NCBI GenBank assembly: GCA_028279595.1
Contig: JANQNK010000006.1
Location: 137,951 to 201,950, forward strand
DNA length: 64,000 nt
DNA from: Thermoplasmatota archaeon
GTDB lineage: Archaea > Thermoplasmatota > JAKEGO01
Direction: 5' to 3'
Positions 1 to 64,000 of the stretch are shown piece after piece (positions within the stretch are counted from its first letter, which is position 1; each line of letters starts with the position of its first letter). Under the pieces are notes generated by a model. That model was not told the DNA's origin, did not search any database, and worked only from the letters and a program-made list of their open reading frames with translations. A program made the position numbers and the translations under genes.

Positions 1-1075
1 GCGAGCTGAGCATCTCCTCGGTGCCCTCGAAGCTCAGTCCCGACAGCTTCAGCTCCCCCACGTGGGAACGTATGTTGACGTCCCTCCTGTCGTAGAACTC
101 GGGGGTTGTCCTGGATACGACGACCATCTTGAGGTCCTTGCCCGAAAGGGCCTCGAACATCTGTCCGAAGAAGCCGGCAAGCTCATCGTTCGCCTTCTCG
201 TAGTTGTCGAAGACGAAGAGCGATGGCACGTCGCCGAGGTTCTCGCCGATGAGTTCGATCGCCTCGTTGGTCTGGAACGATGACCTCGAGATCATCTTCT
301 TGAGCTCCCTTGAAGCGTTTAGCGAGAAGAACTCGGCAAGCCTCGAAAGGATGCTCCTGATGGTGTCCCATTCCGTGACGTTGCACCACAGTACGCTGTA
401 GTCGCTGGTGAACTCGTCGATTACCTTGGCCAATAGAGTGGACTTCCCGATCCCGGTTATCCCCGTGATGACGAGGACCTTCCTCTCGGATATGATCTTC
501 CTCACGGACTCGAGTTCGCGGTCTCGTCCGATGAAGTTGCGTGGCTTTGGGGCATCGCTCAGCATGTGGACGCGCGTTGACATCTCCTTGTCCTCGGAGA
601 TGAACTTCTCGAGAGCCTCCATCTGAACGACATCCTTCCCGTCGTTCGCTACCACAAGGACGGTCAATGGGGAGACACCGCCTCCCAGTCTCTCTACGAG
701 GGTGAAAATGGGGACGTCCTCGACCTCGTCGCCGGTCCTTATCTTGATCTCCACGGCTTCGAGCTTCTCCTTGATGTCCTTCGCCTCGTCGATACCCTTC
801 ATGGTGAGGAAATAGATGTTGACCCGTCTCATGTGGCCTTCGACCATTCCCGTACGGACCTGAATGAGTTCGTCGTTGACGAGTCCCTTGAGCGAACGGG
901 GGACGTGGTTCCAACGGATGCCCACGGCGTCCGCTATGCCCTTCTGGGACAGGTCGTGGGGAAGAACTCCGAATATCTCGGTCTGCGACTCGTCTGAGAC
1001 GTACCTTTCCGCAGGAAACTCGGAAAGATGGAGCAGTATCTTCTCCTTTACCGTAAGCAAGCTCTTCTCCGTCAT
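1..1075 (-). CDS. Winged-HTH + STAND-type P-loop NTPase regulator (3' end runs off the window)
   Basis: Absent from the ORF track. Manual translation from ATG 1075: MTEKSLLTVKEKILLHL...LSQKGIADAVGIRWNHVPRSLKGLV (HTH), then FIGRDRELE, Walker A GITGIGKST, Walker B LFVFDN and VVVSR. The frame stays open to position 1. Confidence 0.85.
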   Translation of the reverse strand, partial: MTEKSLLTVKEKILLHLSEFPAERYVSDESQTEIFGVLPHDLSQKGIADAVGIRWNHVPRSLKGLVNDELIQVRTGMVEGHMRRVNIYFLTMKGIDEAKDIKEKLEAVEIKIRTGDEVEDVPIFTLVERLGGGVSPLTVLVVANDGKDVVQMEALEKFISEDKEMSTRVHMLSDAPKPRNFIGRDRELESVRKIISERKVLVITGITGIGKSTLLAKVIDEFTSDYSVLWCNVTEWDTIRSILSRLAEFFSLNASRELKKMISRSSFQTNEAIELIGENLGDVPSLFVFDNYEKANDELAGFFGQMFEALSGKDLKMVVVSRTTPEFYDRRDVNIRSHVGELKLSGLSFEGTEEMLSS

Positions 1076-1193
1076 GCTGGTACATCCATCGCGGTCCTAG
1101 GTTAGATAATTCGGATAGGACATAAAACACTTTGCCATACGTGTCTACCTGTAATGTTTAAAATTCAACGCTCACAGGGTATTCGGACCTGGA

Positions 1194-1931
1194 TCAATCA
1201 AGGGGCCTGTACTTGACGGTCGGTGTACCGTCTGTCTTCTCATTGCCGTCGAGGGGAATGACCACGGCCTCCTGGGCCTGTTCCTCGAACGGGACCTGCT
1301 CTGCCTGTATGACGTTCTGGTCCGCTCCCGGGGGATGTACGACCGGGCCGCCGGCCTGATATTCTTCCGCCGGACGGTCCTCCCTCGGTGGTTCGTTGCC
1401 CGGTTGCGATTCCATGAATGTGGGGGAATGGCCTTGCTGCTGGGGCTGCGGGGAAACAACTGCCGGCTGCGGCTGCTGGACCGCCTGCTGGGGCGGTTGC
1501 GGTGCGACCTGCTGTTGTGGCGCCGGCGGTCGGGGCTGCTGGGTCGGTGCAGGCTGAACCGGCTGGGGTGGTTGTGGGGTCCCCCTCCTAAGTTCGAGCG
1601 CCTCCGCCTTCAATCCCTCGACCTGTATCTTCAATTCGTCGATGTTGTCGTGGAGATTGGCGATGATCTCGACGTCCCGGACGTGCCTGTCCTTGAGCCG
1701 GGCGATCTCCTCGTCACGCTCCCTGATCTGCTTGGTGATGACCTCCTGTTGGGCGCCCGCCTTGGCAGCATCGATCCCGCCTCCAGTCCTGAGCCTCTCT
1801 ATCTCGGCCTCCTTGGCTGCCAGTATGTCCTTGAGCTTCGCCAGTTGAGAATGGATATCAGGACGCTTCGGCGGTCCAGCGCTCTTCTCGGTGAGCGAGC
1901 GCATCTCCTCTTCTTCAACGATCCTGATCAT
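1194..1931 (-). CDS. Coiled-coil protein with Pro/Gln-rich low-complexity tail (last gene of the Zn-finger/coiled-coil operon)
   Basis: Track ORF 1194..2024, start reassigned to ATG 1931 (MIRIVEEEEM) behind a GGTGA SD. Heptad-rich N-terminal half followed by a PQ-rich tail. Confidence 0.8.
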   Translation of the reverse strand: MIRIVEEEEMRSLTEKSAGPPKRPDIHSQLAKLKDILAAKEAEIERLRTGGGIDAAKAGAQQEVITKQIRERDEEIARLKDRHVRDVEIIANLHDNIDELKIQVEGLKAEALELRRGTPQPPQPVQPAPTQQPRPPAPQQQVAPQPPQQAVQQPQPAVVSPQPQQQGHSPTFMESQPGNEPPREDRPAEEYQAGGPVVHPPGADQNVIQAEQVPFEEQAQEAVVIPLDGNEKTDGTPTVKYRPLD

Positions 1932-1944
1932 GTCCTGATCACCG

Positions 1945-2763
1945 TCAGACCTTTCCGGCGCCCCTGCAGTTGGGACATACCTCTTGGACGATGCTTCCGT
2001 CCTTCTTCCTAACGCCGATGACACCCTCTCCTCCGCAGACGGGGCAGATGGCCTGTTCCCCGATGTCCTCGGGTATGGGTATCGTCTCGGGTACCTCGGC
2101 GACCTCCGCCGGGATCGGAGCCTCCTCCTGCGGTTCTGGGGCGGCTTCCGCGCCCTTTACCGTTTCCACCGTCTGGGCCTTCTCATCCTGTTGCTTGGCA
2201 CCCAGGATAGATCCTGATCCTTCGGGCTTTCCACCGAGGAGTCTACCGCGCGACTCGGGTTGTGCCGGTGCAGCCTCCTCGACCGGAGCGAAGACCGGGG
2301 TCGGTCCCGCCTGGGGCTTCTTCATCGTGTCGCTCATCTGATGGAGCTCTCCGGTAAGATCGGATATCCGCTGTTCGAGCTCCTCCTTGTAAGCTGTGGT
2401 CTTGTCGAGGATCTCCTTGTCGAGCTCGATCTTCTTGTCCCTCTCCGTGATCAGTGCTTTGAGGTCCTGTATCTCGCCCTTGAGCGTCTCCAGGATGCCA
2501 GGGTCGGTCTCTGCGGCCGGTGGGCCGTCCTTGGGAGCTGGAGCCTTGGCCTTCTCCTGCTCGAGCGCGGCCTTCGTCGCGTCGAGCTCCTCCTGGAGCT
2601 TGGTGTTCTCGTCCTTCATCGTCTTGAGCTCCTGGATCGCCTTGTTGAGCTTCTCCTTGAGGTTCTCTACGATGTCGGTGATCTGCTTCTTGAGCTTGAG
2701 TTGCTCAGACGTCTTCTCCTGCTTCGACCGCTCCATCTCGTCCTCGGTGATCATCCTGACCAT
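1945..2763 (-). CDS. Coiled-coil protein with C-terminal DnaJ-type CxxCxGxG zinc finger
   Basis: Start reassigned to ATG 2763 (MVRMITEDEM) behind GGAGGG. Ends CPVCGGEG...CPNCRGAGKV. Confidence 0.85.
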   Translation of the reverse strand: MVRMITEDEMERSKQEKTSEQLKLKKQITDIVENLKEKLNKAIQELKTMKDENTKLQEELDATKAALEQEKAKAPAPKDGPPAAETDPGILETLKGEIQDLKALITERDKKIELDKEILDKTTAYKEELEQRISDLTGELHQMSDTMKKPQAGPTPVFAPVEEAAPAQPESRGRLLGGKPEGSGSILGAKQQDEKAQTVETVKGAEAAPEPQEEAPIPAEVAEVPETIPIPEDIGEQAICPVCGGEGVIGVRKKDGSIVQEVCPNCRGAGKV

Positions 2764-2776
2764 TCCGACCCTCCAT

Positions 2777-3571
2777 TCATGTTCTCCCAGTTCCACCGCA
2801 CCGCGGACATGAGACCTCCTTCTCGGCGTCCCCGTCCTGCACGATCACCTTCTTTCTCCCCTTGCAGAGGTCGCAGCGTTTCGACCTTCCAGCCAGGGGA
2901 GGCGCTAGGTTCAGCACTATTGTGTCGTTAGTGCCACTTTCCTTATTTAAACTTTCCAACTGCTGCTTGGCCTTCCTGAGCTCTGCTACGATAGCGCTGG
3001 ACTTCGTCTTGAGCTCATCGTATCTCGCAGTGTGCTTCTGACCATCCTTCCTGAGCTTCTCGTTCTCGACAGTCAGGTGCTTGATCCTCTCGATCGCAGC
3101 GGGGTCGGGCCCCGATTGGGTTGCCGTCGATGGCGACGCCCTCAACGACTCGACCTCCGCGAGCAGGTCCCGTCTGATCTGCTCGTACTGGGACTTGATG
3201 CCCTCGAACGAACGTATCTGCTGGTCCCTGTCGGTTATCATACGCTTGAGGATGTCGATCTCCTTCTCTTTCTCGGCGACGCTCTTCGTGATCGCCTGTA
3301 TCCTCTTCTGCATCTCCCCTACCTTCTGCCTGAAGGATTCGGGTATCTCGCTCTGCGCCTTGGCCTGACGGATCCTCGTGACCGCCCATTTGAGCTCGTT
3401 CTGAAGCGTCTCCTTGGCCGCCGCGCTCTCCTCGAGGTCGGTCCTGAGCGAATTGATCTGATTGGTCAATGTATCGATGGTCCGAAGATGGATCTCCTCC
3501 TCCGCCTTGCCCTTGGCAATGAGCTGCTTGAGACTCTCGACCTGGGCTTTAAGCGGATCGGACCCTGTCAA
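2777..3571 (-). CDS. Coiled-coil protein with C-terminal DnaJ-type zinc finger
   Basis: TTG start overlaps the upstream TGA (TTGA). Ends CDLCKGRK...CPRCGGTGRT. Confidence 0.8.
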   Translation of the reverse strand: MTGSDPLKAQVESLKQLIAKGKAEEEIHLRTIDTLTNQINSLRTDLEESAAAKETLQNELKWAVTRIRQAKAQSEIPESFRQKVGEMQKRIQAITKSVAEKEKEIDILKRMITDRDQQIRSFEGIKSQYEQIRRDLLAEVESLRASPSTATQSGPDPAAIERIKHLTVENEKLRKDGQKHTARYDELKTKSSAIVAELRKAKQQLESLNKESGTNDTIVLNLAPPLAGRSKRCDLCKGRKKVIVQDGDAEKEVSCPRCGGTGRT

Positions 3572-5025
3572 ACTATACCAGCTCCGTCACACCTAGGACA
3601 CGTCTCCTCCCTGACGTGGCCGTGCCTGTCCTTGACCCCGACCTTCCCGAGGCCACCGCATACCGGACAGACCTTGCCCAATGTGTCGCTCACCGGCACC
3701 TCGGCCGGCGGAGGGGGCGGTGCGGCCGCCTTGGCCGGAGGTGCCGCCTGTGCCTCTGCCGGCGCTGCGGGAGGCGGTGGTGCCGCGGCCTTGGTCTCCA
3801 GCCTCTCGTTGAGCCTCTGTACGGCGGTCTCGAGGGCAGTGTTCCTTCCGTTAGCCTCGTCGAGCTCCTTCCTGGTCTTCTCGAGCTCGGCGTTGAGTCC
3901 GTCCCTCTCGGCCATGATCATCTTGACGTCGCCGCTCTCCGCGGCGATCTTCGCGTTCTCTGCCTCCAGGTCCGCGATCCTCTTGTTGAGGCCCTCCCGT
4001 TCGGTCTTCCAGGAGGCTTCCTTCTCGGTGAGGGTAGCCTTGACGGCCTCCATCTGCTCCGACTCTCCGGCCTTGTCGCCCTGGAGCTTGACGTATTCCT
4101 GCTTGACGGCCGCGATGGTGTCCTTGACCTCCGTGAGGTCCTTCTTCAGCTTGGCGTTCTCCTCCTTGAGCTTGACGACCTCAGCGGAACCGGCCTTCTC
4201 GAGTTCAGCGATCCTCATGTCCCGCATCTGCACCTCCTTGTTGAGGCGCTCGATCTCGCGGGTAAGGCCCTGTACCTTGTCCGTGGAACCCGAGCTCTGC
4301 TTGACGATCTTGGCGTTCTCGGCCGTGAGCCTCTCGACCTCCCGGGTCAGGGCGTCCGCCTTCTCCTTGACTGCGGCCGAATCCTTCTGGACCTTCTCGT
4401 TCTCGGCGGCGGATATCTCCGCGGCCTCCTTCATGGATGCCAGCGAGGCCTCGGCGGTCTCGATCCTCTTCGTGAGCTCCGCCCTCTCCTTCTCGACGAC
4501 CCCGATCGCGGTCTTCATCTCCTCGATCTCGTCGTTCTTCGTCCTCAGGGAGGTCGTGACCTTCTCCAGCCTCTCCTTGTCAGCGGTCCTGTCCTTGTCG
4601 GCCTTCTCGAGGGCCTTCCTGGCGGCCTCGAGACCGGCCAGCGCCTTCTTCGCTTCCTCGAGCTCGGCAGCTGCCTTTCCTGCCTTCTCGAGGTCCTTCT
4701 GGAGCTGATCGTTGGTGGCCTTGAGCCCCTTCAGGGTCTCCTTGGCCGCACCGACCGTCTTCTTCATCTCCTCCCTCTCCTTGTCGAGGGAGTCCACCTG
4801 TTTCGTAAGGTCTGCGATCCGCTTCTCGGAGGCTGCGGTATCCTTCTTGGCCGCATCGGCGTCGGCGGTCATCTGTTCCACGACCACTTTTAGGCGCGAT
4901 ATCTCACGCGCCCTTTCCTCGATCTTCCTCTCTGATTCGGATATCCTCTCCTTCAGTTGGAGGTTCTCAGACTTCTTCTCCTCGTCGAAAAGGTCCTTCT
5001 CGTCCTCGGATATCACCTTGATCAT
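3568..5025 (-). CDS. Long coiled-coil protein with Pro/Ala linker and C-terminal DnaJ-type zinc finger
   Basis: About 400 aa of K/E/A-rich heptads, ATGA overlap with the upstream gene. Begins MIKVISEDE and ends CPVCGGLG...CPRCDGAGIV. Confidence 0.88.
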   Translation of the reverse strand: MIKVISEDEKDLFDEEKKSENLQLKERISESERKIEERAREISRLKVVVEQMTADADAAKKDTAASEKRIADLTKQVDSLDKEREEMKKTVGAAKETLKGLKATNDQLQKDLEKAGKAAAELEEAKKALAGLEAARKALEKADKDRTADKERLEKVTTSLRTKNDEIEEMKTAIGVVEKERAELTKRIETAEASLASMKEAAEISAAENEKVQKDSAAVKEKADALTREVERLTAENAKIVKQSSGSTDKVQGLTREIERLNKEVQMRDMRIAELEKAGSAEVVKLKEENAKLKKDLTEVKDTIAAVKQEYVKLQGDKAGESEQMEAVKATLTEKEASWKTEREGLNKRIADLEAENAKIAAESGDVKMIMAERDGLNAELEKTRKELDEANGRNTALETAVQRLNERLETKAAAPPPPAAPAEAQAAPPAKAAAPPPPPAEVPVSDTLGKVCPVCGGLGKVGVKDRHGHVREETCPRCDGAGIV

Positions 5026-6173
5026 ATCTTACCCGCTCCTTTGCATCTCGGACACATCTGTTCGTTCAGTTTTCCGCGTTTGCCCCTCACCATCACGCGT
5101 CCCTTGCCCGAGCAAACCGGACAATCCTTCTTCCCCTTCTTCGAGCGCTTTCCACCCTTCTTCTTGACGGGCTTCCTGGGGGAACTATCCACCTTTGGAG
5201 GTCCCGGAGGTTGTACGTCGGGTTCCTCGGGCTCTTCTTCCTCGGCACCCTCGAGTATCCCCTTGACGTTGACCTCGTTGTGACACCATGGACAGATGGC
5301 CTTTTGAACCTTCCTGTCCACGATGAACGTACCGTGGCAGTAGGGGCACTCCACCTCGGTATCGCTCCTCGTCCTGCGTTCTGGATTGAGAGTGAACTCC
5401 ACGGTCCTGGACGCATACGGCGGTATGTTCACATACGCCTCCGACGGCACCGGAATGAACCCTTCCGGGGAGAATGGTTCTATGTGCAACGTCTCGAGGG
5501 ACCGTTCCGACTCGTTCCTTATCTTGATCCGATAGACCAGGCCCTCACCCTTCTCGGTCAGGACCGTCGATATCGAGGCGTCCCTGCCCGGGACGAACTC
5601 CTCGGCGGTGTACGCATCGGTGTTCATCGGATTGAGCTCGAATATCCTCGCCTCTTCGCCGAAGGGCTTGAGGCTGATGACCTCGCTCTGCGGGGTCGGG
5701 ACGAATATCGAGTTGGATGTGTCCGGAATGATGTTGATCCGGTTCAGGGGCTGCCCGAGGTTGTTTCGAACGAGGACCTTGTAGAGGATCCTGTTCTCGA
5801 CCCGGGCGAAGACCGTCTTGATAGTGAGCTCGCGTCCGGGCTTCGGCTTGACCATGGTCGCTGCCACGGCGCGTTCCGCCAGGGAGATGCACTCCTCGAA
5901 CTGGTTCTCCTTGAGGGCGCGCTTGGCCTTCGTCAACAGGTCCTTCGCGCTGTTGACATCGATGCGTGCGTCCTGTGCCTTCAGGATCGAGCGTTCGGCG
6001 AATTCGACGGCACCCTTGGCGCTGTGCGCCATGCTCAGCTGTTCACGGACCATGTTCTCGGCCTTCTCGGAGAGTCCCCGTGCCCTTTTCGGCTTTTCCT
6101 GGTCAAGGGCCAGTCTCGCCTTAGCGAGGACCTCCTCAGCCTCCGAGGTGTCGATATCGATCCTTTCGTCCAT
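5022..6173 (-). CDS. Cytoplasmic adaptor-like protein: helical repeats, two Ig-like beta-sandwich repeats, Zn ribbon and DnaJ-type Zn finger
   Basis: Tandem PGRE...YKVLVRN...FELNP and PGRD...YRIKIRN...FTLNP repeats, CPYC...CPWC, terminal CPVCSGKG...CPRCKGAGKI. GGAGG SD, no signal peptide. Confidence 0.85.
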   Translation of the reverse strand: MDERIDIDTSEAEEVLAKARLALDQEKPKRARGLSEKAENMVREQLSMAHSAKGAVEFAERSILKAQDARIDVNSAKDLLTKAKRALKENQFEECISLAERAVAATMVKPKPGRELTIKTVFARVENRILYKVLVRNNLGQPLNRINIIPDTSNSIFVPTPQSEVISLKPFGEEARIFELNPMNTDAYTAEEFVPGRDASISTVLTEKGEGLVYRIKIRNESERSLETLHIEPFSPEGFIPVPSEAYVNIPPYASRTVEFTLNPERRTRSDTEVECPYCHGTFIVDRKVQKAICPWCHNEVNVKGILEGAEEEEPEEPDVQPPGPPKVDSSPRKPVKKKGGKRSKKGKKDCPVCSGKGRVMVRGKRGKLNEQMCPRCKGAGKI

Positions 6174-6174
6174 G

Positions 6175-9100
6175 TTACTCCTCCCCCTCTTTTACCGATT
6201 CTATGAACGCCTTGGCATGCATGTAGGCGCCCTTTGCCGTCTCCAGCATGGAGACGATGATGTATACGGCTATAAGACCGAGTATGAGTGCGATGAGCGG
6301 ATAGATGAAGGTCGGGAACGGCAGCAGGTCAGGAGTGAGGAAAAGGCCTTCGAGCATGGTGCCGATCGATCTCCCCGAGGATAGGCTCAGGAAGAATATG
6401 CCGAACATCAGGCCGCATATGGCGAGCGTGCTGATGTATGACTTCGTTCTGATCCCGGTGATGATGGTGTAGAGCGGGACTATCATCACGAGCATTATGT
6501 ACGCGAGCGGAAGGGCAGCCGCGTCGATCGCCGCGCTCTCGACCGGCAGGAGGACGAACAAGGAGATCGCCGTCGTCACGACCAGACCCTTGATGAGGTG
6601 CTCGTTCCGCCGCTGTTTGAGGCTCACGCGCTTCGCGTTCGCCCTTAGCATCGCGAAACCACCGAGAAGTATGATCGGCAGTGCGATGAGGACGATCGGG
6701 TTGGGGCGTTTGCTGACCTTTATCTCCGTAGAAACGACGTTGTTCCTCCGCCGTCCCGGGTCACTCCCCTCATAGCCTTCGCTGGCCGCCTTGATCGTCA
6801 ACGTGTGTCGCTCCGAACGGTTGAACCAGTCGAGCTCCGGGATCTCGATCTCGATTGCGAGGGTCCTCTCCCCCTCCATGGGAAGGTCGATCTGGACCTC
6901 GTGGATGAGGTCTCCGTCCCAGTAGACCTCGATCGGCAGGTTCGAGAGGGTGTCGATGACCGGGTCCCCCGTCTCCCTGCCGGTGGACCTAACGGTGAAC
7001 GTTACGGTGAGCTCGTCCCCCTCCTGTGCGATGTCATCGATGTCCACGTCCGAGATGGATATGTCTGGCGAGAGCGTGATTATCAGGAAGTTGAGCTCCT
7101 CGGGCGTCGGCAGTGCGTCGACCCAGACGTTCACGGTGAAGTCGAGTTCGGAGAAATGGGGTATCGAGGGTGCGGAATGTATCGTCGCATAGATGATCCG
7201 GTCCTGACCGGGAGCCAGCAGGAAACTGGAGTTGTCGAGCTCGATCTCCCAACCGGAATAGAAGGTCGTGGAGTTGAGCGTGAACGTCCGCTGTACGGGG
7301 AACTCGTTCCTGATGAGGATGCCGTAGTCGATCTCGGAATCCGGGAATATGTAGACGAACGGAGGTCCGTAGGGCATGACGAACGAGGTCTCGACCTCGA
7401 TGCGTACGTCGTCGTATCCCGGACCCTCGACCACCGAACCGGACACGTCTACGTAGTTGATCGGGTCGTTGAGGGAGTTGGACGGCGGCCTGATCGTAAC
7501 GTAGACCGTAGTGCTCTCGTCGAAATCGAGGGTGACCGATGGTCTGTCGAGCCACACGGTCCAATCGCCGGTCTGAGAGACGTCGAGTGTGACGTTCTCT
7601 CGGCCGTTGCCGGTGTTTATTACGTAGACAGGGACGATCAGAGGTTCGTTGGGTATTACCTTCCACACGTCGCTCCCGCCCCAGATGTCCAGGTCCCGTG
7701 TCTGGAGGTCGACACCCGTGACGAGGTCGACGATGACCTTCCCCCATTCGGAGTCGGACACCTTGCTGTCGTGCTTCGATGTGAGGTTCAGGATGATGGT
7801 ATCGCTGCTGTCCGCGATGAGTCCGTACGGGATGTACACCCTGATCTGGAGTATTCGGGTCTCTCCGGGATCGACGAGGTCCAGGGCCTCGGGATTGATC
7901 ATGTCGGTCTCCCAATCTGAGGTCGACACGATGTCCTCGTTGTAATTGTCTATCCCGTTCCCAGTATTGTTGAATGTGAAGTTGAGGACAGTCTCCCCTC
8001 CAGGGGGCCCCCTCGCCGTCATCACAGGGCGTATCTCGACCCCTCCGACCTGGGTCAGCGATATCGTGCATGTGGAAAAGTCGCTCTTGGTCGGGTCCGC
8101 AGTGGAGTTGACCTCGACGACGATGATGTAGACCTCGTCCTCGAGCGCGTCCTCCGGTATCTGTACCCTCAGGGTGATCGTCGTTGTCAGACCTGCTAGC
8201 ACCGAACCGGTGATATCCCCCGGTAACAGGGAGATCGAAAGGCTCTGATTGTTCACTGTCCTCAGGCCGAAGGAGTCCTCGCCATTGCCCGTGTTGGTCA
8301 CGATGAGCTCCATATCGACAGTGTCGCCCGGTTCCGCGGTGGTAGCGTTCTCCTCGGGTTCGATGGTAACGGAATAGCCCTGAAGGACGTTTATGTACGA
8401 GAAGGCGCTATCGCTCGTGGTCCCATCACCACAGGTGGCGGTGAGGACAAGGGTCTCGTTCGTTCCGACGGGAGTTCCTGGATTGATGGTGACGTTCACG
8501 ATGATATCCACATTCTCGTCGTATTCGAGGTTCACCAGCGGCTGTGAATCGACGACGAAGGTCAGATTGGTCGATCCGTCGATCGAGAACGAGTCCATGT
8601 CGTTCCCCTGGTTGCGGATGTTGAACGTGAACTGGACAGCTTCCATCGGTTCCCCGGACTGGATAACTGGATCGATCGCGGTGACCTCGACACCGTAGAC
8701 CTGGGGGATCATCGCCACGAGGTCGACCACCCGGTACTTCGAGCTGTCGGCGTCGGACTCGGCCCGGACAGTGATGTGGGCCCGCCTGTTGTCCGGCCTG
8801 TCCCTCGATTCCATCGTAATCGTTATTATCTCAGATTCGCCATTATCAAGTGTAATGCCGTCCGGAGGTGCTCCATTCTCAACATTTACCAGCCAGTTTG
8901 GGGGCGCTGTTGAGTTGGTAATGTAGAACGTGTCAGTACTCTCGTAGTTCGCCACGTTGGTCACGTTGACGAGGAATACCGCGGTCTCTCCTATCCCGAT
9001 CTCGACGGGAGATTCGCTGATGAGCCTGATGTCGACGTCATTGGATTCGGAGACGTCGATGGAGGCCTGGGATGACGCGTCGACGTAGATGTCATAGTCG

Positions 9101-9786
9101 GATGTCACCTGGATACGCAGCGTTGCGGTGGTGTCGGCGGCTATGACGTTGTTCCACTCGGATCGCGGCACGATGACGTCCACGCTGACGGAGATGGAGT
9201 CACCCATGTCGAGGTCCTCTATCTTGTCGTCGAACGTGACGTTCCAGACCCTGTACTGGGTGTCGATGCAAAGGGCCTCGACTGTGAAGTTGTCCATGGC
9301 ATTCCCGGTGTTCCACACGGTGAAGTTGATGGTGATGGTCTCGCCGGGATCGCCGAAGAACGTGCCTGGAGTGTTGATAGCTACTCCGGCCACGGGAAAG
9401 ACCCTGGTCGTGGCCTGGGCCGTGTCGGTGGCGCTCGACGCCTGGGATATAGCCTGGAGGGTGACGTAGTCGACGGTGTTGGCCTGTGTCCCTGCCGGGA
9501 TGGAGACGATGACCTCGATATCTTCCTCGATCTGGCCGGATGATAGTGTGATGTTCGATGGCTGGACCACAGTCCAACCCCGGGAGGAGTTCGCCACGAG
9601 ATCGTAGGAATCGGTTTGGCTACCAGTGTTCTCCACATCGAAGTGATGGGTGATGTTCGCGCCTGGAAATCCCCATCCGCCACCTCCATCCGGTCCCCGT
9701 ACATCGACGTCGTACTGCGCCGCCCCGGGACCGCAGAGGAACAGTGCGAAGAAAACGACGCACAAGAACAACCAATGCAGCCTCAT
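6175..9786 (-). CDS. Secreted multi-Ig-repeat (COG1470/CARDB-like) surface protein with C-terminal polytopic membrane domain
   Basis: Signal peptide, repeated N(T/Q)GNxxD(S/N)F Ig-like units, a CARDB-like PDISIS unit, about 5 hydrophobic segments at the C-terminus. Confidence 0.85.
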
Positions 9787-9985
9787 ACCTTCACCTTTTC
9801 GCGATACGCCTGGACTCCAAGTTATTCAATTCTGTCTATATATAGTTTGTTTGGTGGTATTTTCCGCGTTCCGTGACAAATCGAGAATCACCAGCGTCCG
9901 GTGGTTTCCGTGGTTTATTGGTCACGTTCGTATCCCAATCACTATCTTTTTATCCGGCCGGGGCCTTCTGCGGAACGGTGATCCA

Positions 9986-11635
9986 ATGCACGAGATAAGG
10001 GCACCCAGGGGAACGGAGCTGACATGTAGGGGATGGGCCCAGGAAGCGGCTATGAGGATGCTGATGAACAACCTCGACCCGGAGGTGGCCAGGGACCCCG
10101 AGAACCTGATCGTCTACGGGGGCATCGGAAAGGCCGCCAGGAACTGGAAGGCGTTCGAGGACATAGTGTCTACCCTGAGGACGCTGGAGGACGATGAGAC
10201 CCTTCTCGTACAGAGCGGCAAACCCGTTGCCGTGTTCAGGACCAACACCTGGTCGCCGCGCGTTCTTATAGTGAATTCCATGCTCGTACCTAAATGGGCG
10301 ACCTGGGAGCACTTCAACGAACTGGATTCAAAAGGACTGATGATGTACGGCCAGATGACCGCTGGCTCCTGGATATACATCGGGACACAGGGGATCCTCC
10401 AAGGGACCTACGAGACACTAGGTTCGCTGGCGACCGAGCACTTCGGAGGTTCGCTAAAGGGAAGGATAACACTAACTGCAGGCCTCGGCGAGATGGGCGG
10501 GGCTCAGCCTCTGGCCGTGACCATGAACGAGGGTGTCTGCATAGCTGTCGATGTTGACAGGAGGATGATCGACAGGCGTTTGGACACTGCATACATGGAC
10601 ACCTGGACCGCCGATCCCGGGGAGGCTCTCGACCTTGCAAGGGACGCCGCTTCCGAAGGGAAGGCGTTGTCCATAGGCGTGTTCGGGAACGCGGCCGAGG
10701 TACTCCCGGCCTACGTGGACCAGGGATTCGTACCGGACGTGGTGACCGACCAGACGTCGGCGCACGATCCACTCAACGGTTACGTTCCGGTTGGATATTC
10801 CGTCGATGATGCGGACGTCCTCCGGAAGGACGATCCAGACGGCTATCTGGAGCTATCGACTTCTAGCATCGCCGACCACGTCCGTGCGATGCTTGCATTC
10901 AAGGAGAAGGGTTCGATAACCTTCGATTACGGCAACAACATCAGACAGGTCGCATTTGACAAGGGTGTCGAGGATGCATTCTCGTATCCCGGTTTCGTTC
11001 CAGCCTACATCAGGCCTCTCTTCTGCCTCGGCAAGGGACCCTTCAGATGGGTTGCGCTCTCCGGTGACCCCGAGGACATCAAGGTAACCGACGAGGCCAT
11101 ACTTGAGCTGTTTCCGGAGGACGTCGGACTCGAGCGGTGGATCAAGAAGGCATCCGAGAAGGTCCACTTTCAGGGTCTGCCATCGAGGATCTGCTGGCTA
11201 GGATACGGTGAAAGACATCGGGCCGGCCTTGAGTTCAACAAACTTGTGAGGGAGGGGATAGTCTCGGCGCCGATCGTGATCGGACGCGACCACCTGGATT
11301 GTGGATCCGTCGCTTCCCCGAACAGGGAGACCGAGGCGATGAGGGACGGATCGGATGCAGTGGCTGACTGGCCGATCCTGAACGGACTGCTCAGCACGGC
11401 CGGCGGTGCGACCTGGGTGAGCGTCCACCATGGCGGCGGCGTCGGCATGGGATATTCCATCCATGCCGGTCTGGTGATCATTGCTGACGGCACAGATCTA
11501 TCTCGTGAAAAGCTCGAGAGGGTGCTAACGAACGATCCGGGGATGGGCGTCGTCAGGCACGCTGACGCCGGCTACGAGGCCGCCCTCGACTGCGCCCGCG
11601 AGACCGGGGTGGTCCTGCCTTCCGAGGACCTCTAA
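9986..11635 (+). CDS. hutU: Urocanate hydratase
   Basis: [43 protein letters not shown] and [18 protein letters not shown]. Start reassigned to ATG 9986 behind GGTGA. Confidence 0.97.
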
Positions 11636-12728
11636 GCTCGTCGCGCATCGTTCGCTGTCTCACTACCATATATACGCCAAGGGCGGCGTAGGCCATTATC
11701 GCCGCTGCCATTATGTTGGCGGAATATCCGAAGTACTGGGCGATGACGCCGCCGATTAGTGGGCCGATCATGCCCGATAGACTGATCGTCGAGTTGAGCA
11801 ATCCGGTAGCCGTGGCCATCTCGTCGTTCCGTTCGTTCAGCTCCTTTAGGACACCGATGTAGAGGAACGACCAGGACGCCCCGAGGATGAGCATGCCCGG
11901 GATCAGTCCCCACCACGAATTGAATATGATGAAGAACAGGAAGGCGGTCCCAGCGGCGAACAGACCCGTCTTGACCATGGGGTGCGGTTCCTTGAGCCTG
12001 TCCACGTAGTTCATGAAGATCATCTGGGCGACGAAGTTCGGCACCCACATGTATGCGATCATGTCACGTGAGAGACCGAGGGACTGCTGGTAGAGTGGGA
12101 AGATCACCCATGCGATGGACGCTCCGGTGTGCCTGAACAGCATCGCCGCGTAGAGGTGGGAGTTCTTCTTGATCATGGCCACAGGGATCCTCGGGACCTT
12201 GAAGGTCCTCTCCGGGGCCTTCGGCAGTGAGAGGGCGACGAAGAAGGAGACCATGTACACGGCCGAGGCCGCGAGGAAGATGGTGCCCGTGGCGGTGTCC
12301 AGGGTCATGATCGTCCCCGAGATGACGAAACCGATGGTGAATCCCAGGGCGCCGAAGGAGGAGAACCTTCCAAGGGCCGCCTCCCTCTCGGCGACGTATG
12401 CGACGAGAGCGGAGTGGAACATTCCCACTGTGAACCCGCAGATGAACCTGTACATGAGCAGTTCCTCTGGGGAGTTCGCGAGACTTAGAAGTGCGAAGGA
12501 CCCGGAGGAGAAGAGGAGACCGAAGATGACGATCTTCCTCCTGCCGTACATGTCGGCGGCCCGGCCGAAGATCATCGATGAGAGGAATACGGCCAAGGCA
12601 TACGATGCGACGATCACACCGAGGAACATCGCGCTCGAACCGAGGTCGTCGGCATAGAGGGGAATGAACAGCCAGGTCATGGAACCGGCAGCCGCGGACA
12701 ATAGCTTGATGAGTGCCGGCTTCCTCAT
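11553..12728 (-). CDS. MFS transporter
   Basis: About 12 hydrophobic helices and MFS motif [12 protein letters not shown]. The 3' end overlaps hutU convergently. Confidence 0.9.
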
Positions 12729-12844
12729 TCGATATACCTCTGATGGATCCCTTCAGACATTCTCGTTCTTACCGGTACATCCCTCATGGCTCAGTCCCTT
12801 GAGTGGGACATCCATGTATGGCTAATAAACGTTTAGGAGGGAAA

Positions 12845-13957
12845 CTAGTCGATCTTCTCTACCCACGGATCACCGTGATAGTACTCGATGTTCATCTCGA
12901 TCCGATACAGGTTGCCAGGATCGAGAATGACCGCATCCGTGATGAGACCTATGGTTATGTTGTAGTTGCTGCTCCACTTCATGTTGGTCATGTTCTTGTC
13001 GGCCGCGAAATCTTGAGCGTCAGCAATTGATGGTGCCCAGAAGTTGAGTGTCGGATAGGCCCTGTCCCACATGAATGAGAGTGTCCCCTCCTGACCGGTG
13101 ACGGTATGATCTATCTGGTCGAACGGATTGTCCACTCCGAGCGTGAACTGGTCAGGCTGGGAGAGAAGGATCTCATCGTCAGTCCAACTGAGATTTACCC
13201 ATACCTGGGTCACGTTGGTATTAAGAACGATATTGTTGTACTCGTCGGTGCCGTTGTCCTCGAGGTATATCTCCGTGTTCTCGATCTCCTCGTAACCGGT
13301 GTTGTTCCAGGTCGCCTTGAACCGCTGCATGGTCACGACGACGTTCTGTGATACCGTGGTCGTGGCCTCGTCCGTGTCCTCCACGGTCAGGTTGACCTTG
13401 TAGGTCCCATTGGCGAGGAACGTATGTGTCACATCCGGTCCGGTCGCTGTACTCCCGTCGCCGAACTCCCACTCGGTCGATGCCGGAAGGATCGCACCAT
13501 CGTTGTCGTACGAGCTCGATGAATCGAAGAATAGTTGCTCGCCGACCCACGCCTCGTTGGTCGGGACGCCGCCCCCGTCCTTTATCGACATGTTCGCCAC
13601 TGGAGGCTCGTTGATCTTGATTGTCCCGGTGGTCGCTGTGCCTACCGCACCGTCGTCATCCCAGACGACGAGGGTTATCGTGATCTCACCGGGTTCTGTA
13701 TAGACATGTGTGTCGAACCCAGTGTCAAGGACGCCGCTGTTGTCGCCGTCGCCGTACCAGAACATGTACTGGACGATCTTGCCGTCGGAATCCTCGGAAT
13801 CCGTTCCCTCGATGGTAACGGTGTCACCGAGATTGAAGGTTGACTGTCCCACGTATATCTTCGCCGTAGGGTTCTTGTTCTTCTCCTCCGAATCCTCCTC
13901 CAGACACCCTGCGGAAAGGACCAGCATCACAACGATGAGAGCGATGTGCACCTTCAT
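12845..13957 (-). CDS. PKD-domain lipoprotein
   Basis: Lipobox-like VLSAGC after a hydrophobic stretch. Two PKD repeats (WYGDGD...HVYTEPG and WEFGDG...HTFLANGTYKVNLTVED). Start taken at MKVHIAL. Confidence 0.85.
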   Translation of the reverse strand: MKVHIALIVVMLVLSAGCLEEDSEEKNKNPTAKIYVGQSTFNLGDTVTIEGTDSEDSDGKIVQYMFWYGDGDNSGVLDTGFDTHVYTEPGEITITLVVWDDDGAVGTATTGTIKINEPPVANMSIKDGGGVPTNEAWVGEQLFFDSSSSYDNDGAILPASTEWEFGDGSTATGPDVTHTFLANGTYKVNLTVEDTDEATTTVSQNVVVTMQRFKATWNNTGYEEIENTEIYLEDNGTDEYNNIVLNTNVTQVWVNLSWTDDEILLSQPDQFTLGVDNPFDQIDHTVTGQEGTLSFMWDRAYPTLNFWAPSIADAQDFAADKNMTNMKWSSNYNITIGLITDAVILDPGNLYRIEMNIEYYHGDPWVEKID

Positions 13958-14075
13958 GACTCCAACCTCACTGCGAACATTCATCAATTCCTTATAAATA
14001 GTTTGCTTGAAGCACGTTACCGTTCCAGTACCGGTGGCTTGGGTCGAGTTCAGGATGGTTCGCCCTGTTCCAGTC

Positions 14076-15572
14076 TCATTCGTAACCCGGCGGATTGACG
14101 TTCTCGTTCCAGTAGTGGTGTGGATGGGTCAGCTTCTGGGCCTCGGTAAGGTCGGAGGCCATTCCCTCCTTGAAGGAACCATACCTTACGCGTATCTGCT
14201 CCTCGGCCGGTACGCTGATCGTCTTCGCCTTCTCCACGTGGGAGCCGTCGATGGTCTCCGATCCCTCGGCGACCGCTATGTCTCCAGCGCAGCGGACCAG
14301 TCCTCCGAGGTCCCGGAGTCTGAGCGTGATCGCCTTGGGGGCGTTGTCTATCCGCCTCGCCCTTGTGATCGACTCCACGATGATACCGTCGATGGCGGTC
14401 CTATCCGCGTGGGGGATCCTTCCGTCCTGGTGGACCTCCTGGGCAATGAACTGCGCGATGGAACTCCGGTTCGACGGGTTGTCCTCCATCGTTGTATCGA
14501 GCACCACCTCGTATCCCGAGCCCAGTATCCTCGACCTCAATGGGGAAAGGATCGCTGGAAGGTCGTTCACGTTGCATGCGGCGACGAGTATGAAATCGCA
14601 GGGGACGTCCTCGACCCTCACCGAGGCTCCCGAGCTCTGCGGGTTCCTTCCGGATATCGGGAAGTTCCTGTCCTGCATCGCCGTCAATATGTACCTCTGC
14701 AGTCCGCCGAGATGTGGCACCTCGTCGATGAAGAGGACGCCTTCGTGGGCCTCGTGGATCGCGCCAGCTACGACCCTGTCGTATGCCGGTGTCCCGATGT
14801 TAGGATGACCGCCGTATGGATCGTGCCTGACGTCTCCGAGCAGCTCGGTCTCGCTCGCACCTGTGGCCATGATGAAGGTCCGCCTTTCTATGGGCATCAA
14901 TACCTTTCGAGGTCGTGCCATGTCCTGTTCGCGCCTCTCGCTGAGGGCCTTCTCGTCGAGGACCATGACCATGTCGCCGGCGAGTTCGTAGACAACGACC
15001 TCCTCGGTGCCGTCAGCCTTTGTCCTGGTGGTACGCACTTGCCCGGCCTTGCCGGCCATCTGCCCTATGGAGATCTCCAGGAAGCCCACGAGGTCCTGGA
15101 AAGGATTGTCCGACTTGGGCTGCCTCGCCTTCGGTGCTCCGCAGTTGTTGCAGATCATCTCGGAGGCGTCGGAGTACGATTCGCATCTGGAACAGAATAT
15201 CCCGAGCTTCTCGGCCGCGTGGAGGGGTACCTCCTGGGGCTTGACGAGCTTGCCGGTACCAGCGGCAAGGCGTTCCTCCCGCTGTGCGACCTCCTCCCGG
15301 GTGAGCGTCTCGATGAAGGGTCTTTCTGGATTCGCCGGATTGTGTACGACCTGGACCTCGTGGTCCGGGTGCGGAAGGTCGAAGGAGATGGCCTGTGCTA
15401 TCATCGATTTACCGATGCCAGGCGGTCCGACGAGGAGAAGGTGCCGCCTCTGGTGTGCGGCCCTCCGGGCCAGCTTGACGGCGTGGTCCTGACCGATGAC
15501 CCTCGATAGGGGGTCCCGCGGGATCTCTATCTCCGAGGTGTTCTCCCACTCGAGGGTATCGGATCCTTCCAT
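14076..15572 (-). CDS. LonB-related AAA+ ATPase lacking the protease domain
   Basis: VIGQDHAV, Walker A GPPGIGKS, LLGDVRHDPYG, GAIHEAHEGVLFIDE and LRLRDLGGLVR. No C-terminal Lon Ser-Lys protease domain; CxxC...CxxC insert present. Confidence 0.88.
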   Translation of the reverse strand: MEGSDTLEWENTSEIEIPRDPLSRVIGQDHAVKLARRAAHQRRHLLLVGPPGIGKSMIAQAISFDLPHPDHEVQVVHNPANPERPFIETLTREEVAQREERLAAGTGKLVKPQEVPLHAAEKLGIFCSRCESYSDASEMICNNCGAPKARQPKSDNPFQDLVGFLEISIGQMAGKAGQVRTTRTKADGTEEVVVYELAGDMVMVLDEKALSERREQDMARPRKVLMPIERRTFIMATGASETELLGDVRHDPYGGHPNIGTPAYDRVVAGAIHEAHEGVLFIDEVPHLGGLQRYILTAMQDRNFPISGRNPQSSGASVRVEDVPCDFILVAACNVNDLPAILSPLRSRILGSGYEVVLDTTMEDNPSNRSSIAQFIAQEVHQDGRIPHADRTAIDGIIVESITRARRIDNAPKAITLRLRDLGGLVRCAGDIAVAEGSETIDGSHVEKAKTISVPAEEQIRVRYGSFKEGMASDLTEAQKLTHPHHYWNENVNPPGYE

Positions 15573-16871
15573 CTACTCCAGGTCCTCCTTCGTCAGTATC
15601 CTCACGGATGAGGGGACCTTGATGACGTTCCCGACCTTCACGCCGATGAGGTTCTTCACGTCCTTCTCCGCGCTGATGTCGAGAAGCCTCTGGGAGATTA
15701 TTCCGTCGAAGACGACGGAGTCGACCTCCTTGTTGCTCTCCTTGAGCTTGTCAGCGAGGTCCTTGACCAGCACTTCCTTTATGACCTTGGTGTTGTTGTC
15801 GAAGAAGACCGCCTTCTGCTTCCCCGCAAGCCTCTCGAGGGTATCCTTGAACTTCTCCTGTTCCTTCGACAGGGTCGGTTCGGGCTGTGCGGGTTCCTGG
15901 GGCGGCTCCTCCACTATGGGCGGCTGTTCCTGAGGCTTGTTCTGGCCCCTGTTCTGGTTCTTTCCGCCCTTGTCCTTTCCCTTGCCGCGTCCGGAGTCCT
16001 TTCCACCCTTGCCATTCTTGCCCTGACCGTTCTCGTCACCCAATCCGAAGATCGAGATGTACTGGTCGACGGGCATCTTGTTCCTGACGGATTTCATCAT
16101 CTGTTTGAGTGTCAGTTCCTCGACCTCCGTGTTCGGAGGTGCCCTGGCGATGAAGTCGACCTCGGCGCGCTGAAGAAGCTCCCGTATGATGAGCTCTCCG
16201 CCGCGGTCGCCGTCAACGAACACGGTCACGACGCGTTCCTTCGAAAGGTCGATGACGGTCTTGGGTATGTTCGTTCCCTCGACGGCTATAGCGTTCTTGA
16301 TGCCGTACTTGAGTAGGTTGATCACATCGGAGCGTCCCTCGACGACGATGATGTCGTCGGACGTCTCGAGTGTGGGTCCCGCAGGGCACTTGTCGTCGCC
16401 GTAGATGACGATCTCTTCCATCTGCACGGCCTGCCTGACCGTCTGCGTGATGTCGAGACCCGCTGTCTTCGACTTTTCTAGGATCTCTCCTAGGAGGTCC
16501 TTCGCCCTGTCGACGATCTGCCTCTTCTTCTGCGCCCGGACATCATCGATCTCCTTGATGCCGATGTGGGCCTTGCACGGTCCGACGCGCTCGATCGTCT
16601 CGAGAGCGGACGCGAGTATGGCGGTCTCCACCTGGTCCAGGCTGGACGGCAGAATTATGGACCCCTCCGACTTCCCCTTCTTTGATGAGATGTCAACCTC
16701 TATCCGGCCGATGCGGCCGGTCTTCTGAAGTTCGCGCAGGTCGAGCTCCTCTCCAAGGAGCCCCTCTGTCTGTCCGAAGATCGCACCGACGACATCGGGT
16801 TTCTCCACCACGCCGTCGGTCGAAATTGTTGCTGTTATCACGTATTTTGTCGTATTCGGGTCGATGTTCAT
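15573..16871 (-). CDS. dnaG: Archaeal DnaG (TOPRIM; exosome-associated primase-like protein)
   Basis: VVEKPDVVGAIFGQTEGLLG, TOPRIM IIVVEGRSDV and FVDGDRGG, C-terminal FDGIISQRL. Confidence 0.96.
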   Translation of the reverse strand: MNIDPNTTKYVITATISTDGVVEKPDVVGAIFGQTEGLLGEELDLRELQKTGRIGRIEVDISSKKGKSEGSIILPSSLDQVETAILASALETIERVGPCKAHIGIKEIDDVRAQKKRQIVDRAKDLLGEILEKSKTAGLDITQTVRQAVQMEEIVIYGDDKCPAGPTLETSDDIIVVEGRSDVINLLKYGIKNAIAVEGTNIPKTVIDLSKERVVTVFVDGDRGGELIIRELLQRAEVDFIARAPPNTEVEELTLKQMMKSVRNKMPVDQYISIFGLGDENGQGKNGKGGKDSGRGKGKDKGGKNQNRGQNKPQEQPPIVEEPPQEPAQPEPTLSKEQEKFKDTLERLAGKQKAVFFDNNTKVIKEVLVKDLADKLKESNKEVDSVVFDGIISQRLLDISAEKDVKNLIGVKVGNVIKVPSSVRILTKEDLE

Positions 16872-16884
16872 TACACCACCTTCC

Positions 16885-16998
16885 CAGAATCACATCGACA
16901 TAACTCTGCTACACGCTCCATCCTCCCGGCCGTTGCCGGGGGGTGCGTGTCGTATGATCGTAAGACCGTGAGTGATGAATCATGTGATTCTGATGGTC
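16885..16998 (-). promoter_or_regulatory. Structured 5' leader of dnaG (nested inverted repeats)
   Basis: 11-bp perfect inverted repeat at 16885-16895/16982-16992 encloses further stems. It lies between a TATATATA box (about 17014-17021) and the dnaG SD. Confidence 0.55.
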
Positions 16999-17025
16999 AA
17001 TACCGAATGCCTGTATATATACTCT

Positions 17026-17056
17026 CCCCTGACCGTCCTGTCATTTCCACTGGAAT
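17026..17056 (-). promoter_or_regulatory. ORB-like Orc1/Cdc6 binding site
   Basis: TTCCAGTGGAAATGACAGG on the minus strand matches the archaeal ORB core and is flanked by an AT-rich tract at about 17070-17125. Confidence 0.55.
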
Positions 17057-17237
17057 CAAAGGTACTGTCAAACAACAAATGAAGGCAATAAATTGTACTT
17101 CTTTTATATAACAAACTCAAATTCTGCCATTTCGATGCTACACGTCGTTCTACGATAACCCGCAATAATGAGGATATATGTTCTCGATGCGGTCCGCTTA
17201 CATTCTCTTTTTATAATCCCCGGGAAATGACGTCACG

Positions 17238-18623
17238 ATGAGCCGGACCAAGATCGTGTGCACGATAGGACCAGCGTCGGGATCCAAGGAGACGGTTACG
17301 ACCATGCTAGAGTCGGGAATGAACGTGGCGAGGATCAACTTCTCGCACGGGACGGCAGAGGTGAATTCTCGATATATCGGCAACGTTCGTTCGGCCGCGA
17401 AAGGGATCGATGGTCATGTCGGGATATTGCAGGACCTGCAGGGACCGAGGTTCCGTGTGTCCGGTGTTCCACAGGATACTGTCCTGGAACCCGGAATGAC
17501 CGTGACCCTGGGCGGTCCGGGCGCCGACATCCAGTTGACCTCACCGGGAGTGCTGCAGCTCCTTGACGAGGGGGACAGGGTGATGATCGACGGAGGTCTC
17601 ATCGAACTCGGGCTCACCGGTATGGGAGACACGCCTACGTTCGACGTGATAACCGGAGGTCCCGTAACCCCTGGAAGGGGCGTCAACCTCCCGGACACGA
17701 CCATCGACCTGCCACCTCTGACGGGCAAGGACCTCGAGGACCTCAAGACAGGTAAGGAGATGGGGGTTGACATCGTCGCCCTGTCGTTCGTTCAACGCGG
17801 GGACGATGTACGGCTCCTCCGCGACACACTCGAGGAGATGGGCTCCGAGGCATGGATAGTGGCCAAGATCGAGAGACGCCAGGCCGTCGACGACATAGAC
17901 GAGATACTGAGGCTCACCGACGGCATCATGATCGCAAGGGGCGACCTCGGGGTCGAGATGCCTATGGAGGAGGTCCCACGGGTCCAGAAGCTCCTCATCG
18001 AGAGGGCCAACAGGCGGTCACGGTTCGTGATAACCGCGACCCAGATGCTGGAGACGATGATGGATAGTCCCCAACCGACAAGGGCAGAGGTCAGCGACGT
18101 CGCGAACGCGATCATCGACGGTTCGGACGCCATCATGCTCTCGGGGGAGACGGCAGTGGGCAAGTACCCGGTCGAATCCGTCAAAAGGATGGAGAGCATC
18201 GCCCGCGAGACGGAGCAGAACCTGGAGAACGACCTTACCTATCACGTCCCTGACGAGCTCGTCGTAAAGGAAGCCGTATCACACACGGCATGCGTCCTGG
18301 CGACCAACCTCGAGGCGAGGAGGATCGTGGCATTCACCGGGTCCGGATCGACGGCGAGGCGGTTATCGAAGTACAGACATCCCATCCCCGTAGATGGATT
18401 CACACCTTCCGTTGGCGCGGCCAATCGCATGTCCATCCTGTGGGGTGTGACCCCACACGTGGTTCCCGTCGTCAATGCGACTGACGGGATATTCGATGTA
18501 GTGGACTCCACGATGAAGAAAAAGGGCCTGGCAGAACCGGAGGACCTCGTCCTCGTCGTGGTGGGCCTGCCCATCGATGAACCCGGGACGACCAACATGG
18601 TCAAGGCCCATCGGATCGGTTGA
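17238..18623 (+). CDS. pyk: Pyruvate kinase
   Basis: RTKIVCTIGPAS, ARINFSHG, DGIMIARGDLGVE, ATQMLETM and DAIMLSGETAVG. Confidence 0.97.
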   Translation: MSRTKIVCTIGPASGSKETVTTMLESGMNVARINFSHGTAEVNSRYIGNVRSAAKGIDGHVGILQDLQGPRFRVSGVPQDTVLEPGMTVTLGGPGADIQLTSPGVLQLLDEGDRVMIDGGLIELGLTGMGDTPTFDVITGGPVTPGRGVNLPDTTIDLPPLTGKDLEDLKTGKEMGVDIVALSFVQRGDDVRLLRDTLEEMGSEAWIVAKIERRQAVDDIDEILRLTDGIMIARGDLGVEMPMEEVPRVQKLLIERANRRSRFVITATQMLETMMDSPQPTRAEVSDVANAIIDGSDAIMLSGETAVGKYPVESVKRMESIARETEQNLENDLTYHVPDELVVKEAVSHTACVLATNLEARRIVAFTGSGSTARRLSKYRHPIPVDGFTPSVGAANRMSILWGVTPHVVPVVNATDGIFDVVDSTMKKKGLAEPEDLVLVVVGLPIDEPGTTNMVKAHRIG

Positions 18624-18689
18624 GCTCAGTTCCACTCACCTTTCGTCAAACCTATATATCGCTGGATTGTTACACGAACGGGGGTAGAT

Positions 18690-21113
18690 ATGAAGTGGAA
18701 CGTACGTTTGGTCAACGGCTCCTACCGGCGCAGCGATCGCGCCGTGACGGTAGAGCTGTTCGGCCGTACGGACGACGGACGTTCCGCAACGATCCTATAC
18801 GACGGTTTCCGGCCATACTTCGTCCTTGTGGAACCCCCTGCTGACGTCATCGAGGAGCTGGAGTCCGATACGGACGCCGAGATGGAGAACCTGACGCTCT
18901 GGGTGGAGGGCGCTGACCGTGAATGCATGAAGGTGACGGTGAGGTTCCCGTGGACCGTTCCCGATTACCGCCGGCGTTTCTCCGACAGATGCCAGGTCAT
19001 GGCGGCCGACATCCCGTTCTACCAGAGGTTCATCTACGACATGGACCTGGGATCGTGCACTGCGGTCGAGGGCACCGAGGTGACCGACGACTCCAGGAAC
19101 ATGTACACGACCGAACTGGTGATCCAGGCCGAATCCTTCCTCGAGGCGGAACCCTTCAAGCCTCCCCTGTCGATCCTGTCGATAGACATTGAGAACAGGA
19201 TAGAGAAGGTCCTCCACGACGGACGTATCCTCGTCATCGGATGGGCCTACCGGCGCGTGGACGGAGAGCTCGAGACCGGCCGCCTCCTGTCCGAGAACGA
19301 GGGTGAGATGATCCGTAACCTCGTCGAACTGGTGGCCAAGACCGATCCCGATGTCATCACCGGATACAACATCGAGGGGTACGACCTGCCGTTCATCGCC
19401 GCCAGGGGCGGTCGGTACGGACATCCCTTGGCGATCGGGAGGGACCGGTCGGAGGCCCGCGAGGGTGGGTCCGGCGGCTACTATCAGCGCGTTAAGGGGA
19501 GGGTCGTCGCCGACGCATGGAAGGCGGTCAAACGCGAGGTCCGTCCGAAGAAGGAGACGCTCGGTTATGTTTCGCAGCTGCTGATCGGCGAGACGAAGCA
19601 CGATGTCGATTCTAGGAAGATGAACCAGCTGTGGGAGACCGAACGTGACAAGGTGGTCGAATACTGCATCAACGATGCGGTGATCACATTGAAGATCCTC
19701 GAGAAGCTCAACGTCCTCGACAAGGGAATGGACCTGGCGACGGTGTCGAAGGTCCCGCTCGACGACGTTGTCAACGGGCGTACCTCGTCGCTCATCGATT
19801 CCATACTCATACGGAAGGCGGACCGCGAGAACATAGGTGTTCCAGTCACCCATCGCCGATCGTCCGATAGCAAGATCGAAGGCGGGTACGTCCACAGCAT
19901 CAGGGCCGGACTGTATCACTGGGTATGCGTCCTCGACTTCAAATCGATGTATCCCAGCGTTATCATCGGCAACAACATCTGTTTCACCACGCTCAGCGAC
20001 GAAGGCACGATACAGAGCCCGATAGGCGTCCGATTCCTGACGAAGGACAAAAGGGAAGGGCTCCTGCCGCGCATCCTCGAGGACCTCATGCGCCAGAGGG
20101 ACCTCTTCAAGAGGCTGAGGAACGAGGCCCAGGACGAGGAGATGGAGAACTACTACAACGGCCTCCAGGACGCGGTCAAGATCCTCATGAACTCCTTCTA
20201 CGGCGTGTTCGCATCGAGCTTCTACCGGTTCACAGACAAGAACATCGGCGCCTCGATCACGGCATTCTCGAGGGAGAACATCAAGCGCATCATCAAGGGC
20301 CTCGAGGACGAGGGGTACGAGGTCGTCTACTCGGACACCGACAGCATATTCGTCCTGTCCCCGGTGGCCGAACTCAACGGGTCGGTGGAGTTCGGCGAGA
20401 CCATGGCGAAGAGGTACACCGAGGGTTCGATCGTACTGGAATTCGAGAAGATCCTCGACCCGCTCTTCTCGCACGGTGCCAAGAAGAGGTACGTGGGCAA
20501 GGTGGTGTGGCCGACCGAGCAGATGCTGGTCCGGGGATACGAGACGCGCCGGACCGACTCCTTCGACATGCAGACCGACGCGCTCAACGAGATCTTCAAG
20601 CTCGTCCTCGACGGTATGACGGATGAGGCCGTCCAGCGGGCAAAGGAGATCGTACTCGACATCAGGAAGGGGAATGTCGAGCCCGAGAGGCTGGTCATCT
20701 CCAGGTCATGCCAGCCCTTCGAGACCTACAAGAACCCGGAACGACTCGCATGGGTGCAGACCGCGAAGAAGATGATGGACCGCGGTTTCGAGTTCGTACC
20801 CGGAATGAAGGTGTCCTGGATCGTGACGAACGCGAAAGAGACGCCTCAGCGGGTCGAACCATTCGTTGATGACGTCGACTTCGAATACGAGCCCGACTGG
20901 AACTATTACGCACACAGGGTCGCAACCTCCCTCGCGAGGGTGACGGACGTCTTCGGTTGGGACGACAAGGCGCTCCTTGAGGGGCGACAGCAGAAGACGC
21001 TCGGCAGTTTCACGGGGGATGAGGAAGACCCGCAGGTGCATCAGGAGGATGTCATACTGGACGTCGTCCCTGAAAAGAAGGTGAAGGTTAGATCACTGGA
21101 AGATTTCCTCTAG
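18690..21113 (+). CDS. polB: Family B DNA polymerase (no intein)
   Basis: Exonuclease motifs SIDIE, ITGYNIEGYD and YCIND. Polymerase motifs LDFKSMYPS, KILMNSFYG, YSDTDS and KKRY. Confidence 0.96.
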   Translation: MKWNVRLVNGSYRRSDRAVTVELFGRTDDGRSATILYDGFRPYFVLVEPPADVIEELESDTDAEMENLTLWVEGADRECMKVTVRFPWTVPDYRRRFSDRCQVMAADIPFYQRFIYDMDLGSCTAVEGTEVTDDSRNMYTTELVIQAESFLEAEPFKPPLSILSIDIENRIEKVLHDGRILVIGWAYRRVDGELETGRLLSENEGEMIRNLVELVAKTDPDVITGYNIEGYDLPFIAARGGRYGHPLAIGRDRSEAREGGSGGYYQRVKGRVVADAWKAVKREVRPKKETLGYVSQLLIGETKHDVDSRKMNQLWETERDKVVEYCINDAVITLKILEKLNVLDKGMDLATVSKVPLDDVVNGRTSSLIDSILIRKADRENIGVPVTHRRSSDSKIEGGYVHSIRAGLYHWVCVLDFKSMYPSVIIGNNICFTTLSDEGTIQSPIGVRFLTKDKREGLLPRILEDLMRQRDLFKRLRNEAQDEEMENYYNGLQDAVKILMNSFYGVFASSFYRFTDKNIGASITAFSRENIKRIIKGLEDEGYEVVYSDTDSIFVLSPVAELNGSVEFGETMAKRYTEGSIVLEFEKILDPLFSHGAKKRYVGKVVWPTEQMLVRGYETRRTDSFDMQTDALNEIFKLVLDGMTDEAVQRAKEIVLDIRKGNVEPERLVISRSCQPFETYKNPERLAWVQTAKKMMDRGFEFVPGMKVSWIVTNAKETPQRVEPFVDDVDFEYEPDWNYYAHRVATSLARVTDVFGWDDKALLEGRQQKTLGSFTGDEEDPQVHQEDVILDVVPEKKVKVRSLEDFL

Positions 21114-21136
21114 GCTCGAATAGGGTAACGTCCTCT

Positions 21137-21937
21137 CTAAAGACCGTCTGCATATTCTCTGAAAGCGGGATCGGTCTCGCCGATGGTCGGCCTGAACGGT
21201 CTCGATGCGGCGACCGTTTCGGGGTCCAGGTTCACGGATACGATCCCTTCCTCGAAGTAAGGTCCTTTGGCTATGAGGTTGCCTCTCGGGTCCAGTGCCT
21301 GACATCCGCCCCAGAAGACAAGGCTCTTCTCCGTACCCACGAGGTTGGTGTAGAGTGAATAGATGGTGTTCTCTATCGACCGCGCCGGAAGGACACGCTC
21401 GAAGTAGATCCGAGTGACGGACGGCGAGGCGGACATGTCGACGATCGCGTCGACGCCCCTCATCGCGTATGCCTTGACGAGCTCGGGGAAGAACACGTCG
21501 AAGCAGATGATGATGCCGAAGGTCATACCGCCGAGTTCGAACGTCGTGAGTCCCTTCCCGGGACGGAAGTAGTACCTTTCGTCGAAAGGACCGAAGTTGA
21601 CGAGATGGTGCTTGTAATAGACATCGACCTCGCCGCCAGGGGCCACGTGGACGGCGGAATTGTGGACATAGCCTCGGTCGCCCGCCCTCAGCGGAAGACC
21701 CGCGAGGATCGAGGCTCCGTGTTCTGCCGATATCTTCTTCAATCGCGCTATCGACGGGCCATCCACGGTCTCGGCCATGGTGTAGTTGTCATCGAGCAAT
21801 GAATAACCGGTCACCGACATCTCTGGAAAGATGTACATATCATGGTCGCCGGCGGAAACGATCTCCTCGGTCCTGTCGAGGTTGGTCTCCTTGTCGCGGA
21901 GCGCAGGCCTGAACTGGGCGAGGGCCGCGCGGACCGT
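21137..21937 (-). CDS. Carbon-nitrogen hydrolase (nitrilase family)
   Basis: E-K-C triad in FPE, YKHHL and ICFD. Homology extends upstream of the track ATG (TVRAALAQF...NL) to an in-frame ACG at 21937. Confidence 0.85.
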   Translation of the reverse strand, partial: TVRAALAQFRPALRDKETNLDRTEEIVSAGDHDMYIFPEMSVTGYSLLDDNYTMAETVDGPSIARLKKISAEHGASILAGLPLRAGDRGYVHNSAVHVAPGGEVDVYYKHHLVNFGPFDERYYFRPGKGLTTFELGGMTFGIIICFDVFFPELVKAYAMRGVDAIVDMSASPSVTRIYFERVLPARSIENTIYSLYTNLVGTEKSLVFWGGCQALDPRGNLIAKGPYFEEGIVSVNLDPETVAASRPFRPTIGETDPAFREYADGL

Positions 21938-21941
21938 CCAA

Positions 21942-22103
21942 TCACTTCCCGGACGTGAACTCGGTGTAACCGCAGGCGCCGCAGGACTTCCTGTCCTTGT
22001 GCTCGGCGAGGAAGATGCCGGGGCCGCATCTCGGGCACTCGGTCTTGAGGCGCTCGATGCCGTCGCCGACCTTGTAGAAATCGCCCTTCTTTATGGATGT
22101 CAT
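21942..22103 (-). CDS. rps27ae: 30S ribosomal protein S27ae (eS31)
   Basis: 53 aa, below the track cutoff: [49 protein letters not shown]. Directly downstream of rps24e. Confidence 0.95.
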
Positions 22104-22104
22104 T

Positions 22105-22647
22105 TCACTCATCCTCCTTGACTTCCCCTTCGGGGTCCTCAGCGTCCGGTTCTTCTGCCGGGGCTTCCTCTACGGCCTCGGGTTCAGGTTCTTCCGCAGG
22201 CTCCTCGGCCGGTTCCTCCTCTGCTGGAGGCTCTTCCGCAGCTGGTTCCTCGGCGGGTTTCTCCTCGGCCTTCTCCTCGGCGGGGGCCTCTTCGGCCGGT
22301 TCCTCGGCCGGAGCCTTGGGTGCCGGCGCCGCTTCGGGTGCCTTCTCCTCTGTCCCCTCGTCTGCCGTCTGAACGCTCGCCCTCTTGAGGATGTGATCCC
22401 TCTCAGTCTTGAGCATCATCTCCTCGGTCTTGTAGGCCTTCGCGTAGCCCTTGGTCTCGGATATACCGAACTCGACGTCGAGATGGTCGACTATGACAAG
22501 GCCCTTCTTGGTGCCAAGCAGCGCTGCGATCTCGCCCCGGACGACCGACCTCTTCGGCGTCCTCTCCTTGGGGTGGGCGATCCTGAATCGGACCTCGGTC
22601 CGCTTCAGAAGCGGATTCTCCTTCTGGGAGGTGATCTCTATCTCCAT
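22105..22647 (-). CDS. rps24e: 30S ribosomal protein S24e with long acidic Glu/Ala/Pro tail
   Basis: [27 protein letters not shown] and GYAKAY. Start reassigned to ATG 22647. Confidence 0.93.
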
Positions 22648-22744
22648 GATATCACACCGCCTAATGCGATGGGTATTATAAGGTTTGCTACGGACGATGA
22701 ACGCTCCAAAACCCTTTTCTACCGGACCGGCCATGGGCGGAACG

Positions 22745-22963
22745 ATGCAGAGGCCACTCGATACCCTCAGGAACAACATCGGCAAGCGCGTCATAGTCAC
22801 CCTGAGGATGGGACGCGAGTACCGTGGAATGCTGGACGGCTACGATCCGCACATGAACATCGTGCTGAAGCAGTCCGAGGAGTACGTAGAGGGCGAGAAG
22901 GTGGCCACGGCGGCGGTCCAGATCATCCGGGGAGACAATGTCGTGTACATCTCACCCCCTTGA
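22745..22963 (+). CDS. Sm-like archaeal protein (Lsm/SmAP)
   Basis: RPLDTL, Sm1 GREYRGMLDGYDPHMNIVL and Sm2 IIRGDNVVYISP. Alternative start at 22733. Confidence 0.93.
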   Translation: MQRPLDTLRNNIGKRVIVTLRMGREYRGMLDGYDPHMNIVLKQSEEYVEGEKVATAAVQIIRGDNVVYISPP

Positions 22964-23065
22964 CCCTCTCCCCCCATGCTGGCCAGTGCATTTGACGATT
23001 CCATGTGTTCAAATAGCCTTAAATAGCATTTTTTACATAATACGGACATCAATCGGAGGGATAAC

Positions 23066-23242
23066 ATGGCGAAGAATGTGGTAGGAACGGTCATCGAAGA
23101 GGTTTCGGGCCAGGTCGGCAACGTGCTCGCTCTGGCAAAGGAGCTGGAGGGAAAGCAGGTCGAGGTGAAGCTGAAGTTCGAGAACCTGTCCCTCAACGGC
23201 GACATCGCGCTCTCCTTCATTCCCGTGAAGAAGGAGTCGTAG
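23066..23242 (+). CDS. Small hypothetical protein (58 aa)
   Basis: Absent from the track. GGAGGG SD and host-like codon usage: MAKNVVGTVIEEVSGQVGNVLALAKELEGKQVEVKLKFENLSLNGDIALSFIPVKKES. Confidence 0.75.
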   Translation: MAKNVVGTVIEEVSGQVGNVLALAKELEGKQVEVKLKFENLSLNGDIALSFIPVKKES

Positions 23243-23244
23243 AA

Positions 23245-23817
23245 TTGAACCGTGGAATAGCCTTCTATCTGGACCTGATGGACCTCATAGCGGACGGTTC
23301 CGTTACGGTCCAATTACACAAGAACGAGAACATAGCCAAGCTTACCGTGTCCAGGGACGAGATAGTCGCCGATATCGGTAAGGCGGGCATGGCATACGAT
23401 ATTCTGCACCCTATGTTAGTCGTCCGCAAGGACGGCAAGGAGATAAAGGCGGAGAAACGCGGGAAGAAATGGCGCTCCAACACCATGTTGATAAAGCGCT
23501 TCCTGAAACTCTTCGAGGGGATCGAGGAGACCTTCGTCGAGAAGGGAAAGGTCCTGAGGATCAGGTTCAAGGGTACCGACGTGCTCGTCATCGGTCCCGA
23601 GGAGGGAAGCCTCGTCGCCAAGATGGCCGGGCTCAAGAACACCTCGCTGCCTCACAAGGTCCACCTGCTCCTGCTAGCCAAGGACTTCTGGCTGTCGAGA
23701 CCCGATGAGAAGAAGGGGGAGCCCGACAAGGATATCCCGGCGGAGAGGCCGAAGAGGACCAAGAAGCCCGTCAAGAAGAAACGGAAGGGATTCCTGGGCA
23801 GGATATTCAACCGGTGA
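23245..23817 (+). CDS. Hypothetical protein with basic tail ending in an amphipathic GFLGRIF motif
   Basis: ORF starts 2 nt after the preceding gene; typical codon usage. Confidence 0.75.
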   Translation: MNRGIAFYLDLMDLIADGSVTVQLHKNENIAKLTVSRDEIVADIGKAGMAYDILHPMLVVRKDGKEIKAEKRGKKWRSNTMLIKRFLKLFEGIEETFVEKGKVLRIRFKGTDVLVIGPEEGSLVAKMAGLKNTSLPHKVHLLLLAKDFWLSRPDEKKGEPDKDIPAERPKRTKKPVKKKRKGFLGRIFNR

Positions 23818-23849
23818 ACCCCCGGAACGTTGAGAATTGCACCATTGCC

Positions 23850-24293
23850 CTATTCGGAAGTCTCCTTCCACTCGTTGAACGTCATCTCCAGGGCCTGGTT
23901 CGGGGTCAGGCCGTCAAGGTAATCCTTCACTGTCGATGACCATTCCGTCTCGAACTTGGCCACCAGTTCGGGGAACTCCTCGTCCGTGGGAAGGCGCTCA
24001 CCATGGGTATCAACGAACTCTCTCTGGAACTCGTCCATGATGTCGATGGAGAACCTCTGATTGAGGAGCTCGATCTGGAGGTAGTGGTCCATGTTCATCG
24101 ATATCACCATGGCCTCCTCGGGGGGGACTATCGTGAGTATGTTCTCCAGGATGTCGAAGGATATTATCCTGTAGAGTTCGGTGAACCGTTCGGTCGAGAT
24201 GTCATCGGGGAGGTCCTCGAAGAGGTCCGATGACCACAGGTCGGCCATGATGCGGGACCTCATCACGTTCCGTCTCAGAGTGTCCGTGAACAT
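23850..24293 (-). CDS. Hypothetical acidic protein downstream of cdc6
   Basis: Acidic ORF with C-terminal W...LDGLTP motif. The frame is open further upstream (possible CTG start at 24344). Confidence 0.75.
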   Translation of the reverse strand: MFTDTLRRNVMRSRIMADLWSSDLFEDLPDDISTERFTELYRIISFDILENILTIVPPEEAMVISMNMDHYLQIELLNQRFSIDIMDEFQREFVDTHGERLPTDEEFPELVAKFETEWSSTVKDYLDGLTPNQALEMTFNEWKETSE

Positions 24294-24358
24294 GTCAACG
24301 AACTCCTCCTTGTCTGAAGTGACTGGATCAATTCCTTCTGACAGATCAATACCCCCGA

Positions 24359-25621
24359 TCAGATGAGCGACATCTGCTTCCAGCCATCGATATCCTTCCC
24401 CTTAATTGTGTCGATGAGCTCATTGAGGAACTGGTCGGTGCGGAGGACGGTCTTCACGAGGTCGGGGTCCACGGCCATCTCTATCTCCTTGGTGCGGCCG
24501 TAGCGGCCCTTGGAGATCAATTTCGCAGTGATTATCCCGAGCATGTCGAGTTCCGAGACCATTCCCGAGATGCTCCTCTGGGTCAGGACGTTCATGTTCA
24601 GCCTTCTCGCTAGGTAATTGTATGTCCTGTAGACCTCGCCCGTGATGAGCTTCTCCCCGGACGAGAGGTCCTCCAGGGTGATCGCGAGCAGGACGAGCTT
24701 CTGCTGAAGCGGAAGGTCCGAAATGACCTCGGCAACGACGTCCTTCTCTATCTGGACCGTCGCCATGCGGACGTGGTCCTCCTCGATCTTCTCGTCGCCC
24801 TCCCTGTTGGTGATCTCGGCGGCGATCCTCAGGAGGTCGATGGCCTTCCTCGCGTCTCCGTTCTCCTCGGCGGCAAGTGCCGCGCAGAGGTTGATCACAC
24901 CGCTGTCCCACGAACCGGGTCTGAGCGAGTTCTCGGCCCTGTCTGCGAGTATGTCGAAGAGCTGCGATGCCTTGTAGGGTTTGAAGGTTATCCTCTCCTC
25001 ACCAAGACGCGAGCGAACCTTGGGGTTGAGGAGCTCAGTGAACCGGAGGTCGTTGGAGATCCCGATGATGGAGACCTTCGCCTCCGAAAGGTCGGTGTTC
25101 ATTGTGGAAAGGTAATAGAGGACATCGTCACCGCTGTTGTAGAAGAGCTGATCGACCTCGTCGAGGAATATGATAGCGACGCCGTTCTCCTGGTCAATGC
25201 GCTGCTTGAGCTGGTCGTAGACCTTCTCCGTCGGCCAACCCGTGAAGGGAATGAGGTCCTTCCCCCAGTTCTTGATGAAGCTGTTCCCGATGTTCGCGAG
25301 TACGCCGTAGGTCGTGTTCACGATCTTGCAGTTGATGTAGATGTGGGTGACCTTCTGCTTGAGCCCGGAGTCGCGCCTGTTGATCTTGTCGATCTCCCGG
25401 CCGATGTACTTGGCGACCGCGGTCTTCCCCGTTCCGGTCTGCCCGTAGATGAACATGTTCGAGGGTGTCTCACCCCTCAGAGCGGTCGAGAGAACTGCCG
25501 CGAGCTGGTTGATCTCATGGTCCCTGTGAAGGAGCCTTTCAGGTGTGTGAGAAGCCCTTAGAACCTCCCGGTTCCGAAAGATGGACTCTCCATTGAGGTA
25601 CCTGTCGAAGATCGTTTCCAT
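24359..25621 (-). CDS. cdc6: Orc1/Cdc6 replication initiator
   Basis: Walker A GQTGTGKT, YINC, Walker B IFLDEVD, GDARKAIDLLR and winged-helix SKGRYGRTK. Confidence 0.97.
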   Translation of the reverse strand: METIFDRYLNGESIFRNREVLRASHTPERLLHRDHEINQLAAVLSTALRGETPSNMFIYGQTGTGKTAVAKYIGREIDKINRRDSGLKQKVTHIYINCKIVNTTYGVLANIGNSFIKNWGKDLIPFTGWPTEKVYDQLKQRIDQENGVAIIFLDEVDQLFYNSGDDVLYYLSTMNTDLSEAKVSIIGISNDLRFTELLNPKVRSRLGEERITFKPYKASQLFDILADRAENSLRPGSWDSGVINLCAALAAEENGDARKAIDLLRIAAEITNREGDEKIEEDHVRMATVQIEKDVVAEVISDLPLQQKLVLLAITLEDLSSGEKLITGEVYRTYNYLARRLNMNVLTQRSISGMVSELDMLGIITAKLISKGRYGRTKEIEMAVDPDLVKTVLRTDQFLNELIDTIKGKDIDGWKQMSLI

Positions 25622-25675
25622 TACATCCCAGCCTCACTGCGATAGCCCTCGCAGACATGTGATGTCCACGAGAAA

Positions 25676-25880
25676 CCCCCCTGTTCATTTCCATAAAGGA
25701 CGGACCCTATTTATGCCTTTTGAATGACACTGTTTAACACGCCACGGGGGTGTTGATAACTATTGAGATTGCTGTATGAATTTAATAATTCGTATAATAA
25801 CTAAACAATCAATTAATATTGTTGGATGGTCGAGTTATTTCAGCATATCATTCAATAATTAGTCAAAACTTATTATCTCC
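25676..25880. promoter_or_regulatory. cdc6 upstream region: mini-ORB with G-string and AT-rich tract (candidate autoregulatory site or oriC)
   Basis: Minus strand TGGAAATGAACAGGGGGG at 25676-25693. Strongly AT-rich at about 25755-25880. Confidence 0.5.
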
Positions 25881-25937
25881 GATCAGGGCTCGAATACGTT
25901 CGTTAGATTTATCTACGACGGCGGCGGTCCACTGGCA

Positions 25938-27704
25938 ATGGAGGATGATGAGGTCGGCCGGATCCGCAAGGTCGTGGAGCGGCGTTTCCGTGTCTACGAC
26001 GTCCGCTGGGACGAGTCCGGGGTGATGTTCTACATAACGCTCACACCTCCGGAACGCAAGGACTTCCAGGCCGTTCAGGAGGAACTATCGAGGATCGGCT
26101 ACATTGCCGGATTGAGGAAGCTTCGGGGTGAGGACATCATCATCGTCGGGACCCGGAAGGTGCAGAAGGAGAGCAAGCCCTTCCTAAATGTCGCCCTGCT
26201 GATACTGACGATATTCACGACGATAATCGCAGGCTCGATCATGTGGATGACGGGCTACGGCGACGGCAACGAGATATGGGACGCCTTCCTGCCCGAGAAC
26301 ATGTTGATGGGCGGCCTTACGTTCGCCCTTCCTCTGATGTTCATCCTCGGGGTCCATGAGATGGGGCATTATCTCATGGCGAAACGGTACGGGATGAACG
26401 CCTCGCTCCCGTACTTCATTCCGGCGCCGCCGATACCGTTCGGGACCTTTGGCGCCTTCATCAGCATCAGGGACCCGATGCCCAACAGGAAGGCGTTGTT
26501 CGACATCGGGATCGCGGGTCCTCTTGCAGGGTTCATAGCCGCCGTCCCCGTTATCATCATTGGTCTACTCCTGAGCACAGGCGAGGTAAGCGACATAGAG
26601 GAATCCGGTGACATGCTGATCTACAACCTTCCTCTCCTCTATCTGATCCTGATAGAGATAGTACCGCCTCCGGGAACCCTCCTGCATCCTACGGCCTTCG
26701 CGGGATGGGTCGGCCTCCTCGTCACGGCGATGAACCTCCTTCCCGTCGGTCAGCTCGACGGAGGACATATCGCGAGGGCATTCTTCAAGGACAATGCCCG
26801 GTATGCAGCTTACGTATCCGTGGGTATTCTCATATTCCTGGGATACTTCTTCACCGGATGGATATTCTTCGCCCTTCTCATCCTGTTCCTCGGGGTCCAG
26901 CATCCGCCGCCACTGGACGACATCACCGACCTCGACGGGAAACGAAAGGCCCTCGGTGCCGTTGTTCTGATAATCCTCGGTCTGTCATTCGTCCCGATAC
27001 CACTGGAGACCGTGTACTTCGAGGCGGATGATTATTCTTTCAAGATAGGCGAGTTCCAGGAGGTCGGCGTGGTCCAGGCAGGCGATGCATGGACCTTCGA
27101 GATCCCCGTCGATAATTCCGGTAACAAGAAGGACCTTTTCGATGTCAACATCACCCTGAACTCGACTACCTACACGGGTCCAGGTGAATGGACCATAGCG
27201 TCAGATCCTCTGAACTTCACATTGGACGAGAAGGAAGATCGGATATTCAACCTGTCGATATCTGCTCCCGCTGATGCACTCATCTGGGACAATGCCACCT
27301 TCAACATGACCTTCGACATGGACGATGGGCCTAAGCGAACCGTCGAGTTGATGGTGGTCGTGGGCGACGTGACGATCGCCATCGAGGACCACGAGGATGT
27401 CCTACCGAGGATCGACGATGTCTATCTCGTCATCAACTTCACGCTGATCGATTACATCGGACCGGGACCTGTTCTGCTATCGGTGAACTCGTCGAACAGT
27501 ACTGGATTCCTGAGTCTCGCTGATTCGGCCCCGGTCGACCTGATCAATGGGTCCATAACAGCCGAACCGATCTCCGAAGGGGATCATTCCCTTCTCATCC
27601 GGTTCGATCTTCTCGGGTCGAATACCATCGGGTTCAGGATCGATTCTGCCGTGTCAGACTTCTTCATGGAGGTCGAAACGACGGTCGTCATGAAGAAGGG
27701 TTAA
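25938..27704 (+). CDS. Site-2 protease (M50 family) with C-terminal Ig-like extension
   Basis: HEMGH, FDIGIAGP and NLLPVGQLDGGH. About 230 aa of beta-rich tail including VDNSGNKKD. Confidence 0.92.
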   Translation: MEDDEVGRIRKVVERRFRVYDVRWDESGVMFYITLTPPERKDFQAVQEELSRIGYIAGLRKLRGEDIIIVGTRKVQKESKPFLNVALLILTIFTTIIAGSIMWMTGYGDGNEIWDAFLPENMLMGGLTFALPLMFILGVHEMGHYLMAKRYGMNASLPYFIPAPPIPFGTFGAFISIRDPMPNRKALFDIGIAGPLAGFIAAVPVIIIGLLLSTGEVSDIEESGDMLIYNLPLLYLILIEIVPPPGTLLHPTAFAGWVGLLVTAMNLLPVGQLDGGHIARAFFKDNARYAAYVSVGILIFLGYFFTGWIFFALLILFLGVQHPPPLDDITDLDGKRKALGAVVLIILGLSFVPIPLETVYFEADDYSFKIGEFQEVGVVQAGDAWTFEIPVDNSGNKKDLFDVNITLNSTTYTGPGEWTIASDPLNFTLDEKEDRIFNLSISAPADALIWDNATFNMTFDMDDGPKRTVELMVVVGDVTIAIEDHEDVLPRIDDVYLVINFTLIDYIGPGPVLLSVNSSNSTGFLSLADSAPVDLINGSITAEPISEGDHSLLIRFDLLGSNTIGFRIDSAVSDFFMEVETTVVMKKG

Positions 27705-27729
27705 ATATCCAGAAGTAATCATCTCGAAC

Positions 27730-28134
27730 ATGGTTTCAGCCGAGAAGAAGAAGATAGCCAAGAAGGCCGCCGTTTCGTACCTGGGCCTTTCAAGTTCAAC
27801 CACCAATTTCCCCAAGGGAGTGAGCTTCGAGATCATCGAGGAGAAGGAGGTCCCGACCGAGGAGGACGGGTTCTTCGACGAGCTTAAGGGCGGGATCGCC
27901 AAGATCTGGCGCGAGAACGTCGGAACGATGTCCAAGGTCCCGAGGATGTCGAACATCGACTTCGCCCATTACGTCAACCAGCTCAGGGCGGAGAGGGGTG
28001 CCAAGTCCCTCGAGCTCGACTCGCCGTTGATCGAGAGATGGATGAAGATGCTCGCGGCATCCGACAAGAAGGTCGTTCTCTGCGAGATCAAGTCCACAGA
28101 GGGCAGACGGCTACTCCTCGTCAAGGCGAAATGA
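27730..28134 (+). CDS. Hypothetical protein
   Basis: 134-aa ORF with typical codon usage between two same-strand genes. Confidence 0.75.
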   Translation: MVSAEKKKIAKKAAVSYLGLSSSTTNFPKGVSFEIIEEKEVPTEEDGFFDELKGGIAKIWRENVGTMSKVPRMSNIDFAHYVNQLRAERGAKSLELDSPLIERWMKMLAASDKKVVLCEIKSTEGRRLLLVKAK

Positions 28135-28173
28135 GACGATAATCCTTTTAACGCCCACCGGGGATTCGTTACC

Positions 28174-28644
28174 GTGAAGGTACTCTATCTCGGGAGGTTC
28201 CAGCCCTTCCACAACGGGCACGCCGCGGTCCTTGACCTCCTTGCTGGCGAGGACGTCATTCTCGGGATCGGGTCAGCGAACCTCGAGGTCGTATCTGAAA
28301 ATCCGTTCACATACCAGGAACGAATGGAGATGGTCCTTCGGAGCGGATACCGGACATACATCATGCTACCGATCGCTGACATCAACGACTACCCGAGATG
28401 GGTCAAGCATGTCGAGACCCTCGTCCCGAAGTTCGACTCGGTCGTCACGAACAATCCGAGGGACAGGGAACTGTTCTCGAACGCGGGTTACCCTCTGCAC
28501 GAGGTCCCGGTCGTCAACAGGGACGAGTTCAACGGGACCTATATACGGAAATTGATGTCCGAGGGAAGGCCATGGAAGCATCTCGTCCCGGCTGGGACCG
28601 TCAGCGTCATCGACAACATCGACCTGGCTGAGAGGTTCTCCTGA
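28174..28644 (+). CDS. nadM: Nicotinamide-nucleotide adenylyltransferase
   Basis: GRFQPFHNGH, GIGSA, NPFTYQER, NGTYIR and WKHLVP. Confidence 0.9.
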   Translation: MKVLYLGRFQPFHNGHAAVLDLLAGEDVILGIGSANLEVVSENPFTYQERMEMVLRSGYRTYIMLPIADINDYPRWVKHVETLVPKFDSVVTNNPRDRELFSNAGYPLHEVPVVNRDEFNGTYIRKLMSEGRPWKHLVPAGTVSVIDNIDLAERFS

Positions 28645-28650
28645 ACCGGG

Positions 28651-29916
28651 CTAGGGGAATATGCCCCTGAGCTCTATCGCCTTGGCCATTTTGTCGAGGG
28701 AGATCATGAACGCGGAGTCGCGCATAGATACGTCCTTCTCCTTGGAGAGCTCCCATACGTCGTTGAAGCTCGAGAGCATGATGTTCTTGAGGTTCGCATT
28801 GACCTCGTCGACTCCCCAGAAGAAGGATTGGATACCCTGAACCCATTCGAAGTAGGAGACTATCACTCCACCGCTGTTCGCGAGGATGTCGGGCACGACG
28901 GTGGTACCCTTCTCGTTCAGAATGCTATCACCATTCTTGGAGATGGGACCGTTCGCGCCTTCGACGATGATGTCAGCGGATATGGAATCCGCGTTGCCGC
29001 TGTGGACCTGATTCTCAAGAGCAGCCGGTATTAGGACGTCCACGTCGAGGGCAAGGAGGGAATCGTTGTCGATGGTGTTGAAGCCCTGACATTCGGGATG
29101 ATTGCAGAGGAGCGGTCTGTCCTCCGTCTCCACGAAATTCATAAGTGAGGGAATGTCAAGGCCGTCGGGATCGTAGTATCCAGCGGATACGTCAGATATT
29201 GCGACGATCTTCGATCCCTTCTCGTGGAGAAGCTGGGCAGCGACTGAACCGACATTCCCGAAACCCTGGATGGCCACCGTTGTACCCTTAGGGTCCTTTC
29301 CGAGTCGGTCGAGCACCTCGACGGTGTTGAGCATGACACCCCTACCGGTGGCCTCCCTTCTTCCGAGAGATCCTCCAAGGTCGAGCGGTTTTCCGGTGAC
29401 GATGTCAAGAACTGTCTTCCCCTCGTACATACTGACGGCGTCCATGATCCATCCCATCGTTTGGGCGTCAGTGAACACATCGGGTGCGGGTATGTCTCGC
29501 CTCGGGCCGATGATAGGGAGGATCATTGCGATGTATCTCTTGGTGAGCCTCTGGAGCTCTTTGTTGGAGAGTCCGGTGGGATCACATGTTATCCCGCCCT
29601 TCGCTCCGCCGAACGGGACGTTCGCGACCGCGCACTTGAACGACATTAGGGCGGCCAGGGCTCTTACCTCGTCCAGGTCCGTAGCTGGATGATAACGGAT
29701 CCCACCCTTGCACGGTCCCCTTGCGCCGGAATGTTGGACCCGGTATCCCGTGAAGACCTCGATGTCCCCGTCGTCCTTCTCGATGGGGACTCCGACCGTC
29801 AGCTCTCGCTCTGGCTGTCTGAGCATCTTGTGGACACCCTTGTCGAGGGATATCCTCTCGGCGGTCACATCGATCTGTTCGAGCACGCTGTCATAGAACG
29901 ACTGAACCATACTCAT
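28651..29916 (-). CDS. gdhA: Glutamate dehydrogenase
   Basis: GPCKGGIRYHP, GGAKGG, DIPAPDV, QGFGNVG, EGANGP and PDILANSGGVIVSYFEW. Confidence 0.95.
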   Translation of the reverse strand: MSMVQSFYDSVLEQIDVTAERISLDKGVHKMLRQPERELTVGVPIEKDDGDIEVFTGYRVQHSGARGPCKGGIRYHPATDLDEVRALAALMSFKCAVANVPFGGAKGGITCDPTGLSNKELQRLTKRYIAMILPIIGPRRDIPAPDVFTDAQTMGWIMDAVSMYEGKTVLDIVTGKPLDLGGSLGRREATGRGVMLNTVEVLDRLGKDPKGTTVAIQGFGNVGSVAAQLLHEKGSKIVAISDVSAGYYDPDGLDIPSLMNFVETEDRPLLCNHPECQGFNTIDNDSLLALDVDVLIPAALENQVHSGNADSISADIIVEGANGPISKNGDSILNEKGTTVVPDILANSGGVIVSYFEWVQGIQSFFWGVDEVNANLKNIMLSSFNDVWELSKEKDVSMRDSAFMISLDKMAKAIELRGIFP

Positions 29917-29987
29917 CGCTCCTGTCCTTGGAATGGGTGAAAACTTTGCGAATATAAATCTTTGGGACTAACAGAGGAAGGCCGGAT

Positions 29988-30698
29988 TCAAACACCTAGA
30001 AGAACGATAGCCAATCCGGCTGCTGCGATAGTACCGCCGGACATCGCATGGATGAACCTGTCAGCACCTGGAACCTTGACCCGCGCCAGACCGACCGTGG
30101 AAACGTAGACCATAGTGAGCATTGTGGCTATCGTAGCGATACCGAAGACGAGAGAAACAAGAACAACGCCGAAGATACTGTTCTGCATGGCAGGGAACAT
30201 CAGGATCGGAATGAGCGGTTCACAAGGGCCGAAGAGGAATATCGTGAATAGCGCCCAAGGAACGATGTTGCCCTTCGTCTTCGTGTGGGCATGAAGGTGA
30301 CCGCGAGTGTGCCGATGTCGATGAACGTGGCTCCTCCCATCCTTATGAACGTGCTTGTGTACGTGTTCCGTCTTCCTGAATGCTCTTTTCATACCCCAGG
30401 CGAAATAGACTAGGCCAAATGTGATCAGACCCCACGCGGCGATCTCACCCCTGATCGATTCGACACCGACAAGGCTTGTAAGCGCAATTCCTGCTGCGAT
30501 CCCGATGGTGCCAATGACTATCGAACTGGTGACGTGGCCGATACCGGAAATTCCTGTGATGAACATCGTCTTGCGAAGCGACCAGTTCCTTGCCTTCGAC
30601 ATCATTATGAATGGTACGTAGTGGTCCGGACCGAACAGAGTGTGGAAGAAGCCCAAGAAGGCTGCTGTGAAGGTCAGCACTATCAGATCCTGAGACAT
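29988..30698 (-). CDS. Nickel/cobalt transporter-like membrane protein (UreH/RcnA-like, NiCoT family)
   Basis: HTLFGPDH motif, His-rich loop HVHKHVH...HRHRH, GPCEPL and about 6 TM helices. Confidence 0.85.
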   Translation of the reverse strand: MSQDLIVLTFTAAFLGFFHTLFGPDHYVPFIMMSKARNWSLRKTMFITGISGIGHVTSSIVIGTIGIAAGIALTSLVGVESIRGEIAAWGLITFGLVYFAWGMKRAFRKTEHVHKHVHKDGRSHVHRHRHTRGHLHAHTKTKGNIVPWALFTIFLFGPCEPLIPILMFPAMQNSIFGVVLVSLVFGIATIATMLTMVYVSTVGLARVKVPGADRFIHAMSGGTIAAAGLAIVLLGV

Positions 30699-30806
30699 GT
30701 GATGGTATCATGTATTTCTCGTTTATTATAATTTGCTAAATATAGAACAATTGGGCAAGACCGATGATGATTAATATCATTTGACGTATAAGAAATCGGG
30801 ACCGAT

Positions 30807-31367
30807 ATGAGAATAAAGCGAGACAACAGAGGTTACTCGGACAAGATAGAGGTATTGATGATCGCTGTTATCGTCCTGGTCGTCAACGTTGCTTTCTTCT
30901 ATGTAGGAGGATACTTCAACGAGAAGGGGTCGGTAACACTGTTTCCAGCTCCTGACCCATTGGTACGTTATGAGTCAAATATGACTTTCGAAGGAAACCA
31001 ATCAGAAGGGAACAGTACATTCTACAATCTCACTCTGAACAAGACCTCAATATGTTATATTAATCTCTCTTGGGAGGACGAGGACCATGGAGGGATGTGG
31101 GAGAACGAACCAGATCGATTCTCATTAGAGGTTACAGACCCGATAAATGAAACCGAAAGGGAAGAAGAAGAGAATGAGATCGGTAAGGAGGGCCGGATCG
31201 AGATCATTTTCGATTATCAACCATATTCTATGTTTCCAGGAAATTGGTCCTTAAATGTAACATTGGAGGAGGCAGGAGATTCATGGGCGGTAGGTGTACC
31301 CTCCGTCGGAATTGAGGACAACTACTGTAATTACACATTGGAGATCAACATGGTCGATTTCAGGTGA
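30807..31367 (+). CDS. Membrane-anchored secreted protein with possible class III signal peptide
   Basis: MRIKRDNRG|YS followed by a hydrophobic helix. Many NxS/T sequons; lower GC than neighbours. Confidence 0.75.
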   Translation: MRIKRDNRGYSDKIEVLMIAVIVLVVNVAFFYVGGYFNEKGSVTLFPAPDPLVRYESNMTFEGNQSEGNSTFYNLTLNKTSICYINLSWEDEDHGGMWENEPDRFSLEVTDPINETEREEEENEIGKEGRIEIIFDYQPYSMFPGNWSLNVTLEEAGDSWAVGVPSVGIEDNYCNYTLEINMVDFR

Positions 31368-31398
31368 TCGGCCTGGATATTCTCAATATCGACGTGAA

Positions 31399-31707
31399 TC
31401 AAATGATGGGATCTGTGTCTAGACCGGACCGTTTTACTCGCTCTGCTGTATAGTCCCAGCATTTCTGGAACCGTTCCAGGGTCTCCTCGTCCACGTCGAC
31501 GTCCTCCCTCTTGATGAGTTCGAAATCACCGCAGATCGATTCCCAGAACTTGAACATCACTGCCTGATCATGGATCCCAGCGGGGGATCTCTTCAAACGC
31601 TCGAACTTCTCGATGAGTTGCATTACCTCCGCTGTCATCTCTTCCCCGGAATGCACATCCTCGGTCAGACGAATCCCCACTATCAATCGTTGAGAAGGTT
31701 TATACAC
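31399..31707 (-). CDS. Hypothetical protein
   Basis: ORF with uncertain start (may begin at the internal MTAEV). Confidence 0.6.
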   Translation of the reverse strand: MYKPSQRLIVGIRLTEDVHSGEEMTAEVMQLIEKFERLKRSPAGIHDQAVMFKFWESICGDFELIKREDVDVDEETLERFQKCWDYTAERVKRSGLDTDPII

Positions 31708-31886
31708 TTTTTCCCGACAGGACCAGTTCTTAATATTAATATTATTTATGTCAATGAAAAATTTATCATGTTCAAGGCAAGATAAGAATTCGGCCCGGAC
31801 GGAGCTCGATGCTTAAGAACCAATTAATCTGTTATATTAACATCGAGCGAGGCCGGGCCCACCTTCTCCTATTAACTTTTAAGAAA

Positions 31887-31963
31887 TGGTGGGCCCGGCC
31901 GGATTCGAACCGGCGACCAACAGGTTATGAGCCTGTCGCTCCGCCAGGCTAAGCTACGGGCCC
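31887..31963 (-). tRNA. tRNA-Ile2 (CAT anticodon, agmatidine type); CCA encoded
   Basis: GGGCCCGTAGCTTAG...ACAGG CT CAT AA CCTGT...GGTTCGAATCC...CGGGCCCACCA. The GGGCCC acceptor stem favours Ile2 over Met. Confidence 0.9.
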
Positions 31964-31966
31964 AAG

Positions 31967-32039
31967 CGCCGTCGATCGGGTTCGAACCGATGACCTCTCG
32001 GTTAACAGCCGAGTGCTCCACCTGCTAAGCTACGACGGC
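31967..32039 (-). tRNA. tRNA-Asn (GTT)
   Basis: GCCGTCGTAGCTTAG...CTCGG CT GTT AA CCGAG...GGTTCGAACCC...CGACGGCG. Lies 3 nt upstream of tRNA-Ile2. Confidence 0.96.
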
Positions 32040-32202
32040 ACAATCGAGCCCACTATATTGAGGTTGGTTATAAATCTTACCGTTGGAGCGGTTCGGATTC
32101 CGTTTCGAAAAACGGCGAAATCAACCTTCAAAACTACCGTAATCCATCAAAAAGAGGATAATCTTAAAATAACCGTCATCCATTCTGGAGGGAGGTGACA
32201 TA

Positions 32203-32370
32203 ATGATTGTCAAGAAGGCAGAGGTGAAGGCTATAGCTAGCGAGCGCAACTACAGGGTCTCGAAGGAGTTCTACGAGGTCCTGGACAACAAGGTGCTCGA
32301 GATGGTCGAGAACGCGATCATCCGTGCCAGCAACAATGGCCGTAAGACCCTGCAGGGTTACGATATCTGA
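32203..32370 (+). CDS. Short histone-fold protein (alpha3-truncated, face-to-face/DUF1931-like)
   Basis: Absent from the track. Perfect GGAGGTGA SD. MIVKKAEVKAIASERNYRVSKEFYEVLDNKVLEMVENAIIRASNNGRKTLQGYDI carries RVS and RKTxxxxD histone-fold motifs. Confidence 0.88.
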   Translation: MIVKKAEVKAIASERNYRVSKEFYEVLDNKVLEMVENAIIRASNNGRKTLQGYDI

Positions 32371-32381
32371 GACCCCTGGAT

Positions 32382-32455
32382 GCCACCGTAGCTTAGCCCG
32401 GAAGAGCGGCTGACTTGTAATCAGCAGGTCGGGGGTTCAAATCCCTCCGGTGGCT
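32382..32455 (+). tRNA. tRNA-Thr (TGT)
   Basis: GCCACCGTAGCTTAG...GCTGA CT TGT AA TCAGC...GGTTCAAATCC...CGGTGGCT. Confidence 0.96.
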
Positions 32456-32575
32456 CCTTCACGGGGTCACCGGGGAGCGGTCCGCGGTTATTATGTGGAT
32501 GCGTGGACCGATGGGCCCGAGCCCTGCTCCATTCGGACCAATCAGTTATAAATACGGAATCGGGGATGGATTCTC

Positions 32576-33775
32576 ATGCACCCGTCAGGGGACATCAGGG
32601 GGGTCACCAGCGACCTCCTCCTGGGAAAGCGCATCATTCTCGGAGTCACAGGCAGCGTCGCTGCCGTCAAGTGTGTCGAGCTCGCTCACGAACTAATCAG
32701 ACATGGTGCCGATGTGATCCCTGTCATGTCCCGCAGCGCGACCAGGATAATCCATCCGGATGCGCTCGGTTACGCTACTGGACACATGCCGATCGTGGAA
32801 CTAACAGGTGAGATAGAACATGTGGCACTCGCCGGGGACAGGGAGGACAGTGCAGACCTATTCCTGGTCGCTCCCGCCACCGCGAATACGATATCCAAGA
32901 TGGCGTACGGCATCGACGATACGGCCGTGACTACTGTGGCGACCACCGCCATCGGTTCAGGGATGAAGGTCGTGGTCGTACCGGCCATGCACGGTTCAAT
33001 GCAAAGGCATCCGGGGGTTTCCGAGGCCATTGCCCGATTGAAGACCTGGGGAATACAGGTCGTCGATCCTGTCATCTCGGAAGGCAAGGCCAAGTTCCCG
33101 GCCGTGGAGACGGTTGCCGCTCATGTCATCCGTGCAGCGGGCAACGTCCCGGATCTGTCGGGGAAGCGCGGACTCGTCGTATCGGGACCGACCTACGAGA
33201 TGATCGACGGGTTCAGGGCTGTCACCAACCTCTCAACCGGGAACTCAGGGCGGGCACTCGCAAGGTGGGGTTTCTACTGCGGGGCAGATGTCCAGATGTG
33301 GAGGTCGAACCCTCCAGACGTTCCCTTCATCGAGTCCAGACCCTTCAGGTCCGTCGACGACCTGCTCGACATGGTCAGATCCGCGGACTTCGACTTCGTG
33401 ATCATGGTGGCCGCAGTCTCCGACTTCAAGCCGACAAGGACGGCGGGGAAGATCCCCTCGGATACGGGATTCGATCTCAGGATGGAACCAACCCCCAAGG
33501 TCATCGATGAACTGCGATCCAAGACCAAGTTCTTGGTCGGTTTCAAGGCCCTCGTCGGCGCAAGTGAATCCACTCTCCGAGATACCGGTTACGAGAAGCT
33601 GATGTCATCGGACCTCGACCTTGTCGTGGCGAACGATGTCGACCGGGTCATGCCCGATGACACCGAGTGCGTGGTCATCACCAAAGACGGCCGAGGGCAT
33701 CCGTTCAGAGGTAACAAGGACGGCCTCGCGAGACTGGTCTACGAAGAGATCGCAAAGGGTATCGGCGGCACCTGA
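32576..33775 (+). CDS. coaBC: Phosphopantothenoylcysteine decarboxylase / phosphopantothenate-cysteine ligase
   Basis: LGVTGSVAA, APATANTISK, PAMH, GPTYEMID...TNLSTG, AAVSDF, LVGFK and VVANDV. Confidence 0.95.
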   Translation: MHPSGDIRGVTSDLLLGKRIILGVTGSVAAVKCVELAHELIRHGADVIPVMSRSATRIIHPDALGYATGHMPIVELTGEIEHVALAGDREDSADLFLVAPATANTISKMAYGIDDTAVTTVATTAIGSGMKVVVVPAMHGSMQRHPGVSEAIARLKTWGIQVVDPVISEGKAKFPAVETVAAHVIRAAGNVPDLSGKRGLVVSGPTYEMIDGFRAVTNLSTGNSGRALARWGFYCGADVQMWRSNPPDVPFIESRPFRSVDDLLDMVRSADFDFVIMVAAVSDFKPTRTAGKIPSDTGFDLRMEPTPKVIDELRSKTKFLVGFKALVGASESTLRDTGYEKLMSSDLDLVVANDVDRVMPDDTECVVITKDGRGHPFRGNKDGLARLVYEEIAKGIGGT

Positions 33776-33844
33776 AGGACCGTCCCAGAACGTTCGCCAA
33801 AGGCTTTTTAAACGAGGGCATTATACCAGGCCCGAGGGAGCGCT

Positions 33845-34996
33845 ATGAGGCTGGAATTCACCAAGGAACAGGAGCTGATAAGGCGTACGGTAAAGGACTT
33901 CGTGGACACGGAGATCGTTCCTAACGCATCGGAGCTCATGGAGACCGCCAGGTTCCCCCTTGACATCATGAAGAAGGCAGGCGACATATCCCTCATGGGC
34001 ATGACGATACCGCAGAAGTACGGCGGATCGGGCATGGACCGCGTCAGTTACTGCCTCGCCCTCGAGGAACTTGCACGAGGGAATGCCGGTATCGGCCTTA
34101 CCATCGAAGCTCACAATTCACTCGCCGTCGCTCACATCTACGAGAACGGGAACGAGGAGCAGAGGGAGAAGTATGTTCCCAAGCTCGCCCAGGGTGAGCA
34201 TCTTGGCGCATGGGCGCTCACCGAACCCGGAGCAGGTTCCGACGCAGCCGCCACGAAGACCACCGCGGTCAAGGAAGGCGACGAGTACGTGATCAACGGG
34301 TCCAAGACCTTCATCACGAACGCAAGCGAGTCCGAGGTAATGGTGATCATGGCGATGACCGACGTGTCGGCAGGGGCCAAGGGGATCAGCGCGTTCATAG
34401 TGGAACGCGACACCCCGGGACTCGAGTTCGGCAAGGACGAGGACAAGCTCGGCCTTCGCAACAGCGTCACGTCCGAACTGTTCTTCACCAATATGCGCGT
34501 CCCCGAGGAGAACAGGATAGGACCCGAGGGCATGGGATTCATCGGTGCGATGATGATACTCGACCGGGGCAGGACCGCTGTCGGAGCATTATCCGTCGGT
34601 TGCGCACGGGCAGCTCTCGAGGACAGCACCAAATACTCGCTCGAGAGGGAGCAGTTCGGCAGGCCCATTGCGAAGTTCCAGGCGATCCAATGGAAGCTCG
34701 CCGAGATGGCCACGAAGATCGAGGCAGCACGTTCCCTGACACTGCACGCCGCTCAGCTCGAGGATCTTGGAAGGCCCTTTACCATGGAGGCGAGCATGGC
34801 CAAGCTATACGCTTCCGAGATAGCGATGTGGGCAACCACAGAGGGGATCCAGATCCATGGTGGATATGGTTACACGAAGGATTACTCCGCCGAGCGATAC
34901 TTCAGGGACGCGAAGCTCATGCAGATCGGCGAGGGGACCTCCGAGGTCCAGAGGCTCGTCATAGCAAGGGAGCTCCTCAGGAAGATGCAGCGTTAG
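33845..34996 (+). CDS. Acyl-CoA dehydrogenase
   Basis: [35 protein letters not shown] and [10 protein letters not shown]. Confidence 0.95.
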
Positions 34997-35101
34997 GCCC
35001 GCAATTCGATCTCCCTTTCTCCATTCCCCATATCATCCACAGGTGACCATGGGTGGGCGGGAAGGCAATCGGCAGGACGATGCCGGGAAAATCCAATATC
35101 A

Positions 35102-37390
35102 CTATCCCATCCTGTCGTGCATGTACCGGTTCCAGGACTCTCTTATGTCCTCGACGGCCAAAGATACGATCCTGCCATCCCTCGAGATGTTCAGATCGCC
35201 GCCGGTAGTGCCGATCCTCCGGGCCGGGACCGAACCGAAATGGTTCACGAAGGAATCGACCTGGTCGTCTGGAATCTCAACAAGCCACCGCGTGTTGCTC
35301 TCCGAGAAGAGGACGTAATCGTTGCGCAGGTTCTCGAGCGGTGAGAGGTCGACATCGACGCCGCGGTTCCCGGCGATCGCCATCTCAGCCAGCGCCACCG
35401 CCAGTCCGCCGTCGGAAAGGTCGTGTATCGAAAGGACATCGAAGTCCTTCACAGCAGAGTTCATCTTCTCGGCGCTTGTCACGAGGTTCCCGATATCCAC
35501 CCTCGGGACCTTGCCCTGGGATCCCAGGAGCCTGTAGTACTGCGATCCTCCCATCTCGATCGCCGTCGACCCGATCAGCATCAATGCGTTCCCGTCCTCC
35601 TTCAGTGACATCGATACAGCATCCCTCACGTCCTCGACTATGCCTATCCCGATGACGGTCGGGGTCGGAGGTATCGGACCTGATGGTGTCTCGTTGTAGA
35701 AGCTGACGTTTCCAGAGACGAAAGGAAGCTCGAGGGCCCTTGCGACGTCCGAGAAGCCCCGAAGCACCTCACGGAACTCGCCCATCCTCATGGGATTCTC
35801 GGGATTTCCGAAGTTGAGGCAGTCGCATAGGGTATGAGGTCGCGCACCTACCGCCACGAGGTTACGAACGGTCTCGTCGATGGTCGAGCATGCGCCCCAG
35901 TATGGATGAAGCCTGACCATCTCCGGGTTCACATCGGAAGTGACAGCAAGTCCGCGGAAGGAATGCTCGAGGGGTTTCAGGACAGCGGAATCCCCGGGCC
36001 CCTCGTGACCGGGAGCACCCTGCATCGGCGTGAGGACCGTGTTCGCCCTGACCTGGTGATCGTACTGCCTGATCACCCATTCCCTGCTGGCGATGTTGGG
36101 TGACGAGAGTAAGGAGAGGACCATCGTGCTGTAGTCGACCGGTTCGTCGACCGCATCGTGCCTCTCCGCGGGTATCGGCTGTGTGAACGGCCTCAGGTAC
36201 TCGGGACCACCGGTGTAGAAACCGAGGTCGAGGTCAAGGACCGGTTCGCCGTGATATCTCACCTTGATGTGCCTTCCAGGGATCGTCTTTCCGATCGCGA
36301 CGGCCGGCACGTCCCATGTGTCGAAGAGTGCGAGAAGGTCGTTTAGCTTCGATTTCGTGCATGTCATGGCCATGCGTTCCTGACTCTCGCTGATCCATAT
36401 CTCCCACGGTGCCATTCCTTCGACCCGGAGATGAACGTTCTCCAGATCGACCTGTGCGCCGCATCCGGCTGCATAGGCCATCTCGCCTATACATGATGAG
36501 AGTCCACCTCCGCCGAGGTCCTTCATTCCGATGGCAAGACCCCGTTCGAGTGCGTCGAGACAGGCGTGAATGAGCGGTTCCTTGGTTATCGGATCGCCTA
36601 ACTGAACGGCTCCTATGTCCTCCTCGGCCGAACTCTCGTCGAGGACCTCTGACGCGAACGTAACCCCGTGGATACCGTCCCTGCCAGTTCCTCCGCCGGC
36701 CAGGACGAATATCTCGTCCGGTCCTCCGGCCGCTGAATGGACGACATGGTCGGTCCTTGCGATCCCCACGCAACCCACGTTCACGAGACAGTTGCCGGTG
36801 AAACCCTCATGGAAGTTGACCATTCCTGAAACGGTCGGTATTCCAACGCGATTGCCGTAGTCCGCGATCCCGTCGACGACGCGTCTGAATAGATACTTCG
36901 GATGCTTGACACCCTCTGGAAGTGATTCGAACTGTGCTTCGAGCGGGCCGAAGAAGAGCGGATCGATAAGTATTATCGGTTGAGCGCCCATGCAGACGAC
37001 GTCCCTCAGGATCCCACCGATCCCCGTCGCCGCCCCGCCGTAGGGCTCCACCGCTGAAGGATGATTGTGACTTTCGAAACCAACGACATAGACATGCTCA
37101 TCGTCAAAACGGACGACGCCTGCGTCCTCGTTCATCATGAAATCATCCGATGGGATGTTGAAAACGTACTGTTTAAGGAAGGTCTTCGAACTCTTGTAGC
37201 ACGAGTGTTCCGACCACGCCTGGCCCAGCGCCTGCAGCTCCATATCGGTGGCGGTCCTGCCCTCCGCGGCGAAGTAATCGCGGATCCGACGCATCTCGTC
37301 GAGATCGAGGGCCAGTCCCATCTCTTGAGAGAGTGCCAGGAGCTTGTCGTCGGCCAGTTTTCCCAGGTCTATCTGGGTCACAGTGGTCAT
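35102..37390 (-). CDS. purL: Phosphoribosylformylglycinamidine synthase subunit PurL
   Basis: WSEHSCYKSS, ESHNHPS, GAATGIGGILRD, SESQERM, QYDHQV and SGNVSFYN. Start reassigned to ATG 37390. Confidence 0.96.
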   Translation of the reverse strand: MTTVTQIDLGKLADDKLLALSQEMGLALDLDEMRRIRDYFAAEGRTATDMELQALGQAWSEHSCYKSSKTFLKQYVFNIPSDDFMMNEDAGVVRFDDEHVYVVGFESHNHPSAVEPYGGAATGIGGILRDVVCMGAQPIILIDPLFFGPLEAQFESLPEGVKHPKYLFRRVVDGIADYGNRVGIPTVSGMVNFHEGFTGNCLVNVGCVGIARTDHVVHSAAGGPDEIFVLAGGGTGRDGIHGVTFASEVLDESSAEEDIGAVQLGDPITKEPLIHACLDALERGLAIGMKDLGGGGLSSCIGEMAYAAGCGAQVDLENVHLRVEGMAPWEIWISESQERMAMTCTKSKLNDLLALFDTWDVPAVAIGKTIPGRHIKVRYHGEPVLDLDLGFYTGGPEYLRPFTQPIPAERHDAVDEPVDYSTMVLSLLSSPNIASREWVIRQYDHQVRANTVLTPMQGAPGHEGPGDSAVLKPLEHSFRGLAVTSDVNPEMVRLHPYWGACSTIDETVRNLVAVGARPHTLCDCLNFGNPENPMRMGEFREVLRGFSDVARALELPFVSGNVSFYNETPSGPIPPTPTVIGIGIVEDVRDAVSMSLKEDGNALMLIGSTAIEMGGSQYYRLLGSQGKVPRVDIGNLVTSAEKMNSAVKDFDVLSIHDLSDGGLAVALAEMAIAGNRGVDVDLSPLENLRNDYVLFSESNTRWLVEIPDDQVDSFVNHFGSVPARRIGTTGGDLNISRDGRIVSLAVEDIRESWNRYMHDRMG

Positions 37391-37422
37391 GGTCCCTGCA
37401 CCGAGGTCTCCATAGATAAGTC

Positions 37423-39744
37423 TTACTTCCACCGGGTCCTTTTGTCGAATCCGATGATCCTCAGGGCGAGCACGAGAAGGGCAGCGAAGACCACGACCAT
37501 CGCTCCGACGACGACAGGTGGTATCGGGTCGAAATCATCGTCCTTATCCTCGGATCCCACCTTCACGGGTGTCGAGGATGTTATGTCATATCCCTCGAAT
37601 GTCACCGTTGCGTTCCCGATCACATCCTTGGTGATGTTCCATTCGAATGTGTATGTACGCGTGCTCTCCGGGCCGAGGTCCTCGATGTCATTATCGTACA
37701 GTGTATCATTGCCCATCTGCACCAGGAGGTACAATCCCTTGGCGGTATAATCACCGTTGCATGATACTGTAACAAGTACGGTCCTTACCTCTTCAGAGGA
37801 TTTGCCGACCTCGATATCGACCGCTATCGTGGGAAGGTCCATCACCTCGATCGGTACCCGGATACCCAGGTTCCCAGCATCGTCGACCGCTCTCAGGGAA
37901 AAATACGAGGTATAGGGATGTCCAGTGATCGTTATCTCGGTATCGTTCGTCCAGAACGAGTGGTTACCGTCGATGATAGGTTCCCGATCCATATCGAGGA
38001 TCTCAACCTGGAACCCGATGACATCGAATTCTGGAGGAGAACCCCATTCGAGGTGCCATCCATGGTCCCATTCAAGGTCAGGCGTGATCGCGGATGGAGG
38101 TGTGTTGTCGATCGAATGAAAGAACAATGGATGCTCCACGACCTGACCGACCGAATCCACGATTTCCGCATCGAATGAATATCCTCCGTCCGGAACTGTC
38201 GATGTATCAACGGAAACATTGAGTACTGAATCGAATGTCCCGTTCTCTTCAGAATGGGATTCGACATATCCGTAGAACATCTTCCCATCGACCGATATGC
38301 TGACGTTCGCGATCACCTCGTTGTCATAGCCGTACATCCTGAACGTAATGTTGCCAGAGACGTTCCCATCCTTAGGCCATGGGTGATCCTGAACATCTCG
38401 GACCACCATGACCGTTCCGATCCACGGATCCGGTTCGTTGTCCACGACAAGCACGCGATGTCGATGGACAGTGAAGGCCCCGTCACTCGCGGATATGGTG
38501 AAGGTGTGAAGCCCTTCACTGAGCCCAGTCGTGTTGACATCGGTCGTGTATGAGCCGTTCCCGGGCATGGTTATCGTCGCGAAGTCATCGATCATCAGGG
38601 TGACCACGATATCGTTGTCATCACTCGCATTGGCGATGAATATGACCGTTCCGTTTATCGAAGGACCCTCCGGACCGCGATATTTGAGTGAAGGAGGATC
38701 GAAGTCTGTGTTCGATACATTGACTGTGATCGTTTCCCTGGTCGTCGTGCCGGTATCATCCTCTACCCGGAACTCGATCTCGTGGGTCCCGTTTTGGACA
38801 TCAGTGGAGTTCCAGATCGTGGAATAGTGTCCATCCGAGCCATTTATTGCGACCCACGCACCTTCATCTACCCGATATTGGACGAGTTCGATCGATCTGT
38901 TCCTTATCTCGTTCCCAGATGCATTGAGGGCGAGCTCGAGCTGCCCGATGACATTGCCCGGTGGCGTTATGACCTCGATCTCGGGCGGGGTGGCGATCAT
39001 CCCCTGGACCGTGTACCGTGGGTTCCCCGACTCGTTTGCGAATACGGCGCAGACGATGTTGACGTTCTCATACTGGATATCGCTGAAATTGTCACCGTTC
39101 TTGTCAGTGTGATCGGCGCCGACCCAGACGGTCTCGTTCAGCCACCACTCGCCAGGCTGGAGTCGGGTATCGGCATCGATCGCCATGTCGAGGAATCCGT
39201 AGCCATAGTTGTCATTCGAGGTGTCAAGGTACCTCGATACAGGTTCGACGACGTAAGCTATCACATTGACCCCAAAGGGGTCCTGCTCTTCGTCAAGGAA
39301 CAGTCGCACCTTTACACGTATCTTTCCATCTCCAGCAGGGTGCATCTCGAGCTCCATCTCTATTTCAGGTAGATCTCGCTCTTCCGAATATTCGATGTCT
39401 GATTCGTATTCAGGCTGAGTTGCGATCCCGACCTCCTCGAGATAACCTCCGTCGAACTCGACTGTCGGATAGGACCTCTCGAAGGGATGGTACCTGTCCA
39501 TCCTTTCATCGGCGAGGTCGTTCTTATCGATGATAAGTGTGACGTAGGCGAAATCGAATCCTCTCTCCGTGTAAATGTTAGAAAGTCTGACGTTCGCCTT
39601 GTGACAGTCTGGACAATCTGACCGAGAGAAGTACTCTCCGATGACCAAACGGTCCTCTGCCTCGGATGTCCCGGATACGATGATAACGGCAGCGAACATG
39701 AGAAGGAACGCGACAAGCAGACGACTGGATGGCCCATATGTCAT
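37423..39744 (-). CDS. Secreted protein: thioredoxin-like CxxC (Omp28-like) domain, Ig-like repeats and C-terminal TM anchor
   Basis: Start reassigned to MTYGPSSR (signal peptide). EYFSRSDCPDC...YPTVEFDG, Big-like WNSTDVQNGTHEI repeats, FN3-like LRAVDDAGN. Confidence 0.82.
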   Translation of the reverse strand: MTYGPSSRLLVAFLLMFAAVIIVSGTSEAEDRLVIGEYFSRSDCPDCHKANVRLSNIYTERGFDFAYVTLIIDKNDLADERMDRYHPFERSYPTVEFDGGYLEEVGIATQPEYESDIEYSEERDLPEIEMELEMHPAGDGKIRVKVRLFLDEEQDPFGVNVIAYVVEPVSRYLDTSNDNYGYGFLDMAIDADTRLQPGEWWLNETVWVGADHTDKNGDNFSDIQYENVNIVCAVFANESGNPRYTVQGMIATPPEIEVITPPGNVIGQLELALNASGNEIRNRSIELVQYRVDEGAWVAINGSDGHYSTIWNSTDVQNGTHEIEFRVEDDTGTTTRETITVNVSNTDFDPPSLKYRGPEGPSINGTVIFIANASDDNDIVVTLMIDDFATITMPGNGSYTTDVNTTGLSEGLHTFTISASDGAFTVHRHRVLVVDNEPDPWIGTVMVVRDVQDHPWPKDGNVSGNITFRMYGYDNEVIANVSISVDGKMFYGYVESHSEENGTFDSVLNVSVDTSTVPDGGYSFDAEIVDSVGQVVEHPLFFHSIDNTPPSAITPDLEWDHGWHLEWGSPPEFDVIGFQVEILDMDREPIIDGNHSFWTNDTEITITGHPYTSYFSLRAVDDAGNLGIRVPIEVMDLPTIAVDIEVGKSSEEVRTVLVTVSCNGDYTAKGLYLLVQMGNDTLYDNDIEDLGPESTRTYTFEWNITKDVIGNATVTFEGYDITSSTPVKVGSEDKDDDFDPIPPVVVGAMVVVFAALLVLALRIIGFDKRTRWK

Positions 39745-39964
39745 GTACGATATGATGTCCTCCGGGAACAAATAGGTTTCCAATAGCAGAATCCGACGAA
39801 AGAAAAGGTAATTCGACACACGCTCCAAAGCTGTCTGGGTTAATTCGAATCCCGTTCCAATCTTTATATGAATGTTACCGAAATATATATATGAAGACGG
39901 AATATACTTCCGCAGGATGGGTCCTGGGAAGCCAGACCCAGTAGCAAAATGTAGGTGATGTTCG

Positions 39965-42472
39965 ATGAAGACCCTCGTATTGATGATCGCGGTACTAGCC
40001 ACCATTTTCGTGATCGGAAGCGTTGCTGCGCAAACCGTGGAGAACGACGATACGACCCCAATTCGGTTGTACTTCCACTCCGACGGCAGTGATACGCAGT
40101 ACAACATGAGCTCGATGGGCCCAGGGAGCGGAGATGGAACCCAGATCCAGGCCGATGACGTACGTGACTATGTGCTCAATCAGACACTCAAGTTCGATCT
40201 ATTCGTCATAGGGGACGATCTCGGCGGCGGTCAGAAGGGATTCAAGGTCAACCTCGAGGTGGATTGCGATTCCACTCTGGGTGGCGACACCGAGGCACAG
40301 TTGCAGATAGTCAACGAATCCGATGACTCCATCGTCGCCGAGAGCGCATGGCTCAGTTCACAGACGAACTGGTCCGTACCGTTCGTCGATGGGGGTATCG
40401 ATAACTACACGTTCGTGATGGATTCACAGATCATCGTTCGGATAAAGGTCCGCACTGACGACGCCATAGCCGGATGGGCGAACATCGATACCATCGGTGA
40501 CTACTACCTTCAGGTCATTTGCTCACCGATAGAACTCAGGATGAGCGCTGAACTCTACGATTACAGCTCCCACAAGTGGTGGCTCAGCCCGCCGGAGATG
40601 GAAGAGGTATCGGAGGAGGAGGACGAGTTCCAGCCGAACATTCCCTCGAACCTGAGGTTCATGAACGTCACCGGAGAGGTCCGGAGCGCTTTCGGCTCGT
40701 ACGATGTAAGGCACGTCACCCTTTCGCTCTTCGAGGGCAACGGCGAGGGTACCGAGATCGTCATGGATGAACTGACCGTTCATGAGAACGAGTATCAGGG
40801 CAGCGACATCTACAAGTTCTACCACATCTGGTGGTGGAACATCAAGGACATCGTCGCGACGGACACCGCGAACAATGCCGACGATTATCGTTGGTACCCG
40901 ACCTACACGAACCCTGACGGGATCGAGTTCAGGTCCATCTACGGGAGCGCTACCTTCGACATGCTGGAGTATGCTGTTTTCATGGAGTTCCAGGACGGGA
41001 ACCAGACCACCTATACCACCGGTGAGCTCGGAAACGAGACGAGCGTCCATTTCACCGTCCATAACACCGGAATGTCCAACGAGCAGATCGACCTAGAGGC
41101 GAACTCGATCAAGGACTGGAACATCACGCTCGACAAGACGACATTCAGCCTCTCCGAGGGAGGATCAACCGAGGTGACCGCAACCATAGAGATACCCGGA
41201 GATGCCTCGGTCCACGATACGGACACAGCCCAGGTGGAGGCGACCATCGACGAAAACCTCGCGTTCAGAGAGACGGTCAACATAGAGATCGAGGCCACCG
41301 GGAGCATCAAGTTCGAGTTCATCAACACCGGGAACCTCTCCGAGACGGTCGGCCCGGGTGAGACGGCCACATACGGATTCAGAGTGACCAACGAGGGGTC
41401 CGAGCCGGAGTCCTTCGACCTGAGGAACGACGCTCTCGACAGCGGATGGACGATCACGTACGATCCGTCGAGCTCCAAGGACGAGCTGGACGACGGATCC
41501 TCCTGGGAGGTCGATGTCAAGATAAAGGCACCGAGCCAGGTGACCGCCTCGACTGTCCTGGTCGAGGAGATCAACATCTACGCATGGCCCGAGGGACGGA
41601 GCGACCTCGAACAGAGACTACTTACAACCACTACCCTGCAGGATTACGACATCATACAGGACATCACTCCCGAGACGGGTATCTCAGAGGTCGAGGAGAC
41701 CGACCCCGATTTCGAGTATAGTCAGGTCACCTTCGATATCGAGGCCTACAACGGCGAGGTCGAGACGGTCGAGGCATCCTTCGAGATCGATTACGATGCC
41801 AGCAACATCGACGGATCGGAATGGCTTATCATCGAACCGGACGACGCCGATATCGAGGCCGACGAGACCGAGATCTTCACCTACTTGTTCACACCGATGA
41901 AGGACATCGAACCGGGATCCTACCACGTCGAGTTCATAGTGCTCTTCGACGACGACGGAAAGAGCGAGAGCGGCGACCTCTTCATCGAGGTCGAGGAGTA
42001 CATCGAGATCGCCGCCGTCACCGTCAGCGAGGACAGTGTCAAGGTCGATGCGGAGGACAGGGTCACATTCCAGTTCGATCTCGTCAACAACGGGAACGCA
42101 GACGATGTGTTCGAGGTCAGAATATCCGGTGTAGACAGCGAATGGGACGTATGGATCGACGGGGTCAGCTCGGCGACGAACACGAAGGACATCGATCTTG
42201 ACCAGGGCGACGAGAAGACCGTCACCATCGAGTTCGTGTCTCCCGAACAGGCCGAGGGTGAGACCTTCGACATAACGGTCACCGTACAGTCGGAGAACGA
42301 CCCATCATACGAGGAGTCGCTATCCTTCACGATCAAGGTGGAGGAGAAGTCCGACGATCCGACAGGCCCTGAGATACTCGAGCGTATGTTACCGTTGATA
42401 GCTCTGGTGTTCGTGCTCATCATAATCTTCGCTATGTTCAAGAGGAAGTCCCGGAAGATGGAAAATCAGTGA
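39965..42472 (+). CDS. Secreted acidic multi-Ig (COG1470-like) surface protein with C-terminal TM anchor
   Basis: Signal peptide, VHNTG / VTNEG / LVNNGNADD repeats, TM helix plus basic tail. Confidence 0.85.
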   Translation: MKTLVLMIAVLATIFVIGSVAAQTVENDDTTPIRLYFHSDGSDTQYNMSSMGPGSGDGTQIQADDVRDYVLNQTLKFDLFVIGDDLGGGQKGFKVNLEVDCDSTLGGDTEAQLQIVNESDDSIVAESAWLSSQTNWSVPFVDGGIDNYTFVMDSQIIVRIKVRTDDAIAGWANIDTIGDYYLQVICSPIELRMSAELYDYSSHKWWLSPPEMEEVSEEEDEFQPNIPSNLRFMNVTGEVRSAFGSYDVRHVTLSLFEGNGEGTEIVMDELTVHENEYQGSDIYKFYHIWWWNIKDIVATDTANNADDYRWYPTYTNPDGIEFRSIYGSATFDMLEYAVFMEFQDGNQTTYTTGELGNETSVHFTVHNTGMSNEQIDLEANSIKDWNITLDKTTFSLSEGGSTEVTATIEIPGDASVHDTDTAQVEATIDENLAFRETVNIEIEATGSIKFEFINTGNLSETVGPGETATYGFRVTNEGSEPESFDLRNDALDSGWTITYDPSSSKDELDDGSSWEVDVKIKAPSQVTASTVLVEEINIYAWPEGRSDLEQRLLTTTTLQDYDIIQDITPETGISEVEETDPDFEYSQVTFDIEAYNGEVETVEASFEIDYDASNIDGSEWLIIEPDDADIEADETEIFTYLFTPMKDIEPGSYHVEFIVLFDDDGKSESGDLFIEVEEYIEIAAVTVSEDSVKVDAEDRVTFQFDLVNNGNADDVFEVRISGVDSEWDVWIDGVSSATNTKDIDLDQGDEKTVTIEFVSPEQAEGETFDITVTVQSENDPSYEESLSFTIKVEEKSDDPTGPEILERMLPLIALVFVLIIIFAMFKRKSRKMENQ

Positions 42473-42590
42473 TACTCGATAGGCCAATCCGACGGACAAG
42501 CCCCATCAGTTAACGATCAGTGTTCACTTGGTCTGGACCATCCTGGGTAAATGTGATCAGGCGGCCGGTGGGATATCCGCGGCTGCACGA

Positions 42591-45500
42591 TCACTCTATC
42601 GTGAACTCGTCCTCGCAACTCGGACACTTGATGTCCACCGGTCTCTCCTTCGGAATTATCAGGTTGTGTCCGCACGTCGGGCATGGAGCCACCATGATCT
42701 TCCCTATGTCCATGACCTCGGTCTCGATGGCCTTCGGTGCCTCAGGCTCGGGCTTCTTGATCGGGGCCATACCTGGAACCGTGGGTAGTTCAAGGCGTGG
42801 CGGCGGTGTGGCTGGCACCTCGGGAAACGCTTCGACCGGCGCTGCGGCCTCGGCCGGAGCTGCTTCGGCAGGTGCTGCTGCTACCGCGACTGCGGGTGGT
42901 TCCTCACCCTCTGAGAAGGCTGGTGGTCCCTCGAACTCGACCACGGCCTCGTAGACCTCCGCCTCGATGACGTCTACAGGTGCTGTCGGGGAGATCTCCT
43001 TCGCCATCTCCTCGGCCCTCTTCTTCTTCCTCTGTCTGGACATGCCAAGGAGAAGGACGACCACCACGACGGCGATCACAATTCCGGCGACGATCATGAT
43101 CGGGAACTCCGATTCATCGTCGCCCTCTTCGACGTAGATCGTCGTTTCCACGGAACTGATCTCCTCGAAGGTGTTCCCGTAAGCCTTCACCACGATATCG
43201 TGCTCTCCCTTAGGGAGCTTCGTCCTGACATAGAAGGTCATGCCGTCGATTGACGTCCCGTTCTGCCAGGACATCTCGTATCGCGTTTCGTCCACGAAGA
43301 GGTAGACCTCCGTTGGGAAGACGTTGGGCAACTCGTAGGTGAATATAACGGTAAAGGTGATCGTGTCGTCCTCGGTCGGGAAGTCGGGACTGTAGGTGAG
43401 CGAGCTGAGCTCGGGTGGCTCGGATATCGGTATGAAGACGCCGAAAGTCGACAGGTCCTCGAGGTCCGCTGTAATCGTACGGTCCTCGGTGTCCGTCTCG
43501 GTGTCGTCTATCGGCATCCACGCGGCGCCCACGAGGTGATAGATCTTCGCATCCTCGATGCCGTTGGTGTCATCGAGAGATGATGGATAGGTTATCTCCA
43601 TCCTTACGTCACGATACTCGCCCGCTCCGTACGGGACTACCTCCACGTATGCGTCGAGCGAGATCACTCCTGTCGGGATGTCGTCATCGTAGAAGCCGTC
43701 GCCTCCGAGTATGATCCTGTTTCCGACCCACGTGAGCTTGATACTGAATCCTCCCGATATCGAGAATTCGTTCGTCCTCTCCAAGAGGGTGGGTGTACCG
43801 GACATGGTCACGATGGGCCCGAGGTTCCCCTCGTCGTCGATAGCCCTCACCGCAAAGAAGTATGTTCCGTTGTCGGGGAGGACGACATGTATCCATTCGT
43901 TCTCTCCGGGCTCCTTCGGGACAAGGTCGTTCGTCACGTTGGTGGCGATGTCCCAGCGTCCCTCGCTCGTGATGTCCTCGTTGTCGTAGCGAATCAGATA
44001 TGCGGTAGCGCGTCCCTCGTCACCGTCGTCTCCCGGGGCGGTCCACGTGAGGTTCAGGGTGTCTCCGAAACCAACGTCCTCCGCGAGTGGACTGCCGATG
44101 CCGTCGGGTTCGATGACGTCGCCGATGGTGATCGGTCCGTCGCTGTATATGAAGACCTCGTTCTCGACGTCCTTCAGCTTGAACATGATGTAGTAGGACC
44201 CCTTGTCGACGCCGTCGGTGTCCCACTTGAACTCCGTCCTCGATTCCGTGAGAGCGGTCTCGGTGATCTCCTCGAACCCGCCGTTCGACCTTTCATCGTC
44301 CGTATCGTAGAATATGCGGACCTCGACCTCGTCACCGTCCTCGTCTGACACGTTGAAGTAGATCGTGAACTCGTCGCCCGGGTCGATCATGTCGTCGACG
44401 CCGTCGGGCTGGTCGATCTCGACGGTCGGGGGAACGTTCGGGGATCCCTCGCGGATCGGAAGGACGTACTCGGCATAGACCTTCGTCGGGTCCTCGTTCA
44501 CACCATCCTCGATGGTCGCATACAACCAGTAATCGCCTTCCGGTATGTCGGTGACGTCCCATTGATAGTCGTCCTTAGGCTGTCCGTTGTCATCCAGGGT
44601 GTCCTCGTAGAACACGCCGTCGTGGAGCTTGGTACCGTCGAAGTCCTCGTCGTCATCGTCGTAGTATATCCTGATCGTGGCATTGTTGTCGGGATCGTCA
44701 TCCTCCCACTGGATGAAGAACCACGACTGCTCCCCCTTCCAGACGGTATCGTCCACACCATCAGGGTTCGTGAAGCTGATGAGCGGTGGAACGTTCTTCC
44801 ACACCGTGACGTTGACGAGGTATTCGGGAGATACTCCGTCGCGCCTGTCGGTCGAGTTCGCCTGGAGCGTGTAGTTGCCCGGCTCCTCGTCCCGCGTGTC
44901 CCACGAAACGGTCCAGTTCCATCTGTTCCACGCGACCTTCTGCACCGGAACGAACAGAGTGTGCTGGTTCTGGACCTCGCCGTCCTCGATCCAGAACACG
45001 GTCAGGTCCACGGAGTCCAGCTCGTCGTCCGGGTCTATCGTGTAACCGGTCACGTCGACCTCACCGCTGAGGCGATCGGATTCCTCGGGGAAGGTGATGA
45101 ACGTCCGCGGTAGCGTATTGACGTTGTCGATCGATACGTTCCGACTGAGGACCTCCGAGATGTTCCCTCCGTCGTACGACATCGCATGTATGGTGTAGTT
45201 GCCGTCCTCGATCTCCGTCGTGTCCCATTCGAACTCCCAGAACCAGTATGGGTCCTTCGATCCGGATGTATCCTCGGCGTCCTGCCAGTCGCTTCCCTCG
45301 GGCTCCACTCCCCGTTCGGTGATCGCAACGTAGACGTCCGTCACGTTCCCGTCGTGGTCGGGATCCCTCGCAGTGCCGTTGATGGTTATGATGCCGACGA
45401 GCTCGTCGTCCTTCTTCGGCTCCTTTATCGAAACAGTGGGGTCATCGGGATTGTCAAGTGATACGTTGATGGTGACCGCCCTCGTCAGGTTCTCTCCGTC

Positions 45501-48500
45501 CCGAGCACGGGCATAGATATCGTAGACGCCATCATCGGTCCTGTTCGGTGACATCGTGTCCCACTCGTACTCCCACGAGAACCATGAGCCGTTCCCCGAT
45601 GTATCGTCCGCCTGGACCCAGTCGTTGAGGGAAGGCGACACGCCCTCGGGCATTATCGCGACCTCGACCTCGTCCATGTCGCCCTCTGGATCGTCGGCGC
45701 GGCCTTCGATCATGACAGTACCGTTCACATAGACATCATTCTCTGGCGCAGTGATGGTACAGTTCGGAGCCTGGTTGTCGACCAGTTCCACCGTTATCGT
45801 GAACACCTCGGAATACTCGAAGTTGTTGTCCTCCGAACGAACGTGGATATCGTGATCGCCTGGACTGTACAATGAGGTGTCCCAGTCGTAGGTCCAGTCC
45901 ATCGTACCCTGACAGGATTGCCATGACGACTCACTGTCGAACCTTATCTCGACGAGGATCACCTCGCCGTCGTTGTCGGTCGCGTTCCCAAGGATGACGT
46001 AGCTAGATGAACGGGAGATGCTTGCCCCGTCCTCGGGATCGAAGATCTGTACCCACGGTTTCTCGTTGGCCGGTTCGACCTCGTCGAACCACTCGGTGTG
46101 GCTGGTCGTCATATCGACGTCGCGCTGTTCGGACCATTGGGGTGTCTGGACATCGACCGTTGTGGTGTTCTGGGCAATCCCCAATTCACCATGGATCCTA
46201 TCTGTCACTATGATCCAACGTACGTAACCATCTGAATTGGTTGCAGGATCGGTCCCACCATATCCGTTCGAAGCGTAGATGACATCGTCATTGTCCTTGA
46301 CCTGGACATCGGCGCCTTCGAGGTCCTGGCCGTTCGTGTCGTTCACGTGGATGAGCAAGTAGTTCATCACGACCCATTGCCCATCCTCGACAGAGATCCC
46401 GCCAGAATAAGAGACGTTCAGTGTGGTTACGTTCGAATTGTCAACTTCGGTAGCTTGCTGAGATGAGATGGTCGAATTCTCGAGATAGACGTCAGTATCG
46501 TTATGGAGTATCAGTGCATATCGTGTATCGTCGATGGTGGATCGGACCATGCGGGTGTTATCTGTTTCGTATATGGTCATGCCATATACAGTGTCGATCA
46601 ACTCAACATTCGTGAGGTTTAACGAGGTCGAATTCTGAGAGTAAACTCCGATCCTGTTCCTTGAGAGGTCCCCTCTTATCGAGACCTCGTCACAATAGAC
46701 GGCCAGGATACCCTGTTGGTTGTTATGGACCACAACATCGACCATCGCACTGGAATTGACGATCCCGATGTAACCGTAAGTTCCATTGATGTAGGTCATA
46801 TCAGGTTGAGAGACGAGATATATCATCTCATGACCATCGACCGAATTACTTGTGTCGATGTCATGGAGATAATGAACCAGGCTCGTCCCCTCGACACCAA
46901 AGTTGTAACTATCTCCCTCAAGGCTCACGTTCCTCATGATGATCGATGTACTTTCGTTTAGCTTGATTCCTAAATATATGGAAATTACTTCGATGGATTC
47001 AAGGACCATATTTGATGAATTAACACAGTTGACTCCCAACGTATCACTCTTGATGTTGGAAGAAGTTATGTTGACGAAAGACGAATCGATAGATTCTATC
47101 CCGAACCTTGGCTGGTCGATATATATCTGTTCGAGATGGATCATTTCAGATCTCTCGATAACCACACCGTTCTCGGAGGTCGAAATGTTACATGACAACA
47201 TAGATATGTTCAAGGAATTGAAGATGTACAATCCATCGTCGTCTCCTGAAAGATCACATTGAGAGATCGTTACGTTCCCACAATCGTCAAGATAGATCCC
47301 AGTATCTACAGAATCGAAGGTATTGTTGAATATTACTATTTCGTCAACGTTATAGTAGCCAAGACCTTCATCATTGATATTGGTGAGTGATAGATCCATT
47401 GCTGTGATATTCCGTCCTTCAACGACCTGAATACCTGTGTCGCCCCTTTCGAATTCTGTACCTTGGATCAATACGTTCTCGCTATTGTTGATCATAATTC
47501 CATCATCGAGCGCCCAGAGTATGCTATTGCGAATCGTAAGATTATCCGAATCGACAGCATGGATCCCTGTTCCAGTGTTGAAATTGTTAGTGATATTGAC
47601 CGATTCGATGGTTACATTGTGGGATGAAATCGTTAATAGTACGATATCGTCAGAAGAAGAAATTTCTGAAGTGGATCCGTTTCCGAGAAGAGTGACCTCG
47701 AGGGTGATGTTCAGTACCTCACGATAGAGGCCATCCCAGATCCGAATCACATTTCCAATTGTTGCGTTATCCAGGCCCTTCTGGATCGTATCGAAGGGAT
47801 GCACACGGGAACCATCCATATCTGGATCCCCCGCATTGTCGTCGTCCACGTACAATATTCCCTCCTCAGACATGTTTACTACAAGCTCTTCGACATGCGA
47901 CCATGACATGTTGATCGTCAGGTTCGCCTCGGTCCCCTCGGCCATCGCATATGCTTTCGTCTCGTTCTCGATAGCAGTGCTCGAACCGTCGTAGATCCGA
48001 TCAGTCACAAGGACCCAGTCGATGTAACCGTTCTTCGCGGTCTTCGGATCGGTGCCGTTGTAGCCTGCGGAAGCATAGACCGACTCATCATTGTCGGTGA
48101 TGTTGACGTCGGCGTTATTCCATGGCTCGTTGTACTGGTTGATGACGCGGATCTGGAGGTAGTTCTTAACTGTCAGGGTCGATGAGATATCGACTGAGAC
48201 ACTGGAGAAGTCCGAATTGATTGTGGTCGCGGATCCCGTGGTAGCGACCGTAATGTCCGAAGATGTCGAACTAGAGATCGTCGTGTTCCCAATCCTACCC
48301 CCTATGGTCGAGTCGACGATTATACCACGATTCGAATCCGATATCGAACAGTTCTCTACCAGGAAGTTGTCAGAGAGAAGACTGAATGCCATCCCGTCGT
48401 TCGAAGATTCCGTCACATTGGTCGACAGGACCTGGACGAGGGATGACTGAGACGAGAAGATACCAAAGGTGCTGTTGATGATCATACAACCTGATACGAC

Positions 48501-51500
48501 GGTCTGGTCGCTATCAGATATCTCGATGCCATCATCACCGTGATCCTCGATCGAAACGGCCGAAATGTAGGCTCCGGGCACATCCTCGAGGTGGATGCCG
48601 TCGTTGGTGTTCTTTCTGATCGATCCACCGGTGATCATCACATTATCAGTATCGAGCATCCAGATGCCGGTGTTCGTGTTCCTGTTAGCGTCGATGTTGG
48701 TGATGTTGATCCACTGGGATGCTTCGGAACGGATGCCGTAGGAGCTATCCTCCGCCGTCGAATTGATGATCTCGACATCATGGGAGCCATCTATGTATAT
48801 TCCATACTCAGAGCCTGCTACTAGGACATCATGAATGGTCACATTCGTCATCGTGTTCGTGTCGATGGCAGCGTCGCCGGCTCCAGTGCCCGAGTTCGTG
48901 ATCCGGACACCACTGATCGTAACATCATTTGCATACAACCAGAGGACGTCACCGGTACCGAGACCGAAAATGGTCGTGTTCGCCGATCCGTTCCCAATGA
49001 TCCAAAGCCCAGTATGGTTGACAGTGACGTTCTCGTCGTAAGTGCCAGCCCAAACGCGGAGAGTGTGATTTATTGTAGCGTTCTCCATCCCTCTGAGAAT
49101 GGTATCGAATGGATGGTCGGGGGATCCGTCCATCTCGGGATCGCCTGTGTTGTCGTCATCGACGTACCAGGTCGGACCAGCATATGGTTCGATGTAGGTG
49201 AACTTCTCAGTGTGGCTCGTGGACATGTTGATATCACGATATTCGGTCCAGTTGCCAAACATCATCTCAATTGCTGTAACGTTCTCAATCGCAGTCGAGT
49301 TATCAGTGTAGGTCCTATCGGTGATGACAATCCAATGGGCCGTTCCGTTGGCACCTGTCTGTGGATCAGTTCCCCCATATCCATCGGTGGAATATACAGT
49401 TACGTTGTTATCGGTGATATGGATGTCAACGCCTTCTGTCGCAACGTTGGTCGCCTTCACAACGGAGACATGGAGGTAATTCTGAACGATGATATTCGAA
49501 TCTCCCCACACATTTACCGTGGTGAATGACGTGTTCAAGGTGGTAATGGATGACCCACCACACCAGATGTCATCACCCCAGTCATCTCCATCTTCTTCAA
49601 GTGTCGAGTTGACGATTTGGACTGAACTGTTGTCATCCAACCAAAGCGATTGAGAGAAATCGATGACAGAAATGTTCCGCATGTAATTATCGGGCGATCC
49701 GTCAAGGTAGATCCCTGTGACATCGCTGTTTCCACTGATAGAGGTGTTCACGATGGAGGAATCCCACATCATCACGTTGTTCGAGTCCCAATATTCGATC
49801 GCATTTCCGTGTGAATCATCCACGATGATGCAATCAAGGTTCTGAATGGAAATGTTCGTTGAGAACCACACAAAAAGACCATGCTCTGCCCGAACCGAAT
49901 TATCGACCATAACAACATTTTTAGACCGATTAACGAAGTATCCTCGCCAACCTGATGAGACCTCACAATTGCGGATCTCAACGTTCTCCGAATCACTGCT
50001 TACATTGATCCCATATGTTACGTCCTTGAATGTACAATTGGTGATCAACATGTTGGTTGCTTCGAGCATGATTCCAGCGTGGGAACTGTCGAACCTACAG
50101 TTCGTTACCGATATGTTTGTGATATTCCAATGTCCTTTTATTCCAAACCTCAATGCTCTCGATTCTGTTTTCGTGTGATCGAAATCAATATCATGAAATG
50201 CGAATCCATTCGATCTAGACATCTGGATACGACCGTATATCGTATTCTTCTGGATCCGGGTCCTGTCACCTCTACTATGTTCAATCGATTTGAGTTCTGA
50301 GTTCACGAGAACAGAGTCGTTCGTATACATCCTTAGAGTGATGTTCGTTTTTACATCGTCAAATGTACAAGAATCACCGTAGATCCAGATGTAGCCATCC
50401 TCAGTGTAGTTCAGATTCATGCTCTGAAGTGTGACGCTTTCGTTTACGATATCGAAGGTATATGTATCAACGAGCACCTCTTCGGTTCCATTCCCGATGA
50501 TGGTAACTGAAACGCTCACATTGACCAAGTCTTCGTAGTAGTACCCTTCATAGACAAGGATCGTATCCCCGTCCTCAGACGCATTGATCGCGTCCTGGAT
50601 GTGCTCGAAGTCCCTCCATGAGCCGTTGTCGTCGTCGACGATCCAGGTATTGGAATCATCGAGTGACATGAGAGGATATCTATCGTAAACATCTCCAGGG
50701 TCATCGATTTCGTATGCCTTATCTCCGATGTTATCTCCATCCGTATCCGTACCATCATAGTCGGACCAGTAATTACCATATGATTCGTAATCCCAGGTAC
50801 CGTTCTCTCCACCAGCACCCTGGGAGAATTCACCACCATTATCGATGAACCTGTTATGATGAATCTTAACCGAAGATGGTGAGCCTGAACCAGTAATTTG
50901 AATTCCATAATCCCCGTTGTCTGAGAATTCATTATCATGAATCATAAGAGAATCGAAATTCGTGAACTCGGAAAAAAAGATATGAATACCACGGTCGTTT
51001 GATGAAACTATTTCATTTTCGTTAAGGATGATAAGATCAGAATCGTGGAGCCTAATTCCATCAAATGATGAATTCGTAATATTATTCAATGAGATGTTTC
51101 CAGAAATCATCCTTGTATTTTGAATCCCATTGCCACAGCGATATATCGAATTCAGAGTGATGTCGATATCTTCATTGTCGTCAGTGAGGATTCCCCATCC
51201 AGAATCATTAATGATGTTATTGGATATTGTAATGTTATCGGAATCCTCGATATTTACTCCGACATTATTGTTGGATAGCATTGAATTGTTAACTTGAATC
51301 ATCGTCCCATGATCAATGATTAAACCGTTCAGACTTGACGAGATACTATTATTATTACAATAGATTGATTCTGACCTCAAGATCCTTATCCCTGCATAGG
51401 TAATATTATCATTATTGATACTAGTTACGTTGCAATTCTCTGAGTAGATGAGATCAATGCCAATAATACAACTTGAGATTCTCTGATCAGTGACGGTGAT

Positions 51501-52481
51501 ATTTGTACCATTAGCGATGATAACCTGTGCTGAATCTGTAGGAACTACCAATCCATTAGCATTTGCGAAATATCGAACCGGATCTGCTTGAACCGTGTTA
51601 TTGGTCGGAATATCATGAGTAGTGAAATGATATTCCTCAGTTCCACCCATCCGAATACCTGTGCCGTCCATCATATTTGAAAAAAGTGAGCAGCTAGCAG
51701 AAGACGAAAGAGTGATTCCAGAATCTGGTCCAAAGAATCTGTTTTCAATAACCAATGTCATTTCAGCGCCAGAAATCGTTAAACCCGAATTATTTCGGTA
51801 ATTATTTTTCTGAATTGTTGAATTACTACCGACCCCATACCACATCCCAATACCTTGACTTAGGAAGCGGTTATGTTCAATGATGTTAGTACTGCCTCGA
51901 ATATGCATGCCTTGATCACTTTCGATGTGATTCATGAAGAAATGATTGTTATCATCAACTGAATTTCTTATAGCCCAACTCTCATCATTTCCACCTTGAA
52001 AGAAACAATAGGACACTGTTGTGTTTGGACAATATGGTTGTAGATCGATAGCAAAATTGGATCGTGAAAAGGAACAATTAGTTATGGTTGTGTTTTCAAC
52101 GCTCCAAAGTAAAATACCGGCCTTCTGACCACCTTGTGAAATGTTAAAACCAGATATGTTACACCAACCGGTATTCCAGAAATACATTACCTCGGCGGTT
52201 CCGTCTCCAATGATTCCAGTACCATTAGAGTGATTTCCAAATAGATTTAATGAGATTTCGACATGGATATTTTCCTGATAGGAACCGTTGTATACCAAAA
52301 TGGTATCACCATCAACGGATGCGTTGACCGCATCCTGTATCTTGTTGTAATCGGACCATTTGAGATCCGCATCGTCATCGTCGACGATCCAGGTTTCTCC
52401 ACTCGCTTGAGTGGATCCCAAGAAAAGTACAATTAAGCCAACGGCTAGCGTGAGACGTAGAACGGCCTTAACGGTCATCAT
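42591..52481 (-). CDS. Giant (3296 aa) surface protein: right-handed beta-helix (NosD/pectin-lyase-like) modules, Ig-like repeats, FN3, TM and cytoplasmic Zn ribbon
   Basis: Signal peptide, repeated (I/Y)VDDD...IQ.A...A..GDTI.V..G.Y.E module heads, GNYWSDY...DRYPL, WDT...DG.Y.I repeats, terminal CPTC...CPSC. Confidence 0.9.
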   Translation of the reverse strand: MMTVKAVLRLTLAVGLIVLFLGSTQASGETWIVDDDDADLKWSDYNKIQDAVNASVDGDTILVYNGSYQENIHVEISLNLFGNHSNGTGIIGDGTAEVMYFWNTGWCNISGFNISQGGQKAGILLWSVENTTITNCSFSRSNFAIDLQPYCPNTTVSYCFFQGGNDESWAIRNSVDDNNHFFMNHIESDQGMHIRGSTNIIEHNRFLSQGIGMWYGVGSNSTIQKNNYRNNSGLTISGAEMTLVIENRFFGPDSGITLSSSASCSLFSNMMDGTGIRMGGTEEYHFTTHDIPTNNTVQADPVRYFANANGLVVPTDSAQVIIANGTNITVTDQRISSCIIGIDLIYSENCNVTSINNDNITYAGIRILRSESIYCNNNSISSSLNGLIIDHGTMIQVNNSMLSNNNVGVNIEDSDNITISNNIINDSGWGILTDDNEDIDITLNSIYRCGNGIQNTRMISGNISLNNITNSSFDGIRLHDSDLIILNENEIVSSNDRGIHIFFSEFTNFDSLMIHDNEFSDNGDYGIQITGSGSPSSVKIHHNRFIDNGGEFSQGAGGENGTWDYESYGNYWSDYDGTDTDGDNIGDKAYEIDDPGDVYDRYPLMSLDDSNTWIVDDDNGSWRDFEHIQDAINASEDGDTILVYEGYYYEDLVNVSVSVTIIGNGTEEVLVDTYTFDIVNESVTLQSMNLNYTEDGYIWIYGDSCTFDDVKTNITLRMYTNDSVLVNSELKSIEHSRGDRTRIQKNTIYGRIQMSRSNGFAFHDIDFDHTKTESRALRFGIKGHWNITNISVTNCRFDSSHAGIMLEATNMLITNCTFKDVTYGINVSSDSENVEIRNCEVSSGWRGYFVNRSKNVVMVDNSVRAEHGLFVWFSTNISIQNLDCIIVDDSHGNAIEYWDSNNVMMWDSSIVNTSISGNSDVTGIYLDGSPDNYMRNISVIDFSQSLWLDDNSSVQIVNSTLEEDGDDWGDDIWCGGSSITTLNTSFTTVNVWGDSNIIVQNYLHVSVVKATNVATEGVDIHITDNNVTVYSTDGYGGTDPQTGANGTAHWIVITDRTYTDNSTAIENVTAIEMMFGNWTEYRDINMSTSHTEKFTYIEPYAGPTWYVDDDNTGDPEMDGSPDHPFDTILRGMENATINHTLRVWAGTYDENVTVNHTGLWIIGNGSANTTIFGLGTGDVLWLYANDVTISGVRITNSGTGAGDAAIDTNTMTNVTIHDVLVAGSEYGIYIDGSHDVEIINSTAEDSSYGIRSEASQWINITNIDANRNTNTGIWMLDTDNVMITGGSIRKNTNDGIHLEDVPGAYISAVSIEDHGDDGIEISDSDQTVVSGCMIINSTFGIFSSQSSLVQVLSTNVTESSNDGMAFSLLSDNFLVENCSISDSNRGIIVDSTIGGRIGNTTISSSTSSDITVATTGSATTINSDFSSVSVDISSTLTVKNYLQIRVINQYNEPWNNADVNITDNDESVYASAGYNGTDPKTAKNGYIDWVLVTDRIYDGSSTAIENETKAYAMAEGTEANLTINMSWSHVEELVVNMSEEGILYVDDDNAGDPDMDGSRVHPFDTIQKGLDNATIGNVIRIWDGLYREVLNITLEVTLLGNGSTSEISSSDDIVLLTISSHNVTIESVNITNNFNTGTGIHAVDSDNLTIRNSILWALDDGIMINNSENVLIQGTEFERGDTGIQVVEGRNITAMDLSLTNINDEGLGYYNVDEIVIFNNTFDSVDTGIYLDDCGNVTISQCDLSGDDDGLYIFNSLNISMLSCNISTSENGVVIERSEMIHLEQIYIDQPRFGIESIDSSFVNITSSNIKSDTLGVNCVNSSNMVLESIEVISIYLGIKLNESTSIIMRNVSLEGDSYNFGVEGTSLVHYLHDIDTSNSVDGHEMIYLVSQPDMTYINGTYGYIGIVNSSAMVDVVVHNNQQGILAVYCDEVSIRGDLSRNRIGVYSQNSTSLNLTNVELIDTVYGMTIYETDNTRMVRSTIDDTRYALILHNDTDVYLENSTISSQQATEVDNSNVTTLNVSYSGGISVEDGQWVVMNYLLIHVNDTNGQDLEGADVQVKDNDDVIYASNGYGGTDPATNSDGYVRWIIVTDRIHGELGIAQNTTTVDVQTPQWSEQRDVDMTTSHTEWFDEVEPANEKPWVQIFDPEDGASISRSSSYVILGNATDNDGEVILVEIRFDSESSWQSCQGTMDWTYDWDTSLYSPGDHDIHVRSEDNNFEYSEVFTITVELVDNQAPNCTITAPENDVYVNGTVMIEGRADDPEGDMDEVEVAIMPEGVSPSLNDWVQADDTSGNGSWFSWEYEWDTMSPNRTDDGVYDIYARARDGENLTRAVTINVSLDNPDDPTVSIKEPKKDDELVGIITINGTARDPDHDGNVTDVYVAITERGVEPEGSDWQDAEDTSGSKDPYWFWEFEWDTTEIEDGNYTIHAMSYDGGNISEVLSRNVSIDNVNTLPRTFITFPEESDRLSGEVDVTGYTIDPDDELDSVDLTVFWIEDGEVQNQHTLFVPVQKVAWNRWNWTVSWDTRDEEPGNYTLQANSTDRRDGVSPEYLVNVTVWKNVPPLISFTNPDGVDDTVWKGEQSWFFIQWEDDDPDNNATIRIYYDDDDEDFDGTKLHDGVFYEDTLDDNGQPKDDYQWDVTDIPEGDYWLYATIEDGVNEDPTKVYAEYVLPIREGSPNVPPTVEIDQPDGVDDMIDPGDEFTIYFNVSDEDGDEVEVRIFYDTDDERSNGGFEEITETALTESRTEFKWDTDGVDKGSYYIMFKLKDVENEVFIYSDGPITIGDVIEPDGIGSPLAEDVGFGDTLNLTWTAPGDDGDEGRATAYLIRYDNEDITSEGRWDIATNVTNDLVPKEPGENEWIHVVLPDNGTYFFAVRAIDDEGNLGPIVTMSGTPTLLERTNEFSISGGFSIKLTWVGNRIILGGDGFYDDDIPTGVISLDAYVEVVPYGAGEYRDVRMEITYPSSLDDTNGIEDAKIYHLVGAAWMPIDDTETDTEDRTITADLEDLSTFGVFIPISEPPELSSLTYSPDFPTEDDTITFTVIFTYELPNVFPTEVYLFVDETRYEMSWQNGTSIDGMTFYVRTKLPKGEHDIVVKAYGNTFEEISSVETTIYVEEGDDESEFPIMIVAGIVIAVVVVVLLLGMSRQRKKKRAEEMAKEISPTAPVDVIEAEVYEAVVEFEGPPAFSEGEEPPAVAVAAAPAEAAPAEAAAPVEAFPEVPATPPPRLELPTVPGMAPIKKPEPEAPKAIETEVMDIGKIMVAPCPTCGHNLIIPKERPVDIKCPSCEDEFTIE

Positions 52482-52512
52482 GTCATCTCCGGGGGTTCGT
52501 ATGGCTCCTGGT

Positions 52513-52540
52513 TATAAATACGTAGTGGAAACGACCGGAC
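52513..52540 (-). promoter_or_regulatory. Conserved promoter motif, copy 1 (upstream of the 3296-aa gene)
   Basis: TATAAATACGTAGTGGAAACGACCGGAC (+), nearly identical to 61021-61048. Confidence 0.7.
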
Positions 52541-52591
52541 GATGGCTCCGCTGGATATGATGAATTTGAGGGGGGGAAATGTGCGGTGATA

Positions 52592-55500
52592 TCAGTTCAC
52601 TGTGAACTCTTCTCCGCACTTCTCGCAGCCGATGTCGACGGGCCTCTCCTTCGGGATTATCAACCTGTTCCCGCAGGACGGGCACGGAGCGAAGATCAGT
52701 TTGCCGGTGTCGGTAAGGTCCGCCTCGACGACCTCGGGTTCGACCTCGGCGGCCGGCGCCTCGGGAACTGTCGGCAGGGTAAGCATTGCGGGAGCTGCTC
52801 CCGGCACTGCGGCAACCTCGTGTACCTCCGCGGGCGGAGCCTCTACAGGGACTCCCTCGGGCGCAGCGGCTGCAGCCTCGGCCGCGATGTGCGGAGGCAC
52901 CTCGCCAGCTGGCTCGGCCACCGTCGCTTCTACCTCGACCGGTACCTCGGCCGTCACTGGCTCACCAACGTCCTCGAAAGCGTCGGATGCCACCGTGGCC
53001 TCGACGACGTCCGGTTTCGCGGGCTCCTTCTCGACCGCCTTCTTCTTCCGACCGCGCATGACCATCAGTATGATGAGGACCAGGAATATTCCCCCGATCG
53101 CACCGAGGATGATGCTCATCGAAATGCCTTCCTCCTCGTCCTTCTCCTTGACGATGAGGCTCATTGGCGTGGACTCGGACTCCTCCTCCGGATCGCCCCA
53201 GTAGTACTTGGCGAACACGGAATACGATCCCGGGTCGAGCTTGACAGTGGCAGTGTAGACTATTCCGTCCTCGGGTGTCCCGTTGACCTCGGTTAGGGAG
53301 ATCCTCTGGTTGTCTGCGAAAAGGTATATCTGGTTCGGCTCCCTGCCGGCGAGGTCGGTGTAGGTCACCTCGAATGTGACGCTCTGGTCCTCCTTCGGGC
53401 TCTGCGGCGACCATGTGACATCCACCTCGGGCTCGCCTATCGGTAGGCCGAGCGGGGCGAATATCGATAGCTCGTCGAGTACGCACCAGATGGTCCTGTT
53501 ACCCTCATGGTGGCCAGTCCTGTCGACCTCCTCCCAGCCTGTGAGCGTGCGCCTGTAGACCTTCGCGTCCGAGACGTCCACCGATGCGAGATTGCTCGGG
53601 TAGACGAAGTTCAGCTTCACTTCGCTGACCCACCCCGTTGCTTCGAGAGAGACGTAGATATCATCCAGTGTTGCCAGACCGGTGCCGACGATCGAGTACT
53701 CTCCGACCTCTTCCTGCGCGTCGATCGTTCCGGTTCCCAGCCATGAGTACTGAGCCCCGTAGCCGCTCGGAAGGCTCCTGATCGTGCGACCTGTCGTCTC
53801 AACGAGCGTCGGAGTGGCTGAACCGGATTCGATCGGCCCCATGTTGTCAGCGTCGTCGAACGCCCTGACCGCAACGTGGTACTCCGTATCCACCTGGAAG
53901 TCATGGCTCAAGGTGAACTCGACCTCTTCACCGGGAGTGGTTGGCCAGTAGAGTGTCATTGAATTCGATGCATCATCCCAGTCGTCCTCATCATCGATTG
54001 ACGATGACGATGACCGGATCATGTAGTAAGCGATATCACCGGACCATCGATCGTCACCGGGCATGGTGAACGTAATGCCGAGGTCCCCGCCGAATCCGGT
54101 GTCCTCCACTGTCAGGTTCCCAACACCGGCAGGTGCGATCACATCGCCGATGGTCAGTGTGCCCGGACTCGTCTCCCAGACCTCGACCGTGCCGTCGTTG
54201 ACCTTCGCGTGGATGTAGAACTCACCGGTGATCGCGTTGGTCGTCCACGTGTACTCGGTGTCGTCCTGATCGAGGGCGCCGTCGGTTATCTCGCCCTTGT
54301 AAGCGGAAGTATCAGTATCGTTGTCGTAGTACAGCCTGATCGTGAGATCGTCCTCGTCGATGTCACTCGCGTTGAAGTAGATCGTGTAGGAGCCGTCCTC
54401 GTCGATCCTGTCCTCCTTGCTCCCGTTCGGCTGGGTGATCTCGATCTCGGGCGCCTCGTTGGGGCTGCCCTCGTGGATGGTTATTGTACCGTCGCTGACC
54501 ACGACGACGTCGGCGTTCTCTCCGTCCGAAAGGACGGCATAGATGTAGTAGGTCCCCTCGTCTACGTCGAAGATGTCCCACTCGTAGTCATCCTTCTCGT
54601 GGCCGCTTCCGTCCTCCTCGTCCTCGCTGAGTCCGGTGACGATCTCGGTCCCATCCTCGCCGTCGTCGTCCTCGTCGTAGTAGAGGTCGATGGTTGCGTC
54701 ATCGTCGGGGTCGTCGTCCTCCCACTGGATGAAGTAGGATTCAGTCTCGCCCTTGTAGACATCGTCGTTAACACCCTCCTCGGGGTTGGTGAAGTTGAGT
54801 GTCGGCGGGATGTTCTCGTAGACGGTGACGTTGACCGCCCAGGTATTGGATTCCATACCGCGCTCGTCGATGGCCCTTGCGTAGATCGTGTACTCTCCCT
54901 GGTTCCACTCGCTGGTGTCCCACTCGGCCCACCAGTCCCAGCGGTCCCATGCCACCTTCTCGAACGTGACGTCGAGGAGGTCGTCCTCGAAGTCGTCGTC
55001 GTCGATCGACACATTGATGGATTCGATCTCGTCGTCGGTGTCACGAACGAAACCAGTCACATTGATGGTGCCGCTGACCCCTTCGTCCTCCTCCGGGTCC
55101 TCGGTGACCGTCCTCGGGACGAAGTTGACGTTCTCGACCGTAACGTTGACGGTGTCGATCTCGGACGTCTCGTTTCCGTCGTACGACATCGCATGGACCG
55201 TGTAATTGCCGTCAACGACCTCCGTGGAATCCCATTCGTAGGTCCAGGTCTCCCAGGTCCCATTTTCGGAGGTGTCGTTCGCAAGTTCCCATCCTGAAGC
55301 ATCCTCTCCGGCCTCGGTGATGGCCACCCACACGCTGATGACCTCGTCGTTCTCGTCGGGATCGTCCGCTGTGCCGTTCACGAAGTATGTGGCGTTGATC
55401 TCCATCCCCTCGGTCGGATCGAGTATCTCGACGGTCGGGGGATCGGGATTGTATACCGTGATGTTCACAGAGGCCCAATCGGAGTACGCGGTGCCGTCGT

Positions 55501-58500
55501 AGGCGCGGGCCCATATCGTGTATTCCCCGTCGTCACCCTCGGATGTGTTCCAGAGGTACTCCCAGGATTCCCAGGTGTTGTTGTCCGACGTGTCCTCGGC
55601 GTCGTTCCAATCCTCGCTCTCTGGATCGGAGCCGTTCATTGTTATCGCGACCTCCACCAGGTCGATGTCCTCGCCTCCGTCCTGATCGGTAGCGTTGCCC
55701 TTGACCGGGATCTCGCCCTCGACGACCTCGTCCTCCATGGGTTCGGTTATCGAGATGTTCGGCGCGAAGTTCGTGTTGTCGACGGTGACGTTGACGATGT
55801 CCTCGGCCGAGTACAGGTCTCCGTCCCACGACCTTGCGAAGATCGCGTGCTCGCCGTCCTCGACCTCGGAAGTGTTCCATCTGTAGGACCATATCTCGGT
55901 CCCTGTGCATGTGTGCCAGGTCCCGTTCCAGTCTATCTTCACCTCGACGCGGACGACCGTCCCGTCGGGATCGGACGCATTGCCGTTGATCTCGTACTCG
56001 CCACCGACGGTGTCGTCCTCGGCCGGATCGACGATGGATACGAGCGGGCGCTCGTTCCCTGCGCTGCCGCCCTCGTTGAACCACTCGGTGTGAGTGGTGT
56101 TCATGGTGACGTTACGGACCTCCTCCCACGTGTTGTTCTTGACGATGACGACGGTGTCGTTCTCGGTGGCACCGGCCTTTCCGTAATAGATACGGTCGGT
56201 GACGATGATCCACATCACGTACCCGTCGCTGTCAGTTCTCTCGTCGGACCCTCCATAGCCCGAGGACGCGTAGATAGTGTCGTCGTTGTCCTCGACCTGA
56301 ACGTCGGCGTCCTCGAGGTCCTCGCCTATCGTGTTGTTGGCGTGGACGTGCAGGAAGTTCTGCACTATGAGTGTGGAATTGCTGGTCATGTCTGTGCTGT
56401 TCTCGTCGAGGTAGGTGTTGAGTATCCTGATCTCGGAAGCATACAGTTTGAACTGGTCCTCGGCCATGCCGATGGTGGTGTTCACGACGATCAGGTCCTC
56501 GGTGTTCATGAAGAGCATGCCCTGGACGTTCGGTTCGACGTCGGCATTGTTGATCTCACCGTCGCAGTTGACGAATCCGGCGTATCCCATTCCTCCGGAG
56601 ATGTCGAGGTCCGACTCGTTGACCCTGTAGTAGACGGTCATACCGTTTACCTTGTTCGACTTCGTGATCGTGTGATAGTAATGGTCGATCTCGGTGCCGT
56701 AGATGTCCATGTTCATCGAGTTGTTGAAGAGCTCGTTGCCGGCGACGTCGAGGTACATCGAGGTATTGATGACAAGACCGCGGAGCGTGCTGTTCTCGAT
56801 CCTGTTGTCCATCACCTGGACGTTGTCCACGTCCTTGAGCTGGATACCGGTGGTTGCGTTCATCACTCCGTTAGCCATGACCTCTGGATCATCGTAAGCA
56901 CCCTCTCCCGTGGATAGCAGCGATATCCCGTGTTCGGATGCGTTGACGATATGGTTGTCGTGGACGTAGATGCCGGAATCGAACTGCGAGTTCACCGCAA
57001 CCTCGACCTCGGAGATCGAGTTGTTGTGGACCGTGACAAGACCCGAACTTACCGACTGGACGCCTGCAAGCGCGTTTTCGATGGTGTTCCACCCGACCTC
57101 GACGATGGAAGCACCGAAGACGTAGACTGCCTGGTTCTCCATGTACATTATCGAATTCCCGCTTGCGTTGACATCGGTGGCAGAGAAGGATGTGTCAAGG
57201 AACCCGATGCCGATCGTCGCGTTCGTCAGGGTGTTGTCGATGACCGAGACCTCGTGTACCTCGGTGTCGGAGTAGACCATCGCATAGGCATTGTCGAACT
57301 CGTTCTCCTCGATCGTCACGTTCCATGAGTCCCCGATCTCTACGGAGTAATAGTAACTGTATACTGTATTGTTGTAGACCGTCCCGTTGATACAGTTCTC
57401 GACCATTACGCCGGAAGCGGAATCGTTGAGCTCCCTGTGCTCGAGATGCGAGTCCATGACCGTGAAGTTGGTGCAGTTCAGGAGATATATGGCGTACTCA
57501 GGATTGTTGATGGTGAGGTTGTCGAACAGGAGGTTCTCGGCCATTCCGATGGCGATCCCGTAGTCGAATCCTTTGATCACCACCGAATCGATGGTGAGGT
57601 TCCATGCTGCATCCGTCCCGTTGAGGCCGACCTCGGAACCGGCCGACCTGTTGATGTAGACCAGCTCGACCGTGACGTTCGCAACATTGACCACGACACC
57701 GTTCTCGTTCTCGAGCGCCTTGATCTCCGTGTCGGATGCGTTGCCCTTGAGCTTGATCTCCTTCTCGATGACGACCTCCTCCTCGTAGACGCCGTCGAAG
57801 ACGCGGATAGTCATCCCGTCGGTGGCGTTGTCGAGCGCCCTCTCGATGGTGTCGTAAGGATGCTCGAGGGAGCCGTTCATCTGCGGGTCGCCGGTGTTCG
57901 TCCAGTCGACGAAGAAGATGCCCTCGAGGCTGATGTTGATCTCGATCTCCTCGATGTGGCTCGTCGCCATGTCGACGTCGACCAGTACCTCCTCGCCGTC
58001 GAACTTGGCCGAGGCGTTGGTGATGTTCTGTGTGGCTGTGTTCGAGCCGTCGTATATCCTGTCAGTGATGAGCAGTTCCTCGATGTATCCCTTGGGACTT
58101 GTCTGTGGATCGCTGCCACCATATCCGTCCGAGGAATATTCGGTGTTGTCGTTGTCCTCCACCATCACGTCGGCGTCCTTGATGCCTTCGCCGTACTGGT
58201 TGACCACCCGGACGGTAAGGTAGTTCTTGACAGTCAGGGTCGAGGTGACGTCTATCGAGACCTCGTCCTCCGTGAAGTTCACATTGTAGGTGGTGACCTC
58301 CGAGTTGGTGGAAAGCTCGATGTCGTTCGACGTCGAGTCGCTTATGCTCGTGTTGCCGACCTCACCACCGAACGACTGCTGTATCGAGATCCCGTTGTTG
58401 TTGCTGCGAAGTTCGCTGGCCTCGATCGAAAAGACGTTCGATGTCGCCCTTAGGGCGAAACCGTTGCTGGTCGAGGATATGATGTCGCAATCGCTGACGT

Positions 58501-60985
58501 GTACGTTGGTCGCGCTCGTGCCGTAGATGCCCTCCCCGTTGCTCGTGAAGTTCGTCATGTGCACGTAGGTCTGCCCACCGGATGTCACGTAAAGTCCGTT
58601 GGTGGGGTTCAGGTGAACGGTACATCCGGAAACAGTGATGTTGTTCGTCGAGTCGAGATAGATCCCAGTATTGGTGTTCGAGGCTATGGATGAGGCAGTC
58701 AACTCGACGTTGAAACTGCTCAGCAAGTAGACCCCGAAGACGTTGTTGCTGACGGAGAGATCGTCGAGATATGCACCCGTCGTGTCCTCTATGAACACAC
58801 CCCGCTGGCTAGCGTCGAGCAGACAGTCAGTCAGGGTGAAGGAAGTGTTGTCGTCGAAGTGGACTCCGGAATCCTCGTTGTTCGTTCCCGAATCTGTTAT
58901 CTGGAATCCGGAGATCCCGGTCCCTGCGGCCGTCACATATACCACGGTGCCTGTGTTGCTCCCGTCGATCGTGGTGTTCGCCGTACCATTGCCGACGAGC
59001 TGGAGCCCCTCCACGTCCACCACCACGTTCTCGGCATATGTCCCGTCCCACACCCGGACGGTCCAGTTGGCTGTCGAGTTATCGATGCCGCGCTGTACCG
59101 TGTCGTACGGATGCTCCTCCGAGCCGTCCATGCTCGGGTCTCCGGCGTTGTCGTCGTCGACATAGATGATGGTCTCGTTGCCCGTGTAGTTGAACGTCTC
59201 GGTGTGGCTCGTGGACATGTTTACCATCCGCTCGTCGTGCCAGCCGCGGAAATTGACCCGGACCGAAGTGGTGTTATCGATCGGCGTCGACGAATCGTCA
59301 TACACCCTGTCTGTGACCAGGATGTCATAGACGTATCCGTCAGCATCGGTCGTGGTGTCGTTGCCGCCGTAACCCGGAGTGGCGTAGATGGTAGTATTGT
59401 TATCATGGACCTGCACATCGACGTTCTCTACCGAGGAGTTACCCTCGACCACGTGAATCGTGAGGTAGTTCTGGACCGGCATGAGAGAATCCGTGTTGGA
59501 TACGGTATCGAACGAAGAGTTTGTGAGAGCAAGGGCAAAGGACGATAGCCATATGTCGGCCCTTGAATTGTTCGAGAACATCGAGCCCACGACAGTGTTG
59601 TTCGTACCCGATGACCCGTAGAAACCATCGCGGTTCTCCTTGGCCTCGAGGTTCATGATGACATTGTTATCGCTACCCGATACGAGCTTTAGACCGCCCT
59701 GGAAATGATACTTCGAGATCGAGTCTATGATGGTATTGTTGATGCAGTTCGAGAGGTGGATACCCTCATAGTTATCTCCGGATGAAACGTTGCCGATAGC
59801 ACATCGGTCCGAATCCACCATCTTGAGGCCCCAACCGGTCGACCAGACATCGACGTTCGACATCGAGGTGCGGTCAGCATTCTCCAACCATATCCCGTTC
59901 GCATCGTTGTTCGATGCGTTGACATCGACGATCGAGGTCCCTACAGCATCGCGGATGTAGATCCCGTTCGCGCCCCAGGTCGCGATGACAGTGTCGATGG
60001 TCGTCCAGTTCGAATCGACCGCCCTGATGTTGTACCAGTTGTTGTCCTGTGCGAAGCTGTTCTGGATGGTAGTGCTGTCAGAATACGCGAGGAGGACGCC
60101 GACGTCCCCGTTGATGAGGGTCTGGGCATTCACGGTCACGTTGGTGCATCCGACAAGGATGACCTCTCCCGCGTTGACGGGTACCGACCCGCCTATCTGT
60201 CCGTTGAGGTAGTAGACGTTGTCTCCGTTCACCGTGTTGTTCGTCGGTATCGTATGTGTGAACTCCGCCTCCGTCGTTCCCTCGATCATGATGCCGCATC
60301 CGGTCATAACGTTCGAGTACAGTTCGTTGGTTTCGGCCCCGAAGAGATAGATGCCGTGCTCCGAGCCGTGGATGTTGTTGCCCTCAATGACGTTGTCGTC
60401 GCTGCCCTGAAGGACCACGATCCCCCAGTCGTCGTTGGAGCAGTTGTTGTTGAGGACCCTGGAGTCGGTGGCATTGTCGAGCATTATCCCGGTGTTGTTG
60501 TTGTCGTTGATCACGTTGTCATATATGTTGAGAAGCCATGAATCGACAGCGTAGATACCGTCCTTCGTGTAACTGATGTCGGTTCCGTTGATAGTCACGG
60601 ACCTGACGTTATCGAGTACAATACCGTTACCTCCTGTCGCCAGGCCGTCATGTGTGATCGAAAGACCGCTGATGTTCACATCGTTCTGGGTGATCGTGAT
60701 CACGTCGTCGAAGCCAGTACCGTTCACGGTGGTGTCCGCCGTGCCGTTGCCGATGATCGTCAGGTTCCGAACGACCGTGAAGGTCTCCTCGTATGTGCCG
60801 TTGAAGACCAGGATCGTATCGCCCCAGTTCGCATTGTCGACGGCATCCCCGATCGAGGTATAGTTCGCCCAGGAACCGCTGTCGTCGTCGACGACGATGG
60901 TCGCTCCCTCAGTGGTCGTGGGTACACCAACGATGAGTGCGGCCACAATTACCAGCGCTAGTACAATAACGCCCCGTACAGTCAT
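52592..60985 (-). CDS. Giant (about 2797 aa) surface protein, tandem paralog of the 3296-aa protein
   Basis: Same architecture, terminal CPSC...CEKC. Start reassigned to MTVRGV behind GGAGATGA, as in the paralog. Confidence 0.9.
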   Translation of the reverse strand: MTVRGVIVLALVIVAALIVGVPTTTEGATIVVDDDSGSWANYTSIGDAVDNANWGDTILVFNGTYEETFTVVRNLTIIGNGTADTTVNGTGFDDVITITQNDVNISGLSITHDGLATGGNGIVLDNVRSVTINGTDISYTKDGIYAVDSWLLNIYDNVINDNNNTGIMLDNATDSRVLNNNCSNDDWGIVVLQGSDDNVIEGNNIHGSEHGIYLFGAETNELYSNVMTGCGIMIEGTTEAEFTHTIPTNNTVNGDNVYYLNGQIGGSVPVNAGEVILVGCTNVTVNAQTLINGDVGVLLAYSDSTTIQNSFAQDNNWYNIRAVDSNWTTIDTVIATWGANGIYIRDAVGTSIVDVNASNNDANGIWLENADRTSMSNVDVWSTGWGLKMVDSDRCAIGNVSSGDNYEGIHLSNCINNTIIDSISKYHFQGGLKLVSGSDNNVIMNLEAKENRDGFYGSSGTNNTVVGSMFSNNSRADIWLSSFALALTNSSFDTVSNTDSLMPVQNYLTIHVVEGNSSVENVDVQVHDNNTTIYATPGYGGNDTTTDADGYVYDILVTDRVYDDSSTPIDNTTSVRVNFRGWHDERMVNMSTSHTETFNYTGNETIIYVDDDNAGDPSMDGSEEHPYDTVQRGIDNSTANWTVRVWDGTYAENVVVDVEGLQLVGNGTANTTIDGSNTGTVVYVTAAGTGISGFQITDSGTNNEDSGVHFDDNTSFTLTDCLLDASQRGVFIEDTTGAYLDDLSVSNNVFGVYLLSSFNVELTASSIASNTNTGIYLDSTNNITVSGCTVHLNPTNGLYVTSGGQTYVHMTNFTSNGEGIYGTSATNVHVSDCDIISSTSNGFALRATSNVFSIEASELRSNNNGISIQQSFGGEVGNTSISDSTSNDIELSTNSEVTTYNVNFTEDEVSIDVTSTLTVKNYLTVRVVNQYGEGIKDADVMVEDNDNTEYSSDGYGGSDPQTSPKGYIEELLITDRIYDGSNTATQNITNASAKFDGEEVLVDVDMATSHIEEIEINISLEGIFFVDWTNTGDPQMNGSLEHPYDTIERALDNATDGMTIRVFDGVYEEEVVIEKEIKLKGNASDTEIKALENENGVVVNVANVTVELVYINRSAGSEVGLNGTDAAWNLTIDSVVIKGFDYGIAIGMAENLLFDNLTINNPEYAIYLLNCTNFTVMDSHLEHRELNDSASGVMVENCINGTVYNNTVYSYYYSVEIGDSWNVTIEENEFDNAYAMVYSDTEVHEVSVIDNTLTNATIGIGFLDTSFSATDVNASGNSIMYMENQAVYVFGASIVEVGWNTIENALAGVQSVSSGLVTVHNNSISEVEVAVNSQFDSGIYVHDNHIVNASEHGISLLSTGEGAYDDPEVMANGVMNATTGIQLKDVDNVQVMDNRIENSTLRGLVINTSMYLDVAGNELFNNSMNMDIYGTEIDHYYHTITKSNKVNGMTVYYRVNESDLDISGGMGYAGFVNCDGEINNADVEPNVQGMLFMNTEDLIVVNTTIGMAEDQFKLYASEIRILNTYLDENSTDMTSNSTLIVQNFLHVHANNTIGEDLEDADVQVEDNDDTIYASSGYGGSDERTDSDGYVMWIIVTDRIYYGKAGATENDTVVIVKNNTWEEVRNVTMNTTHTEWFNEGGSAGNERPLVSIVDPAEDDTVGGEYEINGNASDPDGTVVRVEVKIDWNGTWHTCTGTEIWSYRWNTSEVEDGEHAIFARSWDGDLYSAEDIVNVTVDNTNFAPNISITEPMEDEVVEGEIPVKGNATDQDGGEDIDLVEVAITMNGSDPESEDWNDAEDTSDNNTWESWEYLWNTSEGDDGEYTIWARAYDGTAYSDWASVNITVYNPDPPTVEILDPTEGMEINATYFVNGTADDPDENDEVISVWVAITEAGEDASGWELANDTSENGTWETWTYEWDSTEVVDGNYTVHAMSYDGNETSEIDTVNVTVENVNFVPRTVTEDPEEDEGVSGTINVTGFVRDTDDEIESINVSIDDDDFEDDLLDVTFEKVAWDRWDWWAEWDTSEWNQGEYTIYARAIDERGMESNTWAVNVTVYENIPPTLNFTNPEEGVNDDVYKGETESYFIQWEDDDPDDDATIDLYYDEDDDGEDGTEIVTGLSEDEEDGSGHEKDDYEWDIFDVDEGTYYIYAVLSDGENADVVVVSDGTITIHEGSPNEAPEIEITQPNGSKEDRIDEDGSYTIYFNASDIDEDDLTIRLYYDNDTDTSAYKGEITDGALDQDDTEYTWTTNAITGEFYIHAKVNDGTVEVWETSPGTLTIGDVIAPAGVGNLTVEDTGFGGDLGITFTMPGDDRWSGDIAYYMIRSSSSSIDDEDDWDDASNSMTLYWPTTPGEEVEFTLSHDFQVDTEYHVAVRAFDDADNMGPIESGSATPTLVETTGRTIRSLPSGYGAQYSWLGTGTIDAQEEVGEYSIVGTGLATLDDIYVSLEATGWVSEVKLNFVYPSNLASVDVSDAKVYRRTLTGWEEVDRTGHHEGNRTIWCVLDELSIFAPLGLPIGEPEVDVTWSPQSPKEDQSVTFEVTYTDLAGREPNQIYLFADNQRISLTEVNGTPEDGIVYTATVKLDPGSYSVFAKYYWGDPEEESESTPMSLIVKEKDEEEGISMSIILGAIGGIFLVLIILMVMRGRKKKAVEKEPAKPDVVEATVASDAFEDVGEPVTAEVPVEVEATVAEPAGEVPPHIAAEAAAAAPEGVPVEAPPAEVHEVAAVPGAAPAMLTLPTVPEAPAAEVEPEVVEADLTDTGKLIFAPCPSCGNRLIIPKERPVDIGCEKCGEEFTVN

Positions 60986-61020
60986 AGAGTCATCTCCGGA
61001 TTGGACCATTGTAACGTCTG

Positions 61021-61048
61021 TATAAATATGTAGTGGAAATTGCCGGAC
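61021..61048 (-). promoter_or_regulatory. Conserved promoter motif, copy 2 (upstream of the 2797-aa gene)
   Basis: TATAAATATGTAGTGGAAATTGCCGGAC (+). Confidence 0.7.
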
Positions 61049-61385
61049 AGTATGATGGGAGTTTTCAGGGTGTTTTCATGGCTATATATCCTCGGGATCC
61101 GAGCCCATTTCCCGACCATTTCGATGGTCCCCCGACCGGTTCGGGGCCGTCGGATCTCGACTTCGACGTTCGTCTATCTTTGTGTGAAATCGCACAAATC
61201 TTTTATAGACCCGGTTTCCTAGTGTCCATGCGGGGCATTCCGGGGCGCAAAGTACATATACCCCTAGGGATTTGCCACCGTACTGAGTGCACTCACTGAT
61301 CTCAAGGTCATTGGGGAAGGGCAGAGGTCCCTCCGGGGACCCGTGACGCCGCGCATACGCAAGTTCCTAACGCTAATTGGGCCGC

Positions 61386-64000
61386 ATAAGCTGCAATTAT
61401 GCCGCCTGGGGGATGGCTCGGCTCGGACGCCGATGAAGGTCGTGCCAAGCTGCGTAAAGCGACGGGTAGGCGCAAGGAGCCATAGATCCGTCGATGACCT
61501 AATGGGACTTCCCATGTCTCGTACATGATCCCCCCAGGGATCGGGAACCCCCCGGAGTGAAGCATCTCAGTAGGGGGAGGAGAAGAAATCAATAGAGATG
61601 CCGTGAGTAATGGCGAACGAAAACGGCAAAGAGCAAACCGAACCGGCGTGTGAAAGCACGTTGGAATGTGGTGTTGACCCCTTTACACCCGCCCGATGTG
61701 ACCTCAACTCTCCTGGAACGGAGGGCCATAGAGGGTGAAAGCCCCGTGAGGGAAGCATCGAGGGTGATTTTGGGGTATCTTGAGTATCATGCGTTGGATA
61801 TCGCGTGAGAATTTGGGAGTTACTAACTTCTAACTCTAAATACGTTCCGAGACCGATAGTGGAGTAGTAGCGTGAGCAAAAGCTGAAAAGCACCCTTGAC
61901 GGGAGGTGAAAAGGCTCTGAAACCAGGCGGTAACAGGCTGATATGGCGTGAAAGCGCAAGCGATGTCATATCGTCCGTTTAGAAAAACGGTCCAGGGAGT
62001 TCGTTCAATGGCGAGGTTAAGCTGGAAGCAGCGTAGCCGTAGGGAAACCGACAGTCCGCAACCCGCAAGGGCCAGGGACGTGGTGGGCTCGCCAGGAGTC
62101 ATTGATGAGAGACCCGAAGCCGGTCGATCTATGCCTGGGCAGGCTGAAGCCCTGTGAAAACAGGGTGGAGGGCCGCACCGGTGCTGACGTGCAAATCGCT
62201 CGGATGACCTGGGTATAGGGGTGAAAGGCCAATCTAGACCGGGGATAGCTGGTTCCTCCCGAGACTACTCGTAGGTAGACCTCGGCTGAGACTGACGGCG
62301 GCGTAGAGCACTGATTGGGTGTTTGCGGGGAGAAATCCCTCGGCATTCTGTCAAACTCCGAAGCTGTCGTCGTTGTAGAAGCCGGGAGTGAGGGCATCGG
62401 GATAAGCTTGATGTCCGAAAGGGGAACAACCCAGACTGGGGTTAAGGTCCCTAAGTGTCGGCTAAGTGTCACAGACAAAGGGTGTCCATGTTCCTAAACA
62501 GCTGGAAGGTTGGCTTAGAAGCAGCCATCCTTTAAAGAGTGCGTAACAGCTCACCAGTCGAGATCATGGGCCCCGAAAATGGACGGGGCTAAGCCGACCA
62601 CCGATACCCCAGAGCAGCCACAAGCTGATCTGGTAGGGAGGTGTCGTGCGTGGGTAGAAGCAGGGCTGTGAAGTCCTGTGGACCGCGTTCGAATAAGGAT
62701 CCTGGAGAGAGTAGCAGCATAGATGGGTGAGAATCCCATCCGCCGAAAGGGCCAGGGTTCCTCGACGATGTTCATCAGTCGAGGGTTAGTCGGTCCTAAG
62801 GCACTTCTTAATCGAAAGTGCCGAAAGGGAAGCAGGTTAATATTCCTGCACCGTAGGTGTTCTGCCCAGTTTCTGACGCATAAGGGTAGGTCGAGCACGG
62901 CCGTCGCTGTGTTCAAGCACTGAAGGCCGCGGAGAACCGTCATGGTGAGAAACGGTTGAATGTGTGATGAGGCCGTCCTAAGGATGGCTTCGGCCAATCC
63001 CTTGTGCCCGTGAAAAGGAGACTGGGGTCAAACCTATGACCGTACCTAGAACCGACACAGGTGCCCCAGGGTGAGTAGCCCAAGGCGTGACGGAATAATC
63101 CAGGCGAGGGAATTCGGCAAAATGGCCCTGTCTCCTTGGTTTAAGGGGTGCCAGCCATGTGAATGGCTGGTCGCAGTGACATGGGGGCTCCGACTGTTTA
63201 GTAAAAACATAGGTGGTAGCTAGTTCGAAAGGATGTGTACTGCCGCTGAATCCTGCCCAGTGTCGGTATCTGAAGCCCCGGTTCAACGGGATGAAGGACC
63301 GATAAACGGCGGGGGTAACTCTGACCCTCTTAAGGTAGCGTAATACCTTGTCGCTTAATTGGCGACTTGCACGAAAGGTCCAACGAGAGCCCTACTGTCC
63401 CCGCCTGGAGCCCGGTGAAAGCGACTTACTGGTGCAGAGTCCAGTACAGTCCAGCAGGAAGCGAAGACCCCGTGGAGCTTTACTGCAACCTGTGGTTGTG
63501 ATACGGTCCTTAATGTGCAGCGTAGGCGGGAGCCGTCGAAACCCGGACGCCAGTTCGGGTGGAGGCACCGATGAAACACCGCCCTCTAGGGATCGTGTCA
63601 CTCGACTCCTTCGGGAGGACACCTATAGGTAGGCAGTTTGGGTGGGGCGCCACGCCCTCGAAAAGATAACAAGGGCGCCCAAAGGTCGGCTCAGGCAGGT
63701 CAGAAATCTGCCGTTGAGTGCAAGGGCAAAAGCCGGCTTGACGTGGATCGGGACAACAACGACCCACGATGCGAGAGCAGGGCCTAGCGAACCTATCGTC
63801 CCGCATTAGTAGCGGAGATAGATGACAGAAAAGTTACCCCGGGGATAACAGAGTTGTCTCCAGCAAGAGTTCACATCGACCTGGAGGCTTGCTACTCCGA
63901 CGTCGTCTCTTCCTATCCTGGTGGTGCAGCAGCTGCCAAGGGTGGGGTTGTTCGCCCATTAAAAGGGATCGTGAGATGGGTTTAGACCGTCGTGAGACAG
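61386..64000 (+). rRNA. rrl: Archaeal 23S rRNA (3' end beyond the window; 5' end approximate)
   Basis: GGATGGCTCGGCT...GCCGATGAAG, GTGAAGCATCTCAGTA, CTTAAGGTAGCG, GAAGACCCCGTGGAG, GGGATAACAG and GGGTTTAGACCGTCGTGAGACAG. Confidence 0.98.

Follow-up and report, generated by a model that had tools for sequence, protein, structure and literature searches.

In an uncultured Thermoplasmata archaeon, the arrangement of six adjacent genes (A-F) suggests an undescribed scaffold below the membrane, which maybe anchors or organises the archaellum motor. Our preferred reading, to which we give somewhat less than an even chance, is that A-F are an order-specific elaboration of an archaellum-associated anchor running from envelope to cytoplasm, and that the modular ends of the proteins put together a layer of coiled coils beneath the membrane.

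In the stretch analysed (the window, 64,000 nt), ORF calls place all six genes on the minus strand and close together (Table 1). Coordinates, overlaps and gaps were re-read, and the tight, co-oriented packing described by an earlier, sequence-only reading is real. A single nucleotide separates the TAA of A from the ATG of B, B and C overlap in ATGA, and C and D overlap in TTGA, with TTG as the start of D. The D/E and E/F gaps both measure 13 nt, the former containing GGAGG. Translational coupling was noted for four of the five junctions. For E and F, internal start codons were taken, as in the sequence-only reading, and the N-termini of orthologues agree with them. The TATATATA box 5' of A is a candidate archaeal promoter, from which A-F would be expressed as a single operon.

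Table 1. Features of the A-F cluster in the window.
Feature	Position	Strand	Description and basis
TATATATA box	9837..9844	-	51-58 nt 5' of gene A ATG; read from sequence
Gene A	6175-9786	-	1203-aa surface protein; ORF call and domain profiles
Membrane anchor of A and C-terminal cytoplasmic helix	6247..6834	-	About residues 985-1180, five hydrophobic helices; hydrophobicity count
Gene B	5022-6173	-	383-aa cytoplasmic adaptor; AlphaFold2 model, Foldseek, homologue searches
Terminal zinc hairpin of B	5025..5129	-	CPVCSGKG...CPRCKGAGKI; motif and profile alignment
Gene C	3568-5025	-	485 aa; head, ~400-residue coiled coil, Pro/Ala linker, terminal zinc hairpin; ORF and heptad scan
Head of C	4999..5025	-	MIKVISEDE; motif scan
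Terminal zinc hairpin of C	3571..3675	-	Motif and finger profile
Gene D	2777-3571	-	264 aa; TTG start, coiled coil, terminal zinc hairpin, without head
Terminal zinc hairpin of D	2780..2884	-	CDLCKGRK...CPRCGGTGRT; first repeat degenerate
Gene E	1945-2763	-	272 aa; head, terminal zinc hairpin; AlphaFold2 model and orthologue alignment
Head of E	2737..2763	-	MVRMITEDE; motif scan and orthologue alignment
Terminal zinc hairpin of E	1948..2052	-	Motif and orthologue alignment
Gene F	1194-1931	-	245 aa; head, ~100-residue coiled coil, Pro/Gln-rich tail, without finger
Head of F	1905..1931	-	MIRIVEEEE; motif scan

A starts with a signal peptide. Its Ig-like/CARDB ('choice-of-anchor T') domains number about nine, and behind them come a membrane anchor of five helices and, in the cytoplasm, a short amphipathic helix; this layout agrees with the surface-exposed polytopic protein proposed earlier. 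In profile searches NF041740 reached 159.6 bits against a cut-off of 70, in five stretches, and Ig_VWA7, FixG_C and CARDB each exceeded their own cut-off. Homology to the large genes heading the archaellum operons of relatives extends over the whole of A, and an alignment of 12 A-family tails showed the anchor architecture to be alike in archaellum-linked and coiled-coil-linked forms.

The AlphaFold2 model of B (22 sequences, mean pLDDT 77.7) contains a four-helix N-terminal domain (residues 10-105), two beta-sandwiches (116-182 and 199-264) and a C4 ribbon (276-297); between the ribbon and the DnaJ-type hairpin at the end runs a basic linker that is disordered. Foldseek matched the model to ASH/SPD-2 domains, transglutaminase barrels and PapD-like chaperones, and no catalytic domain was detected in B by family profiles, the model or Foldseek. 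According to the model, the tandem beta-sandwiches and the helical domain are folds of a protein-binding type.

One common element is a finger, C-x2-C-x-G...C-P-x-C-x-G-x-G, at the C-terminus of B, C, D and E, stopping two residues short of the stop; the four sequences are exactly those quoted by the sequence-only reading. A strand-plus-acidic N-terminus, here called the head, is common to C, E and F. The head is missing from B and D and the finger from F, so that the earlier description of three heads, missing from the first finger protein, stands. In the form seen here, both motifs are unique to the cluster within the whole genome. Six-frame ORF segments reaching 80 aa or more number 12,016; among them the finger pattern occurs at a C-terminus four times, always in the cluster, and a head pattern in relaxed form coincides with a start codon four times, three of them in the cluster. 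Elsewhere in these segments, the internal finger pattern is found in two genuine DnaJ genes only.

Between these ends, the heptad scan, the ORFs and the models of B and E support the earlier view of C-F as coiled-coil proteins downstream of a cytoplasmic adaptor. The interior of E consists of two long helices (7-73 and 88-148) and of a disordered linker in which the motif GRLLGGKP..GSILG is conserved. Conservation of E is highest at its two ends: regional identities among orthologues are 91-100% in the finger and 75-100% in the head, compared with 44-82% in the coils and 37-58% in the linker. Profile searches found no J domain, SMC/Rad50 ATPase head or enzymatic domain in the cluster, as stated before, and coiled-coil matches to SMC, Rad50, JetC and LmuB models all lay far under their cut-offs. 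The same searches gave no family match above cut-off for the coiled-coil proteins, C reaching only sub-threshold coiled-coil families, and we concur that no described family fits them.

Genome G002, from another family of the same order, holds the same six genes in the same order, with fingers on B, C, D and E and the heads MIKVISAED, MIKVISEDD and VIKIIDDDD on C, E and F. The layout of its F is identical, the finger again being absent, and the N-terminus of D (MTGSDP...) has the counterpart MNSGDP. Identity to G002 is 31-36% for A and B. Both the synteny and the co-occurrence of heads and fingers on which the sequence-only reading depended thus recur in a second family, and A-F form a genuine module. 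Among 401 sampled genomes, strong matches to the finger profile are confined to the three, all incomplete, by which the order is sampled.

The link to the archaellum comes from A and B. In 21 of 21 neighbourhoods from six other families of the phylum (f9, f16, f18, f35, f44 and f45), the order A-B-arlB-arlCDE-arlF-arlG-arlH-arlI-arlJ is found on one strand, A-B lying directly 5' of arlB with gaps of about 20 nt. Full-length B (E<1e-50) occurs in 33 genomes, all 33 being among the 133 of 401 genomes with ArlD/E, a co-occurrence that overstates the evidence, as related genomes do not count independently and, where assemblies are fragmented, neighbouring genes drop out or escape detection jointly. 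In the B-protein tree, the archaellum-linked G021 is sister of the finger-bearing clade (100/99), and from this tree the coiled-coil linkage of A and B is a derived state.

ArlD/E are present in all three genomes of the order, and a complete arl operon lies on contig 4 of this genome, away from the A-F cluster. No arl or che gene was found beside the cluster in this genome or in G002, and because of this a motility role in these two is argued from ancestry only. Many families of the phylum that have an archaellum are without A and B; for example, in family f14 ArlD/E occur in 44 of 53 genomes and B in none of the 53. Such absences mean that A and B are no general requirement of the archaellum. 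In the sampled genomes, most families of the phylum, non-motile ones among them, likewise yielded no A and B. The module proposed earlier holds as a conserved six-gene unit of the order, but it does not stand free: A and B lead the archaellum operon in six other families; for these two genes only, this position amounts to a partial assignment to a known system.

In our preferred reading, A forms a long Ig-domain stalk outside the cell, held by its five membrane helices and ending in the short cytoplasmic helix, and B may bind it as its partner on the cytoplasmic side. In this order, A and B have left the archaellum operon and B has gained its C-terminal single-zinc hairpin of DnaJ type. The shared ends may act as docking modules, either finger to head, or heads to the beta-sandwiches of B with the fingers clustering. 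The second arrangement is suggested by analogy, since PapD-like/MSP/ASH folds bind short extended peptides. Foldseek matches of B include the SPD-2/ASH domain of CEP192, the Caf1M/DraB chaperones and ciliary ASH-domain proteins, although TM-scores on the query were low (0.13-0.16), identity was 8-16% and no sequence family matched. C, D, E and F would then assemble on B, and hence on A, to give a sub-membrane layer of coiled coils, in which C by itself could bridge some 60 nm. This layer might anchor the motor of the archaellum or hold it in position, like a polar cap or a stator support, and may continue to serve motility here.

ArlC/D/E form the cytoplasmic ring of the archaellum and ArlF/G its stator. 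The proposed anchoring between envelope and cytoplasm resembles the role that ArlF/G, ArlCDE and the polar cap are credited with, and in six families of the phylum A and B are co-oriented and tightly spaced with arlB-arlJ like accessories of the Euryarchaeota type; however, by Pfam the A-F cluster has no sequence relation to Arl families, and here it lies outside the arl locus. In Crenarchaeota, the coiled-coil protein ArlX forms a scaffold round the motor of the archaellum. C-F resemble ArlX, as well as crescentin/intermediate-filament-like and DivIVA/HubP-type proteins, in their long heptad rods, lack of enzymatic domains and presumed assembly at the membrane. Unlike ArlX they have no membrane helix, none of these families carries the conserved head or zinc-hairpin termini, and matches of C-F to the Filament, Rod_CreS and SMC models are sub-threshold and composition-driven. 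In the searchable literature, no description was found of a five-helix multi-Ig protein, a beta-sandwich adaptor or zinc-tipped coiled coils as archaellum parts. On the side of our reading stand the unknown make-up of the polar cap (PMC10117864) and the multi-Ig S-layer-like proteins encoded in archaellum loci of Methanococcales and Thermococcales (PMC13705601). Tomograms of Oxyplasma (Thermoplasmatales) showed no polar cap (PMC12448462), which counts against it.

The trans-envelope cytoskeleton, tether or polarity scaffold of the sequence-only reading, taken as standing alone and unconnected with motility, is unlikely, at about one chance in four. Here each hairpin would dock the next acidic head in a head-to-tail chain running from B through C and E to F, D being a branch or cap. 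In both families the four fingers and three heads follow the order of the genes, head and finger are the most conserved segments, and the cluster stands apart from the arl operon in this order. The position of A and B elsewhere and the confinement of full-length B to genomes with ArlD/E speak against it. Charge divides the evidence: the linker and finger of B are strongly basic and the heads acidic, but the fingers are not basic throughout, that of C being about neutral. The simple linear chain of the sequence-only reading does not close, because D has a finger without a head in both genomes. In the E monomer model, a weak test of docking, residues 1-6 remain unpaired; no strand lies along the hairpin, and head and finger do not touch. 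Fingers could equally cluster, as the single-zinc modules of anti-TRAP do with each other, or all bind one hub.

We find it rather improbable that A is a major S-layer-like envelope protein, which B-F, as a general sub-membrane skeleton, would space or cluster for shape or stability, its place in arl operons reflecting local envelope remodelling at the filament passage. S-layer proteins are single-anchored or lipid-anchored, unlike A with its five-helix anchor and dedicated cytoplasmic partner, and the absence of A and B from most families of the phylum sampled fits a general envelope protein poorly. Many archaeal S-layer proteins do contain Ig-like domains, and a 2026 T4F survey proposes such envelope remodelling for the multi-Ig S-layer-like proteins in archaellum loci of Methanococcales and Thermococcales (PMC13705601). 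Compared by description, these proteins (arCOG05057) are like A large, extracellular and built of several Ig-like folds, but A differs in its polytopic anchor, its obligate cytoplasmic partner gene and its occurrence in Thermoplasmatota. The Thermoplasmatales have no regular S-layer, and stator anchoring there is an open question (PMC12448462), which would suit this explanation.

More doubtful still is a chaperone role of the hairpins, like that of DnaJ zinc centres or plant BSD2-type factors; the coiled-coil proteins would then not be structural parts but would help to assemble A, or secreted or archaellar subunits, or act on them as holdases. The finger profile gives its best alignment with zinc centre II of E. 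coli DnaJ (1EXK residues 29-61, E 2.8e-7) and also matches anti-TRAP, and PF00684 scores 17.6-23.4 bits on the four tails, under its cut-off of 32.7. Like the DnaJ cysteine-rich domain, the fingers have two CxxCxGxG repeats flanking a beta-hairpin, and like anti-TRAP they are single-zinc modules without a J domain. In contrast to DnaJ, they have one zinc centre and are accompanied by neither J nor C-terminal substrate-binding domains, and unlike both families they form the very C-terminal tip of an adaptor or of coiled-coil proteins. To our knowledge, coiled coils of about 400 residues and conserved N-terminal heads are foreign to zinc-finger chaperones, and the genome already holds two complete DnaJ genes.

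That low-complexity, lineage-specific genes only happen to be neighbours, without a joint function, is very improbable: the coiled-coil and Pro/Gln-rich sequences are fast-evolving and match no family above cut-off, but besides the translational coupling, order, starts, heads and fingers are kept between two families at about 30% identity, and E orthologues from four further metagenomic sources have near-invariant termini.

Genes A to F (A first, F last) follow one another on the minus strand and form an operon. Their junctions are as the sequence-only reading had claimed, with six genes arranged head to tail, TAA-C-ATG between A and B, an ATGA overlap of B and C and a TTGA overlap of C and D, all read from the window sequence, and two spacers of 13 nt each (D/E and E/F) with a Shine-Dalgarno-like GGAGG or GGTGA inside. 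A TATATATA box is found in the window sequence 51-58 nt upstream of the ATG of gene A. Downstream of F by 118 nt and on the same strand, a protein composed of a wHTH, a STAND/NB-ARC-like NTPase and TPRs is encoded. A defence system was considered and rejected, because PADLOC returned only composition-driven coiled-coil matches (none for A, B or F) and because this ATPase gene is absent from the position downstream of F in G002, a sampled genome from another family of the same order.

Positions of the six genes and of further features mentioned in the text (window positions unless a locus or contig handle is given)
Feature	Position	Strand	Length	Remark
Gene A	6175-9786	minus	1203 aa	
Gene B	5022-6173	minus	383 aa	
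Gene C	3568-5025	minus	485 aa	
Gene D	2777-3571	minus	264 aa	TTG start
Gene E	1945-2763	minus	272 aa	
Gene F	1194-1931	minus	245 aa	
wHTH-STAND-TPR protein	2-1075	minus	878 aa	whole gene L029:16390-19026
Helical domain of B	5850-6173		~100 aa	residues 1-108
Further copy of this helical domain	C10:57960-58259			same genome
Linker motif of E	2170-2240			residues ~172-190
Giant surface protein	42591-52481	minus	3296 aa	one membrane helix
Giant surface protein	52592-61009	minus	2805 aa	one membrane helix
A/B junction of G002	L015:4541-4612			
Large ArlF/G-like proteins in the arl operon of G021	L016:934-5085			
Surface protein on contig 4	L028:469-4092		1207 aa	same genome

Two terminal motifs recur among the products. 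A finger, C-x2-C-x-G ... C-P-x-C-x-G-x-G, closes B, C, D and E two residues short of the stop, and a head, M-[IV]-[KR]-[VIM]-[IV]-x-E-[DE]-E, opens C, E and F. Among 12,016 ORF segments, taken from all six frames of the whole genome with a minimum length of 80 aa, the C-terminal finger pattern occurred only in these four proteins and internally only in two true DnaJ genes, and three of the four start codons followed by a relaxed head pattern belonged to the cluster. The shared termini that had been noticed from the sequence alone are thus real and specific within this genome. A profile of eight tails aligned best with zinc centre II of E. coli DnaJ (1EXK 29-61, E 2.8e-7) and second best with anti-TRAP, and the tail is therefore taken as a single-zinc DnaJ-type hairpin. 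Anti-TRAP itself (RtpA, NF058604 / PF15777) is a stand-alone protein of ~53 aa, whereas the fingers are tails of 264-485-aa proteins; they score 18.6-21 bits against a cut-off of 65, and their likeness to the structure 3LCZ is confined to the CxxCxGxG repeats.

Between their termini, C to F are predicted to form coiled coils, after which come Pro/Ala- or Pro/Gln-rich linkers. In the AlphaFold2 model, E has long helices at residues 7-73 and 88-148, a disordered stretch at 151-237 and a hairpin at 249-262. Its residues 1-6 form no strand and therefore no intrachain contact of head and finger is predicted; such a contact was set aside on this monomer model, a weak test. Within the variable disordered linker of E, the motif GRLLGGKP..G.GSILG is kept in all orthologues, and a similar RRLLGTKP comes after the head in the F orthologue of G002. 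Several known coiled-coil families were rejected, as their models matched coiled-coil positions only: SMC, Rad50 and ASRP (20-60 bits against cut-offs of 300-1087), JetC and LmuB (far under their cut-offs) and intermediate-filament-like proteins (Filament, PF00038, 17.6-22.7 bits against 40). In the case of crescentin, Rod_CreS (PF19220) gave 17.3 bits against 100.

The order was sampled through three representative genomes, all incomplete. G002 has the identical six-gene order, and its fingers and heads fall on the corresponding four and three proteins (heads MIKVISAED, MIKVISEDD and VIKIIDDDD), so that synteny and co-occurrence of head and finger hold in a second family. D is headless there too and has a conserved M-x-x-G/S-DP start. 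A and B of the two genomes share 31-36% identity. In the third genome, G001, a short contig ends with A and a B that bears the finger. A word-based search of 5.8 billion proteins added three more finger-bearing B proteins (55-87% identity) and four more E proteins (40-68%). Within the E family, identity is 91-100% in the finger and 75-100% in the head, 44-82% in the coils and 37-58% in the disordered linker. Altogether, the two terminal modules are under strong constraint and keep a fixed pattern over five proteins. When 401 genomes sampled across the phylum were searched with the tail profile, matches at E<1e-13 came only from the order's three genomes; its weak matches outside the order lie inside ORFs of about 370-400 aa, a DnaJ-like size. 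No other copy of the cluster turned up when genome and metagenome contigs were scanned. Leads from the ESM Atlas all stayed under 0.9 ('COG1470 family protein', Thermoplasmatota). At the A/B junction of G002, A stops at TAG and B continues directly in the same frame, with about 20 conserved residues encoded ahead of the first ATG, GTG or TTG; possible causes are read-through of the stop codon, which would give an A-B fusion, a start codon outside the canonical set, or an error in the sequence.

A carries a signal peptide, about nine Ig-like domains and, in its C-terminal part, five hydrophobic helices followed by a cytoplasmic amphipathic helix. With 159.6 bits over five stretches (cut-off 70) it belongs to the NCBIfam family 'choice-of-anchor T' (NF041740), a name which denotes a repeated extracellular domain and carries no functional information. 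Matches to Ig_VWA7, FixG_C and CARDB also exceed their respective cut-offs.

B was modelled with AlphaFold2 from 22 B sequences (mean pLDDT 77.7). The model comprises four helices at residues 10-105, beta-sandwiches at 116-182 and 199-264, a C4 ribbon, a disordered basic linker (311-347) and the terminal hairpin (359-373). Foldseek matched the sandwiches to ASH/SPD-2 domains, transglutaminase barrels and PapD-like chaperones with low TM-scores (E 6e-5 to 1e-3, query TM-scores 0.13-0.16, rmsd above 15 Å over two domains), and VIA-align gave single sandwiches Z 6.6-7.0, within the range of common arrangements. No fold was assigned to the helical domain, for which a wide VIA-align search yielded only generic helical-bundle matches (Z<=9). 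This N-terminal domain, without a matching Pfam family, also recurs as a repeat in giant proteins: searching with a profile at E<=1e-3 recovered it from 1356 proteins, many of which are 1300-7274 aa long and have 10-42 copies in tandem, and it is present elsewhere in the same genome too. The C-terminal helix of A was rejected as a unit of this repeat, the B-family HMM having no match in A at E<=1. The internal CPYC...CPWC of B is resembled by a C-x2-C...C-x2-C ribbon that ends the cytoplasmic tails of the two giant surface proteins of the window.

The relatives of A and B lie in an unexpected setting. Full-length B homologues (profile, E<1e-50) occur in 33 of 401 genomes of the phylum, from eight families. 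Outside the order, 21 complete contexts from six families (f9, f16, f18, f35, f44, f45) were examined, and in each of the 21, homologues of A (1282-1675 aa, with 4-6 helices predicted at the C-terminus) and of B (322-585 aa) precede, on one strand, the archaellum (arl) genes for archaellin, ArlCDE, ArlF/ArlG, ArlH, ArlI and ArlJ. The archaellin has a class III signal peptide, ArlCDE combines FlaC_arch and Arch_fla_DE, ArlH is KaiC-like, and ArlI and ArlJ are T2SSE and T2SSF proteins. Gaps are ~20 nt or the genes overlap; at a few loci B was located by profile search, having been missed by crude ORF picking. The DnaJ hairpin is missing from B in all 21 contexts, and coiled-coil genes with fingers are likewise absent from them. 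The tail of B varies by lineage: it is acidic in f16 and f9, much extended in f35, f44 and f45, a helical domain with a Lys-rich end in G021, an arl-linked relative outside the order, and the DnaJ hairpin in the order itself. The tail may be an exchangeable connector.

All 33 genomes with full-length B are among the 133 that carry ArlD/E, a count which overstates the evidence, because relatives are not independent and adjacent genes are lost jointly in fragmented assemblies. Many archaellated families have no B (family f14 has ArlD/E in 44 of 53 genomes and B in none of the 53). A maximum-likelihood tree of the B proteins places arl-linked G021 as sister to the clade with fingers (support 100/99), and all other branches are arl-linked; the linkage to coiled-coil genes is therefore most simply a derived state. 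A is a conserved polytopic surface protein with B as its dedicated cytoplasmic partner, and the ancestry of the pair lies in archaellum operons. In A to F themselves, no ArlC/D/E, ArlF/G or ArlX family (FlaC_arch, Arch_fla_DE, Arch_flagellin and related models) matched at E<=0.1 (for C, among the best 25 of 32 matches), and the same models do recover the true arl genes on contig 4 of this genome. C to F as diverged ArlC proteins were likewise rejected, with no FlaC_arch among the matches listed and both domains present in the true ArlCDE on contig 4.

It is not settled how the archaellum motor is held firm against the cell, notably in Thermoplasmatota, many of which have no regular S-layer. 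The reading we tentatively prefer is that A to F are an archaellum-related scaffold. B would be held by the cytoplasmic end of A, and the shared hairpins and heads would act as modules by which C to F dock onto B, giving a coiled-coil layer beneath the membrane that might brace or position the motor; a continuous rod of C would measure ~60 nm. Docking could proceed from finger to head, the rule put forward by the sequence-only reading, or every finger could bind a single hub. Alternatively, by analogy with PapD/MSP strand binding, heads may dock onto the sandwiches of B while fingers cluster mutually like anti-TRAP modules. The conserved pair heading archaellum operons in six families is a concrete candidate for linking envelope and motor. 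In the version specific to this order, the four added coiled-coil proteins, whose two modular ends are highly conserved, would offer a simple model for how archaea build a membrane-attached scaffold, and the DnaJ zinc hairpin would be in new use as a terminal tag on structural proteins.

A head-to-tail skeleton independent of motility is possible, if doubtful. On its side, the complete arlB-arlCDE-arlF-arlG-arlH-arlI-arlJ operon of this genome has neither A nor B, ArlD/E of G001 and G002 are located elsewhere, and in this genome and G002 the cluster does not adjoin the arl operon, which sits on another contig; the ancestry of the pair speaks for the archaellum. Should the motility link fail, these genes would still encode an archaeal coiled-coil assembly that has not been described before and that is confined to one poorly sampled order. 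That A is an S-layer-like protein served by a general skeleton of the envelope would fit its Ig-like ectodomain, but is unlikely. A chaperone role of the zinc tails, suggested by the DnaJ-type hairpin, is very unlikely. DnaJ has four CxxCxGxG repeats and two zinc centres, whereas the fingers have two repeats and align to zinc centre II only, with 17.6-23.4 bits for PF00684 (cut-off 32.7) and 14-19 bits for NCBIfam DnaJ models (cut-offs 338-377). The J domain with its HPD (PF00226) has no match in A to F at E<=0.1, and family-model searches of A to F bore out the claimed absence of J domain, SMC ATPase head and enzymatic domain. That the six genes have no joint function is scarcely credible given their common order in two families.

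A bolder version of the archaellum-related scaffold, which we regard as quite unlikely, would have C to F, tethered via B to A, form a polar-cap-like sub-membrane lamella that anchors and organises archaella, with zinc hairpin and acidic head as its readable assembly code and A plus B as an unrecognised trans-membrane stator support in many Thermoplasmatota. The components of a structure whose composition has been unknown since it was first seen would then be encoded by one compact operon. A 2021 review gives the composition of the polar cap as unknown (PMC10117864). A 2025 study describes the Thermoplasmatales arl operon as arlB, C, D, F, G, H, I and J, observed no polar cap in Oxyplasma and raises the question of stator anchoring without an S-layer (PMC12448462).

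Neither the A+B pair nor coiled-coil proteins with zinc tips were found described in the literature searched, most subscription journals lying outside the search. We regard the set as an archaellum-locus envelope protein with a putative coiled-coil scaffold, and not as a categorically new system. S-layer-like multi-Ig proteins (arCOG05057) are reported in arl loci of Methanococcales and Thermococcales by a 2026 survey of archaeal type 4 filament systems, which names Thermoplasmatales once only, in another context (PMC13705601). A resembles them in general terms, by its several Ig folds and by the arl locus of its homologues. At the end of the arl operon on contig 4, convergent to arlJ, lies the gene for a surface protein with CarboxypepD_reg, PEGA and PKD domains that is unrelated to A. 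In the arl operon of G021 (Thermoplasmata archaeon SO_2017_GW3_8), ArlF and ArlG, usually 140-165 aa, are replaced by proteins of 642 and 715 aa with an ArlF/G-like N-terminus and PKD domains.
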